Below are positions 1-64,000 of a DNA stretch of 64,000 nucleotides, one piece after another. Position 1 is the first letter of the stretch. Every line of letters starts with the position of its first letter. The DNA lies in the IMG/VR virus record IMGVR_UViG_3300010403_000705, positions 248,001-312,000 of that record; one strand, written 5' to 3'. The position numbers and the translations under genes were made by a program. The notes below the pieces were generated by a model that saw only the letters and a program-made list of their open reading frames with translations, searched no databases and was not told where the DNA came from.

Positions 1-7
1 TGGTACA

Positions 8-202
8 GTGGCTATCATAGTGATGAGCAATCACCAAGCTGATATGTTGCAACTGTATAACAACCATCAGTTGCCGTTGCTTATCGGGGCTTCCATCATT
101 CCCATCATCTCTATTATGATTAGCCGGTGGTGGGGACTATTCTTCTATCTGTTCGCTTCTATAGCAGTCACGGCTCTTGTCATAGCTACTGTCGTGGTCT
201 AA
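8..202 (+). CDS. small membrane protein (probably 5'-truncated by window), paralog of 335..637
   Basis: Hydrophobic ORF sharing the YxNHQxPxL...ISRWWGLxFY motif with the next gene. Confidence 0.7.
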   Translation: MAIIVMSNHQADMLQLYNNHQLPLLIGASIIPIISIMISRWWGLFFYLFASIAVTALVIATVVV

Positions 203-205
203 TGA

Positions 206-228
206 AGAGGGGGACTAGCGCCCCCTCT
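206..228 (+). terminator. GC-rich hairpin after stop codon
   Basis: AGAGGGGG-actagcg-CCCCCTCT. Confidence 0.55.
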
Positions 229-246
229 GTTGTTAGAGTTGTGACT

Positions 247-281
247 TGGTACATCACTTGCAGATTGCATATTCAATGCCA
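247..281. promoter_or_regulatory. 35-bp dyad sigma54-like element, copy 1
   Basis: TGGTAC-N5-TTGCA-gat-TGCA-N7-TGCCA; GG-N10-GC on both strands. Confidence 0.75.
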
Positions 282-334
282 AGTGATGTAGATGATTGTT
301 AGAGACCCATCAAGTAATCAATCTGAAATTAACT

Positions 335-637
335 ATGCTCCTCATCTCGATCCTCTCCTTGGTTCTGTCAATCACCTCGATCTTCGTGGGTGGTGGCAAA
401 GGAATTGCTATGTGGGTGATTGGCACGATTGCCTTAATCATCGCTGGCAACTTTCTGGGGAATGTGATTCAGATGTACAGCAATCATCAGGGACCCATCC
501 TCCTGGCAACTGCGGGGATTCAGGTAGTGGCGATTCTCATCTCGCGGTGGTGGGGTTTGGTTTTTTACTTCGTTGCTTCGGTGGGTCTTACCCTGGTTCT
601 TTTCCTCGGTGCCCTGGCTACCATGACGGTTGGTTGA
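335..637 (+). CDS. membrane protein, paralog of 8..202
   Basis: Several hydrophobic helices; shared motif with the upstream gene; ATG at 335. Confidence 0.75.
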   Translation: MLLISILSLVLSITSIFVGGGKGIAMWVIGTIALIIAGNFLGNVIQMYSNHQGPILLATAGIQVVAILISRWWGLVFYFVASVGLTLVLFLGALATMTVG

Positions 638-671
638 TAGACCCATCTACTTGTTGCTCGGAGAGATAGCA

Positions 672-815
672 ATGCTAACCATCTTTTGGCTGATTGGTCT
701 GCTTTACTGTTGCATTAAGTCCGGTTCGGAAGGAGTAGCTTTTTACCTGCTGGCAACCTTCCTGTTTTTTCTTCTGTTAGGTCGTGTCAATTACAGCTTG
801 CATAGTGGGTTCTAA
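672..815 (+). CDS. small membrane protein
   Basis: GGAGAG upstream of ATG; two hydrophobic segments. Confidence 0.55.
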   Translation: MLTIFWLIGLLYCCIKSGSEGVAFYLLATFLFFLLLGRVNYSLHSGF

Positions 816-836
816 CCAATCTGTTGTATGCTGGTA

Positions 837-869
837 GTCCTGGATCCTCCTAAAATAAGGATCCAGGAC
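837..869 (+). terminator. hairpin terminator-like
   Basis: GTCCTGGATCCT...AGGATCCAGGAC 12-bp stem. Confidence 0.6.
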
Positions 870-890
870 TTACCTGTCATCTATTCTTGT

Positions 891-925
891 TGGCATATCA
901 ATTGCAATATACAGTATCTATACCA
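891..925. promoter_or_regulatory. 35-bp dyad sigma54-like element, copy 2
   Basis: TGGCAT-atcaa-TTGCA-ata-TACA-N7-TACCA. Confidence 0.75.
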
Positions 926-1169
926 AGGTGCAAAAAAGACTACTGCAAACCCATCCATTATTGATCTTGCTCTAAGTTATGAAGAACCTCTTTTGGTACG
1001 GTGTGGTCTTCGTGGGCGGTTTGTTCGTTGGGACGCAGTACATCTCTCCCATCCTGCCGCAGTTGAATCATACTGTGACGGCGATTTCGGATGGCGCCAG
1101 TAGCGTCAAGTCGTCTCTTCCCAAGGTCAAGTAAGTCCTGCGCCGACTCTTACATTACGATAAGCGACA

Positions 1170-1358
1170 ATGAAGACCATCTTTCTGACTTTGACTCTGG
1201 TTGTTGGTGGAATGTATGTGGGCGTCAAGTATGTGGCACCTATTGTGCCGCAAGCTCACATTCCGACGGCGGTAGAGTTCAAGGATGCTTTGCATAAGCT
1301 GCATCAGGAAGTCTCTTGTCCGGTCGGACCCAATCAGAGTAAGTGTCGCAAGATGTAA
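1170..1358 (+). CDS. small membrane-anchored or secreted protein
   Basis: MKT plus hydrophobic N-terminus. Confidence 0.65.
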   Translation: MKTIFLTLTLVVGGMYVGVKYVAPIVPQAHIPTAVEFKDALHKLHQEVSCPVGPNQSKCRKM

Positions 1359-1388
1359 CCCATCACGATCGAAAGGATACTCAATATC

Positions 1389-1589
1389 ATGAATTATTCT
1401 CCGCAGAAGCGTGCTGCCCGTACTCGTGAGCTGAACCGGCTGATTGACGCGCAGCTCAAAGATGACGACGCTCGACCCGCCCGCGTCAAGCGTCTTCGGG
1501 CTCCCATCGACGACACCGATCTGCTGCCTGATCTCTACCGCTCTCCACGCGGTCGGCGTAAGCAGAAGCCGCACCATACCCACGACTGA
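1389..1589 (+). CDS. small basic hypothetical protein
   Basis: AAGGA RBS; followed by hairpin. Confidence 0.65.
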   Translation: MNYSPQKRAARTRELNRLIDAQLKDDDARPARVKRLRAPIDDTDLLPDLYRSPRGRRKQKPHHTHD

Positions 1590-1596
1590 ACCAACT

Positions 1597-1626
1597 ATGC
1601 CTGGCACCTTTTAGGTTGCCAGGCAT
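1597..1626 (+). terminator. hairpin terminator-like
   Basis: ATGCCTGGCA...TGCCAGGCAT. Confidence 0.6.
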
Positions 1627-1646
1627 TATTATTTAAACTAGTTGTT

Positions 1647-1785
1647 TGGCATATGAGTTGCAATTAGCACAAGCTGTACCAAGGGCAAATTTAATAAGCC
1701 TGCACTTATGGCACGGAAGTTGTAATTAGCATAAGCTGTTCCAAGTCTTATGGCACGCTAGTTGCTAACTACAAGTCTTGTACCA
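1647..1785. promoter_or_regulatory. three tandem 35-bp dyad sigma54-like elements (1647-1681, 1709-1743, 1751-1785)
   Basis: TGGCAT-atgag-TTGCA, TGGCAC-ggaag-TTGTA, TGGCAC-gctag-TTGCT, each with an inverted partner half. Confidence 0.8.
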
Positions 1786-1978
1786 AGCTCTGTGATGTCT
1801 TAGAAGACACCCATCAATTACTATGATGTTGCTTAGACACCGGTTGACGCTAAGCAAAGCGCGAAACCGAAGCGGTGGCGAATAGCTGCTGCGCCCCTTA
1901 CGGTGGTTTCTCTCTCCCATCCCGTAAAGGGGTGATCCAATAAGAGAGACAGATTCCAGCAACCAAAAGGAGCGCATC

Positions 1979-3358
1979 ATGAATTCTCGCACCGACCACA
2001 ACTCTCTTCTCGCCGCTCTCGATTCCAGTGCTCTCAACTTCGTGACCGCCGCCTACGGTGCACCGGCGGCTCCCATCAAGCCGACCTTCTCGATCGTCAG
2101 CAACGTCAGCGCTTCGGATCTCCGAACGCCCAAGGCTCCCAAGACGGGCACCAAAGAAGTGATCCACACTGTCAAGCCGTGCAAGCTGCCCTCGCAAGGC
2201 ACCCTCGACGCGGCGAGCTTCCTGGTTGCCACACGGCAGGCTGGCAAGAGACCGGCGACGTACATCCAAGATACCACCGATCTGGAGACGGGCGAGTTTC
2301 ATGCCGCTGGTTCTCCGCGACTGTCGGATAACGGCAGTCCCATTCTGGTTCACGATCCCAAGGTGCAGGTCGCTGATGAAGCCGCCAACATCGCTGCTTT
2401 CTGCGGTTACGATCTCTCGCTGCCCCACGGCACTCAGCTTGATAACGCGGTCAGGATCGCTCGAAGCACGCTGCAATCGCGGCACGATCATCGCGGCAAC
2501 GGGCAATCCTCCAAGCCAGCGGCTGGCGATTGGTCTCGCGATTCTACTCACTTCACCTATGGCGCAAAGCGCCATGCGGTCACGGTAACGCATCACATCG
2601 CGGCACAGCAGATCACCCCGGGTGCCGCCCATCGTTCGCCAGAGGCGCATCAGAATAGGTGGAGCATCGCTGGTTACGTGGCTGGGCGTCCCAATGCCCT
2701 TGCCAAGCTGGTCTCTGACCTGGAGGGGCGTGAGCGTCTGGCGGTGAGCGACAAGATCACGTTCGTCAACCTGCGCGAGCACGTGATGAAGAATGAGCTT
2801 GACGCCTATACCAAGCGTCTCGCCGCCGAGTTTCCTTCGACCGTCGCCTTGCGCGAGACGCTCAATGAGAATGGCGACGTGGTGGGATACGAGAAGGTCG
2901 AGATCAAGAATCCCATCGCCGCGTCTCTGCATGGGCTTCCGTGGAGGAGCGAGAAGCTGATCAACGCTCTTGCCAGTCTTCAAGCTCTGGCGGAAGCCCG
3001 TCTGGAAGCGATTCGCGCCGACAAGACAGGCGTGGATGTGGATGTGGAAACGGCTTACCAAACGGTTGCCCGTATCGCCGAGGAAGAGGCGACCGCTCCC
3101 ATCCGTCAGGGAGAAGAGATCGAGATCGAGAGCATCAATGTCAAGGGCATGCCTGCCAAGATGAGCCGTTATCAGGTGCGCTTGGCGGAAGCTAGCCGGC
3201 TTGCCAATCTCTCGAATCTCGCCGCCGAAGGTGACGCCATCTCTCAGCAAGAGTGCTTCGAGATCGTCTGCTCCCGTACGCGTCAGTCCCTGTCACAGCG
3301 TGGCGCGCCCACGATTGAGGAAGAGCTGACTCTCCTCAACTCTCTTCCCAAGGGATGA
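1979..3358 (+). CDS. hypothetical protein (459 aa), probably highly expressed early protein
   Basis: AAGGAG RBS, strong C/G-ending codon bias, downstream of triple promoter-like element, followed by hairpin. Confidence 0.85.
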   Translation: MNSRTDHNSLLAALDSSALNFVTAAYGAPAAPIKPTFSIVSNVSASDLRTPKAPKTGTKEVIHTVKPCKLPSQGTLDAASFLVATRQAGKRPATYIQDTTDLETGEFHAAGSPRLSDNGSPILVHDPKVQVADEAANIAAFCGYDLSLPHGTQLDNAVRIARSTLQSRHDHRGNGQSSKPAAGDWSRDSTHFTYGAKRHAVTVTHHIAAQQITPGAAHRSPEAHQNRWSIAGYVAGRPNALAKLVSDLEGRERLAVSDKITFVNLREHVMKNELDAYTKRLAAEFPSTVALRETLNENGDVVGYEKVEIKNPIAASLHGLPWRSEKLINALASLQALAEARLEAIRADKTGVDVDVETAYQTVARIAEEEATAPIRQGEEIEIESINVKGMPAKMSRYQVRLAEASRLANLSNLAAEGDAISQQECFEIVCSRTRQSLSQRGAPTIEEELTLLNSLPKG

Positions 3359-3549
3359 GAAACTCTGAGATTTGGGAGAGGGGCTCGGTCCCTCTCCCAT
3401 CTCTTCTTAAGATTCGATGTTATCGAAGATAATTGAAACAGCACAGGTTCCTGCCAAAGACGCGCATGCGTATATCAGAGCCTATGACTGTTGCAATTCT
3501 CTTCAATAGAATTGAGTTTAGGAGAACCATGAAACAGTTTAAGAGAAAC

Positions 3550-3912
3550 ATGAAACAGTTTAAGCTGTATTGGTTGTCTGGTAAGATCGAGGCTGACGCT
3601 TGTCGAAGAGCGGGCGTTGGTGGTTCATCACTTGCCGCACTTGATTACTCCTATAAGGAGTTAAAGGCTGAAGTCAAAGCCTTGACCAACCAAGAGCTTG
3701 CTGATCTCTGTCGGAGCTTCGCAGACATCTGGTCTGATAATATCGAAGATGACAGGCAACCGGTTCTTGCGCAACTCTCTGAGTATGCAAAGACGGATGT
3801 GAGTCTGCACGCCAGGTTGGTTGCTATGATCTCGCTGTATATCTTCGGTCGGTCGCAATCGACTGTGGCGGTAGAAGAATTCCTGGACAATATCTATCAA
3901 CCAGAAGGTTGA
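3550..3912 (+). CDS. hypothetical protein
   Basis: ORF; start region duplicated (ATGAAACAGTTTAAG at 3529 and 3550); AGGAG before the first copy. Confidence 0.6.
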   Translation: MKQFKLYWLSGKIEADACRRAGVGGSSLAALDYSYKELKAEVKALTNQELADLCRSFADIWSDNIEDDRQPVLAQLSEYAKTDVSLHARLVAMISLYIFGRSQSTVAVEEFLDNIYQPEG

Positions 3913-4062
3913 CCCATCCATGCGTCAATGGCTACGTGATCGTTATCGTCGGAGAGACCTGACCATCAAGCTGCGACGTAAGGAGTCAGGTCTTCGTCGG
4001 TTTCGAATCAAAGATGATCGGTATGCAATACCGCGAGAGCGGTGGCAACAGGAGCCCATCTG

Positions 4063-4284
4063 ATGTCAAGTGGTTTTAATTGCTACCTCAGTCAGGTCAA
4101 GTTGACCGTGGATGGCTACGAGCATGGACCGTGTGGCAAACATTGGGGCGTGGGTAAGCCACTGTACAAGATGGATATCAAGATGGCAGACTTCTGGAAG
4201 ACCGCCCATCTGCGCGCGGATGATCGTGAGGATGCCAAAAAGAAAGTGCTAAAGCAGTATCCTAAAGCGCTGTTCTTCATCTGA
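4063..4284 (+). CDS. hypothetical phage protein
   Basis: GGAG RBS; GY..G..WGVGKPLY motif. Confidence 0.65.
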   Translation: MSSGFNCYLSQVKLTVDGYEHGPCGKHWGVGKPLYKMDIKMADFWKTAHLRADDREDAKKKVLKQYPKALFFI

Positions 4285-4319
4285 TACCCATCTCTGTGTC
4301 TAAGTGAGGTCAAAGCATC

Positions 4320-4517
4320 ATGGCAAAGCCGGTGTGGCAGCAGAGGTTGCAGGACAAGCTGAATAGTAACCCGCTGTGTTTCGTCGGAGACACGCATCTG
4401 GTCAAGCACGTCTCTTGTCTCAAACAGGGTGAGAGCAAAGGAAAAAAGGTTACTCTGAGATTGGCGGTTAACTTCAGCTTCAATACCTGTGCGGAATGTA
4501 AGGTCTCGGTCAGGTAA
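4320..4517 (+). CDS. hypothetical protein
   Basis: GAGG RBS, ORF. Confidence 0.5.
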   Translation: MAKPVWQQRLQDKLNSNPLCFVGDTHLVKHVSCLKQGESKGKKVTLRLAVNFSFNTCAECKVSVR

Positions 4518-4530
4518 CGACGTGTGTCTG

Positions 4531-5004
4531 TAGGTGCGGAAGCGAGAACGCTTGGAAGGAACACCCGAAGGATTCGGTGGTAATTGCGTCCAGTTGGTAA
4601 GATACAGATCGGTTAAGTTCCGAGTCTGACACTGGGTCTATCACTCTGCTTCAGCAATAGAGTTGTACCTAATAAGCTAATCCAATTATCAAACCCATCT
4701 GGGTTGGTTGGAACGCGAGCTTGGGTTGAGCTGAAAAAAGAGATAGCAATCTGTTAACGCGATTGATGATGGTCCAATCGACAGGTCATACCGCTGTAAG
4801 ATCGGAAGTTTTGCGGCGGACATTGGAGAGTTTGAGTCTCTCCCATCAATCTCCCACTGACAGAATGAAACGCGGTTTTAATATTCTCCGGTAACCCCGG
4901 ATAGGTGTGGGGTCTGTGACAGCACCGAGGGAGCCCCATAGTTCTGTACAGTGACGTGTGAACGCACACGTCACCCTCATCCAAGCGTTTTCCCTTCCGC
5001 ATCT
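4531..5004 (+). ncRNA. candidate ~470-nt structured RNA with internal tRNA-like domain
   Basis: TAGGTGCGGAAG..AACGCTTGGA pairs with TCCAAGCGTT..CTTCCGCATCTA; internal cloverleaf-like fold 4761-4851; no + ORF. Confidence 0.55.
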
Positions 5005-5042
5005 AGAAACAACTCTAGCAACTCTTATCCGAGGCTGGCATC

Positions 5043-5378
5043 ATGTCAAAAGTTTCTGGTTTCGTTAACGTTGTCAGGGGTTACGTAGGCATCCTGTCTA
5101 AATTCGTCAGAAACTCATTGTTTCATGAATGCTCCAGCGTCGAGATGCTGAAAGAACGCCTGTCTCGCGGCAATTGGTGCCTTGCCCAGGCTTTCTACTG
5201 GCAGGATCTTTGTTTCATCAACCAAGTCGACGGTGGCGATGAATGGCTCGTCATCAAGGGCGATCTCGTGTTCGAGAGTTTGACTGTCGAGCCGATGATC
5301 GCTAGCGGTCGCTTCGACGACTTCCTTCGAAGGGTGATGACGGCGAGTCGTGAACAACTTCTAACGCTTCAATACTAG
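5043..5378 (+). CDS. hypothetical phage protein
   Basis: GAGG RBS; GNWCLAQAFY...INQVDGGDEWLVIK. Confidence 0.75.
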   Translation: MSKVSGFVNVVRGYVGILSKFVRNSLFHECSSVEMLKERLSRGNWCLAQAFYWQDLCFINQVDGGDEWLVIKGDLVFESLTVEPMIASGRFDDFLRRVMTASREQLLTLQY

Positions 5379-5439
5379 ATCTAAAGAGAACCCATCGACC
5401 AACCATTAATAGAGACCTTAGTAAAGGTAAAGAATAGCT

Positions 5440-5715
5440 ATGAGTTCCTATCAGGTCCTGGCGAGATTGGAATTGCCAGGCGTAAAGGATGATAATATCT
5501 CCTGTACTGTTTCCACGTTGGAAACAGGTCTTTCGAACGTAATGTCAGTAGTGCAGATCGGAGAAAAAGTTTGGCGAGAGATACATCCTCGTGCGCCTGA
5601 AGATGTGTGTGGGTTTCTGGACATGATGAAGAAATGTATCAAACGTGCCCATCACGATCTAGGAATGGCAAAAAAGGAACTTCAATTTCTCAATCTTGAT
5701 CCCAATCAGGAGTAA
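5440..5715 (+). CDS. hypothetical protein
   Basis: ORF followed by palindromic terminator. Confidence 0.65.
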   Translation: MSSYQVLARLELPGVKDDNISCTVSTLETGLSNVMSVVQIGEKVWREIHPRAPEDVCGFLDMMKKCIKRAHHDLGMAKKELQFLNLDPNQE

Positions 5716-5740
5716 AAAGACAGAAGCTAGTCCAGCGTGC

Positions 5741-5780
5741 AAAGAAGAGAGACGGTGCGTACGCACCGTCTCTCTTCTTT
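5741..5780. terminator. perfect 40-bp palindrome, bidirectional terminator-like
   Basis: AAAGAAGAGAGACGGTGCGT|ACGCACCGTCTCTCTTCTTT followed by T-rich tract. Confidence 0.7.
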
Positions 5781-5793
5781 GTTTTTAATTGGT

Positions 5794-5828
5794 TGGTATG
5801 AAGATTGCAAATTGCAAAGTCTAAGCCA
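5794..5828. promoter_or_regulatory. 35-bp dyad sigma54-like element
   Basis: TGGTAT-gaaga-TTGCA-aat-TGCA-N7-AGCCA. Confidence 0.75.
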
Positions 5829-5887
5829 ATCTATCGGAGACCCATCAACCAAACCTACCTTTGCGTGAAGGAAAGGAATTGATTTTC

Positions 5888-6142
5888 ATGACTCTGAGAC
5901 TGGATCAGTTTTATAAAGATTGTCTGGCTCGTTACATGCAAACAGGCGAGCGATATGGGCAAGCTGCCTTTAACCATTTGCTAGAGGTGCGCCCATCACT
6001 GGCAGAACAAGTTCGAGGAACAGAATGCGATCCCTTCCATTGCACTCGACAGGCTGATACCTCTGTTGCTCCGGCGGGGATGCGAAAGGTCTGGGATAAC
6101 TTCGTGGAATTCCTTTCCCAGCACTGGGATGATTCCGCTTAA
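5888..6142 (+). CDS. hypothetical phage protein
   Basis: AAGGA RBS; RYGQAAFN..L..RP....VRGT..DPF motif. Confidence 0.7.
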   Translation: MTLRLDQFYKDCLARYMQTGERYGQAAFNHLLEVRPSLAEQVRGTECDPFHCTRQADTSVAPAGMRKVWDNFVEFLSQHWDDSA

Positions 6143-6203
6143 ACGTTAAGTCTTGTTTATCCTTCATCCCATCTCTCACAAGAGAAGATAGAGAGTAGCA
6201 TCT

Positions 6204-6677
6204 ATGAAGACCGTCAAAGAGATTCTGATTGAGGCTTCCAATCTTCTTTCTGAGGATACATGGTATCAGGGATCTTTTTTCAATACACGATGGCAGGAAG
6301 ATACAGAGTGTACTGTGCTATGCTATTGCGCGCATGGCGCGGTTCAGGCTGTTGGTAATGAAAAAGTAGCTGAGATCTTGTCATCACCCATATGTATCGA
6401 GATTGCTGTGACCAGTGATGCACAGGATGTCGCGGGCGACACCCGAGCCCGTGACGCTTGGCGTCTGGGCGCCCAAAACACGCTTTTTGGGCTGTCTGTA
6501 CAAGACAACTGGAATTCCAGACCGTTCTTCTGTAACGATCCAACAATGGCAGCTCACTACGTTTTGGGTATGGTGGGCTTGACTTCTGTCTTTAACGATC
6601 TTGGTTCAACTACTTTTCAGATGATCAAGCAGAAGTTTACGCTGGCTATCGAGACCGCCAAACGGCTCGACATCTAA
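6204..6677 (+). CDS. hypothetical protein, paralog family A copy 1
   Basis: Shares W.QG..F, C.CAHGAV, HY.LGMVGLT..FND with 11321 and 13066. Confidence 0.8.
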   Translation: MKTVKEILIEASNLLSEDTWYQGSFFNTRWQEDTECTVLCYCAHGAVQAVGNEKVAEILSSPICIEIAVTSDAQDVAGDTRARDAWRLGAQNTLFGLSVQDNWNSRPFFCNDPTMAAHYVLGMVGLTSVFNDLGSTTFQMIKQKFTLAIETAKRLDI

Positions 6678-6680
6678 TAA

Positions 6681-6709
6681 AAAAGGAACGGCACCCCGCC
6701 GTTCCTTTT
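6681..6709 (+). terminator. intrinsic terminator
   Basis: AAAAGGAACGGC...GCCGTTCCTTTT. Confidence 0.7.
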
Positions 6710-6717
6710 GAAAGTTC

Positions 6718-6752
6718 TGGCACTGACATTGCAGATTGCATTTAATATACCA
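6718..6752. promoter_or_regulatory. 35-bp dyad sigma54-like element
   Basis: TGGCAC-tgaca-TTGCA-gat-TGCA-N7-TACCA. Confidence 0.8.
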
Positions 6753-6804
6753 ACAGCGATTAACACTGATAAGCACCCATCAGTTAATAAGATCTTCTAC
6801 AACT

Positions 6805-6957
6805 ATGGCTCGCATGAATATCAACGGTCTGACCTTCAATGACTGGCTGTCTGCCGCAGGATGCTCTTCGGATAAAGGCAAAGGAATCATCACTCTGATG
6901 TTGATCTCTGCCTGGCAAGGTGGGGAAGATCCGTGTGAGTGGAAGCAAGATAGCTAA
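6805..6957 (+). CDS. small hypothetical protein
   Basis: First ORF after promoter-like element. Confidence 0.5.
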   Translation: MARMNINGLTFNDWLSAAGCSSDKGKGIITLMLISAWQGGEDPCEWKQDS

Positions 6958-6994
6958 GCTTTCCCATCCTACAGCATAAGGACAGATATCTATC

Positions 6995-7447
6995 ATGAAA
7001 GTCTATATTCTCGCGGGCGCCAGTGGCAGCGGTAAGAGTCATCTAGCTTCGAAGATATGGGCTAGCCATCCAAAGGTGCTGGTATGTAGCGCCGACGACT
7101 ACCTCTATGATAGCCATGGCACTTATGTGTGGGGCGCGGATAAGCTCGCCGCTGCACACAACGAATGTCTGAAGAAGTTCATTGCTGCTGTTCAAGAAGA
7201 AGTGCCTGTGGTGGTGGTGGATAATACCAATACCACCATAGCAGAGATCGCGCCTTACTACAGCATTGCAGCCGCCTACGGCGCTGAGGTTGAGCTTGTC
7301 ATCCTCTTCTGCAATCCAGAAAAAGCCGTCAACCGTAACAAGCATAATACGCCGGCACCGGTAGTAACTGCCCAGATAAAGCGCCTCGGATGTCAAGAGC
7401 TTCCTTCGTTCTGGAAGTGTTCTATTCAAGTGATGTGCACAGATTGA
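6995..7447 (+). CDS. P-loop nucleotide/polynucleotide kinase (AAA_33-like)
   Basis: GASGSGKS Walker A, CSADDY, VVVDNTN, RNKH lid. Confidence 0.85.
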   Translation: MKVYILAGASGSGKSHLASKIWASHPKVLVCSADDYLYDSHGTYVWGADKLAAAHNECLKKFIAAVQEEVPVVVVDNTNTTIAEIAPYYSIAAAYGAEVELVILFCNPEKAVNRNKHNTPAPVVTAQIKRLGCQELPSFWKCSIQVMCTD

Positions 7448-7454
7448 ACCACTG

Positions 7455-7484
7455 AGGCGAGGGGAGCATCCCCTCGCCTTTTTT
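7455..7484 (+). terminator. intrinsic terminator
   Basis: AGGCGAGGGGA-gca-TCCCCTCGCCT plus T tract. Confidence 0.75.
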
Positions 7485-7490
7485 GCTGAA

Positions 7491-7525
7491 TGGCGCAGTG
7501 ATTGCTAGTTGCAAAGTAGATGCCA
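7491..7525. promoter_or_regulatory. 35-bp dyad sigma54-like element
   Basis: TGGCGC-agtga-TTGCT-agt-TGCA-N7-TGCCA. Confidence 0.75.
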
Positions 7526-7595
7526 TCAACCATCCAGGTAATAAACTAATAAACCCATCGATTAATAAGAGATCCAATATCTGAGAGGTGCAACG

Positions 7596-9063
7596 ATGTT
7601 TCAGATCACGGGCGAGCATGGTCATGTGGATGGCGATGACGAATTTTATCTGATGCAGTTGCGTGATACCCATCAGCTCCAAGAGCTTCTCCACGGAGCC
7701 TGCGATGATGATGTGGAAAGCAAGTGCCCTTATATCGGTCTTCTGCCGCAAGAGAGCGAGAAAGAAAACGGGTCTCCCATCAATTGGGGCATCAGTTTCC
7801 GGCACGAGACTGATGCCGAGATCGATGAACAGATTCGATATGCAATGCTTTTAGTCTCAGTGTGAGCTGAAGCAGAGCATCAACCCATCAAGCCATAGAA
7901 GAGAAAGTTGGTATGGAAAACATCGGACCTGTTGCATCTTACACCGAAGGGCTGCGAGCCATCAAGTTCCTCGCCAGGCTGTCGAGGTTGCCAATCATCT
8001 TCTTTGGGTTGGATCCCAGTCCTCACAGCAATCAGCTTTGGCTGACCTATAATAAACGTCGCCACGAAGAGCTGTTTCGAGAGGGCTCGGTTGGCATGGG
8101 GATGGGTTCTCATGAATTGGCTGGCGCCTTGGATGCCTGGCGATGTCTTAATCGCACCCATCAGCGACGCAAAATCTCTAACCCAAGAGCTGTAAAGCCT
8201 CGGACTTTTAATGACGTGAAGTTATCGTTCCAATATGATGAGGAAAAAACATGAGTTCATCTCCCATCAGCAGCGAGGTCCCGACCTCGCGAGAGTTGAC
8301 CTATCAGCAAGTACAGCAGCAGTTTCCGGAAGCTTGGGAAGAGCTTCCCAAATCTTATCAAGCAGATAGCTGTCTGACCTTTTACTTGCAGGACCATGAG
8401 TTGTCGGCGGACCATGACCTGCACGCGGAAACGTATGTGTGGCTTCCCACCCAGTCTTTCTGGACTCTCGTTAACAGACGGCATCGATAATCACAACTTC
8501 ACAGTCTCTTATTCCTGAGGAAGGCTCAATACAAGGATGTGACATCTATGGAGCCCATCGTCATTGAAGTGTCTGAGGAACCTGGACTAACGGGGCTTCA
8601 AGAGATTGTACGACGTATCAAGAGTCTCATCAATCCGGATCCTTGGGCGGAGTCAGCACCCATCATTCTGCGTGGTACGGCAAAAACTCTGGCGCTGGTT
8701 AAACTGCTGCGACTGAATCAAGTACAGGGGATTCAGATGGAGGTGATATCTTCTGCCTCACCTCCAGATCCCATCATGAATACCTAAGTAGACATCATGA
8801 AAAAACTAGTCAGACTGACTATCATCTATCTGCATCACAAGTCATCTGCTGTGGTAACGGCGGATGTGCAAACCAAGGATGGTTGGGATACTCTGACAGT
8901 ACCAGACCATATCATGAATGACATGGCAACTGAGTTGGGTTGCCCATCTGGAACTTACTTCACCTATATTATTAGCGAGGATCTTTGCGCCTCGTTTGAT
9001 GATTCTGGTGTCTTCAGATCATGTCATGATTCTGATCAGAGCTGTTGGCGCAAGTGCCTCTGA
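7596..9063 (+). other. cluster of five small hypothetical CDS (7596-7865, 7913-8254, 8251-8490, 8539-8787, 8797-9063)
   Basis: Tightly packed co-directional ORFs with RBS-like purine tracts. Confidence 0.6.
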
Positions 9064-9132
9064 GGCGTGGTAGAAAACCATAACCCATCCGCAAACTTCA
9101 GACATTATGTAGTTGGTGTGAGGTCAATCAAG

Positions 9133-11301
9133 ATGAAGAATCAGCCGCTGCCGATCGATGCCTTCTTGCCTGTTATTCTCGAAAGCGTTTCTTCTAATCC
9201 AGTCACGATCATTGTTGCCGAAACTGGCGCTGGGAAAAGCACGCGGGTTCCGCGTGCCTTGCTGGAAGCTGGCAAAAAAGTAGTGGTCACCCAACCGCGT
9301 CGTCTGGCTGCCGAATTGGTGGCTGAAAGAGTGGCGGCAGAGCACGGGTCTCCCATCGGTTCTTCTGTGGGATACAGGTTGGGCGGCGGGGTGCGAGTTG
9401 ATAACTCCAAGACTCGATGTTTGTTCATCACAGAGGGTCTGGCTCTGGTGCGTGAGCTGATGTCTTCTCAGGACTCCCATCACTCCTATGATGTGCTGGT
9501 GCTCGACGAAGTGCACGAATGGCACGAAGACATGGAGATTCTGGTTGCCTGGTGCCGGCGCGCTCTGGCAAGCAATGCGAAGTTTCGGTTGGTGCTGATG
9601 AGTGCCACCCTGGAAGCGCACAAGCTTTCTGAATACTTCGACGGAGCACCCATCATCAATGTTCCTGGTCGTATTTTTCCCGTGACGGTACAGGAACCCG
9701 AGGCGATGATTGAGGGCGATCAGAACCTGTGGAATCCCATCGTGCGCGACGTGACGCGATTGGTACAGCAAGGACGCAATGTCTTGGTCTTCGTTCCCGG
9801 CAAGCCCGAGATCTCTCAAGTCTGTGAAATGCTCAAGTTTACTGGGGCGAACGTTTTCCCTCTGCACGGCGAATTGGATAAAACAGAACGGCAGAAGTGT
9901 TTTGCCAGCTACTCCCATCCCAAGGTGATCGTCTCGACCAACGTATCACAGACTAGCATCACCATCGATGATATTGATGCAGTGGTGGATTCCGGTCTGG
10001 AGCGACGGGTGGAAGTGGTCAATGGTGTAGAGGGTCTGCGGCTGCGGTTGATCTCCAAAGCAGATTCTGCCCAGCGCCGCGGGCGCGCCGGTCGTTGTCG
10101 GGCAGGTATCTATATCGATCACAGCGATAACGCTTTTCGCACCATGCCCGGCGTGGGTTTTCGAGAAGAGTTTCCCATCCCCGAGATCTCTCGCGTCTTG
10201 CTTGACCGTGCGGTTCTTCGTCTGGCAATGGCGGATCTGGATCTGGAAGCTCTGGATCTGTTTCATGGTGTTTCTACATCTGAGGTGCATCTTGCCAAGG
10301 AAGTGCTTCGTGCGCTGGGTTGCCTGGGTGAGGGAATCCAGGTCACAGAGATTGGGCGACGCGTCTATCAGCTTCCCATCGGCGTTCGCTCTGCGCGGAT
10401 GCTGATAGAGGCTGAGAAGCGAGGATGCCTGAGTGAGGTGATGACCATTGCCGCCATCATCGAAAGCGGCGGAATCGTTGACAATAAAAACATCAACGAA
10501 GCAACTGGCATTCCCATCTGGCGCAATTTGGGCAGTGATAGCACCAGCGATCATCTGACCATGCTGAGAATCTTTCAGCATGCCACGGCAGGAAAGACCC
10601 CGTGGCGACAGCTTGGTTTGCACGGCAAAGGAATGTCGCAAGCCATAGAGACGCGCAAGGCATTGGAGTCCGCCAGCAAGAGAATCCTTGCCAGCGATTC
10701 CCATCGCAAAGGTACAACGGAAGATATCATTAAGAGCGTTTTGAGCGGCTTGGTTGATCAATTCCGAGCACGAACCACCAATCGTTGGGGAGAGTACACC
10801 TACGGCACTGACTGCCGGAAGCTCGGACAGACCTCCAGCGTTGTTGCCAGCGCCCATCAGTTTGTGGTAGGCATGCCTTTTGATATCTCTACCAAGAAGG
10901 GTGGGATCTTGGGTCTGCTGCAATTCGCTTCTGGAGTGAAGGTAGAGTGGGTGTTGGAGCTTGCTCCACATCTCTTCAAGGTACAGCGCGAAGCGCCGAA
11001 GTACGATCCGAATCTGGATCAGGTTGCTCGCACTACTACTGTTAAGTTCAGGGATCGCGTGGTGGCTAGCTTTGCCGATCCTTGCAATGAAGGAGATACT
11101 CTGGCGCAATATCTCTCGGAAGTTGTCAGTTTCAGCGATGCCTATGGCTATGGTTTTTATAGTTTGCCCGAGGCGTACCGCCGTGCTCTTCGAACTTTGC
11201 AGGGTCGTCCACGTCAGGTAGTACACACCCATCTCCGAAGTGTTTTGAGTGGGGTAGGTCGCCTGGCGAATGTAACGCCTTCTAGTTTGATGATGCAATG
11301 A
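9133..11301 (+). CDS. DEAH-box (HrpA/HrpB-like) RNA helicase
   Basis: LPI start, AETGAGKST, TQPRRLAA, DEVH, MSAT, PLHG, STNVSQTSITIDD, QRRGRAGR, HA2-like region. Confidence 0.92.
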   Translation: MKNQPLPIDAFLPVILESVSSNPVTIIVAETGAGKSTRVPRALLEAGKKVVVTQPRRLAAELVAERVAAEHGSPIGSSVGYRLGGGVRVDNSKTRCLFITEGLALVRELMSSQDSHHSYDVLVLDEVHEWHEDMEILVAWCRRALASNAKFRLVLMSATLEAHKLSEYFDGAPIINVPGRIFPVTVQEPEAMIEGDQNLWNPIVRDVTRLVQQGRNVLVFVPGKPEISQVCEMLKFTGANVFPLHGELDKTERQKCFASYSHPKVIVSTNVSQTSITIDDIDAVVDSGLERRVEVVNGVEGLRLRLISKADSAQRRGRAGRCRAGIYIDHSDNAFRTMPGVGFREEFPIPEISRVLLDRAVLRLAMADLDLEALDLFHGVSTSEVHLAKEVLRALGCLGEGIQVTEIGRRVYQLPIGVRSARMLIEAEKRGCLSEVMTIAAIIESGGIVDNKNINEATGIPIWRNLGSDSTSDHLTMLRIFQHATAGKTPWRQLGLHGKGMSQAIETRKALESASKRILASDSHRKGTTEDIIKSVLSGLVDQFRARTTNRWGEYTYGTDCRKLGQTSSVVASAHQFVVGMPFDISTKKGGILGLLQFASGVKVEWVLELAPHLFKVQREAPKYDPNLDQVARTTTVKFRDRVVASFADPCNEGDTLAQYLSEVVSFSDAYGYGFYSLPEAYRRALRTLQGRPRQVVHTHLRSVLSGVGRLANVTPSSLMMQ

Positions 11302-11320
11302 GCAAAAAGGAAAGAGTGAT

Positions 11321-12097
11321 ATGACGCATAAGATAACTCAGATTCTCATTGATTCCAAGGGCATCCTTTCCCCTGACAATTGGAGACAAGGCTCTTACTT
11401 CAAAGCTGAATCCGATTCTCTTTGCATGTGCGCTCACGGCGCTGTGCAAGTCTTTGCAAACGAGCGAGTCTTTAGCATTGTCGCGCCGTTTCTGAAACAG
11501 TCTTCTACCCATCACTCATCGCCGTCGACAGTGGAACGAGCGGTGTTGATGGCAGAGGCGGCATCCGCAGCGGATAGTCCTGGAAAGGCGGCGTCGATGG
11601 CATGTGGCACCGCAAAGACGCCGATTGATGCGGCATCGTTGGCAGCGACGGCGGCATCACGGGTAGAGGCGTCACTGGCGGCGCGACGTGGGGCGGCGTC
11701 GGCGGTAGGAGCGGTGGACAGCGCCGTCGCTGCGGCGGCTTCCGTGGCGGTTACAGAAGCGTTGGCTTCAGCGGCGGGTTATGAGGCGGATGATGTTGGC
11801 GCCGCTGATGTGGCGTTTGCAGGAATTAAAGCATCGCACATGGGAGCGACGGCAGCATCAGAGGGTGCGCAGCATGCTGAAGATGCAGCAGTTACACCTA
11901 CGAACGCCAGCACTGACGCCTTTACAATGGCGTGGAATACCCGTTCTTCGTGGGTGAAAGGTAATCTAGAGGCTCACTATATCCTTGGAATGGTTGGTCT
12001 GACCACATCTTTTAATGATTCTGCCAAGAGTCTGCAAGAGGTGCTGGTCAAGTTTGACGAAGCCATTGCTTTGAGCAAGGTTCTTCTGCCTGAGTAA
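11321..12097 (+). CDS. hypothetical protein, paralog family A copy 2, with Ala-rich insert
   Basis: Conserved termini as in 6204 and 13066; GC-rich low-complexity centre. Confidence 0.8.
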   Translation: MTHKITQILIDSKGILSPDNWRQGSYFKAESDSLCMCAHGAVQVFANERVFSIVAPFLKQSSTHHSSPSTVERAVLMAEAASAADSPGKAASMACGTAKTPIDAASLAATAASRVEASLAARRGAASAVGAVDSAVAAAASVAVTEALASAAGYEADDVGAADVAFAGIKASHMGATAASEGAQHAEDAAVTPTNASTDAFTMAWNTRSSWVKGNLEAHYILGMVGLTTSFNDSAKSLQEVLVKFDEAIALSKVLLPE

Positions 12098-12824
12098 AGG
12101 ATTGTTGCCTATAAGCTCGTTACCCATCAGGGTCGCGAGCTTGTGGCATTGATCGGATAGCTGAGGCTTCCGGGATTCGATAGATTAGTAAGGGAGATCG
12201 TAGGTGGTGGTGTCCTACTGTTGCAATCATCAGCAAAACGTTGAAGGTGGCAATATAGGGAAGAATACATATCCTGACCGTTTGAATTACTCTATCGGAG
12301 TCGCTGTGGGTGAGGGCGTCTTAAATACTTACCCATCATGTGGGGACCCAATGTTAGGTTGGATCTGATGGATGCGTTGGTTGGGGCTGCCCATCAATTC
12401 TATCAAAAGGTTGGCTTAGAAGCAGCCATCCTCTAAGGAGTGCCGCCGTAGAAAGGAGCTGCCCGCCGAAAGGCTAACCCATCACTACCGCTATAAAGAG
12501 GTGATGGAGTACGGGGAGCAACGGTTAAAAAATACCTCCACAAATCAATAGATGAATCTAAAAGTAGTTTATTGAGGAATAGTGGTTGCGGATTCTGTGT
12601 AGCTTTGGCGTAACAGCACATTGATAGAGTTTTCTCTTAGGTTTTGGTATGTGTACCTTTTTAATCACTGCTAGGTATTATGCAACCTATATAAAAGCAT
12701 AACCCTGTTTGCTAAATTGCCTGTCTGACGCATTACGGGGTATAACTGACTGTGCCGACAACTACCCATCGTTAGAGTCCACCTTTGTCAATGAAGCGTG
12801 GTTAAGGGTAGAGCATTGACGCAA

Positions 12825-12912
12825 GGGCGAATGGCGAAACTGGTAGACGCAGTGGTTTCAAAAACCGCCGAGGTAAAATCTCGTGGGGGTTCGATTCCCC
12901 CTTTGCCCACCA
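12825..12912 (+). tRNA. tRNA-Leu(CAA)
   Basis: GGGCGAA/TTTGCCC acceptor, GTGGT-TTCAAAA-ACCGC anticodon arm, long V-arm, TTCGATT T-loop, encoded CCA. Confidence 0.9.
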
Positions 12913-12937
12913 TGGGATTACTTTGTAATTCCCATCT

Positions 12938-13040
12938 GTCGAGCAGTGGCGGAAACGGATAGACGCTAAGGCAGTATGGCTGAGCTTAGTGATGATAAAC
13001 TATCACTAAGCATGCTGGTTCAAGTCCAGCCCTCGACACC
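12938..13040 (+). ncRNA. aberrant tRNA-like RNA (Leu-type D/T arms, no canonical anticodon arm, 10-bp V-arm)
   Basis: GTCGAG/CTCGAC acceptor, TGGCGGAA..GGATAGACGC, GCTGG-TTCAAGT-CCAGC, GCTTAGTGAT/ATCACTAAGC stem. Confidence 0.6.
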
Positions 13041-13065
13041 GATAGATTCCAATCATGGGAAATAA

Positions 13066-13527
13066 ATGAAAATTTCAGAAAAACTGATTGAAGCAAAATC
13101 ATATTTAACTGAGGAGACATGGCTACAAGGTCGACTTTTTCTCATTGAATTTGACAGTGGTAATATTCGTTTATGTGCTCATGCCTCTTGCGCTGTTGCA
13201 AGTAATGAAGCGATAAAAGCGCACTATGATAAAGCATGTGCGATAGTGGCTGCAAAGCAATATGCCTATGCTGACATCAGCAAAGCTACCGAACTAGGTG
13301 AGCTAACTTTGCTGATTGTTGCGTCTGATAAAGGAAACCAGTTAGCCAAAGATGGTGTTATGGTGGCTTGGAAAAACCGCCCATCATGGCTTAATGAAAA
13401 TAATCAGGTAAGTTACGTAGCAGGCATGGCGGGACTAACCATCGATTACAATGACACACATAGTTTACCAGAAGTTCTAGCCAAGTTTGATGAAGCTATT
13501 GCTGTAGCGCAATCTCTGGGCATCTAG
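13066..13527 (+). CDS. hypothetical protein, paralog family A copy 3
   Basis: ETWLQG, LCAHA, Y.AGMAGLT..YND..L.EVL.KFDEAI. Confidence 0.8.
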   Translation: MKISEKLIEAKSYLTEETWLQGRLFLIEFDSGNIRLCAHASCAVASNEAIKAHYDKACAIVAAKQYAYADISKATELGELTLLIVASDKGNQLAKDGVMVAWKNRPSWLNENNQVSYVAGMAGLTIDYNDTHSLPEVLAKFDEAIAVAQSLGI

Positions 13528-13550
13528 CCTTTTCTCAAAGGAAAAATATT

Positions 13551-13841
13551 ATGTCATGGATCAGGTCATTTCGTTCCCATCGAGAAGCTTGTGACATGAG
13601 GGATGTGCTCACGAAGCATGGTTTTGGAAAACGAGAAGATTTCGATGTTGTGACATCCAAGACTGCTTCAAGACTTTTTGATCTCAGTTATAATCACACC
13701 GCTTTTATGGTGCGCCCATGCAACAAGGAAACACAAGATCTCAATAGCAAGTACCTTTTGCTAGCAGTGCAAGCCAGTAACTTCTTGCATGGCTGGATTG
13801 CCTGCACCAACACCAAGAAGCCGCGCCCGAAGGTATCGTAA
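13551..13841 (+). CDS. hypothetical protein
   Basis: AAGGA RBS; terminator hairpin at 13846-13878 follows. Confidence 0.7.
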   Translation: MSWIRSFRSHREACDMRDVLTKHGFGKREDFDVVTSKTASRLFDLSYNHTAFMVRPCNKETQDLNSKYLLLAVQASNFLHGWIACTNTKKPRPKVS

Positions 13842-13892
13842 CTGCAAGGTTGGAGGAGGGGTTCCCTCCTCCAACCTTTGCTATATGGCTTA

Positions 13893-13927
13893 TGGTACAA
13901 CTTTTGCATTATGCACAATGAATGCCA
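13893..13927. promoter_or_regulatory. 35-bp dyad sigma54-like element
   Basis: TGGTAC-aactt-TTGCA-tta-TGCA-N7-TGCCA after hairpin 13846-13878. Confidence 0.8.
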
Positions 13928-14002
13928 ACATAAAAGTTTATAGGGTTTGCACTTCCCATCAGCTTTTGTTTGGTGATATTGATCGAGGAGTGCCAGAGAA
14001 TT

Positions 14003-14323
14003 ATGTGTGAGTTTCAAGTTGCTCTAACGTTATCCCAGATTGACTCCCCAAACGATGATCGTCAGATCATCGCTGCATTGGTCAAAGCCGGGCGTTTCGT
14101 CATAGTAGCTGAATTTCCACGATACTGTCATCTGACCGATGCTCTTATTGGAAGCGGAAAGATGATGGTCTCCGATCATGCAACTCGCGAAGAAGCGCTA
14201 GCAGCAATGCCTGCTGACGAGGAAGAGTTGTATCATTATGTACTTCCCAAACCTCAGGCGAATAACGTCAAGGTGGTAAACGAGGAAAAACAATCATCCG
14301 TGGAAGATGAGATTCCTTTCTAA
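14003..14323 (+). CDS. hypothetical protein with acidic C-terminal EDEIPF tail
   Basis: GAGGAG upstream; SSB-like C-terminal tip. Confidence 0.7.
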   Translation: MCEFQVALTLSQIDSPNDDRQIIAALVKAGRFVIVAEFPRYCHLTDALIGSGKMMVSDHATREEALAAMPADEEELYHYVLPKPQANNVKVVNEEKQSSVEDEIPF

Positions 14324-14364
14324 AGACCCATCAAGATGAACATACGCAAAAGAAAGACCTGAAT

Positions 14365-14610
14365 ATGAATGTAGGTTTGTCCTACCGCGGCGCCGTCATC
14401 CTGGATATGCTTAAAGCGAAAAACGGCAAGGTGCTTTCCCATCGTGCCATTGGACGGCGGCTTTGGAAAACCGATGCTCCTGCATCGTGGACTACCATGA
14501 TTGCAATTGAGATTGGCAAGCTGCGACGGATTGATTCCAATCTGCGTCGTCAGATTGTCAATGTACATGGCAAGGGTTACATGTTTGGATGCACTGTGCT
14601 CCACAAGTAA
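14365..14610 (+). CDS. stand-alone OmpR/PhoB-type winged-helix DNA-binding protein
   Basis: IL.ML....GKVLS...I...LW...I.KLRR...I.NVHGKGY pattern of the Trans_reg_C domain. Confidence 0.75.
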   Translation: MNVGLSYRGAVILDMLKAKNGKVLSHRAIGRRLWKTDAPASWTTMIAIEIGKLRRIDSNLRRQIVNVHGKGYMFGCTVLHK

Positions 14611-14675
14611 CCCATCAATCACAGATACATCACATAGACAGCAGTAACCAACATCAAGAAAAGGGAGACCTGAAT

Positions 14676-15041
14676 ATGAAGACCTACAGCAATCGTGACG
14701 GCAAGGTGACTGAGACCCGTGAGAGCGCCATGCGAAGGATCAGCACGGGCGACACGACCGCAAACGATCTTTCCCATCCGAATCAGCATGTCCGTCGAGC
14801 GGCGTGGCTGGCGAGCGACGCTCAGTTGCCGGAAGAGCCTGTCGCGCTGAAGCATCTGTTCGCTTCGCTGTGCCCTGGGGCTTTCAACAGGGTTTGCGCT
14901 CTCAAGAACGAAGGCGTTTCGCATGAGCCTCAGGAGGGAACCGATATCCCCATCAGTCTGATCTACTACAACGCGGCGGGAAGTTCCAAGCTCGCGGCGG
15001 CGTTCGTGGAGAAGCTTCCCATCTTCTTCGATCAGATCTAA
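14676..15041 (+). CDS. hypothetical protein
   Basis: GGGAG RBS, GC-biased codons. Confidence 0.7.
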   Translation: MKTYSNRDGKVTETRESAMRRISTGDTTANDLSHPNQHVRRAAWLASDAQLPEEPVALKHLFASLCPGAFNRVCALKNEGVSHEPQEGTDIPISLIYYNAAGSSKLAAAFVEKLPIFFDQI

Positions 15042-15247
15042 AAATATGACGATGTGAGGCGTGGGAACTGAAAGATAGTAGTCAGGCACAATGACAGGTC
15101 ATAAGGAAGAATTAAAATTCTTCCTTATGACGCTTAGTGCCATGCGCTTATTCTGACCCTGTAATGACTACCATTGGAGCGCAGCGCCTTACATCACGAT
15201 TTAATCCCATCTTTTGAGATGGCTTGAGCAAGGGTTAAAGGTGACCT

Positions 15248-15493
15248 ATGATTCTCGTGTCAAACATTAGACAAGATCTTAATAACAGTGGGCTTAACAG
15301 CCAATTGTCAGATGCTGATCTTCTGGGTGTATACGAAAAACTGTTTGCCAAAGGATATGATTATCACAATCATATTCTTTATATCCTTGCAGAGCTTCGT
15401 GGTACATCTCAACGCGAATTGCAAGAGACAATAGACTGGTGTGGTCCTGGTAGCTCCGAGGATATGGCATACTTTGACAAGGTATGTCCGTAA
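15248..15493 (+). CDS. hypothetical protein
   Basis: AGGTG RBS, ORF. Confidence 0.6.
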   Translation: MILVSNIRQDLNNSGLNSQLSDADLLGVYEKLFAKGYDYHNHILYILAELRGTSQRELQETIDWCGPGSSEDMAYFDKVCP

Positions 15494-15866
15494 ACCTCAT
15501 CAAGCAATAAGCACCAAGAGATTGTCATGCCACATCAAAAAAGGATCCCAGGGATCCCATCGGATATATAAACCTATACGATACTTGCGAAATGCAGAAA
15601 GAAAAGGTTTAACATTATGTTCTTCACGTGATGTGAGCGCTAAACTCTGTCAATGGGCTTGGATTTAGCTTTATAGGTAGCTCTCAGTAAAAAGTGAGCT
15701 TAGGATACAAGCTACGTCTGGTAAGATTGACAGAGACTCTAAGAGGGCGGCGCTAACATAAAAAGCCCTGCTAGTTTGTATCACCCATCAAATTAGGAGA
15801 ATACCTAGGAGAATATCAGCCATCAATACGATGGCGCTAATCTCGGATTACCCTCTCACTTGGCGG

Positions 15867-15949
15867 CTGTAATTTGGGGGTTCGAATCCCTCTGTGCTTT
15901 AGGCATAGCTCAATCGGTAAGAGCAATCGCTTTTAAGCGATCATTACAG
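15867..15949 (+). ncRNA. circularly permuted tRNA-like module within a long ORF-free structured region
   Basis: Order T-arm, closed acceptor hairpin, D-arm, anticodon arm, enclosed by CTGTAAT/ATTACAG. Confidence 0.7.
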
Positions 15950-16669
15950 TGTACCTTGTGAGTAAGGCGAAACTATTAGCTCTCCTATCAAAGCTCCCAT
16001 CCAAACACAGGATAAATCAATCCAAGTGCAATTCCTGTTTCCTGTTTTTTTGGAACCGTAAAAACGGTATGATTTACTCCTGACATAATTGTACGCCCGA
16101 TTCACTAACTAGGGCTATAGATACCATAGGGATAACTTAACGCTCTCCCATCAGATCGTAGCGTTACACGGGATGCAAGAGGCTTGCTGGGCGGACAAGG
16201 ATCCATCCGCAATATTGAAGATGCTGAGCATGCCATATATCACCAGGGTTTCCGGCTCAATGGGTTTGGAAACACTTTGATAGATGCAGATCATGACTGA
16301 ATACTCATTCAATAAAACCACCTAACACTTGCTATAACACCCATCATATAAGGCGGGTTAGATAAAGCTGAGGAAACCGTTGGGAAGTTGAGTTTTGATC
16401 GAGACCTTATGATGATTGCGCCTCGCGCATGAGGGTTGGTAGGATACCCATCTATCTACCAAGGCAATGTAGATCAAGACAACCGATATACCACGTCTTG
16501 AAGAACGTGGATCGCCAACGGAGCATTAGGGCTACGCTCAGCGCCCGCCTAATGTTTAACTTGTGGTTAGTGTATAGTTAACAAGAGACCCTTGTATTGT
16601 ACCCATCAATCTTGTTGATTATGTACTGTTCACAAGCTCATTGAAAAGTTATCATATCGAGGTGATATC

Positions 16670-19249
16670 ATGACGCGCGAAGCACCCAAAGGTTTTGAGA
16701 TCATTGTGGCTCCTGTCTGTGGCAGTGAGGAGAATGGCTGGAGAATCTGCGGAAACGATAAATTGCGTCAGGTTGTTCTTGATCCCATCAGCGCGGAGGC
16801 TCTGGCACTCTCAGAGCGTGGTTCTGGGTTGGTGGTCATTTTGCGCCCGCAGTTCAATGAGCCTCATCTGGGCAAATATGCTTTCCGGGAGTATCGCAGT
16901 TTTGATGGTGGTCTGTTTGAGGAGATTCATTTTACCCTCGGCGCCAACACTTCCAAGCAGAAGCGATTGGACAATGAGATCGTTCTTCCTTCGCCGCCCA
17001 TCTCTTAACACCTCTCATGGTGTGTAATGGTCTTGAAAGGTCATCATGCATTGTTACGATCCTTACAACGTATCACATGTGATTGCTTACTTTGGTTACG
17101 AACAAGTTTTTTGCCGCGTTGGCAATTACGATGATGCTGAAGTTCATGGGAACAAGATAGACCGTACCTTCACCCAAGGTCTTGAGAATCATCTTGCCCA
17201 TCGAGTAGGGATACACCCCGAAAACAAGCAGGGCTTTTTGTGGGTTGATAACAGTAAAAAAATCCATTACGGGATGTTCTATGATTGTGACTTTGTGCAC
17301 ATCGAATGGCACACCCATCGTGTATTCAAAGAGTCGGTGCCTAACAACTTCTCCCGCGGCAAATTCATGGTACAAGCCGCTTATCTAGAATATCTGCGGT
17401 TTCCCAATCATGGATCCACCATTCGAGTCACGCAGTACGTTGATGGTCCTAGAGACTTTATTAGGACTTCCAACAGATTCCATAATGAAACGCCCATCGG
17501 TGCTGTTCGTTTTGTAGTAGGTGTTGACAATTCTTTTTGGAAGCTGACTAACTGCGGCGACCAAGGTCTCACAACTACACGAATTAACATTCAGACACAA
17601 GGATACTAAGATGACTGAGAGAGTGAAGCTGTGGCGTCGACGAGATTTGATGTCAAGTAAACGCTTGGCGTCGTCATTGCTGACCGGATTGATGAGCAAT
17701 ACATCTGAGGCATGGAAGAATCCCATCAAGCTGGTTGAGATGTGCTATGCTATCTCTGATGAGTTCGTTCGTCAGTCCAACCGTCGTGGAGAAGGAACGG
17801 GGAAAAAGCGTCGCAAACGCTGATTAAACCTGGCGTTATCATTGTTCCCATCTTTAATGGAGAGTTTCATGGCTAAGGATCTGTTTATCGCAGCGGTATT
17901 TCTCTTGTGGGGCGGCGTCTATTTTGCAACGCCAAAGACGTATTATAATCCTCTCGTGGGATATTATACCGGACGATACACCAATGCCGCGTGGCTATGT
18001 TTCTTTGCGTCACTGGTGTGTGTCTGTGTGGGTCTAAGTGTGCTTCACTAATTCCCATCTCTAACATGTGGGAAGATAAAACATGAGCAAAGATTTTCCC
18101 ATTCCGGTGGTGGTGCTTCGCAAAGAGTTTTCACAGATACGCGGGCGCTCACATGCGGCAACCCGTCAGGAATTTCTGCAAGCTTGTCAAGCATATCTTA
18201 AAGAATACAAGCTACCTGAGACTCCTGACAATTGGGTACATGCTGCGAAGACGTGTCGTATTCACTGTCGTCGATGTGATGGCACGGGAATGTTTATTAC
18301 TGGCATGAGCAATGGTCAGCCCATCGGACCTGGTGGACCTTGTTATCGATGTAACGGCAAGGGTTGGCAGAATGATGCGGATGCTCGGCGCAACTTTGGT
18401 GCTGATATGCATCAAAAAGTAATTCTCTAACAGACCATCGGAAAAAGGAGATGTCATGTTCCTTGAGGAAAATCACGAGTATCTCCAAGTAAGTCGAGCG
18501 CTGAGCGAATTGGTAGCTGCCCTGACCCATCTGGACATTGCTATCCTGTGTAGTGACGCCACTTTGACAGATGCTCGCGCAGCAGTCGTCAAAGGAAAAC
18601 GGCAGCTTGAATTGCGAAAGGCAGAGATTCTGGCAAACCATTATCAATTGTTGGAGAAACATGGTATGCTGTGACAGATAGCATTGTCCTGAAGCCCACT
18701 GCTAAAGAAGAGCATCAGGCAAAAAGGCGATCTAAAAAAGAACGTAAGGGAAAATCTTAACGTTTCCCATCCACCGCACACTAAATAAGGCTCATATGAT
18801 CAATCAGATTGTTGAACAGTTTCTCATTGCTGCTTGTATCGCTACCATTGAGGCATCGGATCGTCTGACTGAGGAGTTTAACAACGCTATGAAAAACAGC
18901 ATCGCCAGCAATGGCTGGGGGATGTTTTCTCCTCCGGATATGGGCAAGATGCATGCCATGGCGGCGCTGGACTATAATGAAAAGCGATGGGTGCCGATGC
19001 TGAGCCTCATCGAATGCTAGCCCATCAGAAGGATTCTATACTATGAATATGAAGTGCGCTCCTGATAATCCCAATGCTGTCTTTTTTGTTATCGATGGAT
19101 TGCGTTGCATAGGCTCCAACCATCGTTGTCGGATGCCCATCATTGAGGATGATGCAATCTGGTGCGGAAGTACCACGGCTCCAGATATGGATAGCTTGTA
19201 CTATACAGATTTTGATGACGAAGAGGATGATCCTGTGGACCACACCTAG
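16670..19249 (+). other. cluster of small hypothetical CDS (16670-17008, 17046-17609, 17611-17823, 17869-18051, 18456-18674, 18796-19020, 19043-19249)
   Basis: Co-directional packed ORFs with RBS; terminator hairpin at 19279-19312. Confidence 0.6.
18083..18430 (+). CDS. protein with DnaJ-type zinc-finger repeats
   Basis: CRRCDGTG and CYRCNGKG (CxxCxGxG). Confidence 0.7.
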   Translation: MSKDFPIPVVVLRKEFSQIRGRSHAATRQEFLQACQAYLKEYKLPETPDNWVHAAKTCRIHCRRCDGTGMFITGMSNGQPIGPGGPCYRCNGKGWQNDADARRNFGADMHQKVIL

Positions 19250-19329
19250 GACCTTCTGGCGTTAACTGTTAAGACTTGAAAGTGGCGGGTAGCACAACGC
19301 TCCCGCCACTTTTTTGTTTTATTATGAAT

Positions 19330-19364
19330 TGGTATAGTATTTGCAATATACATTAACCATGCCA
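19330..19364. promoter_or_regulatory. 35-bp dyad sigma54-like element
   Basis: TGGTAT-agtat-TTGCA-ata-TACA-N7-TGCCA after terminator 19279-19312. Confidence 0.75.
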
Positions 19365-19698
19365 ATTCTATCTCCCATCGTTTTTCCTACATCAGTAAGG
19401 TAAGACCTAACAAGACATTTAAGAGGGTCAAGAAAAATGAGATTCAGGGAGATTGGTAATTTGGGGGTTGCTGTCTTGATTGCCGAAGATGTCCCATCGC
19501 TCAAGATGGATCAGACAGCTTGGCTTTATGCCATAGGCTGTGTGTCAGCTATCTTCAGTGGTATTACCATGCTTTCCACCATTGTTTTTTAACCCATCAT
19601 CGATAAGTTTAAACAACTGTTATGAATACAAGTATCAACATCCTTCATGTTTCGATGATTTTGGTGGGCTTGTTGTCTCTGTTGGTTCCCATCCTGTC

Positions 19699-21779
19699 AT
19701 GAGTCCAGTCGAAGGTTACCGTTATTTAACGGATGCAGAACTATTGGGATCTTTAATTCCTTGGGGACACAACTTTTCTCCCTCTGTTTCTCACGCGGTG
19801 TTAAAAGCACCATGGGAATTGCTAGATGGTGAACAGTTAGGAACTCAGGTGTTAGTCCCATCAGGTCATTATCTGTTGCAGCGTATGCCCAATCCTTTTG
19901 GCTACGCCGCTCATTGGTATGTGCTGGCTGGAACATCGGTTGGCATGACATGCTCTGCTTGGGCGCAATGGGTGAATGGCGGTATTGATAAGCACGGCAA
20001 ACCCATCAATTGGGGAGTTCGCGAGATTATTCTTTATGTAGGTGGAAAGAAATTTCCTCCTCTTAATATAGAAGTAGCTCGCAAAAAAAGGATGGTTCCT
20101 GTGGCTGACAGTCGACCGCCTAGCAGAAAAATCCCATCCATGCTTGAAGTTCCTCTGTTGGAGCAGCATGAGCTTGATGCTCTAGCTGCTTGTCGGAGTG
20201 AGCAACAGTGGATTGATGTGTGTTTTCAGGTTACCAGCAAGCGCGGCGGAGCCTTCCCATCTGATTGGCATGCTCGCGTTATGTGTGGTCTGAAGCAAAA
20301 AGTTTTCAAGCGCTGGGAGTAGTCGTGAAAATCTGCCTCAATCAATTTGAACATAATCGTCAGTTGCGTGATCGTGCCGTTCTTTGTCAACCCACCCATC
20401 AGTTGACCAATTGGTGGGAGGATGAGATTGATAATGTGCAGGAACTGATCCCCATTATCTGCGACTCCATTGACAAGTCTGGTGAAGTCGTGACCATTGT
20501 TGCCCTGAGAGATTCTGGACTGCACTCTAGGAGCTTGGTGGAGATCAAGCACTTTGTTCAATGGTGTGTAGGTGTATCATAAGCTGATCCTATAACTGGA
20601 TTAAATGTTATGACTAACAGAGAAATGCTTACCTTCATATCAAGTGATGTAAAACAAGCTTTCAAAGATGCTGAGCATGCCTTGAACCAGTGTCCTGAAA
20701 AATCATATTCTGCGGCTTCTACTGCTTTGTTTTTCGGTGTTTCTATAGGGACGGGTATCATCATCCCACCCTCATCCGAAAATGATCTTGAAATGGAAGC
20801 TTTCAGAAAAATGTGCATTTACTACACAGTAGTGTTGAGTAAGGAATAGTAAAAGATGGCATACTCGATATATGTATACAGCAAGCGCCCATCCAATTCA
20901 TTTTGGAAGTGCCCCAAGTGTGGCAAGACCATGCGAGCGCATAGCGCTTATCATCTCAAGAGCTGTAAAGGTTCTTTCTAGAAAATTCCCATCATGAATA
21001 AAACGCTGCAAAACTTACATCCTAATGCCAGTCGGCATATGATACGTCCAGCGCGGGTGTTGTTGAACTTTATCCATCCCGATATCACGGTACGCACTCA
21101 TTGTCAGGGTGAAGAGTTTTTGTTTGATTGTGCAGCCACACATACTGTGTATGCCAAAATCATTATTGGTTGCCACCATTATCATCTTCACTTTTCAGCC
21201 TACGGTAAGAAACCAAAATTTGAATTGGAACTTTCCCGTGGCAGACTGGACGACAGCAATCTTATCAAGTTAGCTGACGCTTTGAATGCTTTGGCTGCTC
21301 TGGGAAGAGTTATGAGTCTAGCCGTTAACCCATCAGAGGAATAATGATTACAGAGAAAGAGTTGACTGAACTTGTAGAAAAGGTTCGAAGAACCGAGAGG
21401 ATCTGTTGTGTGGCTAGAGATACTCGACATGATCTTGATTGGGATCTTTGGAAGTATGCTAATCAAGAGGAGGGAAAATTCCTTCAGTCTCTCAAAGATA
21501 AACTGAAGCCCATCGGTCAGTAAAGACAATTAAATGTACAAAGACTCAGAATTGAACTTCATTTTGATGAAGATGTATTTGAGCCATGTCAGAACTGGGT
21601 CACCCATCCCAGAAAGTTTCTTGTATCTGGGAGAGATGTTCACCATCAAGGTTTGTCGCGCTAATAATATCGTTGGCAATCCCATCAGTATGTTGTCTGC
21701 TTTCAATCAAGAGACCGAAGCTTATCAATCACAGATAACTTTCTGGGATAGACAATGGAAATATAAGTCACGTTCCTGA
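19699..21779 (+). other. hypothetical CDS cluster (19699-20322, about 20325-20582, 20610-20849, 20994-21344, 21534-21779)
   Basis: Co-directional ORFs. Confidence 0.55.
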
Positions 21780-21789
21780 TTCTTTATTA

Positions 21790-21863
21790 GTCCTCTTAGC
21801 TCAGTCGGATAGAGCAATGGGTTTCTAACCCATCGGTCGGGAGTTCGAATCTCTCAGGGGACG
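21790..21863 (+). tRNA. tRNA-Arg(TCT)
   Basis: GTCCTCT/AGGGGAC acceptor, GCTC..GAGC D-arm, ATGGG-TTTCTAA-CCCAT anticodon arm, TTCGAAT T-loop. Confidence 0.92.
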
Positions 21864-21909
21864 CCGCAAGACGATGTATCCCATCAATTTATTGATTAGG
21901 TGTTATACC

Positions 21910-23469
21910 ATGGAAGTTCGTGAGTTAAGGAAGTTTCTCAATTGGTGTGCGGAACATAATATCGCTCTGGTCAAGGTGAACGCTATCAACGTGGCACCAC
22001 CAGAAGAAGTGGCATATCTGTTGCCTGACCAAGTGAGTGCTTTGTGCGGACAATTCAATAATCGTCCCATCCAACCTTATCGTCACGGGTGACAAGATGA
22101 TCAATCAAGCCTTTGACCGACTTGCCCAGGAAGTTCGCGATAACGATCGCCAGACTTTTACTTTCTCGGAAGCTCAAGGCTGGGCAGAAGAGTTAGGATA
22201 TAGCGCTGAACGCCCATCTGAGGTTATCAAAGCTCTCAAGTCACGAGGACTACAGATGGTAGAGAGGCATCCGCCCAAGACTTTTCGTACGTTAAACAGC
22301 AATCCACATGATCGTTGGATTGTTTCCAAGACACATGGTGGCGGCGGCGGCTCTAGTATTACTGGAATGGCTGGCTATGAAGGATAATCATTGTGGCGAT
22401 GAATGTCATGGTTGGTCCGCCGTGTGGTGTGCCGGATGTGGATCGGTTGCGCCATGCGCCCGAAACGATTGCCCATCCTGTCATGACGTGCTACAGGAAA
22501 CCCAGGCGCGACGAGAAGAAATGAAAAGTTTCGGTGGTTCAAGGGTTTTCGCTTCGCGACCTTTACGTCTCCAAAAGCGCCTTTAACCCATCACCTTACA
22601 ATAAACATTTACCTCAGATCGAAGAACCAAGTGATGAAAAAGACCCTTTCTCAGCGCAACCGTTTTATTTCTCCCAAAGCTGCACAGCAAGCCCTTCGTC
22701 GCCGTTTGCCGGCTTTGATGAAGAAGCTGAATGCTATGATAAGGAATGGTAGACGATGGTTTGGGTCGAACATCGACTTTGAACCTCCTTTCATGCCATT
22801 GGTTCATAAAGCTTTGATCAACGCTGGCTGGGAAGTGTCCGAAGAAAAAATTGGCATGGGACATACATTGAGTTTCCGCGCCAAGAATGAAAAAGATATC
22901 ATCAGGTTCTAATAAGAGCCGCTGCACCATCATCAATTGTATTAAATAAGGATACCATGATCGAACAGATGATTCGTCAAGCGATTGAAGATGAAAAAGA
23001 TTATCTGCTTCGCATTGCTCGCCTTAACAAGCTGCGGATGTTTTTGGATGCGCTAGAGAATGAGGCACAACGAATCAAGAAAATCGATCTTCCGTTATGG
23101 TATGTACAAGAGAATCGAAGCTATTACGGATATCATACGCATAACGGTGGCATCGAAAGCGGATCTTGGTTGATGATTCGTCAGGATGTAGATCCTGAGA
23201 TCCTAGAGTGGGTCAACGATTGTTGCAATAGTTGCCGGTATCTTGTTTCTGGATCTGAGGGATGGAAAGGTTCGCATCCCATCTATCACGGATTCTGTGA
23301 TAAGATGGTTGAAATTGGTAACAAGGTAACGCCATCCAAGCTTTATTATAAGGCAACTAATCTTCGTTATAGCAGCCAAAGCATTCGCGAAGGCTTAGTC
23401 AAGCGACTGGGAAGTCATACGTGGACACAGTGTCCACGCGATGTCAATGATCTGCCCATTTATCGCTGA
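21910..23469 (+). other. hypothetical CDS cluster (21910-22092, 22097-22387, 22634-22912, 22957-23469)
   Basis: Co-directional ORFs ending at hairpin 23486-23522. Confidence 0.6.
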
Positions 23470-23534
23470 GGAATTTCTGTTACGTCTTTGAGGAGCGTGG
23501 GATTACCCCACGCTCCTCAAAGTTATTGTTTAAT

Positions 23535-23569
23535 TGGCACTAGCATTGCAATATGCGAAGAGTATGCCA
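23535..23569. promoter_or_regulatory. 35-bp dyad sigma54-like element
   Basis: TGGCAC-tagca-TTGCA-ata-TGCG-N7-TGCCA after a 16-bp hairpin. Confidence 0.8.
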
Positions 23570-24036
23570 GTTATTTTCCCATCATCATAATGATCTCTGA
23601 TAACTTACTATATGGCGCTATCAAAAGCGTTCCTCACTAAGCGTTGCCTATCTTTGCGCTGGTGAATGTTATAAGGTCGGAACAATCCATCATGTTTTCT
23701 ATCTGTGGAGCCGATTGCACATCGGACGGTCGAATCGCGGGTCTAGAACCACGACTAAGAGCTGAAAAAGGCGAAAGCGGCGGTCAGCCAACCCATCCGT
23801 TGGAGGCATTGAAGCAGAGGAGAATGATTGGTGGTTTATTTCGTTAAATGTCGAATCTAGTTGGCAGAGGATATGCGGATGCACTTTAATTCGAGCTAGG
23901 CACATGCTCAATTGAAGTGGGAGGGGTTCGATTCCCATCCTGAAATATCATCGGTGCAAAGAGTATGCTTAACTAGGTGCCATTCAACATTTAACGAAAC
24001 AAGCTACCCATCAAAAACTAGACGTAATGAATAACC

Positions 24037-24345
24037 ATGAATAAGAAAAAAGAGATTGAATTGCTTCTTGGGTGGCTGGCTAACATTCCGATGCGAACGC
24101 GACATGTTGTAGCTTGTTACAACGTGGATCTATATAAGCAGCTCCTTCAGATTGAAAGTCAATGCTTGACTTTGGCGGCTGGAATCACCGGCTCCCATCT
24201 TATTCCCAATGGTGTTCATCTACTGATGAGCGTCGAAGACCTTGCGAATGTGTTGAGGCGCAATCCAGAATTCGCCGACAACTGCGCTGCGGCTTTAGTA
24301 ATGACACGTAGTCTTCCCATCCAGACTGACAACTCGGAAAAGTAA
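24037..24345 (+). CDS. hypothetical protein
   Basis: ORF. Confidence 0.6.
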   Translation: MNKKKEIELLLGWLANIPMRTRHVVACYNVDLYKQLLQIESQCLTLAAGITGSHLIPNGVHLLMSVEDLANVLRRNPEFADNCAAALVMTRSLPIQTDNSEK

Positions 24346-24360
24346 AGGACACTACATCAC

Positions 24361-24807
24361 ATGGCATACACCGTTTTTTATGATATGCTTGGTTTGGTGA
24401 TGGTGCGGATTGAGAATACTTTGGGTGCAGAAAACGAAATGATCTTCGTTGCTCAAAGCGGACGACGCTTTCGTTTCTGGCATGAAAACGATTGCTGCGA
24501 GAATGTTCAGATCGAAGAGATTGTTGGTGATCTTAATGATCTGATTGGTACTCCCATCCTGATGGCAGAAGAAGTGAGCAATGAAGATGCTCCAGTTTAT
24601 AACGGAAGCGAAAGTTATACTTGGACCTTCTATAAGTTCGCCACTGTTAAAGGTAACGTAACAGTGCGCTGGTTGGGAGAGTCAAGCGGTTATTACTCCG
24701 AAAGCGTGAGCTATGAGGAGATGGCGCCCGAGTCTTTCTTCGAAGAAGAGATAGCTCCCGAGACACATCGTAATAGTCAACCCATCAATCCTTTCGAGGA
24801 AGCTTAA
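24361..24807 (+). CDS. conserved phage hypothetical protein
   Basis: H..DCCE.V.IEEI.GDL.DL.G.PI..AEE...ESYTWTFYK..T.KG.VT.RWLGES.GYYSE pattern. Confidence 0.8.
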   Translation: MAYTVFYDMLGLVMVRIENTLGAENEMIFVAQSGRRFRFWHENDCCENVQIEEIVGDLNDLIGTPILMAEEVSNEDAPVYNGSESYTWTFYKFATVKGNVTVRWLGESSGYYSESVSYEEMAPESFFEEEIAPETHRNSQPINPFEEA

Positions 24808-24864
24808 TACGTCTCGGTCAGCTCTCACATCCGCGATTAATTTTCCTCTTGATGTGAGCCCATC

Positions 24865-25633
24865 ATGAATACCTGGGAAGAACAAATTAGTGTTGGACAA
24901 TGGCGCTGGCATGCCAATCAAGAAAGCCTAGCATTCTTAGTAGAAAAATGCGATACTATGTTTTGCGTGATCTGCTATCATGGCGGCAATCCAATTGGAG
25001 AGTATTGGTATAATGCCTTTGATCTTCAAAGAATTTATCCTCAACCCATCAGCTCTGATCAGATTGCCAAAGCGCTGACATCATGTAAAGACTAGCAAGT
25101 TAATAAAGCTTTTCCCATCAACGTCAAAACATCAATAACGGTAGCTAAGAGATAACAAGGGAGCAGAAAAAACCATGAATACTGGAAGCAAGGTTGCGGT
25201 TGTTGCGGGTCGTCATCGTCGGGCACTGGAGGGTTATGCGGGCACGGTGGATACCGTAGTTCGAGAGAGCGGTAAGGTTTGCGCTACCTTCGTCGATGGT
25301 CATGGCGAAGATGCCAAGCGCGTTTCGTTGCTCTTTGGTTTTGGTGAGCTCAGCGAGCTTGGTCTCAAGAAGTAATTCAAAACCCATCAGCGTTCACAGT
25401 TTCGGTTAAACCACAAGATTAACGATAGAACATCGAGGTTTATTATGAGCATTGATTCCAGCAAGTCGGCACCGGTTACTCGTTACGTTTCCAAGGGCTA
25501 TTTGAGGTTCGATGTCTTCGTCACCCATCGTGACCAGGGCACGGTGCAGTACACCATGGGGAATGACGATACGGTCTACGAGAAGAGTCCGGAGGCATTC
25601 GATACCTGCTATGGTGTTCCTGGCAAGCGCTGA
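24865..25633 (+). other. three small hypothetical CDS (24865-25095, 25175-25375, 25445-25633)
   Basis: Packed ORFs with RBS. Confidence 0.6.
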
Positions 25634-25881
25634 CCCATCATGAAACAGATTCTATTAGGTTTCGGAGTTGGATGCATAGCCACCGCGATGTTTCTTGTTC
25701 TCGCAGCGACTGTGTATATACTTCTCAAGTAGAACCCAACGCTCGGCGGCAACTGGTGCTTTGGCACTGGTGCCGCCAATGGGCGTTGCAAGAAGACGGT
25801 TTTTAGATGTCCCATCGGACATCAAGATAACTAAGAGAAGCGACGCAATCAAGCGTTAAACGATACTAAGGAGACACGACA

Positions 25882-26337
25882 ATGAAGGTTGACAATATCT
25901 CGGTGATCAAGGCTGCTGACGGTACTATCGACTTCGATGCCCTGAAGGTGCAGTTCGATGCGAAGTACACCGCTGAATACGAGAACGCGCTGACGGCGTT
26001 TCTCAAGAAGGTCGAGGAAGCGGATGCTGAGTTCAAGAAGGTTCTTAACGGCGACCCCGAGGCTATTTTCAGCAATGCCGCGGAGTGGTTCTTCGATACT
26101 TACGGTGCTGCGGCTCCCAAGCACAGCAAGCTGTCGATTGTGGAGATGACCGTTGGTAATCTGGTCACGACGGGCAAGATCAAGATGACCGACATGAAGG
26201 TGGTGAAGGAGCACTTCGCGGAGTGGCTGACCGAGAATACCGACAAGCCCGGCGCGGGGGCGCGCTTCACGCAGAATTCCAAGCAGGGACGCGATGCTGG
26301 TCTGTATCGCACTCGCAAGAACCCTGAGATTGTCTGA
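25882..26337 (+). CDS. hypothetical protein, likely abundant; paralog of 55238..55711
   Basis: AAGGAG RBS, extreme codon bias, followed by hairpin. Confidence 0.85.
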   Translation: MKVDNISVIKAADGTIDFDALKVQFDAKYTAEYENALTAFLKKVEEADAEFKKVLNGDPEAIFSNAAEWFFDTYGAAAPKHSKLSIVEMTVGNLVTTGKIKMTDMKVVKEHFAEWLTENTDKPGAGARFTQNSKQGRDAGLYRTRKNPEIV

Positions 26338-26876
26338 TAGGGACTGATGCAAGATGTCCGGGGCTTCTTTCAGAAGCCCCGGACATCTTTGCTTTCCCAT
26401 CAGACAATCAGAAAGACTATTCACATGAAGTATTTTGTTCTTATATTAACTGGAGGTTTGTTCTTTCTTGCATGTTCCTTAGTGTGGCATTACTGTTCTG
26501 AATGGTGGCACGCCTTGCTTGCGTGCGTGTTTCTGTTTTTCTTTTCATTCTTCTCTATACTAAGTGGTATGGTTATACAGGATGATTGACCCATCACTTA
26601 TTCTTTTGGCTATCTTTAAGAGAGGAGTAGATTATGACAAATGAATGGGGAATGGTTCCAGTCTTCAATCGACACAATATGCAAATTGGCGAGTCTCTGT
26701 ACGAAGGAGATATCATCATGGTTCCGCGCGATAACAGTTATCGCGTTTTCAAATATGAGATTACTGGATCTTATGTAGAGACTTCGCATCAAATCATCGG
26801 TCTTGATTTGAAGGACGATTAAGATAGATTCTCACGAATGGGCGCGTATGCGCCCATGATATTTATATTTATTGAT

Positions 26877-26911
26877 TGGCATCATCATTGCATTTTGCAT
26901 ATGCTATACCA
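26877..26911. promoter_or_regulatory. 35-bp dyad sigma54-like element
   Basis: TGGCAT-catca-TTGCA-ttt-TGCA-N7-TACCA after hairpin 26838-26857. Confidence 0.8.
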
Positions 26912-27145
26912 AATCTGTGATGAATCAACCCATCACACAATGAGTTGATAATAGATCAGGAGATTTGAGTCATGAGAAAATTTTTATGTTGGCTTGGTTT
27001 CCATGACTGGATCTGGAATGCTTCGATTTTTGTTCCTAACAAGGGAATGTATCACCTTGCCGAATGTTCTGGTTGTAAGAAAAACAACACAGTCAGAAAA
27101 TCTAGAATGGTGTTGAAGTAACCCATCTTCGAAAAACGTAGATTT

Positions 27146-28970
27146 ATGAAAGTTCCTCGACGTTTTTATCCACAAGTAACTGCTCTTCTCGCCTATCTTC
27201 GAAAAATGCAAGTCTTGGAAACAATAGCCAATTCATTGCATAGCAAGTTGGAGGATGATTCCGCCACTGATGCGGATCGATCCCATCTGTTGGAAGTTTT
27301 GGATGAGATGCAAGGTGCTGTGGCTACCTATGAGGAACATTTAGCTCAGGGACCACTTTTAACTTGCATAGCCAAAACTCAGATTGCTATGTTAAGAAAA
27401 CTTTCTGAGAGCAATCAACCCATCACTAATAAAAAATATCAGAAAAATAGATAGCTAATACAATGTTCATCGTTCAACCAACCCATCAAGTTCATAGGCA
27501 GATGCAAGATCGTGCAGTAGCTTTTCAGCATGCACGCCAAGTGAGCTACCTTTATCCCATCCAAGTGATAGTGGTTGATGAAGGTGATGAGAAGTACGGA
27601 CCGGCTTCAATAGCAAGGTTCTTGAACGGCAAACAAACTTTTCCCATCTGAGGTTCAGCAATTATGAATTCTTTTGAGCGCAATCTTCGACGCACCGATC
27701 CCATCGCAGCTAGCCTTCTTGATGATGTGTTTGGCATTAGCGACCAAGAGAGTGCTCGATTGTTCCGAGAGGCTAACACTCAGAAGCAAGGAAAATTTCC
27801 TAGACTGGTGATGAACGGACATTTCACTATTGATAGTCAAGAAGCTGCTCCATATCTGGAGCGAGCTGCCGAGATGGCAGGGGAATTTAATCTGCCCATC
27901 CACTTGCAAGATCCGCGAGAGTACACGATACACATCGTTTATCCATAACGGAAGAACTTTCCATCGAGGTGTCACATGTCTCAAGTTGTTTCTAGATCCC
28001 TGGCACCAGATGCACCCAAGGATTCATATTTTCCCAATAATCCGCAAGCTGATCATGCCCCTGGGTGTTTGGTAAATCAATCAACATATAGTTGTTCATG
28101 TGGTTTAACCTCCCATCAGCTTGATACAGGATGTTTCGTTTTATACGATCCTTACAGCATGTATCGAGCCAATCATCTTCCCAAGATTCAGAAATATCAA
28201 CCCATCACAGACATGGAAGGTTTTTTGGCTGGATTGAGAATCAAGAGCCGAGAGTTCGATATGGAGAGCTTCCGTCGAGAGGAAGAAAAATAACCTTCAT
28301 GTCCAAAGTTGAAAATAATTCCAACCCTCAGTTAATTGAGGGTTGGTGGGATCGGCAATCTCGTCTATATGGTTCTGATCAGTCAAAATGGTGGGCACAC
28401 ATGCCCATCCACGAACGCGTAGAGATGGTAGCAGATATTATTAAGAGTGGTGCCATCCCTCTTTACACTGCTGTGGGAGCTAATACTCTGTATCTCCGTG
28501 GTGCTCCCATCCATGAAGTAATTGACTGCATCATCATTCTGTTGCTGAATGACAAAGACCCACAGATACTTAAATGGTTTGAAGATTTACAGTCAAGCTA
28601 TTCCAGTCGTCTGTTGGTTTTGGAACTTGGCTGGCGTGGCTGGTTGAAAACTCTATCTGTCATCTAACCCATCAAAAGAATAAATATGGATAAGAAAACG
28701 ATAGAAGATTTCATCGAAGCTTTCGCTTGGTTCGGATCGAATACCGATAAGATTGTAGCCCATCTGAAAACAGATAATGGTGCTATCAAAGCTGTAGCGA
28801 ATTGGTTTACCCGAGCTTATTCCAACCCTCAGAGTTTCACCATGGTAAACGGTTTCATAGTTTCATCCACGGTGATTCGTCGGATCTATTGTTGGAACCC
28901 CATCAATCCTGAGAAATTGTCAGAAGCCCGGGATGCCATCCAAAACTTGTTTCCATCGTTGTATCAGTAA
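27146..28970 (+). other. hypothetical CDS cluster (27146-27454, 27463-27651, 27664-27948, 27976-28293, 28299-28667, 28686-28970)
   Basis: Packed co-directional ORFs. Confidence 0.6.
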
Positions 28971-29005
28971 TAACCCATCTCTGCAAAGAAGGAATCACAT
29001 ACGTT

Positions 29006-29242
29006 ATGCTCTTCAAGATTACTCCGGTTGTTTGTGCCCTGACTTTTCTCATTGTTCTGTCCGGTTGCGGCACCCGTGAGGTGCAGCCTCAGTTCCCTTC
29101 GCCCGATCCTCGGACGGTGGATCGGCTTGAGACGGACGCAGTGGAAGCCAACAAGAAGCTGGCGAATGCTTATTGGGATAGCAGCAAGGCATGGGCAGAG
29201 ATGCAGTATCTTCGTGCCAAGGCGTCTTACTGTCAGCCTTAA
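29006..29242 (+). CDS. putative lipoprotein
   Basis: Signal peptide with lipobox LSGC. Confidence 0.7.
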   Translation: MLFKITPVVCALTFLIVLSGCGTREVQPQFPSPDPRTVDRLETDAVEANKKLANAYWDSSKAWAEMQYLRAKASYCQP

Positions 29243-29475
29243 CCCATCCCGAACTTTTACAACCCCAGAAGAGGCTTCAGATGAAGCTCTGCTGAAAAGC
29301 AAAAGGTTATAGATAATATACACCTCTTCTGTAATTCTTAGGTTCGGTGTTCCGTAAGCGTGTGCGTGAGTCGGTAGGACGCATAAGTTTCCCTGTTAAA
29401 AACACCTCTTTCTTATCTCTCATTGTACTCCGAGTTTTTATAAACCACCAATAATTCTGAAGGAGACTACACACC

Positions 29476-30192
29476 ATGGCGAAAGATCCCAAGAGGAGCG
29501 ACGATACCAGCACCGGCGTCAAGAGCATCAGTCGCTCGGCAATGAATGCCGCCAAGAGAGCAGCAGCCAAGGCGAAACAGAATCCCATCCTTCGAGGAGG
29601 AGTCTGCTCGTCCTGCGGACAGAAGTCCACGTCATGCAGCACCAATACCGCACACATGGGATGCCTGGGTTACTTCGCCGGTCCGTCAATGACAACCAAC
29701 AAAACCTTTGATGATCCTCTTTTTGATGCTCTGGCGCAGCATGATTCGCTAAGCTATGATGGCACCATTCTCCGACAGCCCATCGAGGGGACCTGGATCA
29801 ACGAGAGTGTTCTTCAGCAGCGTCGCGCTGAACGTCGGCAGGAAGCTCTTCTGCGCGCCAGTAAGCGAGTGATCCTGACCTCTGTTTTTGAGAAGTGTCA
29901 AGGCGAGGATGAGAACGGCGCCTATGAGTTTGACAAGTGTGTGCGCGTCAACGTGACTAATGGTCTGGGCGAAGCGGTGTCGTGGCTGGATGGCGCATGG
30001 CGCACCGAAGTTGAGCAGCAGGAATATGCCGCTCAGAAAGAAGCCAAGCTGCGTGCCAGCATTATTGAGGTGGCTTCTCCAGAAGAAGATCAACTTTTGT
30101 CGGGTCTCAGTGATCTCCCGGAATGTCCGGATGATTCTTACGAGAAGCTCCTTCTGCAACCTCAGGTTGATATCATTATCGCTGCGTGCTAG
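29476..30192 (+). CDS. hypothetical protein (CxxC)
   Basis: AAGGAG RBS, 238 aa. Confidence 0.8.
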   Translation: MAKDPKRSDDTSTGVKSISRSAMNAAKRAAAKAKQNPILRGGVCSSCGQKSTSCSTNTAHMGCLGYFAGPSMTTNKTFDDPLFDALAQHDSLSYDGTILRQPIEGTWINESVLQQRRAERRQEALLRASKRVILTSVFEKCQGEDENGAYEFDKCVRVNVTNGLGEAVSWLDGAWRTEVEQQEYAAQKEAKLRASIIEVASPEEDQLLSGLSDLPECPDDSYEKLLLQPQVDIIIAAC

Positions 30193-30319
30193 CATTATGA
30201 AGGTTGATTTATTTATCAACCCTGAAAACGTTAACTAAAGAAATCAACTGATCATTATCTGGTTGTTGATGGGGATCTAAAATAAAGATCCCCATCAACA
30301 CACACACGGACGCAAAGAT

Positions 30320-30538
30320 ATGAATTTCGATCAAATGTCAATTCGTATTGCTGCTAAGATTGAGAATCCTGCGCATTGGATGTTGGAGCTTCGTCGTATC
30401 GCTACTGAGCTTCGTCTTGATGTGCGTCGGTGTCTTCCTTTGGCGCCTGAATCTTTGCAAATCGCTTGCCGGGCGCTGCTTGATGAGGCAGGCAAACAGA
30501 GACGTACGCCTGCGGAAATCCTTCGCGCTGTTGATTAA
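30320..30538 (+). CDS. hypothetical protein
   Basis: ORF ending at terminator 30546-30574. Confidence 0.65.
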   Translation: MNFDQMSIRIAAKIENPAHWMLELRRIATELRLDVRRCLPLAPESLQIACRALLDEAGKQRRTPAEILRAVD

Positions 30539-30594
30539 AGGAATCATGGGGCGGCTTCTCAGAAGCCGCCCCATTTTTATTTCTTGTTTAAGAA

Positions 30595-30629
30595 CGGCAC
30601 AGATTTTGCATAGTGCATAATACATGCCG
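30595..30629. promoter_or_regulatory. 35-bp dyad sigma54-like element
   Basis: CGGCAC-agatt-TTGCA-tag-TGCA-N7-TGCCG. Confidence 0.75.
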
Positions 30630-30999
30630 CATTTTTCCCATCCAGAATCAAACATAACTAAAAGTATGGATAACACTACAGTTCATATTATCAATTGGTC
30701 TATCATGCGCTTTGTGGGACCAGGATATGATCCCATTGTATTGCATGGTGATTTTTGCGGACATCCGAGTCTTGATCGTGGCACGCCTAGTTCTTTTTTA
30801 TCATTCGATAAGAAAAATTTGCTTGGCAAAAGTATAAGCGGAAAAGTCTATATTTTGGAAGCTTGTTCTTTTCGTCCGACTGGGTTTGCGCGCACGCTGG
30901 AAGATGCGTGTGATTGGATCGAGCAGAATTGGGTGAGAAAAAAATAAAATAATTTACCGCCCATCTATCAGATTTATTTTTCTAATATGAAGGATACTT

Positions 31000-31446
31000 A
31001 TGATTACTCTGGCAAGATTTGATGTTTCTGAAATCCTCCCTCTAATAGGAGCAGGACAGGAGCCCATCATGCTCAAAGGTCATAGGGTTAAAGTTGGATC
31101 CACTAGATTAGAGTGTCTCAAAAGAAATCAGAAATGTGTTTCTTGTCATCGGGTTGGTACTGTCTTTCTTTTGCAGAGTCACCGTGGAGAAACACCACAT
31201 CTAAATCTTTTCCATGTGATGGCAGATAAAGAGCCAGAAAACTGGAACTTAGTTGCATGGAAATCAATGTGGAAAAATTTGATGACTCAAGATCATATCA
31301 TTCCTAAATGGTCTGGAGGATCTGATAGTATTGATAATTTACAGACTATGTGTTCGTCGTGTAACCATAAAAAAGGTGGTAGCACTCCAGAAGATCCTAG
31401 TCGGGATCCAAATTGCGCGACGCGAAAAAAGAAAAAAAGAAAGTAA
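31000..31446 (+). CDS. HNH endonuclease
   Basis: CVSC ... TQDHIIPKWSGGSDSIDNLQTMCSSCNHKKG. Confidence 0.88.
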   Translation: MITLARFDVSEILPLIGAGQEPIMLKGHRVKVGSTRLECLKRNQKCVSCHRVGTVFLLQSHRGETPHLNLFHVMADKEPENWNLVAWKSMWKNLMTQDHIIPKWSGGSDSIDNLQTMCSSCNHKKGGSTPEDPSRDPNCATRKKKKRK

Positions 31447-31792
31447 AAGACAAGAATCTATCTCTATTGTCTTTTACGATCGGGTGCATGTATGAGAGTG
31501 TCTGTTATCTGATGCGCAATTATTTTAACACAATAGAAAATGAACGGTTAACATATGTCAAATTATTGGCTGATCTTTATAGTAACTTGGCTATTTACCT
31601 CTAGTGCATTACATCTTGTTACCTGGTTTATAGCGCAAGCTAAAATGAGGAATAAGATCAGTGATGCCTGGCTGGATGGCTGTATTGCCGCGCATAAAAG
31701 TGTATCTGTCTGTCCTTTTGAGCAAGGAACCGTGCAATCTATTTGGTGGCATCGTGGGTTCAAGCATATCAACCTTTTAGGGCAGTAGAGTA

Positions 31793-32392
31793 ATGGGAGC
31801 TGATGGCGGTGTCTGTTGGGTTGCATTGCACGATGCTTCTCAATATAAAAGAGTAACCCATCTCTTAATGCCTTTCTATTTTCTTACCGAATATGGAAAT
31901 GCTAATTGGCAAGAAGAAGCTAACGATGTTTTTCGTGATGCCAATGATTTTGGTCCCCCGAAGTATTTGGTAGGTACTTATGGTTCTTTTCAGGACTTTA
32001 GTATCTATGAGGACTTGCAAGAAATTCTGCAATCAGAAGACCAAATTTGTCTTGATCCATCTCTGACATTTACAGAATTAGTAGATGATTTAGTTTGTAG
32101 ACCTCTAATGTGCTATGAAGAGGGTTCAACTAAAGGTAGTAGATGGCAATACGTCTTGGAGGGAATCTTTGGAAAGAACCTATTATACTATTATGATGTC
32201 AATGGTCAACACCCTTCCTTATTAGAAGCTATGTTATGGGAGGCAGTTCATTCTACATATTATGTATATGGTCGAGCCAAAGCGATTGATAAATTATTTC
32301 CAATCGCTGACATGCGCGTGTGTGATTGGGTGGATGAATTAAAATCTTTGCTTGATTATAAACATGTCTTGCATGAAGAAACATGGACATAA
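31793..32392 (+). CDS. hypothetical protein
   Basis: 199-aa ORF. Confidence 0.7.
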   Translation: MGADGGVCWVALHDASQYKRVTHLLMPFYFLTEYGNANWQEEANDVFRDANDFGPPKYLVGTYGSFQDFSIYEDLQEILQSEDQICLDPSLTFTELVDDLVCRPLMCYEEGSTKGSRWQYVLEGIFGKNLLYYYDVNGQHPSLLEAMLWEAVHSTYYVYGRAKAIDKLFPIADMRVCDWVDELKSLLDYKHVLHEETWT

Positions 32393-32454
32393 CTGGTCCA
32401 ATTATTTGATTGATAAATTAAGCTCTGGATTGATTCTGCAATTATAGAGTAAAG

Positions 32455-33714
32455 ATGTGGTTCCAAAATCTTTCTGATACCGAAGAAGCTGGGTGGTTTC
32501 CTGAAACACATGCACACCCAGATAAGTTTGGAGATCTGTGGGCAATGACGCCTACATATAAACTTCAGAAATCATCTGGGCAAAAAGACATTGTTCTATT
32601 GTCTACTGGTGGTTTTACTCCTCTTCATGATGGTCATATTTGCATGATGGAAGCCGCAAAGATTCACATGGAATCTCAAGGCTTTCGTGTGCGTGGAGGA
32701 TATATTTCTCCAGGTCATGATGATTATGTAGTTCAACATAAAGGCGTACGCATCTACGCGCCTGAACGTTTAGTGTATGCTAATAACAAGTTAAAGGATC
32801 ATCCTTGGTTAATGGTTGATCCTTGGGAAGCTATTGGTTGTTCTTGTAGTGTTAATTTTACGACAGTCATTGATCATTTGGAAAAATTTCTTAACTGTCG
32901 TGTTTGTTTTGTTGTAGGATCGGATAACGCCAGATTTTCTTTGGCTTTCCAAGAGCATGGACTTTTGTGTATTGTACCTCGTTCGGCAGAAGTTTTACCT
33001 AATCCTAAATACCGAACTCGATCGTACATGCATAAGTCGCAAAATGTTTTTATTGCTAACAATGAGCCAATTATAGGTAGCAGTACAGACACGCGCAGAG
33101 AGATGAGTTTTGGTAACTTGCAAGAAAAAAAGAAATTAATTCTGCGTGTAGATGCCGATTCAGAGTCATATCTGAGTCGGTTACTTGCTATTCTAGTAGA
33201 TTATTATGCTGAAATAAGTATTGTTAGAGTAGCTGAGCAAGAACTACCACATGGTATAGCTAATCTAGTTAGTTTAGATCAGATGATGGTATCATCTTTC
33301 GGTAACTTGGGTATCTCTAGAAACTATGCCGAAGGTGGCTACATCAAACTAGGATATATTAATCGTCCTGGTACTTCTGCTTTAGGGCAGCAAATAAAGT
33401 TTTTTACCAATCAATCCGTTTCTCTTTTTGATGATGATGTGGTGACTGGTAGCACGATGCGTAAAGTAAGCGCTTTACTTAAAGAAGTAAATTGTAAAGT
33501 GGTCTCGTATCATGCTTTGTCTTTTACTGATGAAGGTATGTATGAGATTTTAGATAGCAGAGATTTCCTTCCGATTTCCGAAGGTGGTTTAGTGGTACGT
33601 GGGATGAGAGTGCCATACATTTATCCATACGTGTGTCCACACGCACGTGCGTCCATATTATCTAATCAGGCTGTTGAATTTTCTGATCGTATTTATAAAG
33701 AATTCTGGAGCTAA
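32455..33714 (+). CDS. NMN/NaMN adenylyltransferase (NadD/NMNAT-like) fused to a C-terminal PRTase-like domain
   Basis: GGFTPLHDGH (HxGH), SPGHDDYV, VDPWEA, VGSDNA, SST..R; C-terminal LFDDDVVTGSTM PRPP-binding loop. Confidence 0.8.
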   Translation: MWFQNLSDTEEAGWFPETHAHPDKFGDLWAMTPTYKLQKSSGQKDIVLLSTGGFTPLHDGHICMMEAAKIHMESQGFRVRGGYISPGHDDYVVQHKGVRIYAPERLVYANNKLKDHPWLMVDPWEAIGCSCSVNFTTVIDHLEKFLNCRVCFVVGSDNARFSLAFQEHGLLCIVPRSAEVLPNPKYRTRSYMHKSQNVFIANNEPIIGSSTDTRREMSFGNLQEKKKLILRVDADSESYLSRLLAILVDYYAEISIVRVAEQELPHGIANLVSLDQMMVSSFGNLGISRNYAEGGYIKLGYINRPGTSALGQQIKFFTNQSVSLFDDDVVTGSTMRKVSALLKEVNCKVVSYHALSFTDEGMYEILDSRDFLPISEGGLVVRGMRVPYIYPYVCPHARASILSNQAVEFSDRIYKEFWS

Positions 33715-33726
33715 TAGAATGTAGAT

Positions 33727-34821
33727 ATGCTCAAGGAAAAATATCTAATTTTATACTATTTTAACATGATTATTGGTTCAGATAACGATTTGTTTGATTC
33801 AAATGATTCATTGAGTAAATCTCTTGTACTTTCATGGATTAAATATTTGGAAGACAAGAGTTATGATATATTATCTAAGCATTACCCCAAAGATGAAGCG
33901 CAGGTTGAGGTAACTAACGGTTCGCAAAACTTTATAGGAAAAATTGTTCGTTATCCCAAATCTTTAGGAGAATCAACAGGATGTCTATTTGTAATCGATA
34001 GAGAGTATGGCGGCGGTTCTTGGGTGCCGTACCTATGTATTACTGAAATAAATGGATAATTAATATGATTATTTCTAAACTCTTAAAAGATAAGATGCAT
34101 AATAGAGGTGTACCTGGTTGGTTTATTCATGAAATATTTGATCGTAATTATCATATTAACGATGGAGAATTGTTGTCTTGGACATTGATTCCATTGCTAG
34201 ATCAAATGCCCATCTTATCATCTCATAAAGATAGATATGGAGTTAAGGCGGCTGAGCAAGCAAGAGTATTAACAGATGCGGCGATGCAAATATCTTTGCA
34301 GTGTTTTCAAATCACACCTGGTTTTAAAAAGCTTAGTGATGAATTTAAGAATTATCTTAATGAATCTTCAACTTGGCATCTTCAATCTTTTTTTAGTGGA
34401 ATTAGATTGAAGTATAATCACACTAAGTTGAAAAGTGTCATTGAAGCTAGCTTTTGGTCTAGTCACGATTATGGTGTTAAGATAAATGATTGGGGATTTA
34501 ACCCAATGAATCAAGCTGCACATGCAGCGCATGTTTTTACACAATCCGCTACTATTCTTGATAGTGAATTTGTTTGGTCAGAAGCTGCGAAACTCTTACA
34601 GAAGATTAGTAAAAACAATGAAGATTCCTGAACATAGGCGTTGTATTCATGATCGTAATAAAAACCAAATTGGATATGTTTGGTATAGTGGTCCAGTAAT
34701 TTCTATTGAAGGAAAATTGTACCATTGTTCAGATTATGATGATGGTTATTTTGAAGTAGTTCCCATCATTGTAGAAGGTGGGATCCATTATTGTCTTGGC
34801 GATTCTCGAATGAGTGATTAA
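33727..34821 (+). other. three hypothetical CDS (33727-34059, 34065-34631, 34618-34821)
   Basis: Packed ORFs. Confidence 0.6.
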
Positions 34822-34831
34822 AAAAAATATA

Positions 34832-35695
34832 ATGAGTAAATCAAAAGGTAAGCAACAGGTAAATATTACTATTCTTTACGGTCTGCCTGGTAGTGGAAAA
34901 TCCTTTTATAGTCAACGAAACAAAGAGACTAGAGTTGACTTTGATGCTATCATTAAGTCACATGGACCAAATAAATTTGCTGTTTTAAAAGAGCTTAATA
35001 GGCAAACAGAAATAAAATTATCAAGAAATTATTACTACACTAGAAACCATGCCGTAACTATTGATGGTTTGGTTACTACCAATCAACAGCTTCGAGATTT
35101 GATCGATTCCTTTACCAGTTACTTCCAACAATATCAGATCATTTTTAGGTTAGTATATTGGAATGAAGACCGAGAAGCTTGTCTTCATAACGATAAAAAC
35201 CGTCGTACAATTTCTGCGGCAGCGGCAATTAAATCTATGCCGTATGAAAAACCGCATTTTGATTCTTTTCCTGAACTATCCCAGAAAAGAATTCAACCTA
35301 TGAAGGTAGTGAAAAAGCATAATGCTATTTCATGGATCTCCCATCTGTTAAGAGAGTTGGATTATGATCCTATTCAGATCGAAACTATTACTGACACTAT
35401 GCAATTGGAATCTAAAAGCTGGTGTTTGGGCGGAGAATGTTGCACTTGGGATGATCAATCTTCTGTAGTAGAAGCACAGGCTCCGCGGCAGTTCGAGGAG
35501 CTTGATAGGCTGCTTGTATATATTAATCCTGAGATTACAGCTATAGATTTTAGACAGATAAAGGATATCTGTTGTAGTCTATTTCATTTTTCCGAATCAG
35601 ATTATTATGGCGGCAGCACCGATAATGCCAGACATGTATGTGATCTAAAACAGTTATATGAATGTTTACTAAATCTTCAATTCATAAATGAATGA
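34832..35695 (+). CDS. P-loop kinase (PNK-like) with extra C-terminal domain; paralog of 39995
   Basis: ILYGLPGSGKS, IDGL.TTN.QLR, EDREACL.ND..RR. Confidence 0.82.
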   Translation: MSKSKGKQQVNITILYGLPGSGKSFYSQRNKETRVDFDAIIKSHGPNKFAVLKELNRQTEIKLSRNYYYTRNHAVTIDGLVTTNQQLRDLIDSFTSYFQQYQIIFRLVYWNEDREACLHNDKNRRTISAAAAIKSMPYEKPHFDSFPELSQKRIQPMKVVKKHNAISWISHLLRELDYDPIQIETITDTMQLESKSWCLGGECCTWDDQSSVVEAQAPRQFEELDRLLVYINPEITAIDFRQIKDICCSLFHFSESDYYGGSTDNARHVCDLKQLYECLLNLQFINE

Positions 35696-36612
35696 GATAC
35701 TATAATCATATGCTTTTTAATCCTAGTGATTATCTGGTACAGAAAATTTCTTTGCTAGAAGACTATTTCATTCAATTCGGAATTGATGCAGTAGTTTTTG
35801 GAATGTCTGGTGGTGTAGATTCAGCAGTAGTTGCTGGAATTCTCAAGCGTTGTCAATCACTCAAACGAGTGATTGCAGTGGCTGCACCCATCTCTTCTAA
35901 GGGAGCTACTAATCAAGATGTGGCGGCAAATCGAGCGGTCAAACAATGTGAGGCTTTTGACCTTGAAGTATGGAAGCTTGATCTTACCCCCGCTCAGTTT
36001 TGTTATGAAGGCATCATGAGATGTTCCCCATCTAATGCAGAGGGTGAGAGAAGAGTATGGGCAGACGGACAGATCCTTTCAATTGCTCGAACTCCTTTGT
36101 TTTATGGTGTGGCTGCGCATCTGCAAGCTGAAGGATATCGGGCTGTGGTTTCTGGCACCACGAATCGTTCCGAGGGATCATATATTGGATTCTACGGTAA
36201 AGGTTCAGACGGTATGAATGACATCCAACCTATCTCAGATATGTGGAAGTCTCAGGTCTTTGCACTAGCCAATCATCTGGGAGTGATTCCTGAAATTATC
36301 AATGAGAAACCGCGTGGAGATGTTTGGGATTCTCGTTGTGATGAAGAGATGATTGGCGCCACTTATCCTCAGATAGAAGCTTATCTAGAAGCTAAATGTC
36401 TTAGTTTTTCAATGAACCCATTTTCGCCCGCAGCCACGTCTTACCAAAAAATGGTTGGTGCTGAAGCGATAGAAAAACTTCATAGCATCAATCGTCATAA
36501 ATATCTAGTCGGGTCCCCTGCTATTCATTTTGATATTCTTGATCGCCATATACCGGGTGGATGGTCTGAAATGAATAGTTATACCCATGTCCTTGGAAGA
36601 CGTTATGTCTAA
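35692..36612 (+). CDS. nadE: NH3-dependent NAD+ synthetase
   Basis: GMSGGVDSAVV, GTTNRSE, GFYGKGSDG..DIQPI.D..KSQV..LA..LG, DEEMIG.TY. Confidence 0.9.
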   Translation: MRYYNHMLFNPSDYLVQKISLLEDYFIQFGIDAVVFGMSGGVDSAVVAGILKRCQSLKRVIAVAAPISSKGATNQDVAANRAVKQCEAFDLEVWKLDLTPAQFCYEGIMRCSPSNAEGERRVWADGQILSIARTPLFYGVAAHLQAEGYRAVVSGTTNRSEGSYIGFYGKGSDGMNDIQPISDMWKSQVFALANHLGVIPEIINEKPRGDVWDSRCDEEMIGATYPQIEAYLEAKCLSFSMNPFSPAATSYQKMVGAEAIEKLHSINRHKYLVGSPAIHFDILDRHIPGGWSEMNSYTHVLGRRYV

Positions 36613-36625
36613 AGGTAGAAGGTAA

Positions 36626-36916
36626 ATGAAGCTAAATATAGCTGACTTACGTTATTATTCGATTGCTAATAGAACGCAAATCCAAGCACAGGAAAGATGT
36701 GCTTGTTACTATTGTATTAAAATCTATCAATCAAATCTGATTGTAGAGTGGCATTTGGAAAAACGTGGTCAATATAAAGGGGAAGAAACAGCTATTTGTC
36801 CTTTCTGTGGAATTGATTCAGTGATTCAATTCGAGCATTCTTTCCATGAAGAAATTGATATTTCTTTTCTGAAGTCCGCCAGAGATTATTGGTTTCATAA
36901 CAATAGCTCTAAATGA
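36626..36916 (+). CDS. small Cys-rich (zinc-binding) conserved hypothetical protein
   Basis: CACYYC ... TAICPFCGIDSVI. Confidence 0.75.
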   Translation: MKLNIADLRYYSIANRTQIQAQERCACYYCIKIYQSNLIVEWHLEKRGQYKGEETAICPFCGIDSVIQFEHSFHEEIDISFLKSARDYWFHNNSSK

Positions 36917-36955
36917 TTTTGGATTCAAAATACAATAACTAAAAGTAATAAAATT

Positions 36956-37771
36956 ATGCTTAATCTTGGATTCAAAGGTTCTGTGCCTGGCGCTTGGCGT
37001 GTCCCAGAAAACTTCAAACTAACAGCACATTGTTGCAGTGGATTGTCAAAGTCAATCCTTCCCAATCTTGCCTTATACATTCCAGACGCCTTATCAAAGA
37101 AGGATTGTGATCTTCTTATAAAACTATTTCGCAAACAAAAAACTGCTCCTGTAGCAGTATCAGGATACCAAACTGCTGATCCAAATGAAATTGGCAGTGT
37201 GCGTGCGACAGGTTGGGGACCAGAGCTGAGTGCACAATTGTGGGAGAAACTGTGTGCAGCATGCAGCGCATTTGGTGTTGCACTTGGCAGTGAGTATGGT
37301 CCTGTTTCAGTAAATCAATTTACACCCACTGACTGGTACGCTATCCCAGGCAAACGCAAAGAGCATACTAGATGGATAGAATCCGGAATTTCTCCAGTGC
37401 TTAGGTTTATGGAATACAGACATGGGGGACGTCATAATACCCATTATGATATGGGATTTGATTATGAAGCTCATAATCCAAACGATCATCGACGCACTCT
37501 TATGTCTGTGGTATGGTATTTGAATGAAGAACCTCATTCAGGAGGTTGTACTAGATTTATTGAAGACGGTCAATCCCATCTACCGATTTGGAATAGAAAG
37601 CTAGATGATTGGGAGCGTTCTGCTAGTGAAGATGAAGTATTAGCTACGCAACAGCCGCATCGTGGGGGTGCTTTGATTTTTTGGCACCGAATGGCTCATG
37701 ATGTGCAAGAATTTACTGGTAATTCTCGCATCATTATCCGTGGTGATATTGAATTCACTGCGCTGAACTAA
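36956..37771 (+). CDS. 2OG-Fe(II) oxygenase (prolyl-hydroxylase-like)
   Basis: RFMEY..GG.H..HYD, YLN....GG.T.F, H..AHDV, R...RGD. Confidence 0.85.
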   Translation: MLNLGFKGSVPGAWRVPENFKLTAHCCSGLSKSILPNLALYIPDALSKKDCDLLIKLFRKQKTAPVAVSGYQTADPNEIGSVRATGWGPELSAQLWEKLCAACSAFGVALGSEYGPVSVNQFTPTDWYAIPGKRKEHTRWIESGISPVLRFMEYRHGGRHNTHYDMGFDYEAHNPNDHRRTLMSVVWYLNEEPHSGGCTRFIEDGQSHLPIWNRKLDDWERSASEDEVLATQQPHRGGALIFWHRMAHDVQEFTGNSRIIIRGDIEFTALN

Positions 37772-37929
37772 GTTAACCCCTCACTTTTATTTAGTGAATA
37801 AAATATGGATCCCATCATAGAACACATTTTGTTATCTTATACAAGTACCGGATTGGCTTTCTTTATAATTAGAGAGATGTTTATCTATCTTGATGGTGGT
37901 CGATAACCTTTTATAAGGATCATAACTCT

Positions 37930-39097
37930 ATGAGTTACATTGCAATTATCAATCCCTCCAGTTGCATGGTAGTTACATTGGGACAAGGCACTCAAATCAT
38001 TGATGCCAATCCTTCATTCTTTTTGCTTGATCTTATCAGACGTGGTTATGATATTGCTGTTATTTCTTCTTCAAATAAATTTTCTGATGTTGAGAAGTGT
38101 TGGCTTGATTTGATTCCGAGCGAAAATATCTTCCTGCCCATTGGTGAGAATGAAGAGTGTTTTGGGGTTTATAATTCCTCTGTTATTGCCGCTTGGGCGG
38201 CGGCTTTTAAGAAGTTTGGATTGAAACCACCCATCGATCAAACTCGTTGGACCAACTATAAGAGAGCTGCTCAAGAACAAGGAGTAGTAACGGATCCATC
38301 GGATCTACTTCCACAGGATAATTCTTAATCTTTTAACGCATAAAATTACAGGATCATAGTGATCCGACAGCTTGGGCGGGTGAATATTTACAATGAAAAT
38401 ATCTTACGAGTCCACAGCGGCTGCTATTTTTCTCCTTGAAGTAAAAATGGTTGTTGCTCATTTAGCTAGCGATTATATTTCGGAGCTAGAAAATAGATGC
38501 AGCTATCTTTCAATATTAGAAGGATGTGGCTGGACAGAGCAACAATTTGATCAAGAAACACTACGTCGTGTGGATGCAGGATGGAAATTTCTTCGTCCAT
38601 CACCTCGTGGTAATCATCCAATGCATGCGTTGATGCCTGTCTCCCTTAACGGGATGGCGGGCATTCCGCCTTTAAGCATTTAAGGGGCATTAAATAGCAT
38701 ACATGATATGTTTAATGTACAGATCAAGAATCTCAATACTGAAACATGGATGTATGAAAATGTTGCCGTAATATCTTTTTTACTTTCTATATGGTGGCTG
38801 ACTGGTCATCAAGCAGTTGAACTTATTGGTAGTGCAGCAGTGTTTTTTGGTTTTTGTTGCTCGTCAATTAGTGACCGTATGGTTGAGAGAGAAGCAGCCA
38901 GAACCAAACCTTTAGTACATTGTTATAGAATGTATTGGTGGTTCTTTTGGGCAAAAGAATGCAGTTTTGCTATCTATTTTGCCCTGCATGGCGCATGGAG
39001 CGCTATTGCTGGATGTATAGTGTTTGGTTTATACCCACTATGGCGTAAATACTGGCGTTACATTCACCCTTTGCGGCTTTCTAAAAGTAAGTCTTAA
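37930..39097 (+). other. three hypothetical CDS (37930-38328, 38393-38683, membrane protein 38708-39097)
   Basis: ORFs; the last is hydrophobic. Confidence 0.6.
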
Positions 39098-39189
39098 TAG
39101 AAGACACGCGCCTAAAATTTAATAGGCGCGCACTTTGCAGAACCGCAATCTTACCAAAGGCTAGCGATTTTGCAAGTTTTCTTATGAAT

Positions 39190-39224
39190 TGGTATATATT
39201 TTGCATAGTGCAATTAGTATGCCA
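39190..39224. promoter_or_regulatory. 35-bp dyad sigma54-like element (last copy seen)
   Basis: TGGTAT-atatt-TTGCA-tag-TGCA-N7-TGCCA. Confidence 0.8.
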
Positions 39225-39281
39225 CATCTTTCCCATCACCTAATTGATTAGGACTTCCGAACATCTGAAAGAAAATTGATT

Positions 39282-39623
39282 ATGGAAAGATCACTCACTA
39301 AAATTGTATATAATAGTTGTTTTGGTATATTCGGACTATCTCAAACTGCGATTGAAAAACTAGAACAACTGGGGGCGGGTAAAATTGGTATTGATTTTGA
39401 TGAGCATTTTTGCAATCTGCCACGACATCATGCGCTTCTAGTACAAGTTGTAGAGGAGCTTGGTACTCAAGCTAGTAGTTATTATTCTGATTTAGTAATT
39501 GCTAAGATCGAAGGCAATAGATACATTATTGATTCGTATGATGGATGCGAATGTGTACAAGTCCCATCAAGTATCGAATGGGTACAGGACCCATCGAGTA
39601 TCGAATGGGTGATTATAGACTAG
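39282..39623 (+). CDS. conserved phage hypothetical protein
   Basis: KIV.N.CFG.FGLS, RH..LLVQVVEELG..AS, YDG.E; C-terminal 27-bp duplication. Confidence 0.75.
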   Translation: MERSLTKIVYNSCFGIFGLSQTAIEKLEQLGAGKIGIDFDEHFCNLPRHHALLVQVVEELGTQASSYYSDLVIAKIEGNRYIIDSYDGCECVQVPSSIEWVQDPSSIEWVIID

Positions 39624-39887
39624 AGTTTGGAGAAGTGATCGCAGTTACGAGATCCTAAGACGTAGCCTCAGAAATATCTCACTGTCGGATAGCTGGCAAC
39701 GCAAGTTGTTGTAGGTCGCAGATTCATGATAGGCTTTGATGTTTTAGCTCCAATTCATAGATATTAAACGTAATTTTGCTTGCACATTAATCAACTAAGT
39801 TACTTAGCTCTGAAGCGCAATCTTCTAACATTCATGTGGAATGTGAAAAGGCTTAGATACCGATGTTGAATTACGTTTGATATTTAT

Positions 39888-39970
39888 GCCGAAGTGGTGG
39901 AATGGCAGACACAGCGGACTCAAAATCCGCCGCCCATAAGGGCATGAGGGTTCAAGTCCCTCCTTCGGTA
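39888..39970 (+). tRNA. tRNA-Leu(CAA), second copy
   Basis: GCCGAAG/CTTCGGT, GCGGA-CTCAAAA-TCCGC, long V-arm, TTCAAGT T-loop. Confidence 0.92.
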
Positions 39971-39994
39971 CTAATCAATTTTAGGAGATGGTAT

Positions 39995-40810
39995 ATGTCT
40001 AAAGGTAAAAAATCAAAATCCATTACTATTCTATACGGTTTGCCAGGAAGTGGTAAATCTACATACGCCAAGGATACTGGTATTTCTGTAGTAGATGCTG
40101 ATGAAATTGGACATAAATTCTTTGCATCTACAAATGAGAGATTTGCGTACTTAGCTAGCAAAGTAGAGTATGTATTGACCTCTAAATATACAGACTCTGT
40201 TATTATTGATGGATTATTTACCACCAATGAACAGTTGAGAAGGATTATAGATTCTCTTTCTTTTCTTTCGGAAAAATGGCAAATCACATTTAAATTGGTT
40301 TACTGGGTCGAGGATCGAGCAGCGTGTCTTGTTAATGATCAAGGAAGGAGAGCAAAAAGTTCCGCTATTTCAATTAATAATCTTCCTTTTGAAAAGCCTG
40401 ATCCTTCAGTAGTTCCTGAGTTTTTCGTTAGCAAAAATAGAATTAAAGAAATGCAAGTAGTGCAAAGATCTCCTGCTCAAATTTGGGCGAAATCACTTGA
40501 TCTTGATTCAAATAAAATGGAATTAAGATCTGAAAGTTGGTCTTTAGGAGGAACATCCGGCAATTGTTGGGACAATGAGTTGAGAAGAATCAGTCCAAGT
40601 TCGCCACTAGAATTTGTGGAGTTCGACGAGCTATTGCAAAAGGTTTGTCCTAACCTTTCTTATTTGCAATATAAAGAGATCAATAGATCTTGTTGCAGAC
40701 TTGATGAACACGAATCAACTGATTATTATAGTGGTTCGGAAACAATTGTCCAACATGTGTGCGATATAAATGCATTATATAATAAACTTTCTAACTTAGG
40801 GATTATTTAA
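39995..40810 (+). CDS. P-loop kinase (PNK-like), paralog of 34832
   Basis: AGGAG RBS; ILYGLPGSGKST; same C-terminal domain (W.LGG..G.CWD, DYY.G). Confidence 0.82.
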   Translation: MSKGKKSKSITILYGLPGSGKSTYAKDTGISVVDADEIGHKFFASTNERFAYLASKVEYVLTSKYTDSVIIDGLFTTNEQLRRIIDSLSFLSEKWQITFKLVYWVEDRAACLVNDQGRRAKSSAISINNLPFEKPDPSVVPEFFVSKNRIKEMQVVQRSPAQIWAKSLDLDSNKMELRSESWSLGGTSGNCWDNELRRISPSSPLEFVEFDELLQKVCPNLSYLQYKEINRSCCRLDEHESTDYYSGSETIVQHVCDINALYNKLSNLGII

Positions 40811-41229
40811 TAAGATCTCCGAAATAGAAAATCAAATGTTTGATAGCAGGGGCGCCGCTCCCATCGTAGATGTTTGGATGACGTAGATGAAGTCATTGTA
40901 GTAAAATATATTGTCAAAATGACTAATTCTTTGAATGGCATATTACAACTTATCAACTACATGCGATAAGAATTATGTAATGTGGACCGGAGCAGAGAAA
41001 AGAGAACAGGACAATCTTCTAATTCTTTGGGTCGACACCACGTGCCCTTAGAAAATTTAGTGCGAGCTTTAAGCGATCGGCAAACGTGGTTATTTTTAGT
41101 TGAAGATGCTCAGGGAAGCTTATATGTCCTAATGCTATGATACCTAGCGCTGGAAGAGTGATGTGACTTGCATAGGAGAGACTATGCTTAATAACTACAA
41201 TTAAATATTTTTGTTTCAGAGAAAATAAT

Positions 41230-41938
41230 ATGTCACCAGAGTTGGTTCGACCAAATCTTGAAGTATGGGTACATAGTCATTATCGGATGCCACAACGTGG
41301 CACATTAACAACTGGTCATATCATGACTAGTAAAGAGAAACCATATTCTTGGCTGACTGTCAATATCAATGGTCATTGTAGTGATTATGAGATCGGAAGA
41401 ATTACTATTTATGGTAATAACCACGATCTAGCGTATTATTACCATAATGGTAAAAAGTTGTTTTATGAACATCAAGCAGCACATTTAGTGCCAGGAATCA
41501 TGTATGATTGCGTATGATCCTCATTATGACAGACTATTTAGGGATAATGAACATATTTATCCCAAATTAGAATGTGATAAATATATTTATAGCAGTGATG
41601 GATCCCCTAACGGTGACTCATCAATTTGGTATGTACATGATTGTCAGACTTTCGACTATCTTTGTGATTCTTATTGTGATGACTCTGGTGAGCTAATTCT
41701 TCGTCCAGAATGGCAGAACAAGCGTAAGGCAGAGTTAAAAGAACTATATATTCCTGGATACTGGTCTTATCCTGATATTTATACTCTATCTATAGTTGTA
41801 TTTACTTCGCTTGAAGCAATTACTAGTTGGTTTGAGAAGATAGATTATACTAGGATGCCAAGTGTAATTTCTGATCCTAAAGGTCAAAAATATAAACTTT
41901 ACTGTCGTAAGATTGTAACTGCTGAGAGAATAGTTTAA
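41230..41938 (+). other. two hypothetical CDS (41230-41517, 41504-41938)
   Basis: Overlapping co-directional ORFs. Confidence 0.6.
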
Positions 41939-41941
41939 ATT

Positions 41942-42508
41942 ATGTTAGAAAAAGTTTTCTTTAAAAAAGATTTTAGGATCTTCAGTCATAAAGATGAATT
42001 TATTTTTCATCCTGGTGTTAATCTATTAGTAGGTGATCAAGGCACTGGTAAAAGTACATTGTTTTATTTACTGGCTGGTAATCGTCAATTTTCAAATGTA
42101 ATTCAATATACTACTACAGCCAATAGCAGTGTTCCCATCAGATTCTTTGACTTTGAGAAACATAATCCTCGCTCATCCAGCGCATTATATACTGAAAATG
42201 AGGATAAGCTCAACGCTCAATTAGGTTTGATGTTCTCCTCTCATGGTCAAGGTGTAAATGCTATTATCAAGGCAGCAACCCAATTCAAAGCACCAATGGT
42301 GCTAATGATGGATGAACCTGATATGGCTTTATCCCCACGTTCCGCTAAGAAATTGGTAGAAACTTTCCAATTACTTTCACAGAAAGGAATTCAGATTATT
42401 GCCGCAGTACATAATCCCATCGTCATTGAATCCGTAGATCAGGTGTTATCTCTGGAACATAAGAAATGGATGTCTTCTAGAGAGTTCTTAACTCAACATT
42501 TAAAATGA
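41942..42508 (+). CDS. ABC-type ATPase (stand-alone)
   Basis: GDQGTGKST, SHGQ signature, MMDEPDMALSP, H-loop AVH. Confidence 0.85.
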   Translation: MLEKVFFKKDFRIFSHKDEFIFHPGVNLLVGDQGTGKSTLFYLLAGNRQFSNVIQYTTTANSSVPIRFFDFEKHNPRSSSALYTENEDKLNAQLGLMFSSHGQGVNAIIKAATQFKAPMVLMMDEPDMALSPRSAKKLVETFQLLSQKGIQIIAAVHNPIVIESVDQVLSLEHKKWMSSREFLTQHLK

Positions 42509-42540
42509 CAATGATGTAGAGATTATAAATTAAACAATTT

Positions 42541-42632
42541 GGGAGCATAGCTCAATGGTTAGAGCAACCGCCTTATAAGCGGTTTACCGGCTGATTACCG
42601 GAAGCGTGGGGGTTCAAGTCCCTCTGCTCCTA
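42541..42632 (+). tRNA. tRNA with TAT anticodon (Ile) and a long variable arm
   Basis: GGGAGCA/TGCTCCT, GCTC..GAGC, ACCGC-CTTATAA-GCGGT, CCGG/CCGG V-stem, GGGGG-TTCAAGT-CCCTC. Confidence 0.8.
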
Positions 42633-42944
42633 CTAAGACCCATCGGCTTACATCTTTAGGTGAATAATTATGGATACAGGAACTATATCATATCATCCTG
42701 ATAATATAGGCGGAAAGCTTATTATTAGCGTTATGTCAAATGGTAAACTTGCAATAGATGTAAAATCACATGGATATAATCTTTACATGTTTACTTTTGA
42801 TTTGGAGTCAGCCAAGAATTTGAGAGATGCTCTTTGTTCTGCCATTGAACAAATGGCAATTAACATAAATTTTCCGTCAGATTCATAATCATCTTCCTGC
42901 TATCTTTTTATAAGAGCAAAGTGATTGTTGAGAGTAGACTTTCC

Positions 42945-43292
42945 ATGAAAATAAAAGAGATGATTCGATTGGCTGCGGACTTTGCCAAGTCCGGCGATCC
43001 GAAAAGAAGTTATTTTCTGGGTGCTATTGGAGTACGTAGTGATGGTGTAGTCGTTATGGCACGCAATGATATGATTCAAACACCAGAACCCTCTGCTCAT
43101 GCGGAAGCAAGATTGGTCCGTAAACTTGGCAAGGATGCTTCTATGGTAGTGGTGGTGCGTGTTATGAAGGGTAGCGGACAGCTTGCCATGGCAAAGCCGT
43201 GTAAACACTGCCGCACGGCTCTGAAAAATTATAGAGTGAAGAAAGTATATTTTACTGCCGATAATGGCAAGTTGTCTGTATTTGAAATGTGA
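42945..43292 (+). CDS. cytidine/nucleotide deaminase-like protein
   Basis: HAE ... KPCKHC zinc motifs. Confidence 0.82.
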   Translation: MKIKEMIRLAADFAKSGDPKRSYFLGAIGVRSDGVVVMARNDMIQTPEPSAHAEARLVRKLGKDASMVVVVRVMKGSGQLAMAKPCKHCRTALKNYRVKKVYFTADNGKLSVFEM

Positions 43293-43660
43293 GTAGGGAA
43301 AACACAATGCTGATTGCTAAAATTGGTTCCGATTTTCAAATCACACTTGACGAATCAGAAGCTCCTGCTTTGAAGAGAGCACTGAAGATCTATCACGCAC
43401 AATGTGTTGCCTGTGCTGGTAAACGCACTGCTAGACCTTCTCAAGGTCTTATGCAGATGCAAAATGATCTGAGTGTTATTAATGAATTGCTAGACGGAAT
43501 TGATACTTTTCTCTCATGTGACGGAGTAAACACTACTTATGATCAATAGGTTTACATAGCCTAAAAAGTTGACATAAAAGAGCTTGAAGTTGAATGATGA
43601 ATAGAGTCTCATCAATTAATTCAAGATGATTCCCATCACCCTATAGCCAAAGGTATAATC

Positions 43661-45223
43661 ATGGCATACCAACGACGAAATAATGGTTACCGTGGCAATA
43701 ACAAAGGCTATAAAGCCGTTACAACTTCTTCAAAACCGAAGCCTCGTTTGTCCCGTCCTTCTGAATATCAGATTGCTATTTTTGAGGCAGTAACGAAAGC
43801 TGCCGAACAAGTTATTAATAACTTTCGTTCGGGTATTAAAACTGTCATTGGTATTCATGTGGATGCGCTGGCAGGATGTGGAAAGACCTCCACGACAGTA
43901 GAAAAAGATTACTATCTGCCTGCTGAATTGCGACAAGACGCGGTTAGTGTAGCTTTTAATAGCGATATTGCATCTGTTTTGAAAGAAAGAGTTGCTGATG
44001 GTGTAGAATCAAAGACCATTCACGCTCTGGGGCGAGCTGCTTTGGTTCGTGCTTTTCCAAGGTTGAATTCTTACTCAGCACTAGATACCAGGAAGTATGA
44101 TGGTTATCTTAATGCTGAGCTAGGCAACTGGGAGCCGCGCACTATGGTTGCACGAGAAAATGTCATAAAAATGATTGATCGGGCTCGTGATTACATGGCA
44201 TGGACCGCTGAAGCTATGGATCCGTTGTTCGATCAATATGATATGGACTCAGGTCATTTGACTAGGGATGAGTTTTTGCGTCTGGCTCAAAAAGTTTTGG
44301 TCGCTGGTTTGCAAGATACTAATCGCATGGATTATGGCGATATGATTGCTATGCCACTTTACCATAACCTTGAGCTGCGACGATATTCTCTTCTATCTGT
44401 GGACGAATATCAGGATCTCTGCCCATCACAGCATGAATTGTTGGATAGGAGTATTAGACCTGGTGGACTGTTTGTTTCCGTAGGAGATGAGAATCAAGCC
44501 ATTTATATGTGGCGTGGCGCTGATTGCGACTCTATTGCTCACGGAGTGGCTAGATACAATTCTACTCGTTATCTTCTTCCAAGAACCTACCGATGTGGGA
44601 AAGCTATTGTAGCTTCTGCGCAGGAATTTGTTCCTGCTTTGGAGTGTCCATCTAACGCCCATGAAGGCGAAGTAAGAGAAATGGCTATCGATAAATTGGT
44701 TGATGAAGCGCAACCTGGCGATGCCATTCTTTCGCGTCTTAATGCGCCTCTGGTTAAATTGTGTTTTGCTTTAATTCGCGCCGGCATTCCCGCCAATATC
44801 CAAGGGCGAGATGTCTCGGATAGGCTTAAATTTATGATTAAGCGAAGTGAAGCAAAAACCATTGATGCTTTGCTGGCGTGGATCGAGAAATGGCGAGAAA
44901 CTGAAGTTGCTAGGCTGACACGTCAACACAAGCCAATTGAGACAGCCAATGATTATGCAGAGTGTCTTTCAACTCTTTGTGAAGGTAGATTTGAGATTGT
45001 TGAAGTAATACAGGCAATTGATGATCTATTTCCCAAGAATATGCCAGAGCGTATTGTCATTCTTTCTTCTGTACATCGTGCAAAAGGAAAAGAGTGGAAG
45101 AGAGTTTTTGTACTCGAAGATACATTTTTTCTGAAGAATGGTAATCCACGGGAGGAAGTTAATCTGGCGTATGTAGCTCGCACTCGTGCGATGAATATGT
45201 TAATTAAAGTGAAGAGTCGCTAA
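43661..45223 (+). CDS. UvrD/Rep-family SF1 DNA helicase
   Basis: ALAGCGKTST, AFN, TIHALG, VDEYQD, VGDENQAIY.WRGA, TYRC, SVHRAKGKEW, YVARTRA. Confidence 0.92.
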   Translation: MAYQRRNNGYRGNNKGYKAVTTSSKPKPRLSRPSEYQIAIFEAVTKAAEQVINNFRSGIKTVIGIHVDALAGCGKTSTTVEKDYYLPAELRQDAVSVAFNSDIASVLKERVADGVESKTIHALGRAALVRAFPRLNSYSALDTRKYDGYLNAELGNWEPRTMVARENVIKMIDRARDYMAWTAEAMDPLFDQYDMDSGHLTRDEFLRLAQKVLVAGLQDTNRMDYGDMIAMPLYHNLELRRYSLLSVDEYQDLCPSQHELLDRSIRPGGLFVSVGDENQAIYMWRGADCDSIAHGVARYNSTRYLLPRTYRCGKAIVASAQEFVPALECPSNAHEGEVREMAIDKLVDEAQPGDAILSRLNAPLVKLCFALIRAGIPANIQGRDVSDRLKFMIKRSEAKTIDALLAWIEKWRETEVARLTRQHKPIETANDYAECLSTLCEGRFEIVEVIQAIDDLFPKNMPERIVILSSVHRAKGKEWKRVFVLEDTFFLKNGNPREEVNLAYVARTRAMNMLIKVKSR

Positions 45224-45272
45224 CACTAAATATATGGGGGAGGATTCATGCCTCCCCCATATAGGTATCTAT

Positions 45273-45947
45273 ATGAAGCAAAATAAATCTCCTGGAATTA
45301 TTGAAAATAGCTTTCGTCCTAGTGATGAAGAAATAGCCTCTATACGGACAGAGATATCTGACAGTATTATTAACGCAGAAAGAGTACGTCTTTTTGGTAT
45401 TGTCTGGGATTCAAATTCTAATTGCTGGATGAACTTATGTCATTCTGAAATTAAATCTAATGTAGAATACTTTATAGATGATGCGAAGCGTCGCGCTAAT
45501 ATACTACTTAGCAGAATGGCATTACCATCACAGCCTTTAATCTCGCTACTTAAACAAGCTGATTTGCTAGAAGCTGAAGCCATCTCTCTTGATGATAGGT
45601 CAACTAAGTTACGTAAACTCGCTAATGGTCTACGTAAATGTGCCAACGATGATACAATAAAACAGCACAACGAACCCATCCATAATTTACGTACCCAGGT
45701 TGACGAGATTGCCGTAGCCCACCAAGAGCGACTCTATAAGGTGCAGGAGTTCTGCACCATTCCCCGGACGATCACTGAGATTGCCGACGCGCTCTTCGGC
45801 GCGAATGAGGGGTATGGAAAGATGCCTGCCTACGCGTTGGCAGGTGCCCACATTGAGTACCTTCATGCTCAAGGCAAGATCCGTATCGATAATTTGAATG
45901 ATGTTGAAAAAGGGCGAGCGTTAGCGATTCGCTATAAGAAGAGTTAG
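45273..45947 (+). CDS. chimeric hypothetical protein; C-terminus resembles the tail of MBL-fold hydrolases
   Basis: AT-rich 5' part, GC-richer 3' part from about 45670 (EPI..L...EI...HQERL...EIADALFG...AHIEYL..QG). Confidence 0.6.
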   Translation: MKQNKSPGIIENSFRPSDEEIASIRTEISDSIINAERVRLFGIVWDSNSNCWMNLCHSEIKSNVEYFIDDAKRRANILLSRMALPSQPLISLLKQADLLEAEAISLDDRSTKLRKLANGLRKCANDDTIKQHNEPIHNLRTQVDEIAVAHQERLYKVQEFCTIPRTITEIADALFGANEGYGKMPAYALAGAHIEYLHAQGKIRIDNLNDVEKGRALAIRYKKS

Positions 45948-46043
45948 GTTCTACACAATTGCCGTACGTATGTATGGACATGCGAGTATTTGTTTACCCA
46001 TCTTCATCAGTGATTTAGAGCCAGTTAAAGAAAGAAGGCTAGC

Positions 46044-46757
46044 ATGAGTGATCTCAACAATATTATTGAACGTGTTCATCGCCTTTTGTCATTATCGAAA
46101 AGTTCTAATGCTAATGAGGCAGCAGCGGCAGCGGCAGTTGCCAACCGGCTAATTGATACTTATCGTTTATCAGAAGCTGATCTTGAATGTCGTCGTGAGG
46201 CGACGGAACCGATTGAGGAAGATACTGATTACGTCTATCAATCTGGTAGGATTAATCCATGGAAGGTTGAGTTAGTCTCTGTTCTGGTTGGTCATTATGG
46301 TCTAAGCTTCTGGAACGATGTTGATTTTAGTTCTGGTCGCAAAGTAACTCGCTATAAGATGTTAGGTCGTAAATCTGACATTACTATTGCAAAATATATG
46401 TTCGCTTGGTTATCCACTGAATGTCAACGTTTGTGTGATATGGAAGCTAAAGGCAAAGGACATATTTTTGCCGGATCTTATTGTCTTGGTTTTGTACAAG
46501 GAATTGCAGCACAATTAAAGAACAGTCGAGCTGAAGCGCAAAAAGATGCCACTAGTTCATCCATTGTTAAAATTGATGCTAGAGGTGTAGAGGCAGAACG
46601 GTTGATGTACAGATTGCATCCAAATCTTCGAATGTCTTATAGTCGTTCTAATATGAGATATGATAGTGATGCCTTGATTGCGGGGAAAAACAAAGGTAAA
46701 TCTATGCATTTAGGTGCTTCTTTTGGTACAGGCGGAACTCGCTTGCTATCACGATAG
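46044..46757 (+). CDS. DUF2786-like domain protein
   Basis: I.RV..LL.LS.S.N.NEAAAA...A..L...Y.L N-terminus; SY..GF..G. Confidence 0.75.
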   Translation: MSDLNNIIERVHRLLSLSKSSNANEAAAAAAVANRLIDTYRLSEADLECRREATEPIEEDTDYVYQSGRINPWKVELVSVLVGHYGLSFWNDVDFSSGRKVTRYKMLGRKSDITIAKYMFAWLSTECQRLCDMEAKGKGHIFAGSYCLGFVQGIAAQLKNSRAEAQKDATSSSIVKIDARGVEAERLMYRLHPNLRMSYSRSNMRYDSDALIAGKNKGKSMHLGASFGTGGTRLLSR

Positions 46758-46868
46758 TAATAAGATACTAGCGCCGGAATGAATAATGTCGAGAATCCTT
46801 CGACGATAAAATAACGGGGCTTAATAAGATTCATTCCTGGCGCACGTACTTGAAAGTTACGGTTATAT

Positions 46869-47605
46869 ATGGCTACACAACTACCTCAACAATTTGATTG
46901 GTTGAAAATCCACCTTGGATTTTATGATAGATTAGAACTATCTCATACTGCATCTAAGCAGAAACTGTGGGAAGAATTGTTAGGTGACGCCTTAGATAGA
47001 TATGTAGTACAATCGGTAGGCTTCATGAAGACTCCCATCCCTCAAAAATACTTACCTAAGGATAGGCAGAATGTATAAACATGCTTGGTTTAGCAAATTG
47101 CATGAACCATGGATTGGTTCATGGGAGGTTGATACAATAGATCAACGTGTTGTTCGTGCCACATATATGACTGATGTCTATAGTGCTACATATATTTTTC
47201 ATGACAAAGTATATTTAGGACTAGTGAAGTATGATTCGCGAAGAGACTTTTCAATGAAAAGCTCATTCAATCCAACTTCATCTGTTATTCCTACTCCAGG
47301 AATAAACTTATGTTATAAGTGCGGACACGAAATAAAACTTCGAGAACTTTTTTTTAGTACCTACATCGGTTGTTGGTGCTAAATTTTTGCGATTTAACAA
47401 TTTAAAATCAATTTGGAAAGAAAAAATGCGAGAGGATAAGGTTCCCAGTTCTTACAGAACTCCACTGAAGGGTCATCGAAATTTTGATCACGACGAGGAT
47501 TCTGGTCGTCAAGCGGAAAAGATTCGCCGTCAGCGACCACATAGCTCGGAACAATATGATAAGAAACCACGACGACCAAATCGTCATGGCAAACCTTTGT
47601 GGTGA
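46869..47605 (+). other. small hypothetical CDS (46869-47078, 47071-47382, about 47426-47605)
   Basis: Packed ORFs. Confidence 0.5.
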
Positions 47606-48179
47606 AAGACTCAAAAATGCGCGACTTATTTACTCCGGGCACGGTGTTTGTTTTGGGCGTTCTAATTCTATATTTTGGTGCACATATTGCACTTCAATAT
47701 ATAGCAACCCATCCAGAATATCCAGGGCAGTTACCTTGTAAATGTGAGTCTAAGTGAATCTCCAATAGATTTTGTTCTCCCGCCTTTAATGCTGGATCCA
47801 CAAGTAAAGCATTATTGTTTCGTCTAAGTTGCTCCACGCAACATCCATCATTGTCAATGATGTGCGACGTGACATAAAAATATGACAGAGATTTTCCACC
47901 CAATTGCTTTTGCTTTGGGCAAAGAGGATATTATTTAGTATTTAATCCATGAATTATGCGAGGTTGAAATTGGTTTCTTCCTGAGTATAAACTCTGCTTG
48001 AAGAGATTTATCTTAACGTAAACCTACCAATTCCTCTAGTTCCAGAGAATGGATTTGATAACGCATAACTAGGAATGATAAAAATAATAAATAGTTTCGG
48101 CATTTGTTCAATATAGCAATTAAAAGCAACACTCGGCTCTGGATACTTCAGACATCTAAGTCATATTTTTAAGACTTCT

Positions 48180-48438
48180 TGCACTGAACTCGCGCAGGTC
48201 TAAATAAACCTCTCATGGTGATACAGAATCACTTCTGCAACCGGAAATGGGTTTAGCCTGGGTCAATCTGTTCATGATGACAGATACATAGTAGATAGCC
48301 AAAGTGATAGGCTAACTCTGACAAAGATAGCATGGTAGACCCATTTATCTACGTCGGAGTCTTGTCTTACTACAGTAATGTTCAGAATTTTATTCTGAAT
48401 TAGGGGCGCGAGCTTTTGAAGTAGATGACCTAAGTGCA
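48180..48438 (+). ncRNA. candidate pseudoknotted structured RNA
   Basis: Three long-range pairings plus several internal hairpins in an ORF-free region; T tract follows. Confidence 0.45.
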
Positions 48439-48478
48439 TGTTTTTTTGATGACCAGTACAATTTTTAGAGGATGAATT

Positions 48479-48958
48479 ATGTTACCCGAAGAAATAATGT
48501 CTGCTGTTAGGAGAGACAATAAATTCAAAGTAGTAGACATGGAAATTCGACGACGGTTTGAATCGAAACGAGATGAAGTGATAGCTGCATTTTCAGCTCT
48601 TTCAGATCTCGATAAGCAGATGGCTGTCGCTTATCTAATAAAACTGTTAGGCTCCAAGCTGTAAAGATAAGGAAAATTGTACATGAGTCTTCCTAAGATT
48701 ACACATGTCGCTATCAGGTTTAGGGGTAAGATTTATTCTCTACCTGCTCCCAATAGGCATCATCATGTGATTGCTGATATTGTACGACAAACAGGTGTAA
48801 ATTGTGTAGATTCCTATGGAGAAAACCAAGGTTTCTTAGACGAGCACGGAAATTATTTGAACAGGCATCAAGCATTAATAAATGCCTTAGATAATAAACA
48901 AGTAAAAAATGTAAAAGAGATTCGTATGAATCTTCTTTTCTCAGAAGACGTTTGGTGA
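48479..48958 (+). other. two hypothetical CDS (48479-48664, 48683-48958)
   Basis: Second has RHH...QGFLD..G.YL.R..A...LFSEDVW, a pattern common in phage proteins. Confidence 0.65.
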
Positions 48959-49025
48959 ATGGCTATATTGATGCAGATCATATAGATAAAAAAACCGTGT
49001 GACGAATACCTGCGGTGCCATTCAT

Positions 49026-49100
49026 GGGAGTTGTAATGCTCAATGGTAGAGCTACCAATAGAAGCTTGGTGGTTGAAGGTTCAACTCCTTCTGACTCCCC
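49026..49100 (+). tRNA. aberrant tRNA-Phe(GAA)-like
   Basis: GGGAGTTG/TGACTCCC, GCTC..GAGC, ACCAA-TAGAAGC-TTGGT, GAAGG-TTCAACT-CCTTC. Confidence 0.6.
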
Positions 49101-49126
49101 TAACCTTATCTAGAAAGAATCTATAT

Positions 49127-52100
49127 ATGATTTTCAATGATTTTAGAAATCTTCATGTTGGAAATGTAGTACGCGAAAAATTATCTGGTCGCCTTGGAAA
49201 GATAGTTCTTTTAGTAGTGGGTCGGTCATTTGATGAATCTGAGATTCATGTTATTAATGATAAAAAAGATCATGAGTTTTCTATTTTTCCAGATGAATAT
49301 TCAATTGTTAGTTCGGTCACTTCTGATTCGATGTAATATCTTTGAATGATTTAGAGAAACATGAAAGTTAAAAAAGCTATACATCTTCTTTCTAAAATGG
49401 ATCCAGATGCGGATGTTTGTCTTGATCTTTCTGCATTAGGTTCTGTGTCACAAGGAGTTACTGGTGATGCTAGACTCGTAAGTGAATTCTCTACAGGTTG
49501 GTATGTAGTAGACAGTCCAGGTATGGCATTTGGATGCCACGTAGATTATAATTCTGCATCAACAATTCAAGTAGATGGTAAACCATTACTAGACTTGACT
49601 TCACCTAATATCACGCCCGCAATTTTTATTAGATGGAGAAAGTAATTAACGGAATGTTATGGCAATCATAGTTTTCTTTTCTGTTCTTAATGTTTTGATT
49701 GGTCAAATTAAAACTACCGCAGTTTTCCCTATGATTACTTCTTTTGTGTGTATAGTAGGTTGGATTATTTATTCACTGCCTCCTCCACCTCCACCATTTG
49801 TACCATCATGAGCTCTGATATAAATAAAATAGCAAGCAGGTTATCTGTTATAATTGGTGATATCGCGCGTATGGAAGATAGCATGGCAGCCGATGTACTA
49901 TGGAGAATGGCATGTGATTACATGAGAGTTGCTAGAGATTTTAATTCTGGCGATTCTTGTCAAGAGAAAAATAATCGTATTGTAGTGGCACAACAGATGA
50001 TGCTTCGTAAAGATATTTTTCATCGGTACTACGACAGATTCGCGAAAGAAATTGCTTGCCTTAGCAAGACAAACAAATGACAATTTGTATTATTGTATTT
50101 TGTATAGTTATTGTATATATCATTTGTAGAATTACCTGGAACATTTTTAAATGGCTATTGATCGCCTTAGTGATCGGATCTCTGTATTATTGGTATTCTA
50201 CTAACAAAGACAATAACAATCTTCACATAAATTCTTATAAACTTACAACTATTATCACTCCCATCCATAATTAGATTTGTAAATAGAAGTGTGGTTACGT
50301 TTTAACATTTGACCTAAGGATAATCTCATATGTCTCTTCCGTATACATCTGATCAGCGACGGGCAGCAAACACTGTTCAAGCACGTATTCATAACGCTCG
50401 TGTTGCTCAACGTGATGCCAAACATAATCTCCGATTAGCTCGGCTTGAGTTTATGTGCGCGAAGGCAATTGCGGATGCGCAAGCTTCAGCGCAAGCTGCT
50501 GAGGCAGAGGTAGTTAGTTTTAAAGCGCGGGTTGAAATTCTTAATCGTCGTGGACGACATGATGGTCCGTAAATTTCTTAAAATATAAGATTTAGGGCGG
50601 TGATATTTTAATTAATTCACCGCCCTATTTTTTATGCATTATACAAATGAGAGACGAGAAAATATGATTCCTAATGTCTTTATAAGCACGCTGATATTTT
50701 TCTTATATTTTTACGCCATTGTACATAGCCCAAGCGAATTTATCACAACTGTGTTGGTTATGATAATGCTTATGTATCATCATTTTTATTGTCTTTTAAA
50801 TAAAATTATTGATTCTAGAAAGTATAAACAAAATGTCTAATTTTCCTTCTCCCCTCGAAGACGACTGGATTGGTCATCCTAATGTTTTATCTGATCATAC
50901 AAATGAAGATACAAAGTATTTAATTACCCATCGCGATCGTATTGAAGTGCTTGGTGGCTGGAGTGATCCTGAAGCTTGTTATAGTTATGACGAAATTGCA
51001 TTGATTCGTTTATCTAATCATGTTACCAGCGAAGTATGTTACTATGCTTTAAATACTGCCGGATGCTCTTGCCCTTCTCCTACTGAAACTTGGCAAATTG
51101 ATTTTGGTCCAGCAACCCTTGATGAGCTTCGCGAATGGTGTTCTAAAGGAAATCAATCATCAATTCTTTCTCCTCTATTGACTGATGAAGCTTTGGGATT
51201 TGCTCCATCAAATAAATTTTAATAATAAGGACGGTTTATTATGGCGCGCGGAAAAAATAAAATTGTTCAAAAGAAGTCTCCTTCATTGCGAGATAACATC
51301 AAGACGTATCGCCGAGAGTTGCATGGTGATATTGCAGAAGCATTTGATACAGCTTTCTGCACACTGGCAGGCACTGGTCCCTTTAAGAAAGCCCTCAATA
51401 GCGGTACAGATCTACAAAAAGCTTTTGTGGCTGCTAAGCTAGCAGCACAAGAAGCTCGTAAGCTACATCCTATTGTTGATGTCCCTAATCTTCCCGAAGA
51501 GGATGAATAAAAAATGTACATCAGACTTCTAAAAATCTCTCCTGTGGAAGATTCCTTGGTTGTGGATCCTAATTCTATTGATGGAACCTCTTATATTCGG
51601 GTTAGTAATCCAGATGTTATCTCCTCACTATTAGAATGTGTTGAGGTGCCAGCTCTTCCTATTCGTGATCAAGAGTTACAGTTTGATGGATTTGATAGCG
51701 TGGATCCTGCTGTAATATTTCGAGTACATCAAGTACAGCAACATATTAAATTAGTTAAAGAAGTATCGCGTCAACGATTAGTTTCTCGACGAGAACCACC
51801 ACCTCATATTGATGCGACTGTGTGGGTACGTTAATGTATTGCTCTTTTTTAGCTTTTGTCTACGGTCTATTTGTAGTAATTGTTTGGGTAGCCCTACAAC
51901 AAAGGGCACCTATGAGACTTCGCGATTATTGCGCTGTCATCTTTATTGGATGGCTTGCTTCACCTTTTATTTTCCTTATCTGGTTGATGAATAAAATCAT
52001 CAAATTAATTCACCATCATTGGTAATTTTTCATGTCTCTTAAGAATACTCTTAAATATAATAATGAACAACTTAGGTTGTATGCTGCTTGGTTTAACTCT

Positions 52101-54083
52101 CTGATGGCGTTAGAGAGTTTATCCACAGACTCCAGTATAGAAGAAAAATCAAAAGTTTTGATTAGTTTTAATAAAGCTCGACAAGCAGCAGTCGCTGCTG
52201 GCGTTCCTGGTATTTATTGAATTCATAGTCTTTGTCGTAAATTTTATCAAAACTTACATGGCTCTCACCCACATTACCAGTCGTATGTAATCTTATAACT
52301 TACAGTTACTTGCTAGCAAGTAACTCTCGACAAAAAGTTGGGGACTATATAATAGGGGAAGTATATTATTTAGTATGTAAAAATTAGAGGGTAGAGTAAA
52401 ACCATAACATTATAGATCAGTGTATTTGATTTATTGAAAGTGGAATAATACATGACTAGCAAAATAAATTTGATTAGCTCAGTTGGGTTCCCTTATATGA
52501 TAAAAGATATGCGTGGTCGATTGTCTAATAAAGCTGACTACATCAGATATATTTGGTTGATGTATAATTTACATCAACCGTATATTATAGTAATACGAGA
52601 TTACAATCCCGTACCTTATGTGCGTGATCAAGATGACAAAGATTTAAAATCTGAAGAAAAAATTCTGCTCAGTTAAGAAAAGAAAATTCTCATTTCTCAA
52701 AATTACGAGTACGGATTAATTATAATAAACCCTATGTCTAAATGAGAAATTATGTGGTATTATATTCCTATCAGTCTCACCAAAGGTGATAGATTTCAGG
52801 ATAAAAAAGATCCTAGTATCATAATCGAATTTGAACGCGTTGAAGGTGATGCCAATGATCCTATATTTGTTTTCAATACCTCAGATGGACAACTTCGTAT
52901 AACAAGATCTGTTTTCAGTTCTGTATATGAAACTTGGATTGATCCATGGGCATCACAAAAAAAGTTTGCGTTAAAGCATGGTTTTACATGGTATGATGAG
53001 GAGATTCCCGCTATACCTAAAGTTAAGATGGAATTTTAACCGTGACCTTTAATGATAAAATTTTTACGGCTGCTCATCGCTTAGGTCAATTAAGTTTATT
53101 CGATAAACTTAATTCAATTAAATATTTCTGTACGCCCCGTCCAATAGTTAAGTTTATTATTACTATATCTGGAAATGGTACAAGTGGCAATCATGCTGAA
53201 ACTATTAAAAATGGTAAGATTGTTTTTGATGTACAGGTAAAAAATACTTCTATTTTTGGTGGATGGTATTGGGTCTTAAAATATTACGATCCTTTTTATA
53301 TAGATTCACTTATAATTAAACAAGGTAACAAGGAAGATTAAATATGCATGGGTGTCAACCATTTTTTTCAACTAGTTCTTTGAAAGAAGCAAAGCGTCTT
53401 CTTTCCGTTATCGTAAAAGATACTGGCGGTAAAACTTGTTTCCATGCACATGAGCTATCAGAGCCTCTTCTAGGTGCGCCTAGAAGAAACAGATTTGCTA
53501 TTTATTTCGATGCCGATAAATATACTGTGTTATTTCCTGATACCGCACAACAAAATGTGGCTAGATTCAGGTCTCGTATGGCTTGTTATTTATCTGGATA
53601 TTTGGCTGGTGAAGCCGCACAACGTCGATTAGAGAGTAAAATGATCAGACTAAACCAAAGAAGGAATGAGGAACGTCGCCATGGTCTTTGATAATAAGGT
53701 GGCAACAAAACACTCTATTGACATGACGTTAGAGGGTGTTCTTAGGCTGTGTGAGATGAATAAAATTTCACAGGAATTGTATTATGCAGCCAGAGATTGG
53801 CTAATTAATCCTAATAATTTTATTCCTACACGGACAGTTAATCATGCCCTATCATTGTTTGAAAGTAAGGTAAATGGTCGTACGTAGAATTTTTAGTCTT
53901 TTATATGCTGTCATTTTTTCCTATGTGATTCATGATGATATTTTAATCAATCATTTGAAAAAGACCGAAGCCAAATCGGTTGCTTTATTATGCGTGCTCG
54001 TACTATGGATGCTATTATGTATAGAGTCCCATCTAGCTAATATGGAGCAAGCTATCAATAAGGATAAGAAAAATTCCGATTAA
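49127..54083 (+). other. long run of small AT-rich hypothetical CDS (e.g. 49361-49645, 49808-50080, 50330-50572, 50833-51222, 51241-51510, 51514-51834, 52752-53039, 53344-53691)
   Basis: Packed + strand ORFs, several hydrophobic; no recognisable domains. Confidence 0.55.
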
Positions 54084-54195
54084 TTGGAGACGACGAGATG
54101 GCTGATCAGTTAATGGGCGGATCGTTTTGGTTGTTGATTTCGATGATGATTCTCTATCGTATCAATAGACGATCAAGTCGTGGTTGAAGTATTAT

Positions 54196-54283
54196 GCTAA
54201 CTCTGGGCATTGGCGAGCCCAAGGCGAAGTAAACGCCCCGTCAAGTAAAATTGGCTGAGTTAGTTCGAGTCTAACAGTTGGCA
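54196..54283 (+). tRNA. aberrant tRNA-Tyr(GTA)-like
   Basis: GCTAACT/AGTTGGC, GGGC..GCCC D-arm, GGCG-AAGTAAA-CGCC, long V-arm, GTTAG-TTCGAGT-CTAAC. Confidence 0.65.
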
Positions 54284-54300
54284 CTTAAAAGGAAACATTT

Positions 54301-54784
54301 ATGTCTGTTTCAAATCTAAGTAATGAAATGTCGAGCTTGATTACTTCCAGTCTTAAGGATCCACGGGATTGGTTGACGGCTGTGCGTCAAATTCTGGATC
54401 TAGCTAGTATAAATCCTAGCACTACACTTGCTATCAGTGACGGCACTCTAGATTCTATTTGCTGGTCAACGTTGGATAATGTATCGAAAAAATATTCAAA
54501 TGGGCTTGATAAGATAGCAGTAGCTATTCGAGTTTGGAGAACCAAAAATGAGTCTTAATGAATATGAAATGCAGCGTCAGAAAGTCCTTGAAGCTCAAGC
54601 AGCTCGAAGCGCCAACACAGAAGAACATTCTCCAATATGTTCCCATCCAGAATGTCAAATCGAAAGAGAAGCTCGACGGACATTAGAATCAATGCCCGAG
54701 CATGATTATTATCAGAAATCTTGGGTAATGGAGATGCTACAAGAAAGACTTCGTAGAATTGAGGAAAAGGCTCTACGTGATTAG
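54301..54784 (+). other. two hypothetical CDS (54301-54558, 54548-54784)
   Basis: AAGGA RBS, coupled ORFs. Confidence 0.6.
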
Positions 54785-54968
54785 TGTTAATCATTGGAGA
54801 CCTGCTTGGGCAGACGAAGTAAAGAGATATAGTTTCTGGACAATTTATACGATTCGTCGCCAGAAAATTGCTGTAGTAGATTGTACTTGGGATGAAGCGC
54901 TAAGATTAAGTAAGTTACTTAGTAGTACACTTATTAGTGCAGAAAATATATCTTTATCATAAATTATA

Positions 54969-55127
54969 ACGGGGAGAACGACTAGAGACCGTCGTTACGA
55001 CGAAAACAAGAAAATGGTGGTCCGCAGCCACTTTCAAGGTAAATTAACCTTGAATCCTTTAAATGTTGGAAAGAGTTCTTGTTATTAATCGTGCAGGTAG
55101 GTGAACCAATTCCTACCCCCGTCGCCA
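54969..55127 (+). ncRNA. tRNA-like-ended RNA with a large insert, ending GCCA
   Basis: ACGGGG/CCCCGT terminal stem, AACGAC/GTCGTT, AACAAGAA/TTCTTGTT, GTAGG/CCTAC. Confidence 0.5.
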
Positions 55128-55237
55128 ATTTCAAAGGTATCTAATCCCATCATACTGAGAAATCAGAGTGAATAGATACTGATGTGGTAGTAACCACAAA
55201 ATAATTAATAACCATTAAAAATTAAATGAGGTGTGTC

Positions 55238-55711
55238 ATGAGTAAAATTCTAGTTAAGTGTATCAAACGTGGTTCAGATGGTCAAGTGGATATGCAGCGG
55301 ACGAAGGAAAGTTATGAAAGTGCTCTTCTGGAAGATTTTGCAAAGGCGATGACCTTAGCTGAGCAGAAGCTTCAGAAAGCTTATGAGGAAGGTCGTAGTA
55401 GTTTTGATGCAGATCTAGCTGCATATCTGAGTCAGAGGGCAGAGTGGGACGTACTTTCTAAGACATATATTGATCGAGCATTCGATCGATTCTCTAATTC
55501 AGCTAAGGGAGGCTGTATCACTAAGCCCACACTGATCAATCTTTGTATTACTTCAATGGCTCATGACAAGGTTATTGATATGTCGCAACTACCTAAAGCA
55601 CGAGAGATGGTAGCGGCATTTATTACTGACAATACAGATTCGCTATACACAGTAGAGAAGGGTATTGATGGTGGTGTTCGCCGGATCCCAGTACCTACCG
55701 TAGAAAGCTGA
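55238..55711 (+). CDS. hypothetical protein, paralog of 25882
   Basis: GAGG RBS; K...DG..D...K, F..NT...KG.DGG similarity; 34-bp palindrome at 55731-55764 follows. Confidence 0.75.
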   Translation: MSKILVKCIKRGSDGQVDMQRTKESYESALLEDFAKAMTLAEQKLQKAYEEGRSSFDADLAAYLSQRAEWDVLSKTYIDRAFDRFSNSAKGGCITKPTLINLCITSMAHDKVIDMSQLPKAREMVAAFITDNTDSLYTVEKGIDGGVRRIPVPTVES

Positions 55712-55797
55712 TCGCTCGTATCAATAATTAATATGACCGGAGGTGTTAACACCTCCGGTCATATCTATTGAAAATTTCAAGCAATTAGGAGCTGTTT

Positions 55798-56920
55798 ATG
55801 AGTGTTAGTGCAAAAGATGTCTTAATTGCTCAAGCAGAGCGCCTGCTTATGGTAATTCCTAATACATATAAGAATTTCTCTCTTGGAAGAATTCAGGAGA
55901 AAATTTTTGAAATGTATGAGTCAGAAAAGCAGAATCCACCAACTGGTATTAGGGCACAAGAGTTAACCACTTTGATGTGGCATTGGTTAGAGGCATACAA
56001 TGCGTTTGTCATGGATCCAAATTTTGAAGAAAGTGTTAGTAATTTTGGAATTATTTCTATTAGACTAATAGAAGGAATAAGTGTCATAACAACTTTTTGT
56101 TGTGACCACGAGCATTTTTTATCTCTACCTTCTGTTGTTTATTATGACAAACTTTACTTAGGAAAAGCTGGTTGGAATAGTTCGGCTAATCGTTGTTATT
56201 ATCGCAGCGATGATGCGATTGTCATTAGTCTTAATAAGAAGAAAATCGAATCAGTCAAGCAAGAGATTTTTAACTGTCCTAAATGTTTAGTTAAATGGAC
56301 AATAAATGGTTCAAAGGCTACCTCTGGCATTTACACAGTTGAAGTACAAGATGTATACAAAGGCATTGGGATGTCTAATAGTAGATGGATGAGATGTTCT
56401 AATTGTAACATTATAAGCTGGATTCCTTATACTAAAAAATAGGTTTGTCATCCAACAATGTTTCAATATCTTTTGCGGATAGATCTAAAGTTGATATTCT
56501 TAAACGTGGATCGGGATCCTCGGCATGGTAAAAATATTTCAAAAAATTCTTATAGAGCAAGCTGAAAAAATAGTAAATGCTGATAAGGGTGCTTTACAAG
56601 ACTATACTCTTGATCAAATCAGAGAAATCATTCGAGGCATCTATACTCTAGAGAAACTTCGTAGATTAAAACCAAGATCGGAACTATGGAATTGGCTTTT
56701 AACCTTCGATTACATGATGCGATCTGACTGTCATGATTCAACTATGTATGGGGTATGTAATTTAGAATGGAGCAATAGTTCAGTTTGTTTGATAGTATCG
56801 TGTTATGATTACCATCATTGGGAGTCACTCCCATCAGTAGTTGAATTTAAATCATATTCGCTACAAAAAAGAGGCTGGGATGCAATCGATAATACTTGTC
56901 GATATATGAGTACCAGTTAA
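55798..56920 (+). other. two paralogous hypothetical CDS (55798-56442, 56525-56920)
   Basis: Shared LI.QAE, LPSVV, GW....N.C.Y motifs. Confidence 0.7.
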
Positions 56921-57780
56921 AGTTTAGTATAATAAAACTACAGGAAAAATATTATGGCTGGTAAAGGTGCACGACAAGGTAGGCGACTGAGGCGACAAGC
57001 TAAGCTCGGACCTCTTGTTGAACTAATTTCTCAAACAGAACATTCGGATATTCTTTCTTGTGGACATGAGGAGCCAAAAGGACCAGCTAGGCAGTATGGT
57101 CCAGGTAAAATTTGGCGGCATTGTTCTCAATGTCCAGCAGTTGTGATTGATGCAATAAATTCTCATGAATCCACAATTATTTGAGATATATGACGTAGTA
57201 GTTGATCAAAACACATTGAACGTTAGTTTAAGTTTTCTAGCTAAAACTGGACAGCAAATATCTTTAGAGATGTCCAAAGATGACATCAAACAAATTATTT
57301 CTCTTATTTTAAGGGAAAGTGATATTAGATTGGGTGCTAGTATTGAAGGCACACTCATCTTTGATAATTTTTAATCCAGGATAATAAAATGGAAATGACT
57401 GTTGCGATTCCTGTTATTTGGGGAAATGTGTTTTGTGTGGTGCTTCCGGCTCCTCCTAAAGGAGATCAAACAAAATGGAATGCTGATAATTTAGCTTGGA
57501 TTAAGAAACTGATCAACCTTAGTCCTGTGAACGTTGAGCCAACTGAACCCCCAGATGATGTGGCATAATATGAATCCTTCATTTACTGTTATTGATACAG
57601 CCGAAACTATTATTATTGGATGTGATCAATGGGCAGCGCTTAATATTCGGTTGATTACATTAAGTAATAAACAAATGATTATATCTTTGACCGCTCCATC
57701 GGCTTGGTGAACGGTTAATTGATTGGGCTGATAAGTGTGATAACGAAAGAGCATGAATACTAATATGGCGAGGAAAATAA

Positions 57781-58110
57781 ATGAACTACCGACGTTGGTC
57801 TACACGGTTGCTAAATTGGTTTGAGGCAGTCTGTTCATCCTGGGATATGGGAGTTCATCTTCAACCTCACGATCACGGTGGTGCCCAAGGATTTATTTTT
57901 CTTCTGTGGGGAGAGTTGCATGAATCTCGGTGGGAAGAAAAAGATGGTCGACTAATCTTAATTGAACGTACTATCATGAAGGGACCTGCTTTTGGATATA
58001 TTAAAGCAACCGATGTTCATGATGTATGTGCAGTAAAAAAATCATACGCGGCACAATTATATTTTCCTGTACCAAGAAATGTGAAAGTGTTTCAAAATAC
58101 TGATCATTAA
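57781..58110 (+). CDS. cupin-fold (cysteine dioxygenase-like) protein
   Basis: W..G....PHDHGG..G....L.GEL.E..W ... VH.V ... LY. Confidence 0.65.
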   Translation: MNYRRWSTRLLNWFEAVCSSWDMGVHLQPHDHGGAQGFIFLLWGELHESRWEEKDGRLILIERTIMKGPAFGYIKATDVHDVCAVKKSYAAQLYFPVPRNVKVFQNTDH

Positions 58111-58226
58111 TGTTTAGGTACATGATACTCCCATCCCGATTAATATTTACTGTGTGGGAGAATGCTGCATGACTTTAGAAAAAAAGCAATGGCAAAATAT
58201 TAAACCTTGCAATTAGGAGAATCATT

Positions 58227-59450
58227 ATGTCAGATTGGAAGCCACAAGTTGTAAAAATCTGCAAAGTAGAAAAGCATTTTAATGCTGATACCTTGGATAT
58301 TGTTTTCACTTCAATTGGTGACTATCCAATTGTTACCAAGCTGGGTGAGTACCACGTAGGTGATTTAGCAGTATATATTCCAATTGACACCATCGTTCCT
58401 GATGTTAATGAATTCTTTTTCCTTTGTCCCAAACATGAAGGAAGTGTCATTCCTAAATATGAATTAGGTTGTGTTCCAGAGCGCTATCGACGAATTAAAG
58501 CAAAGAAGATTCGTGGACAATATTCACAAGGCATGTTGATTGCGTGCCCTCTGTACATTAATGGTCATCTTGTGTCTGCATCTGAGATGATGCAGAGTGG
58601 CATGCCTGAGGAAACAATTCTATCTCTTGATGTAGTTAAGATTTTGGGTCTTACTAAGTGGGAAGAAGAGGAAGAAGAAGCTTCCGATCTTTATGCAAAG
58701 AAAGCTAAAGAACACACGCAAACAGAAAAAAGACCTGAAGGTTGGTCTATTCCTTACTATGATATTGATGGTTTGAGAAAGTGTTCAGATTGTTTGGCTC
58801 CTGATGAAGAGATTGTTTTAACTGAAAAAATTCATGGGGCGAATGGTAGTTTTTGCCATGATGGATCTAGGTTGTGGGTAAAATCTCGCAATTTGTATAA
58901 GAAAGGGGAAATTGAGGTTCCAGTATATGAAGAGTTAGTTAGTGATGTTATTGAAGAAACTGGAGAGCAAATTAAGCAGCATGTGCGTGTAGGAACCAAG
59001 ATGATTCCCTCTACTGATCAGTGGTGGGAAGTTGCACGACGCTTGGGTTTAGAAGACAAGTTATCTCAATATCCAGGTCTGGTTTTCTTTGGCGAGGTAG
59101 CTGGACAGGTTAAAGGTTTCCGATACGATGCTAAAATTGTAGATGAAAAACTACAACCATGTCTATATCTTTTTGATGTATGGGATCTCAAATCCATGAG
59201 GTATTTGGATTATGATGATCGCATTTCATTGATTCAGTCGCTTGATTTAACGCCAGCCCCACAACTTTATAGAGGTCCTTGGCTTGGTAAAGAAAAAATG
59301 TATCCTTATGCTGAAGGAAAAACAACTACTAGCGGTAAGCATATTCGAGAAGGTTTTGTCTTGAATACAATTAAAGAAAGATTTGAGCCGCGATTAAATG
59401 GTAGGATGCAAGCTAAGTTGGTCGGAGAATCCTACAATCTTCTAAAGTAA
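58227..59450 (+). CDS. RNA ligase, Rnl2/DRB0094-like
   Basis: N-terminal H.NAD.L...GD..VY.P.D, RG..SQG; TEKIHGAN motif I, FGEV.G, LFDV, REGFV, K.V.E.Y. Confidence 0.88.
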   Translation: MSDWKPQVVKICKVEKHFNADTLDIVFTSIGDYPIVTKLGEYHVGDLAVYIPIDTIVPDVNEFFFLCPKHEGSVIPKYELGCVPERYRRIKAKKIRGQYSQGMLIACPLYINGHLVSASEMMQSGMPEETILSLDVVKILGLTKWEEEEEEASDLYAKKAKEHTQTEKRPEGWSIPYYDIDGLRKCSDCLAPDEEIVLTEKIHGANGSFCHDGSRLWVKSRNLYKKGEIEVPVYEELVSDVIEETGEQIKQHVRVGTKMIPSTDQWWEVARRLGLEDKLSQYPGLVFFGEVAGQVKGFRYDAKIVDEKLQPCLYLFDVWDLKSMRYLDYDDRISLIQSLDLTPAPQLYRGPWLGKEKMYPYAEGKTTTSGKHIREGFVLNTIKERFEPRLNGRMQAKLVGESYNLLK

Positions 59451-59896
59451 AGGTAAATGTGATCATGACAAGAGATAAAAATCTTATCCGTTTTAACTTT
59501 TCTGATATTAAAGAAGCACTACAATTGCTCGGAGAAAAACGCGGGATGAGTGGTTCTTTTGAAGTTTTAGAGAGAATTACAGCTACTATATCTGAATTTG
59601 ATAATAGTATTTTAAAAGCTGGCGTAGAATATATTCTTGTTCCAAAGTGATAGAAGTTTTTCACAAAATTCATTATTGTGTTCACCTGTGGTAATGAATA
59701 ATTTAGTACGAATTGAGTTCGGCGAACGGTGAAGGTTTTCATAAAGAATAAGGCATGACAAAGAGACAGATGCTAACTAATAGATAGGCGCGAGTTGACT
59801 TGAAATTTGGCACTTTAGACGCAGTGTCAGGTTGGAAAAGAAAAATACTTTCCCCAGTGACCCTATAAGTGCTACTGTCATAGTAGTTATGTCCTA

Positions 59897-59973
59897 GCGT
59901 GTTGACGTCAATGGTGGCGTAATGTTATCTTGTCTCGATAACATTGACGGTTCGAATCCGTGGACACGTCCCA
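59897..59973 (+). tRNA. aberrant tRNA-Asp(GTC)-like with a 9-bp anticodon stem
   Basis: GCGTGTT/GACACGT, AATGTTATC-TTGTCTC-GATAACATT, ACGG-TTCGAAT-CCGT, 3' CCCA. Confidence 0.55.
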
Positions 59974-60086
59974 TCACATAAAATAAGTGAATCACAAATA
60001 TGAATCAAGACGAATTTATGAACGAAGTAGATCAGTTTTTTGTTGGTTAGCTTATTCTCAACTTTCTTGATGAAGGATTCGAAATA

Positions 60087-60707
60087 ATGCGTAAGATGCC
60101 TTGTCTTTTAGTTCGTGAATTTAATGGACCGAATTCATTTACATTAACGGATCAAATTACTACTGGTTGTGAATGGGTATTAAAAGGAGAAGGTATCGCA
60201 TCTCGTAAATGGGATGGTACGGCGTGCATAGTAATTAATGGAGAATTATTCAAAAGGTTTGATGCCAAAAGAAAACCGGACGGATCTTATAAATTGCCGC
60301 CTAATGGTGCCATCCCATGTTGTGATCCAGATCCTATTACTGGACATCACCCACATTGGATCAAGTGTTTACCTAATCATCCCCCTGATCAATATCATAT
60401 ACAAGCCTGGCAAAAACTAGGACAAGCTATTGCTCGTACCAAACAAGATGGAAGACGGTTTGTTAGTCCGCCGGACGGTACTTACGAATTGATTGGTCCT
60501 CAAATTGGAGCTAATGCAGAAGGTGTAGAGCAGTTAATGTTTAAACTTCACGGTGCTGATATCTTGGAGGTTCCAAGAACCTTGGAAGGTATTCGTAAAT
60601 TTATCTCTGATAATATGATGGAAGGTGTAGTATTCTCCAATAAAAATGGTTTAATGTGCAAGATTAGGCGCAAGGACTTTGGTCTTCCCTGGGGAAAAAA
60701 TAAATGA
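60087..60707 (+). CDS. RNA ligase, DUF5565/C12orf29 (Rlig1)-like
   Basis: RKMPC, RKWDGTAC motif I, GH.PHW, GTYELIGP.I..N, HG, MEGVVF, KIRR.DFGL.W. Confidence 0.78.
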   Translation: MRKMPCLLVREFNGPNSFTLTDQITTGCEWVLKGEGIASRKWDGTACIVINGELFKRFDAKRKPDGSYKLPPNGAIPCCDPDPITGHHPHWIKCLPNHPPDQYHIQAWQKLGQAIARTKQDGRRFVSPPDGTYELIGPQIGANAEGVEQLMFKLHGADILEVPRTLEGIRKFISDNMMEGVVFSNKNGLMCKIRRKDFGLPWGKNK

Positions 60708-60893
60708 ATGCCTTCAAGTATTTGTGTGCAGTAACAGTGATTACTTTCATTTGGTTACTAGGAAAGATTGTAGAGAATCCAAGATGGAAGATTTAAAGTA
60801 CGCTCTTGGGTTTGCTTTGATAGCATTTGTGTATTGTGCTATTATCATTTTGACGTATCCTGGTCCATAGATTATTATTTGTAGGGATAATTA

Positions 60894-61136
60894 ATGTTAC
60901 CAATTAAAATCCAATATGGCACTCTACCCCGTCGAGGGCAATTTAATCGAGCTTTATTAGAAGCTATGCCACCAAATAGACCCATCCGTTTTCGTGGTGA
61001 TAGTAGAATGGGTGATGCAGATGTTTCTGCTACAGATTTTTTTCTAGAACTTCGTAATGCCCATCGCGAAGGCACTGCGGATGCTATGGAATGGATTAGA
61101 CAGCATTTGCTTTTTATTTCTATTCATTGGGTTTAG
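60894..61136 (+). CDS. hypothetical protein
   Basis: AGGGA RBS, ORF. Confidence 0.6.
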   Translation: MLPIKIQYGTLPRRGQFNRALLEAMPPNRPIRFRGDSRMGDADVSATDFFLELRNAHREGTADAMEWIRQHLLFISIHWV

Positions 61137-61173
61137 ATCAAACGTACAATAACTATATAAGGAAGATATACCT

Positions 61174-62739
61174 GTGACACTCAAGAGAAATGTATCGAAT
61201 GTTCGGGAGAGAGACGCTCTTACTGGAAGATTCAAAAAGAAGTTGGCTGCTCAAGCTCTCGCCGTTGCAAACTCAACCGCTATAGTTGAGACCCAACAAT
61301 TAGCGGCATCAGTGACAAGTAAGCCGCAACCAAAAAATCTTAACTCACAACAACTGTTCAGATTTTTTCATAGAAGTAAAGTTCGTAATCCTATTTACGT
61401 TCGTGTTCTAGAACGTAGTTTATGTGATGTAAGAGATGCTTATGGATCTATTATTCAGCCGATCCATACTCTTTCACATACCGATTTGATGATTAATAAT
61501 ATGCAGAATTATGATTATCGAGTCTATGTCAATTTTTCACCTCTTCAAGGAAATTCTGATAGCAGATATTTTGACAACTCACATCAATTTATCCTTTTTG
61601 CAGAAGGTGATGAAGGGTATGACGAAATATACAAGGCATTCGAATCAGTGCGATTAGCAAATATTTATCGTAATCTGCATCACGATTTTACTATTGGCTG
61701 TGATCCAGAAGTTTTTGTTGAGAAGAAAGAGGGCGGTCTGATTCCCGCTTTTATGTTTCTTCCCAGCAAAGAGCGCCCTACTCTCACTGCTAATAATCGT
61801 GACGGCGGTCGCCTTGGTAATTTCAATGGTTTCGGTGGATGCACTATGTATTGGGATGGTTATCAAGCCGAGTTCACTACTAAGGCGCAGACATGCTTAG
61901 GTCATCATTGTGATTCTATTGCGGCAGGACTTACTGGAGTTTATCGTGCAGCCAATGAAAAATTCCCTGGTGCAAAACTAAGTATGCGATCAGTGTTTCA
62001 TATTGATCCAGAGGCTTTGATGTCAGATGAGGATGAGCATGTTGCTTTTGGCTGCATGCCATCTTTCAATGTGTATGGGTTGAAAGTAAATATGCCTCCT
62101 GCACGTGAGGTGCCTTTTAGGTCTGCCGGCGGTCATATTCACTTCGGTACTAACCGACTGACGCATGCTCAAGCTGAACCAATGGTAAAAGCATTAGATG
62201 CTATTCTGGGAGTAGCGTGCGTGTCTTTGTTCGCAGAGTTTGATGATCCTAATCGTCGAAAGCTGTATGGTCTTCCTGGAGAGTATCGATTGCCTCCGCA
62301 TGGATTAGAGTATCGACCTCTGAGTAACGCTTGGTTGTCGCATCCTATGATTACTAATTTGGTAATCGACCTAGCTCGTAAGTGTGTAGTCTTTGGTCGT
62401 AAGAATCTATTGTCTTCGTTTTGGAAGACAACAGAAGAGGAAACGATTGATACTATCATTCGATGCGATGTGGAAACATCGCATAAAATCTTAGAGCGTA
62501 ACCGAGAAGTTCTCAAACAGCTTCTCAAAGCTTCCTATCAACGTGCTGGTGATAGTGATCTTGAGACATTATTTAATGTCTTCAAGAATGGTATCGGCTC
62601 AGCTATCAAAAATCCTCGTGATTTCGAGACTAATTGGAAGTTCAAAACTGGGTGGATTGCACATTATGGCGGCGCGGGTGAGCCCAATGTTGCGACGTTT
62701 ATGAGTAATCGTCGTCACAATCCCAAGTATCTTATGTGA
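61174..62739 (+). CDS. phiEco32-like COOH-NH2 ligase type 2
   Basis: TIGCDPEVF, DGYQAEF, FGCMP.FN.Y, RSAGGHIHFG, RRKLYG.PGEYR...HGLEYRPLSN.W. Confidence 0.85.
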   Translation: MTLKRNVSNVRERDALTGRFKKKLAAQALAVANSTAIVETQQLAASVTSKPQPKNLNSQQLFRFFHRSKVRNPIYVRVLERSLCDVRDAYGSIIQPIHTLSHTDLMINNMQNYDYRVYVNFSPLQGNSDSRYFDNSHQFILFAEGDEGYDEIYKAFESVRLANIYRNLHHDFTIGCDPEVFVEKKEGGLIPAFMFLPSKERPTLTANNRDGGRLGNFNGFGGCTMYWDGYQAEFTTKAQTCLGHHCDSIAAGLTGVYRAANEKFPGAKLSMRSVFHIDPEALMSDEDEHVAFGCMPSFNVYGLKVNMPPAREVPFRSAGGHIHFGTNRLTHAQAEPMVKALDAILGVACVSLFAEFDDPNRRKLYGLPGEYRLPPHGLEYRPLSNAWLSHPMITNLVIDLARKCVVFGRKNLLSSFWKTTEEETIDTIIRCDVETSHKILERNREVLKQLLKASYQRAGDSDLETLFNVFKNGIGSAIKNPRDFETNWKFKTGWIAHYGGAGEPNVATFMSNRRHNPKYLM

Positions 62740-62759
62740 TCATTTGTATATATTTTGTT

Positions 62760-62793
62760 TATGGGGAAGATTGGTTAACCAATCTTCCCCATA
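62760..62793. terminator. perfect 34-bp palindrome between the two ligase genes
   Basis: TATGGGGAAGATTGGTT|AACCAATCTTCCCCATA. Confidence 0.65.
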
Positions 62794-62888
62794 ATATTTT
62801 GTAATATAGCAATGCTTAGCTTACCCATCCTCACTGTATAAGCATCATGTAAGTACATAATGTAAGCCTTTGGTTAAAAGGATTCAAA

Positions 62889-64000
62889 ATGAAGATTAAA
62901 ATTTCTGATTTGATTAGCACGGGACATTCTGCTGTTGTTCAACATAAGAGTGGATATATTGGTCCGACTTATTATTTGAAGCGAAATAGTAATGAACTTT
63001 CTCGCGATTTGTATGCTGATGGATATTTTTTACCGGATGAAAAGTTTATTATCGTCAATGCTTATAGGCAAGGCGAAGTAACGCATATGTCAGTGGCTAA
63101 TTCATATGATTTTAAAGTACGTGGATATTATGTACCTTATGATCAGGAATTTGATCTGTTAGAGAATGATGATCTTAGTTTTGCTTGGGACGAGGTTAGA
63201 AAATCTAATGTGTCAAGATATCTTCATCATGGATTTACTATTGGTTCTGATCCAGAGATTTTTGTTGAGGATCGAAATGGAAATATGATTCCTGCTTTCC
63301 TATTCCTTGGTTCTAAGGAAGAACCCAATCATACTGCGATAGGTGATCATTATGGTTCCGATGGTGGTCATCCTATGTACTGGGATGGTTTTCAAGCAGA
63401 GTTTACCACTCGTGCCGGACATTGCTTGGAGTATCATACAGACTCAGTAGCTGCTGGTATTAAAGGCGTCTATGATGCAGCTAGGAAAAAATTTCCAGAT
63501 GCACGTCTTAGCTGTCGTAATGTTTTTGATATCTCTAATGATATGCTACAAACTGCTAAAGAAGAGCATGTAGCTTTCGGATGTATGCCGAGCTTTAATG
63601 CTTATGGATTGCAGGTGAATATGCCTCCTGCTCGTGAGGTGTCTTTCAGATCTGCTGGCGGTCATATTCATTTTGGTCTAGGTAAAATTACCAATGACTC
63701 TGCTGTCAGTATTGTTAAAGCATTAGATATGATTGTCGGTGTATCCTGTGTTAGTCTTTTCGATAAATTTGATAATCGAAAAAGAAGAATGATGTATGGT
63801 CTTCCTGGAGAGTATCGATTGCCTCCGCATGGATTAGAGTATCGTACACTTTCCAATGCCTGGCTTATTCATCCTTTCATTATGAATCTGGTGATCGATA
63901 TTGCTAGAAAAGCTGTGGTATTGAGCCAACGTGGTTGGCTAGATCTGTGGGTAAGTGACGAAGAAGAAACGATTGATACTATTATGAGATGCGATGTTGA
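62889..64000 (+). CDS. second phiEco32-like COOH-NH2 ligase type 2 (runs off window)
   Basis: AAGGA RBS, ATG at 62889; TIGSDPEIF, WDGFQAEF, RSAGGHIHFG, YGLPGEYRLPPHGLEYR; absent from ORF track because there is no stop in the window. Confidence 0.85.
   Translation, partial: MKIKISDLISTGHSAVVQHKSGYIGPTYYLKRNSNELSRDLYADGYFLPDEKFIIVNAYRQGEVTHMSVANSYDFKVRGYYVPYDQEFDLLENDDLSFAWDEVRKSNVSRYLHHGFTIGSDPEIFVEDRNGNMIPAFLFLGSKEEPNHTAIGDHYGSDGGHPMYWDGFQAEFTTRAGHCLEYHTDSVAAGIKGVYDAARKKFPDARLSCRNVFDISNDMLQTAKEEHVAFGCMPSFNAYGLQVNMPPAREVSFRSAGGHIHFGLGKITNDSAVSIVKALDMIVGVSCVSLFDKFDNRKRRMMYGLPGEYRLPPHGLEYRTLSNAWLIHPFIMNLVIDIARKAVVLSQRGWLDLWVSDEEETIDTIMRCDV

What the first reader, a model, noticed from the sequence alone, without database searches (positions are those of the whole stretch)
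15855..15962. Circularly permuted tRNA opened at the variable arm
Seen, 5' to 3': CTGTAAT (15867), T-arm GGGGG-TTCGAAT-CCCTC (15876-15892), a short closed acceptor-like hairpin TGCT-tta-GGCA, TA, D-arm GCTC-AATCGGTAA-GAGC, anticodon arm ATCGC-TTTTAA-GCGAT (6-nt loop, Lys-like), then ATTACAG pairing with CTGTAAT, extended by CTCAC/GTGAG. Both halves closely resemble the long-V-arm tRNA at 42541 (GCATAGCTCAAT.G.T.AGAGCAA.CGC; GGGGGTTC.A.TCCCTCTG). Established: bacterial YrlA Y RNAs are T-acceptor-D permuted tRNA mimics, but they are opened at the anticodon stem. Here the anticodon arm is retained and the connection is through the variable arm. Inference: a non-chargeable tRNA mimic displaying an anticodon loop, for example a decoy for anticodon nucleases, or a precursor needing ligation and cleavage by the phage RNA ligases.
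Basis: partly seen in the sequence, partly recalled or inferred. Interest (0 to 1): 0.8.

Follow-up and report, generated by a model that had tools for sequence, protein, structure and literature searches.

The report
Permuted tRNA mimic in a megaphage
A huge uncultured phage carries a rearranged copy of one of its own tRNA genes that should fold like a tRNA but with its amino-acid end sealed shut, so it is most likely a tRNA look-alike RNA rather than a working tRNA; it is a new shape of a known kind of RNA, and so far a single example.

Summary
On the + strand, 5' to 3', lie a closing strand, UU, a canonical T-arm, a short closed acceptor-like hairpin, UA, a canonical D-arm, an anticodon-like hairpin with a 6-nt loop, and the complementary closing strand. 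Its flank-to-flank pairing exceeded all 300 shuffles and all 400 same-geometry genomic controls.

Both halves derive from a paralogue of the long-V-arm tRNA at 42541. All stem differences from that tRNA keep the pairs, including one compensatory pair. Rfam sees only the T/acceptor/D core as YrlA-like (28 bits, gathering score 69).

It is not a canonical YrlA. It has no GNCGAA motif, the window has no Ro60, Band-7 or DUF2828 gene, and the RNA ends leave at the variable-arm position. It cannot mature into a tRNA, because the acceptor has only 4-6 bp and the anticodon-like loop 6 nt.

No homologue was found in viral, metagenome or genome scans, so conservation and expression are untested. Best reading: a non-chargeable tRNA mimic of the YrlA / band-7-tRNA kind, linked to tRNA damage and repair. 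A neutral rearranged tRNA pseudogene remains a real rival.

The parts
15806..15987 (+). Whole predicted structured RNA: a long interrupted basal helix plus a tRNA-like five-way junction. True ends are unknown.
   Evidence: MFE and pair probabilities. Flank-flank pairing test. It lies in a 1.18-kb stretch, 15494-16669, where the JGI gene calls show only one 32-aa minus-strand call.
15806..15812 (+). Basal helix H1, 5' strand (UAGGAGA). Pairs with 15981-15987.
   Evidence: 7 bp, mean pair probability 0.97.
15819..15835 (+). Side hairpin GCCAUC-AAUAC-GAUGGC in the 5' strand of the basal helix.
   Evidence: 6 bp, pair probability 1.0.
15836..15841 (+). Helix H2, 5' strand (GCUAAU). Pairs with 15975-15980.
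   Evidence: 6 bp, pair probability 0.98.
15852..15859 (+). Helix H3, 5' strand (CCUCUCAC). Pairs with 15958-15962 and 15965-15967, with a 2-nt bulge.
15866..15873 (+). Closing helix H4, 5' strand (GCUGUAAU), at the variable-arm position. Pairs with 15943-15950.
   Evidence: 8 bp, pair probability 0.96.
15874..15875 (+). UU linker. The second U is the equivalent of tRNA position 48 and could form the Levitt pair with A15 (15913).
   Evidence: Read from the sequence. The rule of A15:U48 or G15:C48 comes from PMC4201824.
15876..15892 (+). T-arm GGGGG-UUCGAAU-CCCUC, with U54 U55 C56 A58 and the G53-C61 pair.
   Evidence: 18 of 20 identical to the T-arm region of tRNA 42541.
15893..15907 (+). Closed acceptor-like hairpin. 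Either UGCU-UUA-GGCA (4 bp) after a UG bulge, or 6 bp if U8 and A9 are drawn in.
   Evidence: Aligns to the YrlA 'AS' hairpin.
15908..15924 (+). D-arm GCUC-AAUCGGUAA-GAGC, with A14, A15, G18, G19 and A21.
15926..15941 (+). Anticodon-like hairpin AUCGC-UUUUAA-GCGAU, with a 6-nt loop.
   Evidence: Relative to tRNA 42541 (ACCGC-CUUAUAA-GCGGU) it has one compensatory pair (C28:G42 to U:A), one base deleted and one loop substitution.
15943..15950 (+). Closing helix H4, 3' strand (AUUACAGU).
15958..15987 (+). 3' strands of H3, H2 and H1.

Best explanation
The locus encodes a stable, non-coding, non-chargeable tRNA mimic of the same general kind as bacterial and phage YrlA Y RNAs and the predicted band-7-associated tRNA.

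Origin. It arose from a tandem (dimeric) copy of the phage's own long-variable-arm tRNA, the one like the gene at 42541. The T-arm comes from the upstream copy. The D-arm and anticodon arm come from the downstream copy. The two acceptor strands were trimmed to a short closed hairpin. The flanks evolved into a long helix that leaves the body where a class-II variable arm would.

Predicted fold and working. The RNA should fold into the tRNA L-shape, because all elbow and core tertiary-contact nucleotides are kept. It would display the elbow and an anticodon-type arm. It cannot be cleaved by RNase P, given CCA, charged, or used in decoding. It would therefore work by being bound as a tRNA look-alike by tRNA-recognising protein(s) in the tRNA damage/repair conflict. 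It would act either as a cofactor or handle for phage RNA-repair enzymes, or as bait for a host tRNA-targeting nuclease.

Shown here: the anatomy, the stability, the excess flank complementarity, descent from a 42541-like tRNA, and structure-preserving divergence.

Inferred only: transcription, the L-shaped fold, the protein partner and the biological role.
For: - The five-way junction is recovered by unconstrained folding.
- The closing helix is far more complementary than shuffles or genomic controls.
- All 3 changed stem bases relative to tRNA 42541 preserve pairs, including one compensatory pair. The other 6 changes fall in loops and spare U8, A14, A15:U48, G18 G19, U54 U55 C56 and A58.
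- Five G-U pairs, together with the tRNA-consensus loops, fit the + strand, which is the strand of all genes in the window.
- The T/acceptor/D core aligns to Rfam YrlA.
- The element lies in a 1.18-kb stretch with only one 32-aa minus-strand gene call.
- The neighbourhood is rich in RNA functions: tRNAs, a DEAH helicase, three AAA_33 kinases and an RNA ligase.
- In other phage contigs, acceptor-closed tRNA mimics sit next to TROVE, DUF2828, Band_7 and RNA-ligase genes.
- The Band_7-linked family also keeps an anticodon hairpin directly after the D-arm.
- The published model derives YrlA from dimeric tRNA transcripts (bioRxiv 10.1101/312249).
Against: - It is a single example. There is therefore no covariation or conservation evidence.
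- There is no expression evidence, and no recognisable promoter or terminator.
- No partner gene (TROVE, Band_7, DUF2828) lies in the window.
- The comparison with the paralogue cannot tell on which lineage the changes occurred.
- The window holds another aberrant tRNA-like gene at 12937-13043, so tRNA-gene decay may be common in this genome.
Confidence: 0.45

Rival explanations
1. A neutral by-product: a rearranged tRNA pseudogene left by tandem duplication of a 42541-like gene followed by deletions, with no function of its own.
For: Both halves are paralogous to one tRNA of the same genome. The anticodon loop has lost a base. The acceptor is truncated. No relatives or partner genes were found. 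A second aberrant tRNA-like gene sits at 12937-13043.
Against: Duplication of a 4-bp variable arm cannot by itself give about 29 bp of flank-flank pairing spread over 70 nt (0 of 300 shuffles and 0 of 400 genomic controls). The acceptor strands were trimmed symmetrically into a hairpin. No stem pair is broken, and one pair is compensated.
Confidence: 0.25
2. A true Y RNA: it binds a Ro60/TROVE protein (or a Band-7 or DUF2828 analogue) encoded elsewhere in the 433-448 kb genome, through its long basal helix.
For: The core matches YrlA. It has a long interrupted basal helix like Y RNAs. Huge phages do encode TROVE proteins (L396, contig of 436 kb; L442, contig of 385 kb). A Ro60-adjacent phage Y RNA (L391, same sequence as L003) also carries a hairpin after the D-arm.
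Against: There is no GNCGAAN0-1G motif in the 5' strand; the nearest is GGCGGCUG at 15862-69. No TROVE, vWA or Band_7 gene lies from -15.8 kb to +48 kb. Published YrlAs lie within 4 kb of rsr on the same strand. The contig is not among the best 80 TROVE loci in IMG/VR, though that is a weak negative.
Confidence: 0.1
3. A cis-acting structural element of a longer transcript, for example a processing or stability signal, rather than a free small RNA.
For: It sits in a long gene-free gap with two other locally structured stretches, 15630-15760 and 16510-16660. All genes run on the same strand. No own promoter or terminator was recognised.
Against: A 4-6 bp acceptor is a poor RNase P substrate (PMC4201824). 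Keeping a complete set of tRNA tertiary-contact bases and an anticodon-type arm is more than a processing signal needs.
Confidence: 0.1
4. A circularly permuted pre-tRNA that is ligated through its ends and opened at the acceptor loop to give a working tRNA, as in Cyanidioschyzon.
For: The 3' half lies upstream of the 5' half. The ends are paired. RNA ligase and kinase genes are present in the window.
Against: The acceptor has only 4-6 bp with a 3-nt loop, and there is no discriminator or CCA. The anticodon loop has 6 nt. The closing helix shows no bulge-helix-bulge motif. No bacterial splicing endonuclease is known.
Confidence: 0.03

Closest known systems
YrlA Y RNAs (Rfam RF02553; Chen et al. 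2014, PMC4201824; Wang et al. 2018, bioRxiv 10.1101/312249)
   Same: The order is T-arm, closed acceptor-like stem-loop, UA, D-arm. The elbow and core tertiary bases are conserved. The acceptor end is blocked. A long helix is formed by the RNA's 5' and 3' parts. A tRNA origin is proposed, from dimeric tRNA.
   Different: In YrlA the ends form the anticodon stem and there is no anticodon loop. A V stem-loop often precedes the T-arm. A GNCGAAN0-1G motif lies near the 5' end, and the gene is within 4 kb of rsr. Here the anticodon arm is a closed hairpin, the ends leave at the variable-arm position, the motif is absent, there is no rsr nearby, and the score is 28 bits against a gathering score of 69.
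Band-7-associated tRNA (predicted by Burroughs and Aravind 2016, as cited in bioRxiv 10.1101/312249), and the Band_7-linked double-module RNAs seen here (L308, L241, L270, L292, L296, L348)
   Same: They are tRNA-like RNAs of RNA-repair neighbourhoods. The loci seen here have T-arm, closed acceptor, D-arm, then an anticodon hairpin, which is the same local order as the window element.
   Different: Those RNAs have two modules, 7-nt anticodon loops, a conserved pseudoknot-like tail, and a Band_7 gene just downstream. The window element has one module, a 6-nt loop, a closing helix and no Band_7 gene.
Circularly permuted tRNA genes of Cyanidioschyzon merolae, some green algae and Thermofilum (Soma 2007, Maruyama 2010 and Chan 2011, as cited)
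   Same: The 3' half is encoded upstream of the 5' half, the acceptor is closed in the primary transcript, and the ends are paired.
   Different: Those mature into normal tRNAs: full 7-bp acceptor, 7-nt anticodon loop, and a splicing-endonuclease motif at the junction. None of these is present here.
Deinococcus radiodurans Yrn1
   Same: Modelled with an anticodon-like arm of 5 bp and a 6-nt loop (PMC4201824).
   Different: The order of the arms is different, the D-arm is doubtful, and it is bound by Rsr through a conserved helix.
The phage's own tRNA at 42541-42633 (called Ile, anticodon TAT, 24-nt variable region)
   Same: It is the likely parent. Identity is 33 of 38 in the 5' half and 18 of 20 in the 3' half.
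   Different: It has normal gene order, an open 7-bp acceptor and a 7-nt anticodon loop.

Membership tests
YrlA (RF02553) | T-arm, closed acceptor-like stem-loop, UA and D-arm in that order, with tRNA elbow bases | tested here: met
   cmscan aligns 15874-15924 to model positions 29-81. U8, A14, A15:U48, G18 G19, U54 U55 C56 and A58 are read from the sequence.
YrlA (RF02553) | Score at or above the Rfam gathering score | tested here: not met
   28.3 bits against 69. Only a local match was found, with no match to the flanking helices.
YrlA (RF02553) | GNCGAAN0-1G motif near the 5' end (likely Ro60 contact) | tested here: not met
   The 5' strand 15806-15873 has no such motif; the closest is GGCGGCTG at 15862-69. 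GGCGAAAC at 15966-73 is on the 3' side and lacks the final G.
YrlA (RF02553) | 5' and 3' parts pair to form the anticodon-stem equivalent, with no anticodon loop | tested here: not met
   The anticodon-type arm is a closed hairpin at 15926-41. The ends pair between positions 44 and 48.
YrlA (RF02553) | Encoded within about 4 kb of a Ro60/TROVE gene on the same strand | tested here: not met
   There is no TROVE or vWA hit in any ORF of 200 aa or more in the window. hhalign of a phage TROVE profile against the two unassigned ORFs above 400 aa gave probability 0.1. The JGI gene calls within +/-10 kb carry no such Pfam family. The rest of the genome was not readable.
Circularly permuted tRNA gene (matures to a tRNA) | 3' half upstream of 5' half | tested here: met
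Circularly permuted tRNA gene (matures to a tRNA) | Full 7-bp acceptor stem with discriminator, and a 7-nt anticodon loop | tested here: not met
   The acceptor has 4-6 bp closed by UUA, and the loop is UUUUAA.
Circularly permuted tRNA gene (matures to a tRNA) | Bulge-helix-bulge motif at the paired ends | tested here: not met
   The closing helix is 8 bp, followed by an asymmetric internal loop of 2 and 3 nt with a 2-bp island.
Band-7-associated tRNA | Adjacent Band_7/SPFH gene | tested here: not met
   No Band_7 hit was found in the window ORFs scanned. It is present next to the double-module RNAs.
Ordinary tRNA gene | Called by ARAGORN, or by Rfam tRNA at its gathering score | tested here: not met
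   Not called by ARAGORN. RF00005 gives 18.7 bits against 29 for 15899-15966.

The most novel reading that the evidence does not exclude
The element is a purpose-built bait. It would be an uncharged, translation-inert tRNA body presenting a Lys/Ile-type anticodon arm. In one version it soaks up a host anticodon nuclease as a decoy. In another version its cleavage is read by the phage's RNA-repair machinery as an alarm, making it a sentinel substrate. If so, it and the Band_7-linked phage RNAs, whose anticodon loops differ from member to member (GUU, GAU, GUA, GAA, UUU), would be a general class of phage anticodon-displaying tRNA mimics.
Probability: 0.12. Interest if true: 0.85.

Novelty: new variant of a known kind. 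Interest (0 to 1): 0.55.

Why it matters
Acceptor-closed tRNA mimics such as YrlA are widespread, but what their tRNA-like part binds is still unknown. This element shows that the same design can be built with the anticodon arm kept and the handle attached at the variable-arm position.

Its parent tRNA is still recognisable in the same genome. That makes it a young example of the proposed route from dimeric tRNA to Y-like RNA.

If it is expressed, it offers a simple construct for asking which tRNA-binding proteins, such as repair enzymes or anticodon nucleases, recognise such mimics. As a single sequence with no expression data, it does not yet change what is known.

Tried and rejected
Searches for relatives, none of which found a homologue:
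- blastn of the 1-kb region against 50,697 phage records gave no match.
- The HrpA-like helicase and the neighbouring 187-aa ORF found only the source contig itself.
- A viral pattern with a Lys-like loop found only the element itself.
- An exhaustive IMG/VR scan with GTTCRANTCC-N10-17-TAGCTCAAT gave 45 loci. Only the window element has T/AS/D, then an anticodon-like hairpin, then a closing stem.
- The genome scan gave 7 loci, all ordinary Y RNAs or adjacent tRNAs.
- A script that looked for a hairpin after the D-arm plus a closing stem, run on the viral loci fetched up to that point, returned only adjacent ordinary tRNAs apart from the element itself.

Search for a Ro60 gene in the rest of the genome:
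- A TROVE-profile locus search kept the best 80 of more than 314 hits, without this contig. That is an uninformative negative.

Motifs considered and dropped:
- GGATTAC is not enriched.
- TAGGAGAATA is not enriched; elsewhere in the window it looks like a ribosome-binding site.
- There are no repeats of the element in the window.

Alternative readings rejected:
- The minus strand. It folds as well (z -4.0), but it loses the tRNA-consensus loops and turns five G-U pairs into A-C mismatches.
- An attP or integration remnant. No integrase is nearby, and attP would carry only a 3' tRNA part.
- Two-piece tmRNA. Rfam gives no match.

Literature:
- The Burroughs and Aravind 2016 paper could not be read. 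It is used only as cited by others.

Full report
WHAT IS THERE.
- closing strand CTGTAAT (15867-73), then TT
- T-arm GGGGG-TTCGAAT-CCCTC (15876-92)
- TG, then the short hairpin TGCT-TTA-GGCA (15895-15905), then TA
- D-arm GCTC-AATCGGTAA-GAGC (15908-24), then A
- hairpin ATCGC-TTTTAA-GCGAT (15926-41), then C
- ATTACAG (15943-49)
- further out, CTCAC (15855-59) pairing with GTGAG (15958-62)

Unconstrained folding of 15850-15970 returns exactly this five-way junction (-42.5 kcal/mol, z -3.1). ARAGORN does not call a tRNA here. Rfam recognises only the T-arm / closed acceptor / D-arm core, as YrlA model positions 29-81. The score is 28.3 bits against a gathering score of 69, with E 9e-4 in a 1-kb search and 0.06 over the whole window.

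MORE THAN CHANCE, AND LARGER THAN REPORTED. UAGGAGA (15806-12) pairs with UCUCCUA (15981-87). GCUAAU (15836-41) pairs with AUUAGC (15975-80). CCUCUCAC (15852-59) pairs with GUGAG-UA-AGG (15958-67). A side hairpin sits at 15819-35. The whole gives -71.3 kcal/mol, z -4.2, and none of 200 shuffles does as well.

I tested the flanks alone. Co-folding 15800-15873 with 15943-15995 gains -22.0 kcal/mol. Dinucleotide shuffles give -5.4 +/- 2.9 (0 of 300 reach it). Pairs of window segments with the same lengths and spacing also never reach it (0 of 400, best -20.4). A sliding z-score scan shows the element as the strongest structure signal in 15400-16700 when both strands are counted; on the + strand alone 16510-16660 scores about as well.

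The minus strand folds about as well. However, the T-loop and D-loop match the tRNA consensus only on the + strand. The fold also holds five G-U pairs that would be A-C mismatches on the other strand. All genes of the window are on the + strand.

tRNA-LIKE IN DETAIL. In tRNA numbering the element keeps:
- U8 and A9
- A14
- A15 with U48 (a Levitt pair of the A:U type)
- G18 and G19
- A21
- U54, U55, C56 and A58
- the G53-C61 pair

This is read directly. The bases that matter are those listed for YrlA and tRNA in PMC4201824 and bioRxiv 10.1101/312249. An L-shaped fold is therefore plausible, but it is inferred, not shown.

The acceptor equivalent is only 4 bp (UGCU/GGCA) after a UG bulge, or 6 bp if U8 and A9 are drawn in. 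It is closed by UUA. There is no discriminator or CCA. RNase P cleaved only the YrlA with a 7-bp acceptor stem, so this RNA should stay closed. The anticodon-type loop has 6 nt.

ORIGIN. The 5' half (acceptor remnant, D-arm, anticodon arm) matches the tRNA at 42541-42633 at 33 of 38 aligned columns. That is the best match among the six tRNAs of the window. The T-arm region matches at 18 of 20.

The differences are informative:
- The D-stem and T-stem are identical.
- The anticodon stem differs by one compensatory pair (C28:G42 in 42541, U:A here).
- The acceptor remnant differs by an A-U to G-U change.
- All the other changes lie in loops and spare the conserved bases.
- One base is lost at the stem-loop border, which turns CUUAUAA into UUUUAA.

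No pair is broken. This fits selection for the fold. The caveat is that, without an outgroup, some changes may have happened in the working tRNA's lineage.

The parent tRNA has a 24-nt variable region. The element is what results if two tandem copies are cut within their variable arms and the acceptor strands and spacer between them are trimmed to a hairpin. That is the published dimeric-tRNA route to YrlA, except that the anticodon arm of the second copy is kept. A 4-bp variable-arm stem cannot by itself explain about 29 bp of flank pairing.

CONTEXT. The window is part of IMGVR_UViG_3300010403_000705 (432,844 bp). The original JGI contig Ga0134123_10000001 has 447,633 bp. It is a megaphage-sized contig with no close relative in the phage records.

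The JGI gene calls leave 15494-16669 free apart from one 32-aa minus-strand call. The neighbouring 187-aa gene has no homologue but itself among 5.8 billion proteins. PHROGs names none of ten ORFs scanned between 11.3 and 20.3 kb.

The wider region is rich in RNA functions:
- AAA_33 kinases at 6995, 34814 and 39902
- an HrpA-like DEAH helicase at 9067
- tRNAs at 12825, 21790, 39888, 42541, 49027 and 54196
- an RNA ligase with a PHA02142 OB-fold at 58227

No ORF of 200 aa or more in the window has a TROVE, vWA, Band_7 or DUF2828 domain. The two unassigned ORFs above 400 aa do not match a phage TROVE profile. The other roughly 380 kb of the genome could not be read with these tools.

RELATIVES. 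None was found; the section Tried and rejected lists the searches. The decisive comparative test, a closing stem conserved and covarying in relatives, therefore could not be run.

WHAT THE SCANS DID SHOW. Phage contigs hold many acceptor-closed tRNA mimics. They fall into at least three families.
- Family A has a GNCG(A/T)AG motif, GGTTAC(C/T)TC, usually a V hairpin before the T-arm, and GCTAAA after the D-arm. It sits beside TROVE genes. One member (L391, same sequence as L003) instead has a GNRA-capped hairpin after the D-arm. L209 shows the same order, but its neighbourhood was not checked. A hairpin in that place therefore occurs in at least one Ro60-linked Y RNA.
- Family B has a closing stem followed by CAGCAA. 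It sits beside DUF2828+DUF7788 genes, AAA ATPases or T4-Rnl1-type ligases.
- Family C has two T/acceptor/D modules and then an anticodon hairpin with a proper 7-nt loop, and the anticodon differs between members. A pseudoknot-like tail follows, and a Band_7 gene lies just downstream where the fetched locus is long enough to show it. A WYL-WCX regulator, a PF04308 protein or a PHA02142-type RNA ligase lies nearby in several of the loci. It is probably the band-7-associated tRNA predicted by Burroughs and Aravind, which I know only through.

None of the three reaches the YrlA gathering score. The window element shares the T/acceptor/D core with all three. It shares the retained anticodon hairpin with family C. 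It shares none of their flanking motifs or partner genes.

HOW IT MOST LIKELY WORKS. I commit to a non-chargeable tRNA mimic. It would be an L-shaped body with the elbow and an anticodon-type arm exposed, the acceptor end sealed, and a long helical handle at the variable-arm position. tRNA-recognising protein(s) in the tRNA damage/repair conflict would bind it. Confidence is 0.45.

The class association with RNA repair is established for relatives in the literature and was seen in my loci. For this element it is inference. I cannot decide whether it serves phage repair enzymes as a cofactor or diverts a host anticodon nuclease as bait. The bait reading is the most novel one not excluded (probability about 0.12).

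Rivals, in order:
- a neutral rearranged pseudogene (0.25), helped by the presence of another aberrant tRNA-like gene at 12937-13043
- a true Y RNA whose Ro60-type partner is encoded elsewhere (0.10)
- a cis-acting structure of a longer transcript (0.10)
- a permuted pre-tRNA that matures to a tRNA (0.03), which the short acceptor and 6-nt loop argue against

VERDICT. The topological interpretation is supported, and the functional inference is untested. The element is a new variant of a known kind: YrlA-like, acceptor-closed tRNA mimics. It is distinguished by a retained anticodon-type arm and an exit at the variable-arm position, and its parent tRNA is still present in the same genome. Interest is moderate (0.55). 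The anatomy is real and neat, but this is a single copy without conservation or expression evidence.

Noticed in passing
window 12937-13043 (+): A second aberrant tRNA-like RNA lies just after tRNA-Leu(CAA) (12825-12912) and a 9-bp hairpin (12913-34). It has a canonical T-arm GCTGG-TTCAAGT-CCAGC, an open acceptor GTCGAG/CTCGAC followed by A-CCG, and a Leu-like D-arm. Its 'anticodon arm' has only about 4 bp and a 3-nt loop, and an 11-bp hairpin sits in the variable-arm position. ARAGORN and Rfam do not call it. MFE z is -3.45.
   Followed up: partly
window 15630-15760 (+) and 16510-16660 (+): Two further locally structured stretches lie in the same 1.18-kb gene-free gap (z -3.7 and about -3.5). 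The first has a 10-bp stem CTCTGTCAAT/ATTGACAGAG. Neither matches an Rfam family.
   Followed up: partly
window 42541-42633 (+): The tRNA called Ile(TAT) has an unusual 24-nt variable region for an Ile tRNA: a 4-bp CCGG stem with a 7-nt loop CTGATTA. It is the likely parent of the permuted element.
   Followed up: partly
window 49027-49099 (+); window 39902-40810: One tRNA was found only by the permissive Rfam scan (41 bits) and was missed by ARAGORN and by the gathering-threshold run. Separately, the ORF listed from 39902 starts inside tRNA-Leu 39888-39971, so its true start is probably later.
   Followed up: no
L308:375-858(-), L320:533-951(-), L348:1079-1498(+), L241:863-1281(-), L292:1221-1639(-), L270:5434-5853(-), L296:1392-1811(-): A family of large phage RNAs. 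Each has one or two T-arm/closed-acceptor/D-arm modules, then an anticodon hairpin with a 7-nt loop whose anticodon differs between members (GUU, GAU, GUA, GAA, UUU). Most members then carry a tail of the form GAAG..CACC..CTTC..AAAAA..GGTG. In the longer loci a Band_7/SPFH gene follows, and a WYL-WCX regulator, a PF04308 RNase H-like gene or a PHA02142-OB RNA ligase lies nearby in several. No Rfam family matches. It is probably the 'band-7-associated tRNA' predicted in 2016.
   Followed up: partly
L067, L204, L166, L178, L202, L102, L134, L374, L378, L384, L098, L013 (coordinates): A second family of phage acceptor-closed tRNA mimics. It is marked by a closing stem followed by CAGCAA and an anticodon-like hairpin before the T-arm. 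It lies next to DUF2828+DUF7788 genes (L067, L204), AAA ATPases (L166, L178, L202) or T4-Rnl1-type RNA ligases (L102, L134). It scores below the YrlA gathering score.
   Followed up: partly
L391:2704-2830 (same sequence as L003), and L209: L391 (same sequence as L003) is a Ro60-adjacent phage Y RNA with a GNRA-capped hairpin after the D-arm instead of a V hairpin before the T-arm. L209 has the same motifs and the same order, but its neighbouring genes were not checked. The position of the extra arm therefore varies among these Y-like RNAs.
   Followed up: partly
window 58227-64000: The RNA ligase (PHA02142 OB-fold plus RNA_ligase) is followed by two phiEco32-type COOH-NH2 ligase-like genes (61174-62739, and an ORF from about 62853). 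Their homologues lie in loci that carry the Band_7-linked and the CAGCAA-type tRNA mimics.
   Followed up: no

Follow-up and report, generated by a model that had tools for sequence, protein, structure and literature searches.

Introduction

NAD+ depletion is a central weapon of bacterial immunity, and three routes by which phages rebuild the cofactor are known: NARP1, in which Adps (Prs-like) is paired with Namat (a NAMPT-family transferase); NARP2, in which Nampt is paired with Nmnat, as in NadV/NatV of Vibrio phage KVP40; and NARP3, in which the PnuC transporter is paired with NadR, an NMNAT fused to a ribosylnicotinamide kinase (PMC13464706). The Preiss-Handler pathway proceeds through PncB (a type II NaPRTase), NadD and NadE, and pncB-nadD-nadE clusters have already been reported bioinformatically in metagenomic jumbo phages (PMC11662467). 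In the Francisella NMN synthetase route NadE* acts before NadM. The gene set described here, from a 433-kb soil phage, corresponds to none of the three NARP routes: an NMN adenylyltransferase (NMNAT) domain fused to a type I phosphoribosyltransferase (PRTase)-like domain, an NAD synthetase family protein and an Fe(II)/2-oxoglutarate (2OG) oxygenase, for which we found no published description. A first-pass annotation of the 64,000-nucleotide stretch analysed (the window) had proposed that these genes, together with a P-loop kinase, form a possible NadE-dependent NAD+ reconstitution route distinct from NARP1 and NARP2, with the fused PRTase supplying the mononucleotide.

Results and Discussion

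Domain composition of the phage locus

The observation on which that proposal rested was confirmed, since all the ORFs described were found on the + strand with the domains and motifs assigned to them (Table 1). A 96-aa ORF between nadE and the oxygenase gene, and three small ORFs between the fusion and the kinase-like gene, had not been mentioned.

Table 1. Features of the locus of the proposed phage NAD module (positions in the window).
Position	Strand	Length	Predicted product and features	Place in the module
32455..33714	+	419 aa	Fusion protein: eukaryote-type NMN/NaMN adenylyltransferase domain (residues ~40-222; GGFTPLHDGH with H58-D-G60-H61; SSTDTR 209-214) and type I PRTase-like domain (residues ~224-419; PRPP loop DDDVVTGST 326-334, within LFDDDVVTGST)	Core
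33727..34059	+	110 aa	Unknown function	Lineage-specific insert, not part of the conserved module
34065..34631	+	188 aa	Unknown function	Lineage-specific
34522..34821	+	99 aa	Overlaps the 188-aa ORF; coding doubtful
34814..35695	+	293 aa from the GTG	P-loop kinase-like protein, GLPGSGKS; database copies start at the ATG six codons later; stop overlaps the nadE start as ATGA at 35692-35695	Accessory, only in this phage clade
35692..36612	+	306 aa	Single-domain (NH3-type) NAD synthetase family PP-loop amidotransferase; SGGVDS 39-44; no glutaminase domain	Core
36626..36916	+	96 aa	Cys-rich (CxxC...CPFC) small protein	Not conserved with the module
36956..37771	+	271 aa	Fe(II)/2OG oxygenase, predicted prolyl-4-hydroxylase (P4H)-like fold; iron ligands H163, D165 and H244; R262 for 2OG	Core
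39902-40810			Paralogue of the kinase-like protein, 40% identical

The N-terminal half of the fusion protein matched the nadD/NMNAT model TIGR00482 at 6.6e-10, but with 39 bits against a cut-off of 112, so that it is not a bacterial NadD equivalog. A family profile searched against solved structures hit the A. thaliana NMNAT (9rpk) at 4e-28 and human NMNAT1 (1kqn) at 6e-20, and the alignment includes the DPWE mononucleotide motif. The (T/H)xGH and SxTxxR motifs are invariant or nearly invariant in 43 homologues. On our reading of the profile alignment, the loop carrying the stacking Trp of eukaryotic NMNATs appears to be deleted. The AlphaFold model of the whole protein (pLDDT 91, pTM 0.90) gave Z 18.4 and 17.7 to solved NMN/NaMN adenylyltransferases by VIA and E 8e-9 by Foldseek, and the pTM suggests a rigid two-domain unit.

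The C-terminal half showed weaker similarity. PF00156 was hit only at E 0.009 (15.7 bits against a cut-off of 26.3), and residues 224-419 of the model aligned to type I PRTases at only Z 6.2-6.8, although the DDDVVTGST loop is invariant among the homologues. The hood residues are unlike those of any assigned family. Type I PRTases normally use lactam or purine-type bases, whereas all known enzymes that make pyridinium mononucleotides are type II PRTases. It is conceivable that the pathway does not make a pyridine nucleotide but another carboxamide-bearing nucleotide or dinucleotide (for example from an orotate-, imidazole- or pyrrole-type acid) serving as a specialised metabolite, a signal or a modification precursor, and the cluster-like accessory genes described below would fit this. 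We consider this unlikely, since the NMNAT domain is closest to bona fide NMN/NaMN adenylyltransferases, NadE scores above the NAD synthase cut-offs, and the neighbouring genes are NAD-linked.

The nadE product matched PF02540 at 2.9e-31 (108.9 bits, cut-off 21) and TIGR00552 at 8.5e-30 (103.8 bits, cut-off 63.65), and its motifs, including S39-G-G-x-D43-S44, are invariant in 31 homologues. The best solved relative was 3fiu, the Francisella NadE, at 3e-24. The oxygenase matched PF13640 at 1.1e-8 (36.4 bits, cut-off 27), and H163, D165, H244 and R262, an intact HxD...H/Arg site, are invariant in 30 homologues. Its AlphaFold model (pLDDT 92) was closest to P4H-family folds at Z ~15, in a flat list led by protein prolyl hydroxylases.

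The kinase-like protein gave only a weak AAA_33 hit (4.6e-5, below cut-off). Its homologues came only from phage or metagenome contigs, and distant ones lie beside Rnl2 RNA ligase. The 110-aa and 188-aa ORFs gave no hit in Pfam, PHROG, NCBIfam or PADLOC; the former is absent from related loci, and the only homologue of the latter is in the related phage L063 (45% identity). The 99-aa ORF, known from the ORF list only, gave no family hit in Pfam, PHROG or NCBIfam. The 96-aa protein matched phrog_30788 (function unknown) at 1e-12 and has no counterpart in the compared locus L062, where nadE abuts the oxygenase gene.

Conservation of the module in bacteria and phages

The fusion, NadE and the oxygenase are a conserved unit. 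Of 50 informative bacterial loci, nadE lies beside the fusion in 47, the oxygenase in 41 and both in 40, always in the order nadE-oxygenase-fusion, and these bacteria belong to at least eight phyla. This association is far beyond chance, because the same three genes are adjacent in dozens of unrelated genomes. In 18 loci NadE is fused to the oxygenase, and in 14 more all four domains form one protein of ~1100 aa with the oxygenase in-frame between NadE and NMNAT, as in the 1118-aa protein of Legionella shakespearei; NadE-NMNAT-PRT fusions were also found. Databases label the module only 'NAD(+) synthase'. The trio recurs in phages of 110-480 kb and lies within about 6 kb in 7 of 12 jumbo-phage loci. 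The module is thus mainly bacterial and not a phage invention, and the kinase-like gene, present only in the clade of the phage studied here, is not a core member.

All seven oxygenase-less loci with intact flanks carry a radical-SAM gene beside nadE, drawn from two unrelated radical-SAM families. These proteins most resemble, though only weakly, the nucleotide- or nucleobase-acting enzymes MoaA, viperin and queuine lyase. Variable tailoring genes (ATP-grasp, PLP decarboxylase, radical SAM, a second oxygenase) occur at the loci and resemble those of specialised-metabolite clusters. NAD-linked genes were also found nearby: NAMPT, with or without NUDIX, lies within 3 kb in four bacterial loci, NADAR lies nearby in one locus (L076), and an NAD-dependent DNA ligase lies within about 5 kb in three phage loci.

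In the phage genome itself, an NAD-dependent ligase (LigA) is encoded elsewhere, and the only Prs-family gene, 64 kb from the module, encodes a canonical PRPP synthetase (1.7e-98 to solved Prs). No PF04095 match (NAPRTase/NAMPT family), no PncB or other type II PRTase and no PF04973 (PnuC) was found in the 433-kb genome. All five host genomes tested hold another NadE copy outside the module locus, and three of the five hold a NadD match above the family cut-off. The module is therefore redundant there for ordinary NAD+ synthesis.

These results bear on the simplest reading, a plain NadE-dependent route from nicotinate (PRTase, then NadD-like, then NadE) in which the oxygenase and kinase are unrelated neighbours or only regulators. 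In its favour, NMNAT and NadE are typical members of their families, the phage lacks other NAD synthesis genes but has LigA and Prs, and jumbo phages are known to carry pncB-nadD-nadE clusters (PMC11662467). However, the oxygenase is fused to NadE in 32 of the bacterial loci, its catalytic residues are invariant and it is replaced by radical-SAM genes where absent, which is not how an unrelated neighbour behaves. This reading is considered unlikely.

A further possibility is that the oxygenase does not act on the nucleotide, but either releases ammonia for the glutaminase-less NadE by oxidative deamination of an amine or acts as an O2/2OG-sensing regulatory or protein-hydroxylating domain. The oxygenase sits directly on NadE in the fusions, its predicted fold is P4H-like, and both 2OG oxygenases (KanJ) and radical-SAM enzymes (DesII) can deaminate. 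Nevertheless, this would be a costly way to obtain ammonia, without precedent in the NadE family (only nitrilase-type partners are listed in PMC3376133), and replacement by two different radical-SAM families argues for chemistry on a shared small substrate. We regard it as very unlikely.

Proposed pathway

The interpretation given in the first-pass annotation was supported in part. Its domain calls, the distinction from the described phage routes and the line PRTase, NMNAT, NadE fit the data, the last also fitting the PRPP synthetase and ligase of the phage; but a plain NadD plus NadE route needs no oxidation and leaves out the oxygenase, a core member, while the kinase does not belong to the conserved unit.

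The explanation we prefer, with about even confidence, is that the window holds a phage copy of a conserved, so far uncharacterised four-activity module for pyridine-dinucleotide synthesis. In this view, the type I PRTase-like domain would join a carboxylated N-heterocycle, most likely nicotinate or an oxidised relative, to PRPP made by the phage's own synthetase. The tightly packed NMNAT domain would adenylylate the mononucleotide with ATP, and NadE would amidate the carboxylate with free ammonia, either after adenylylation (NaAD to NAD) or before it (NaMN to NMN, as in Francisella). The P4H-like oxygenase would perform one obligatory C-H oxidation, on the base or on a nucleotide intermediate, a role taken by a radical-SAM enzyme in oxygen-free lineages. 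In the phage, the module would supply NAD+ or a near-identical analogue to the NAD-dependent DNA ligase and keep the pool up when the host or its defences deplete NAD+. What the analysis establishes is the identity of the domains (the PRTase assignment being the weakest), their intact active-site motifs, the conserved synteny, the multi-domain fusions and the absence of NARP1-3 components; the catalytic activities, including adenylylation of NMN or NaMN and the NadE substrate, the order of steps, the base, the oxygenase substrate, the product and the benefit to the phage are inferred. Canonical NAD+ synthesis from nicotinate requires no oxidation, so the place of the oxygenase is not accounted for by that product. 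Canonical NAD+ remains the likeliest single product, though short of more probable than not, followed by a modified NAD analogue and, slightly behind, by some other compound.

The reading in which the product is a non-canonical NAD analogue is tentative. Here the oxygenase, or radical SAM in anaerobes, would oxidise the pyridine ring (for example to a pyridone, a natural N-H substrate for a type I PRTase) or the ribose, giving a dinucleotide that resists or inhibits NAD-cleaving enzymes while still serving some NAD users. The integral oxidative step, a PRTase-like domain of type I rather than type II, the redundancy with housekeeping NadD/NadE, the variable tailoring genes and the resemblances of the radical-SAM substitutes agree with it, and conserved Arg residues in the oxygenase suggest to us an anionic substrate. 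On the other hand, there is no direct evidence for any modified product, the NAMPT, NUDIX and LigA neighbours fit ordinary NAD+ equally well, and the oxygenase fold list is flat and led by protein hydroxylases. In an extended form, which we hold to be unlikely, NAD-cleaving immune effectors (TIR, SIR2, RES) would be unable to cleave the oxidised dinucleotide or would be blocked by it, while it still fed enzymes such as the phage ligase. This would be a small-molecule counter-defence and, in bacteria, a self-protection or antagonism tool.

If the module makes NAD+, it is a fourth, oxygen-linked route to be set beside NARP1-3, and it contains the first type I PRTase for a pyridine base; if it makes an analogue, it is a new class of cofactor or anti-defence metabolite. 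Either way, the single-polypeptide versions make the question directly testable with one recombinant protein.

Comparison with described systems

The Preiss-Handler pathway, including its clusters in phages over 200 kb, shares with the route proposed for this module a phosphoribosyltransferase step, adenylylation by a HIGH-family NMNAT/NadD and ATP-dependent amidation by NadE. Here, however, PncB is absent, and the type I PRTase-like domain fused to the NMNAT may stand in for it, which is an inference; the NMNAT is eukaryote-type and a 2OG oxygenase is an integral fourth member. NARP2 has the same phage-borne two-step logic of PRTase plus NMNAT using PRPP and ATP as that proposed here, but the phage has an Nmnat-type domain without Nampt, and the module includes the oxygenase and needs NadE, so that it would start from a carboxylate rather than nicotinamide. 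With NARP1 it shares a Prs-family gene and the presumed purpose of keeping NAD+ up, but the Prs is canonical and distant, and no Namat is encoded. In NARP3 and the other bifunctional NMNATs (NadR, NadM-Nudix) an NMNAT domain is fused to a second NAD-pathway activity, as is proposed here, but the partner in this module is type I PRTase-like, not a ribosylnicotinamide kinase or a Nudix; there is no PnuC, and the kinase is a separate AAA_33-like protein. As in the Francisella route, a single-domain NH3-type NadE is paired with an NMNAT that, by family, accepts NMN or NaMN, although the NMNAT is of the eukaryotic type, not NadM. Finally, the LarB/LarE nickel-pincer nucleotide pathway is a precedent for a PP-loop enzyme that tailors an NaAD-derived nucleotide into a specialised cofactor, but its components are not homologous beyond the PP-loop fold, LarE scoring only 0.0013.

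Genome and Window

The window (bases 248001-312000) is part of a single contig of 432,844 bp held as an IMG/VR virus record, with a CheckV completeness of 97%. The genome contains 39 tRNA genes, a tmRNA, a tRNA with a CUA anticodon which would read TAG, a terminase-like ORF and an NAD-dependent DNA ligase (LigA). A search of public sequencing runs found this DNA in only one of them, a soil DNA metagenome that is probably the source sample, and in no RNA run. The genome is therefore that of a huge soil phage. DNA and protein searches of the INPHARED phage collection gave no match.

The overall GC content is 0.33, but the stretch from 240 to 340 kb is richer, and the module itself is at 0.38. 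The composition shift is strong, with a GC content of 0.45-0.56 in the first part of the window, against 0.30 for most of the 433-kb genome. The record is labeled "provirus" in IMG/VR. Since the related locus L062 is also GC-rich (0.50) around its module, the shift looks like a lineage feature rather than a misassembly. In the GC-rich part, long ORFs of 450 aa or more run on both strands over the same DNA, and the antisense ORFs are probably shadows. The features located in this genome and in related loci are listed in the table below.

Features of the window, of the phage genome (contig G000:C1) and of related loci
Sequence	Position	Strand	Feature
Window	1-30000		Region of composition shift (with genome 240-340 kb)
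Window	1898-3358 and 9067-11301	+ (9067-11301)	Long ORFs on both strands over the same DNA; the 744-aa ORF at 9067-11301 is a DEAD/HA2 helicase
Window	32455-37771		Eight ORFs of the NAD module region
Window	39888-39971		tRNA-Leu(CAA)
Window	39902-40810		Kinase paralogue, 302 aa as listed
Window	58227-59450, 61174-62739, 62889-63998		RNA ligase (PF09414 plus the PHA02142 OB domain) near two adjacent phiEco32-like COOH-NH2 ligase genes
G000:C1	55645-55997 and 58637-58710		tmRNA and tRNA with a CUA anticodon (outside the window)
G000:C1	366745-367947		400-aa protein with a second, different HIGH-type nucleotidyltransferase domain at its C-terminus
L003 (phage locus)	12862-14793	-	643-aa protein, second HIGH-type nucleotidyltransferase fused to an RNA-ligase domain
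L063 (IMGVR_UViG_3300035661_000001, 452 kb)	8001-9037		First 161 residues of the fusion joined to the last ~24 residues of the oxygenase
L046 (bacterial locus)	1-16300		Larger cluster around nadE and the fusion
L058 (bacterial locus)	1-11600		Larger cluster around nadE and the fusion

Sequence and Predicted Structure of the Module Proteins

The eight ORFs of the module region are co-directional and are separated by gaps of 40 nt or less, or overlap. All of them are open under table 11, and no other genetic code was used. A scan for promoters and terminators was uninformative, with promoter-like sites at chance level. The first ORF (419 aa) has the two NMNAT signatures, HDGH at residues 58-61 and SSTDTR at 209-214, and matches TIGR00482 at 6.6e-10. 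A profile built from 43 homologues hit solved eukaryote-type NMNATs at 4e-28 (A. thaliana) and 6e-20 (human NMNAT1). The AlphaFold model of this protein is confident (pLDDT 91, pTM 0.90); residues 27-223 aligned to NMNATs at Z 18, and residues 224-419 aligned to type I phosphoribosyltransferases (PRTases) at Z 6.2-6.8. The PRPP loop DDDVVTGST of this second, PRTase-like domain is invariant in the family, although PF00156 stays below its cut-off.

The 293-aa ORF has a Walker A motif and only a weak AAA_33 hit, and its stop overlaps the nadE start as ATGA. The NadE assignment is unambiguous, with PF02540 at 2.9e-31, an SGGVDS motif and no glutaminase domain, and its best solved relative is the Francisella enzyme 3fiu. 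The last ORF (271 aa) is a PF13640 oxygenase with invariant H163, D165, H244 and R262 and a predicted P4H-like fold. Fold searches with the oxygenase model (PDB by Foldseek and VIA, ESM Atlas) gave a flat list of the P4H superfamily with no clue to the substrate; the nearest ESM Atlas structural cluster (TM 0.74 over residues 6-271) is a 651-member family, 97% eukaryotic and mostly from molluscs, with no known function. A PADLOC search gave nothing beyond a generic 2OG domain, so this is not a listed defence system. The arrangement described in the first-pass annotation is thus real, and its domain calls are correct.

Conservation of the Gene Set

To establish which genes belong together, a word search was used, which found 85 full-length homologues of the NMNAT-PRTase fusion. 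Fifty-six loci from species-representative bacterial genomes, 11 from IMG/VR and a few from other assemblies were then retrieved. In bacteria the order nadE, then oxygenase, then fusion is fixed. Of 50 loci with enough flank, 47 have nadE, 41 have the oxygenase and 40 have both. In 18 loci NadE and the oxygenase are one protein, and in 14 loci all four domains form one protein of 980-1590 aa, as exemplified by Legionella shakespearei (1118 aa, L022:6135-9491) and Paraliomyxa miuraensis. A search with the Legionella protein found dozens more such proteins which, where a source names them, appear as "NAD(+) synthase" or "NAD+ synthetase"; NadE-NMNAT-PRT fusions were also found. These fusions are strong evidence that the four activities serve one pathway, and the single-protein versions make the module easy to test.

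The kinase-like protein and the small ORFs behave differently, since they occur only in the window's own clade (loci L001 and L062), and they are treated here as accessory or unrelated. The reading of the 293-aa protein as an NAD kinase, an NR kinase or a core member of the module was rejected, because it is absent outside this clade, has a paralogue 4 kb away, and its distant relatives lie beside RNA ligases. The tRNA-Leu(CAA) gene overlaps the listed start of the paralogue, and similarity to the first kinase begins only at residue 33, so the true start is probably downstream of the tRNA. The window holds five tRNA genes (Leu x2, Arg, Ile(UAU) and Tyr), and these, together with the kinase paralogues, the RNA ligase and the two COOH-NH2 ligase genes, look like an RNA-repair and modification neighbourhood. 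In the close relative L063, the first 161 residues of the fusion are joined directly to the last ~24 residues of the oxygenase, followed by a homologue of the 188-aa small ORF of the window, which looks like a deletion that removed most of the module.

All the phage loci come from contigs of 75-482 kb, and three of them place an NAD-dependent DNA ligase within about 5 kb of the module. A quick maximum-likelihood tree placed the window's clade on a long branch, beside a mixed group of phage, Bacteroidota and Cellvibrio sequences. The phage label needs 2-4 changes on this tree, which points to repeated exchange.

Five host genomes all hold another NadE copy outside the module locus, and three of them hold a NadD match above the family cut-off; the module is therefore an extra. 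At least four separate NadE matches in open frames of 645-805 aa in the Polyangiales genome of locus L010 suggest several paralogous copies of the NadE-oxygenase gene in one myxobacterial genome. Four bacterial loci have NAMPT within 3 kb, of which one also has a NUDIX gene and two have a second oxygenase. Another locus has NADAR and an ATP-grasp gene, and a cyanophycin-synthetase-like ATP-grasp gene recurs in four loci. Two distant bacteria (L046 and L058) share a larger cluster, which includes a radical-SAM gene, an ATP-grasp gene, a ~300-aa unknown, a ~540-aa unknown and proteins of 770-930 aa, one with a vWA domain; L046 also has an 852-aa protein with a weak nucleoside 2-deoxyribosyltransferase-like hit. 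This cluster resembles a specialised-metabolite or conflict system.

The Oxidative Component

Eight loci lack the oxygenase. They come from Eubacteriales, Clostridia, Elusimicrobiaceae, Curtissbacteria, one Pseudomonadales MAG and one unclassified uncultured bacterium, and all seven with intact flanks have a radical-SAM gene next to nadE. Five of these carry a MoaA/viperin-like type of 290-322 aa, and four of the five also have a PLP-decarboxylase-like gene, while the other two carry an unrelated type of 382-393 aa. An example of a radical-SAM variant operon is L017:4897-9518. The exchange of an O2-dependent enzyme for radical-SAM enzymes is a familiar aerobic/anaerobic pairing, although that these lineages are anaerobes is inferred from their taxonomy. 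It implies a real C-H functionalisation step, and the oxygenase is regarded as integral to the module.

Proposed Chemistry

In the most parsimonious scheme, the PRTase would make a mononucleotide from a carboxylated base and PRPP, the NMNAT would add AMP, and NadE would turn the carboxylate into the amide using free ammonia. These steps follow from established knowledge of the three families. Adenylylation and amidation may occur in either order, because the NadE resembles the Francisella NMN synthetase and eukaryote-type NMNATs accept both NMN and NaMN. In agreement with the first step, the phage has a canonical PRPP synthetase, in addition to two Nudix genes and LigA. The NadE-dependent route proposed in the first-pass annotation is only partly supported, being plausible but incomplete, since the unit is a conserved module of four predicted activities, bacterial as well as phage-borne, with an unexplained oxidative step.

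It is at this oxidative step that the pathway departs from textbook NAD synthesis, and three options are considered. It may create the base used by the type I PRTase-like domain, since type I enzymes normally ribosylate an N-H of a lactam-type ring, which a hydroxypyridine or pyridone would offer. Alternatively, it may tailor a nucleotide intermediate or the product, giving an NAD analogue, or it may serve NadE indirectly, for example by supplying ammonia or by sensing. The many invariant arginines of the oxygenase and the nucleotide-type affinities of the radical-SAM substitutes favor a small anionic substrate, but this evidence is weak. Canonical NAD+ is tentatively taken as the likeliest of the products, although short of an even chance; an NAD analogue is possible but rather unlikely, and a product of another kind somewhat less likely still. 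For the phage, the benefit would most simply be a private supply of the dinucleotide for LigA and resilience to NAD+ depletion. The ORFs, their motifs and their domains, the PRTase-like one less firmly, and the conservation and fusion of the gene set were established by the analysis, whereas the enzymatic activities of the module, the sequence of reactions, the product and the benefit to the phage are inferred.

Comparison with Known Systems

Surveys of phage NAD systems mention only NadV, NadM and NadR (PMC9503650, PMC7824862), and a family-wide NadE study lists only nitrilase-type partners (PMC3376133). Full-text literature searches found no description of a NadE-oxygenase-NMNAT-PRTase module, which does not prove that none exists. 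Component tests showed that the module is not NARP1, NARP2 or NARP3 (PMC13464706; review PMC13728456), as the phage has no NAPRTase/NAMPT-family gene and no PnuC. A NARP1-like reading, with the Prs-like enzyme acting as Adps and feeding the type I PRTase, was rejected, because the phage Prs is a near-canonical PRPP synthetase, lies 64 kb away, and its neighbours have no NAMPT-like hit. The module would work most like a Preiss-Handler line, and pncB-nadD-nadE clusters have been reported in jumbo phages (PMC11662467). However, it lacks PncB, uses a fused type I PRTase-like domain and a eukaryote-type NMNAT, and adds an oxygenase.
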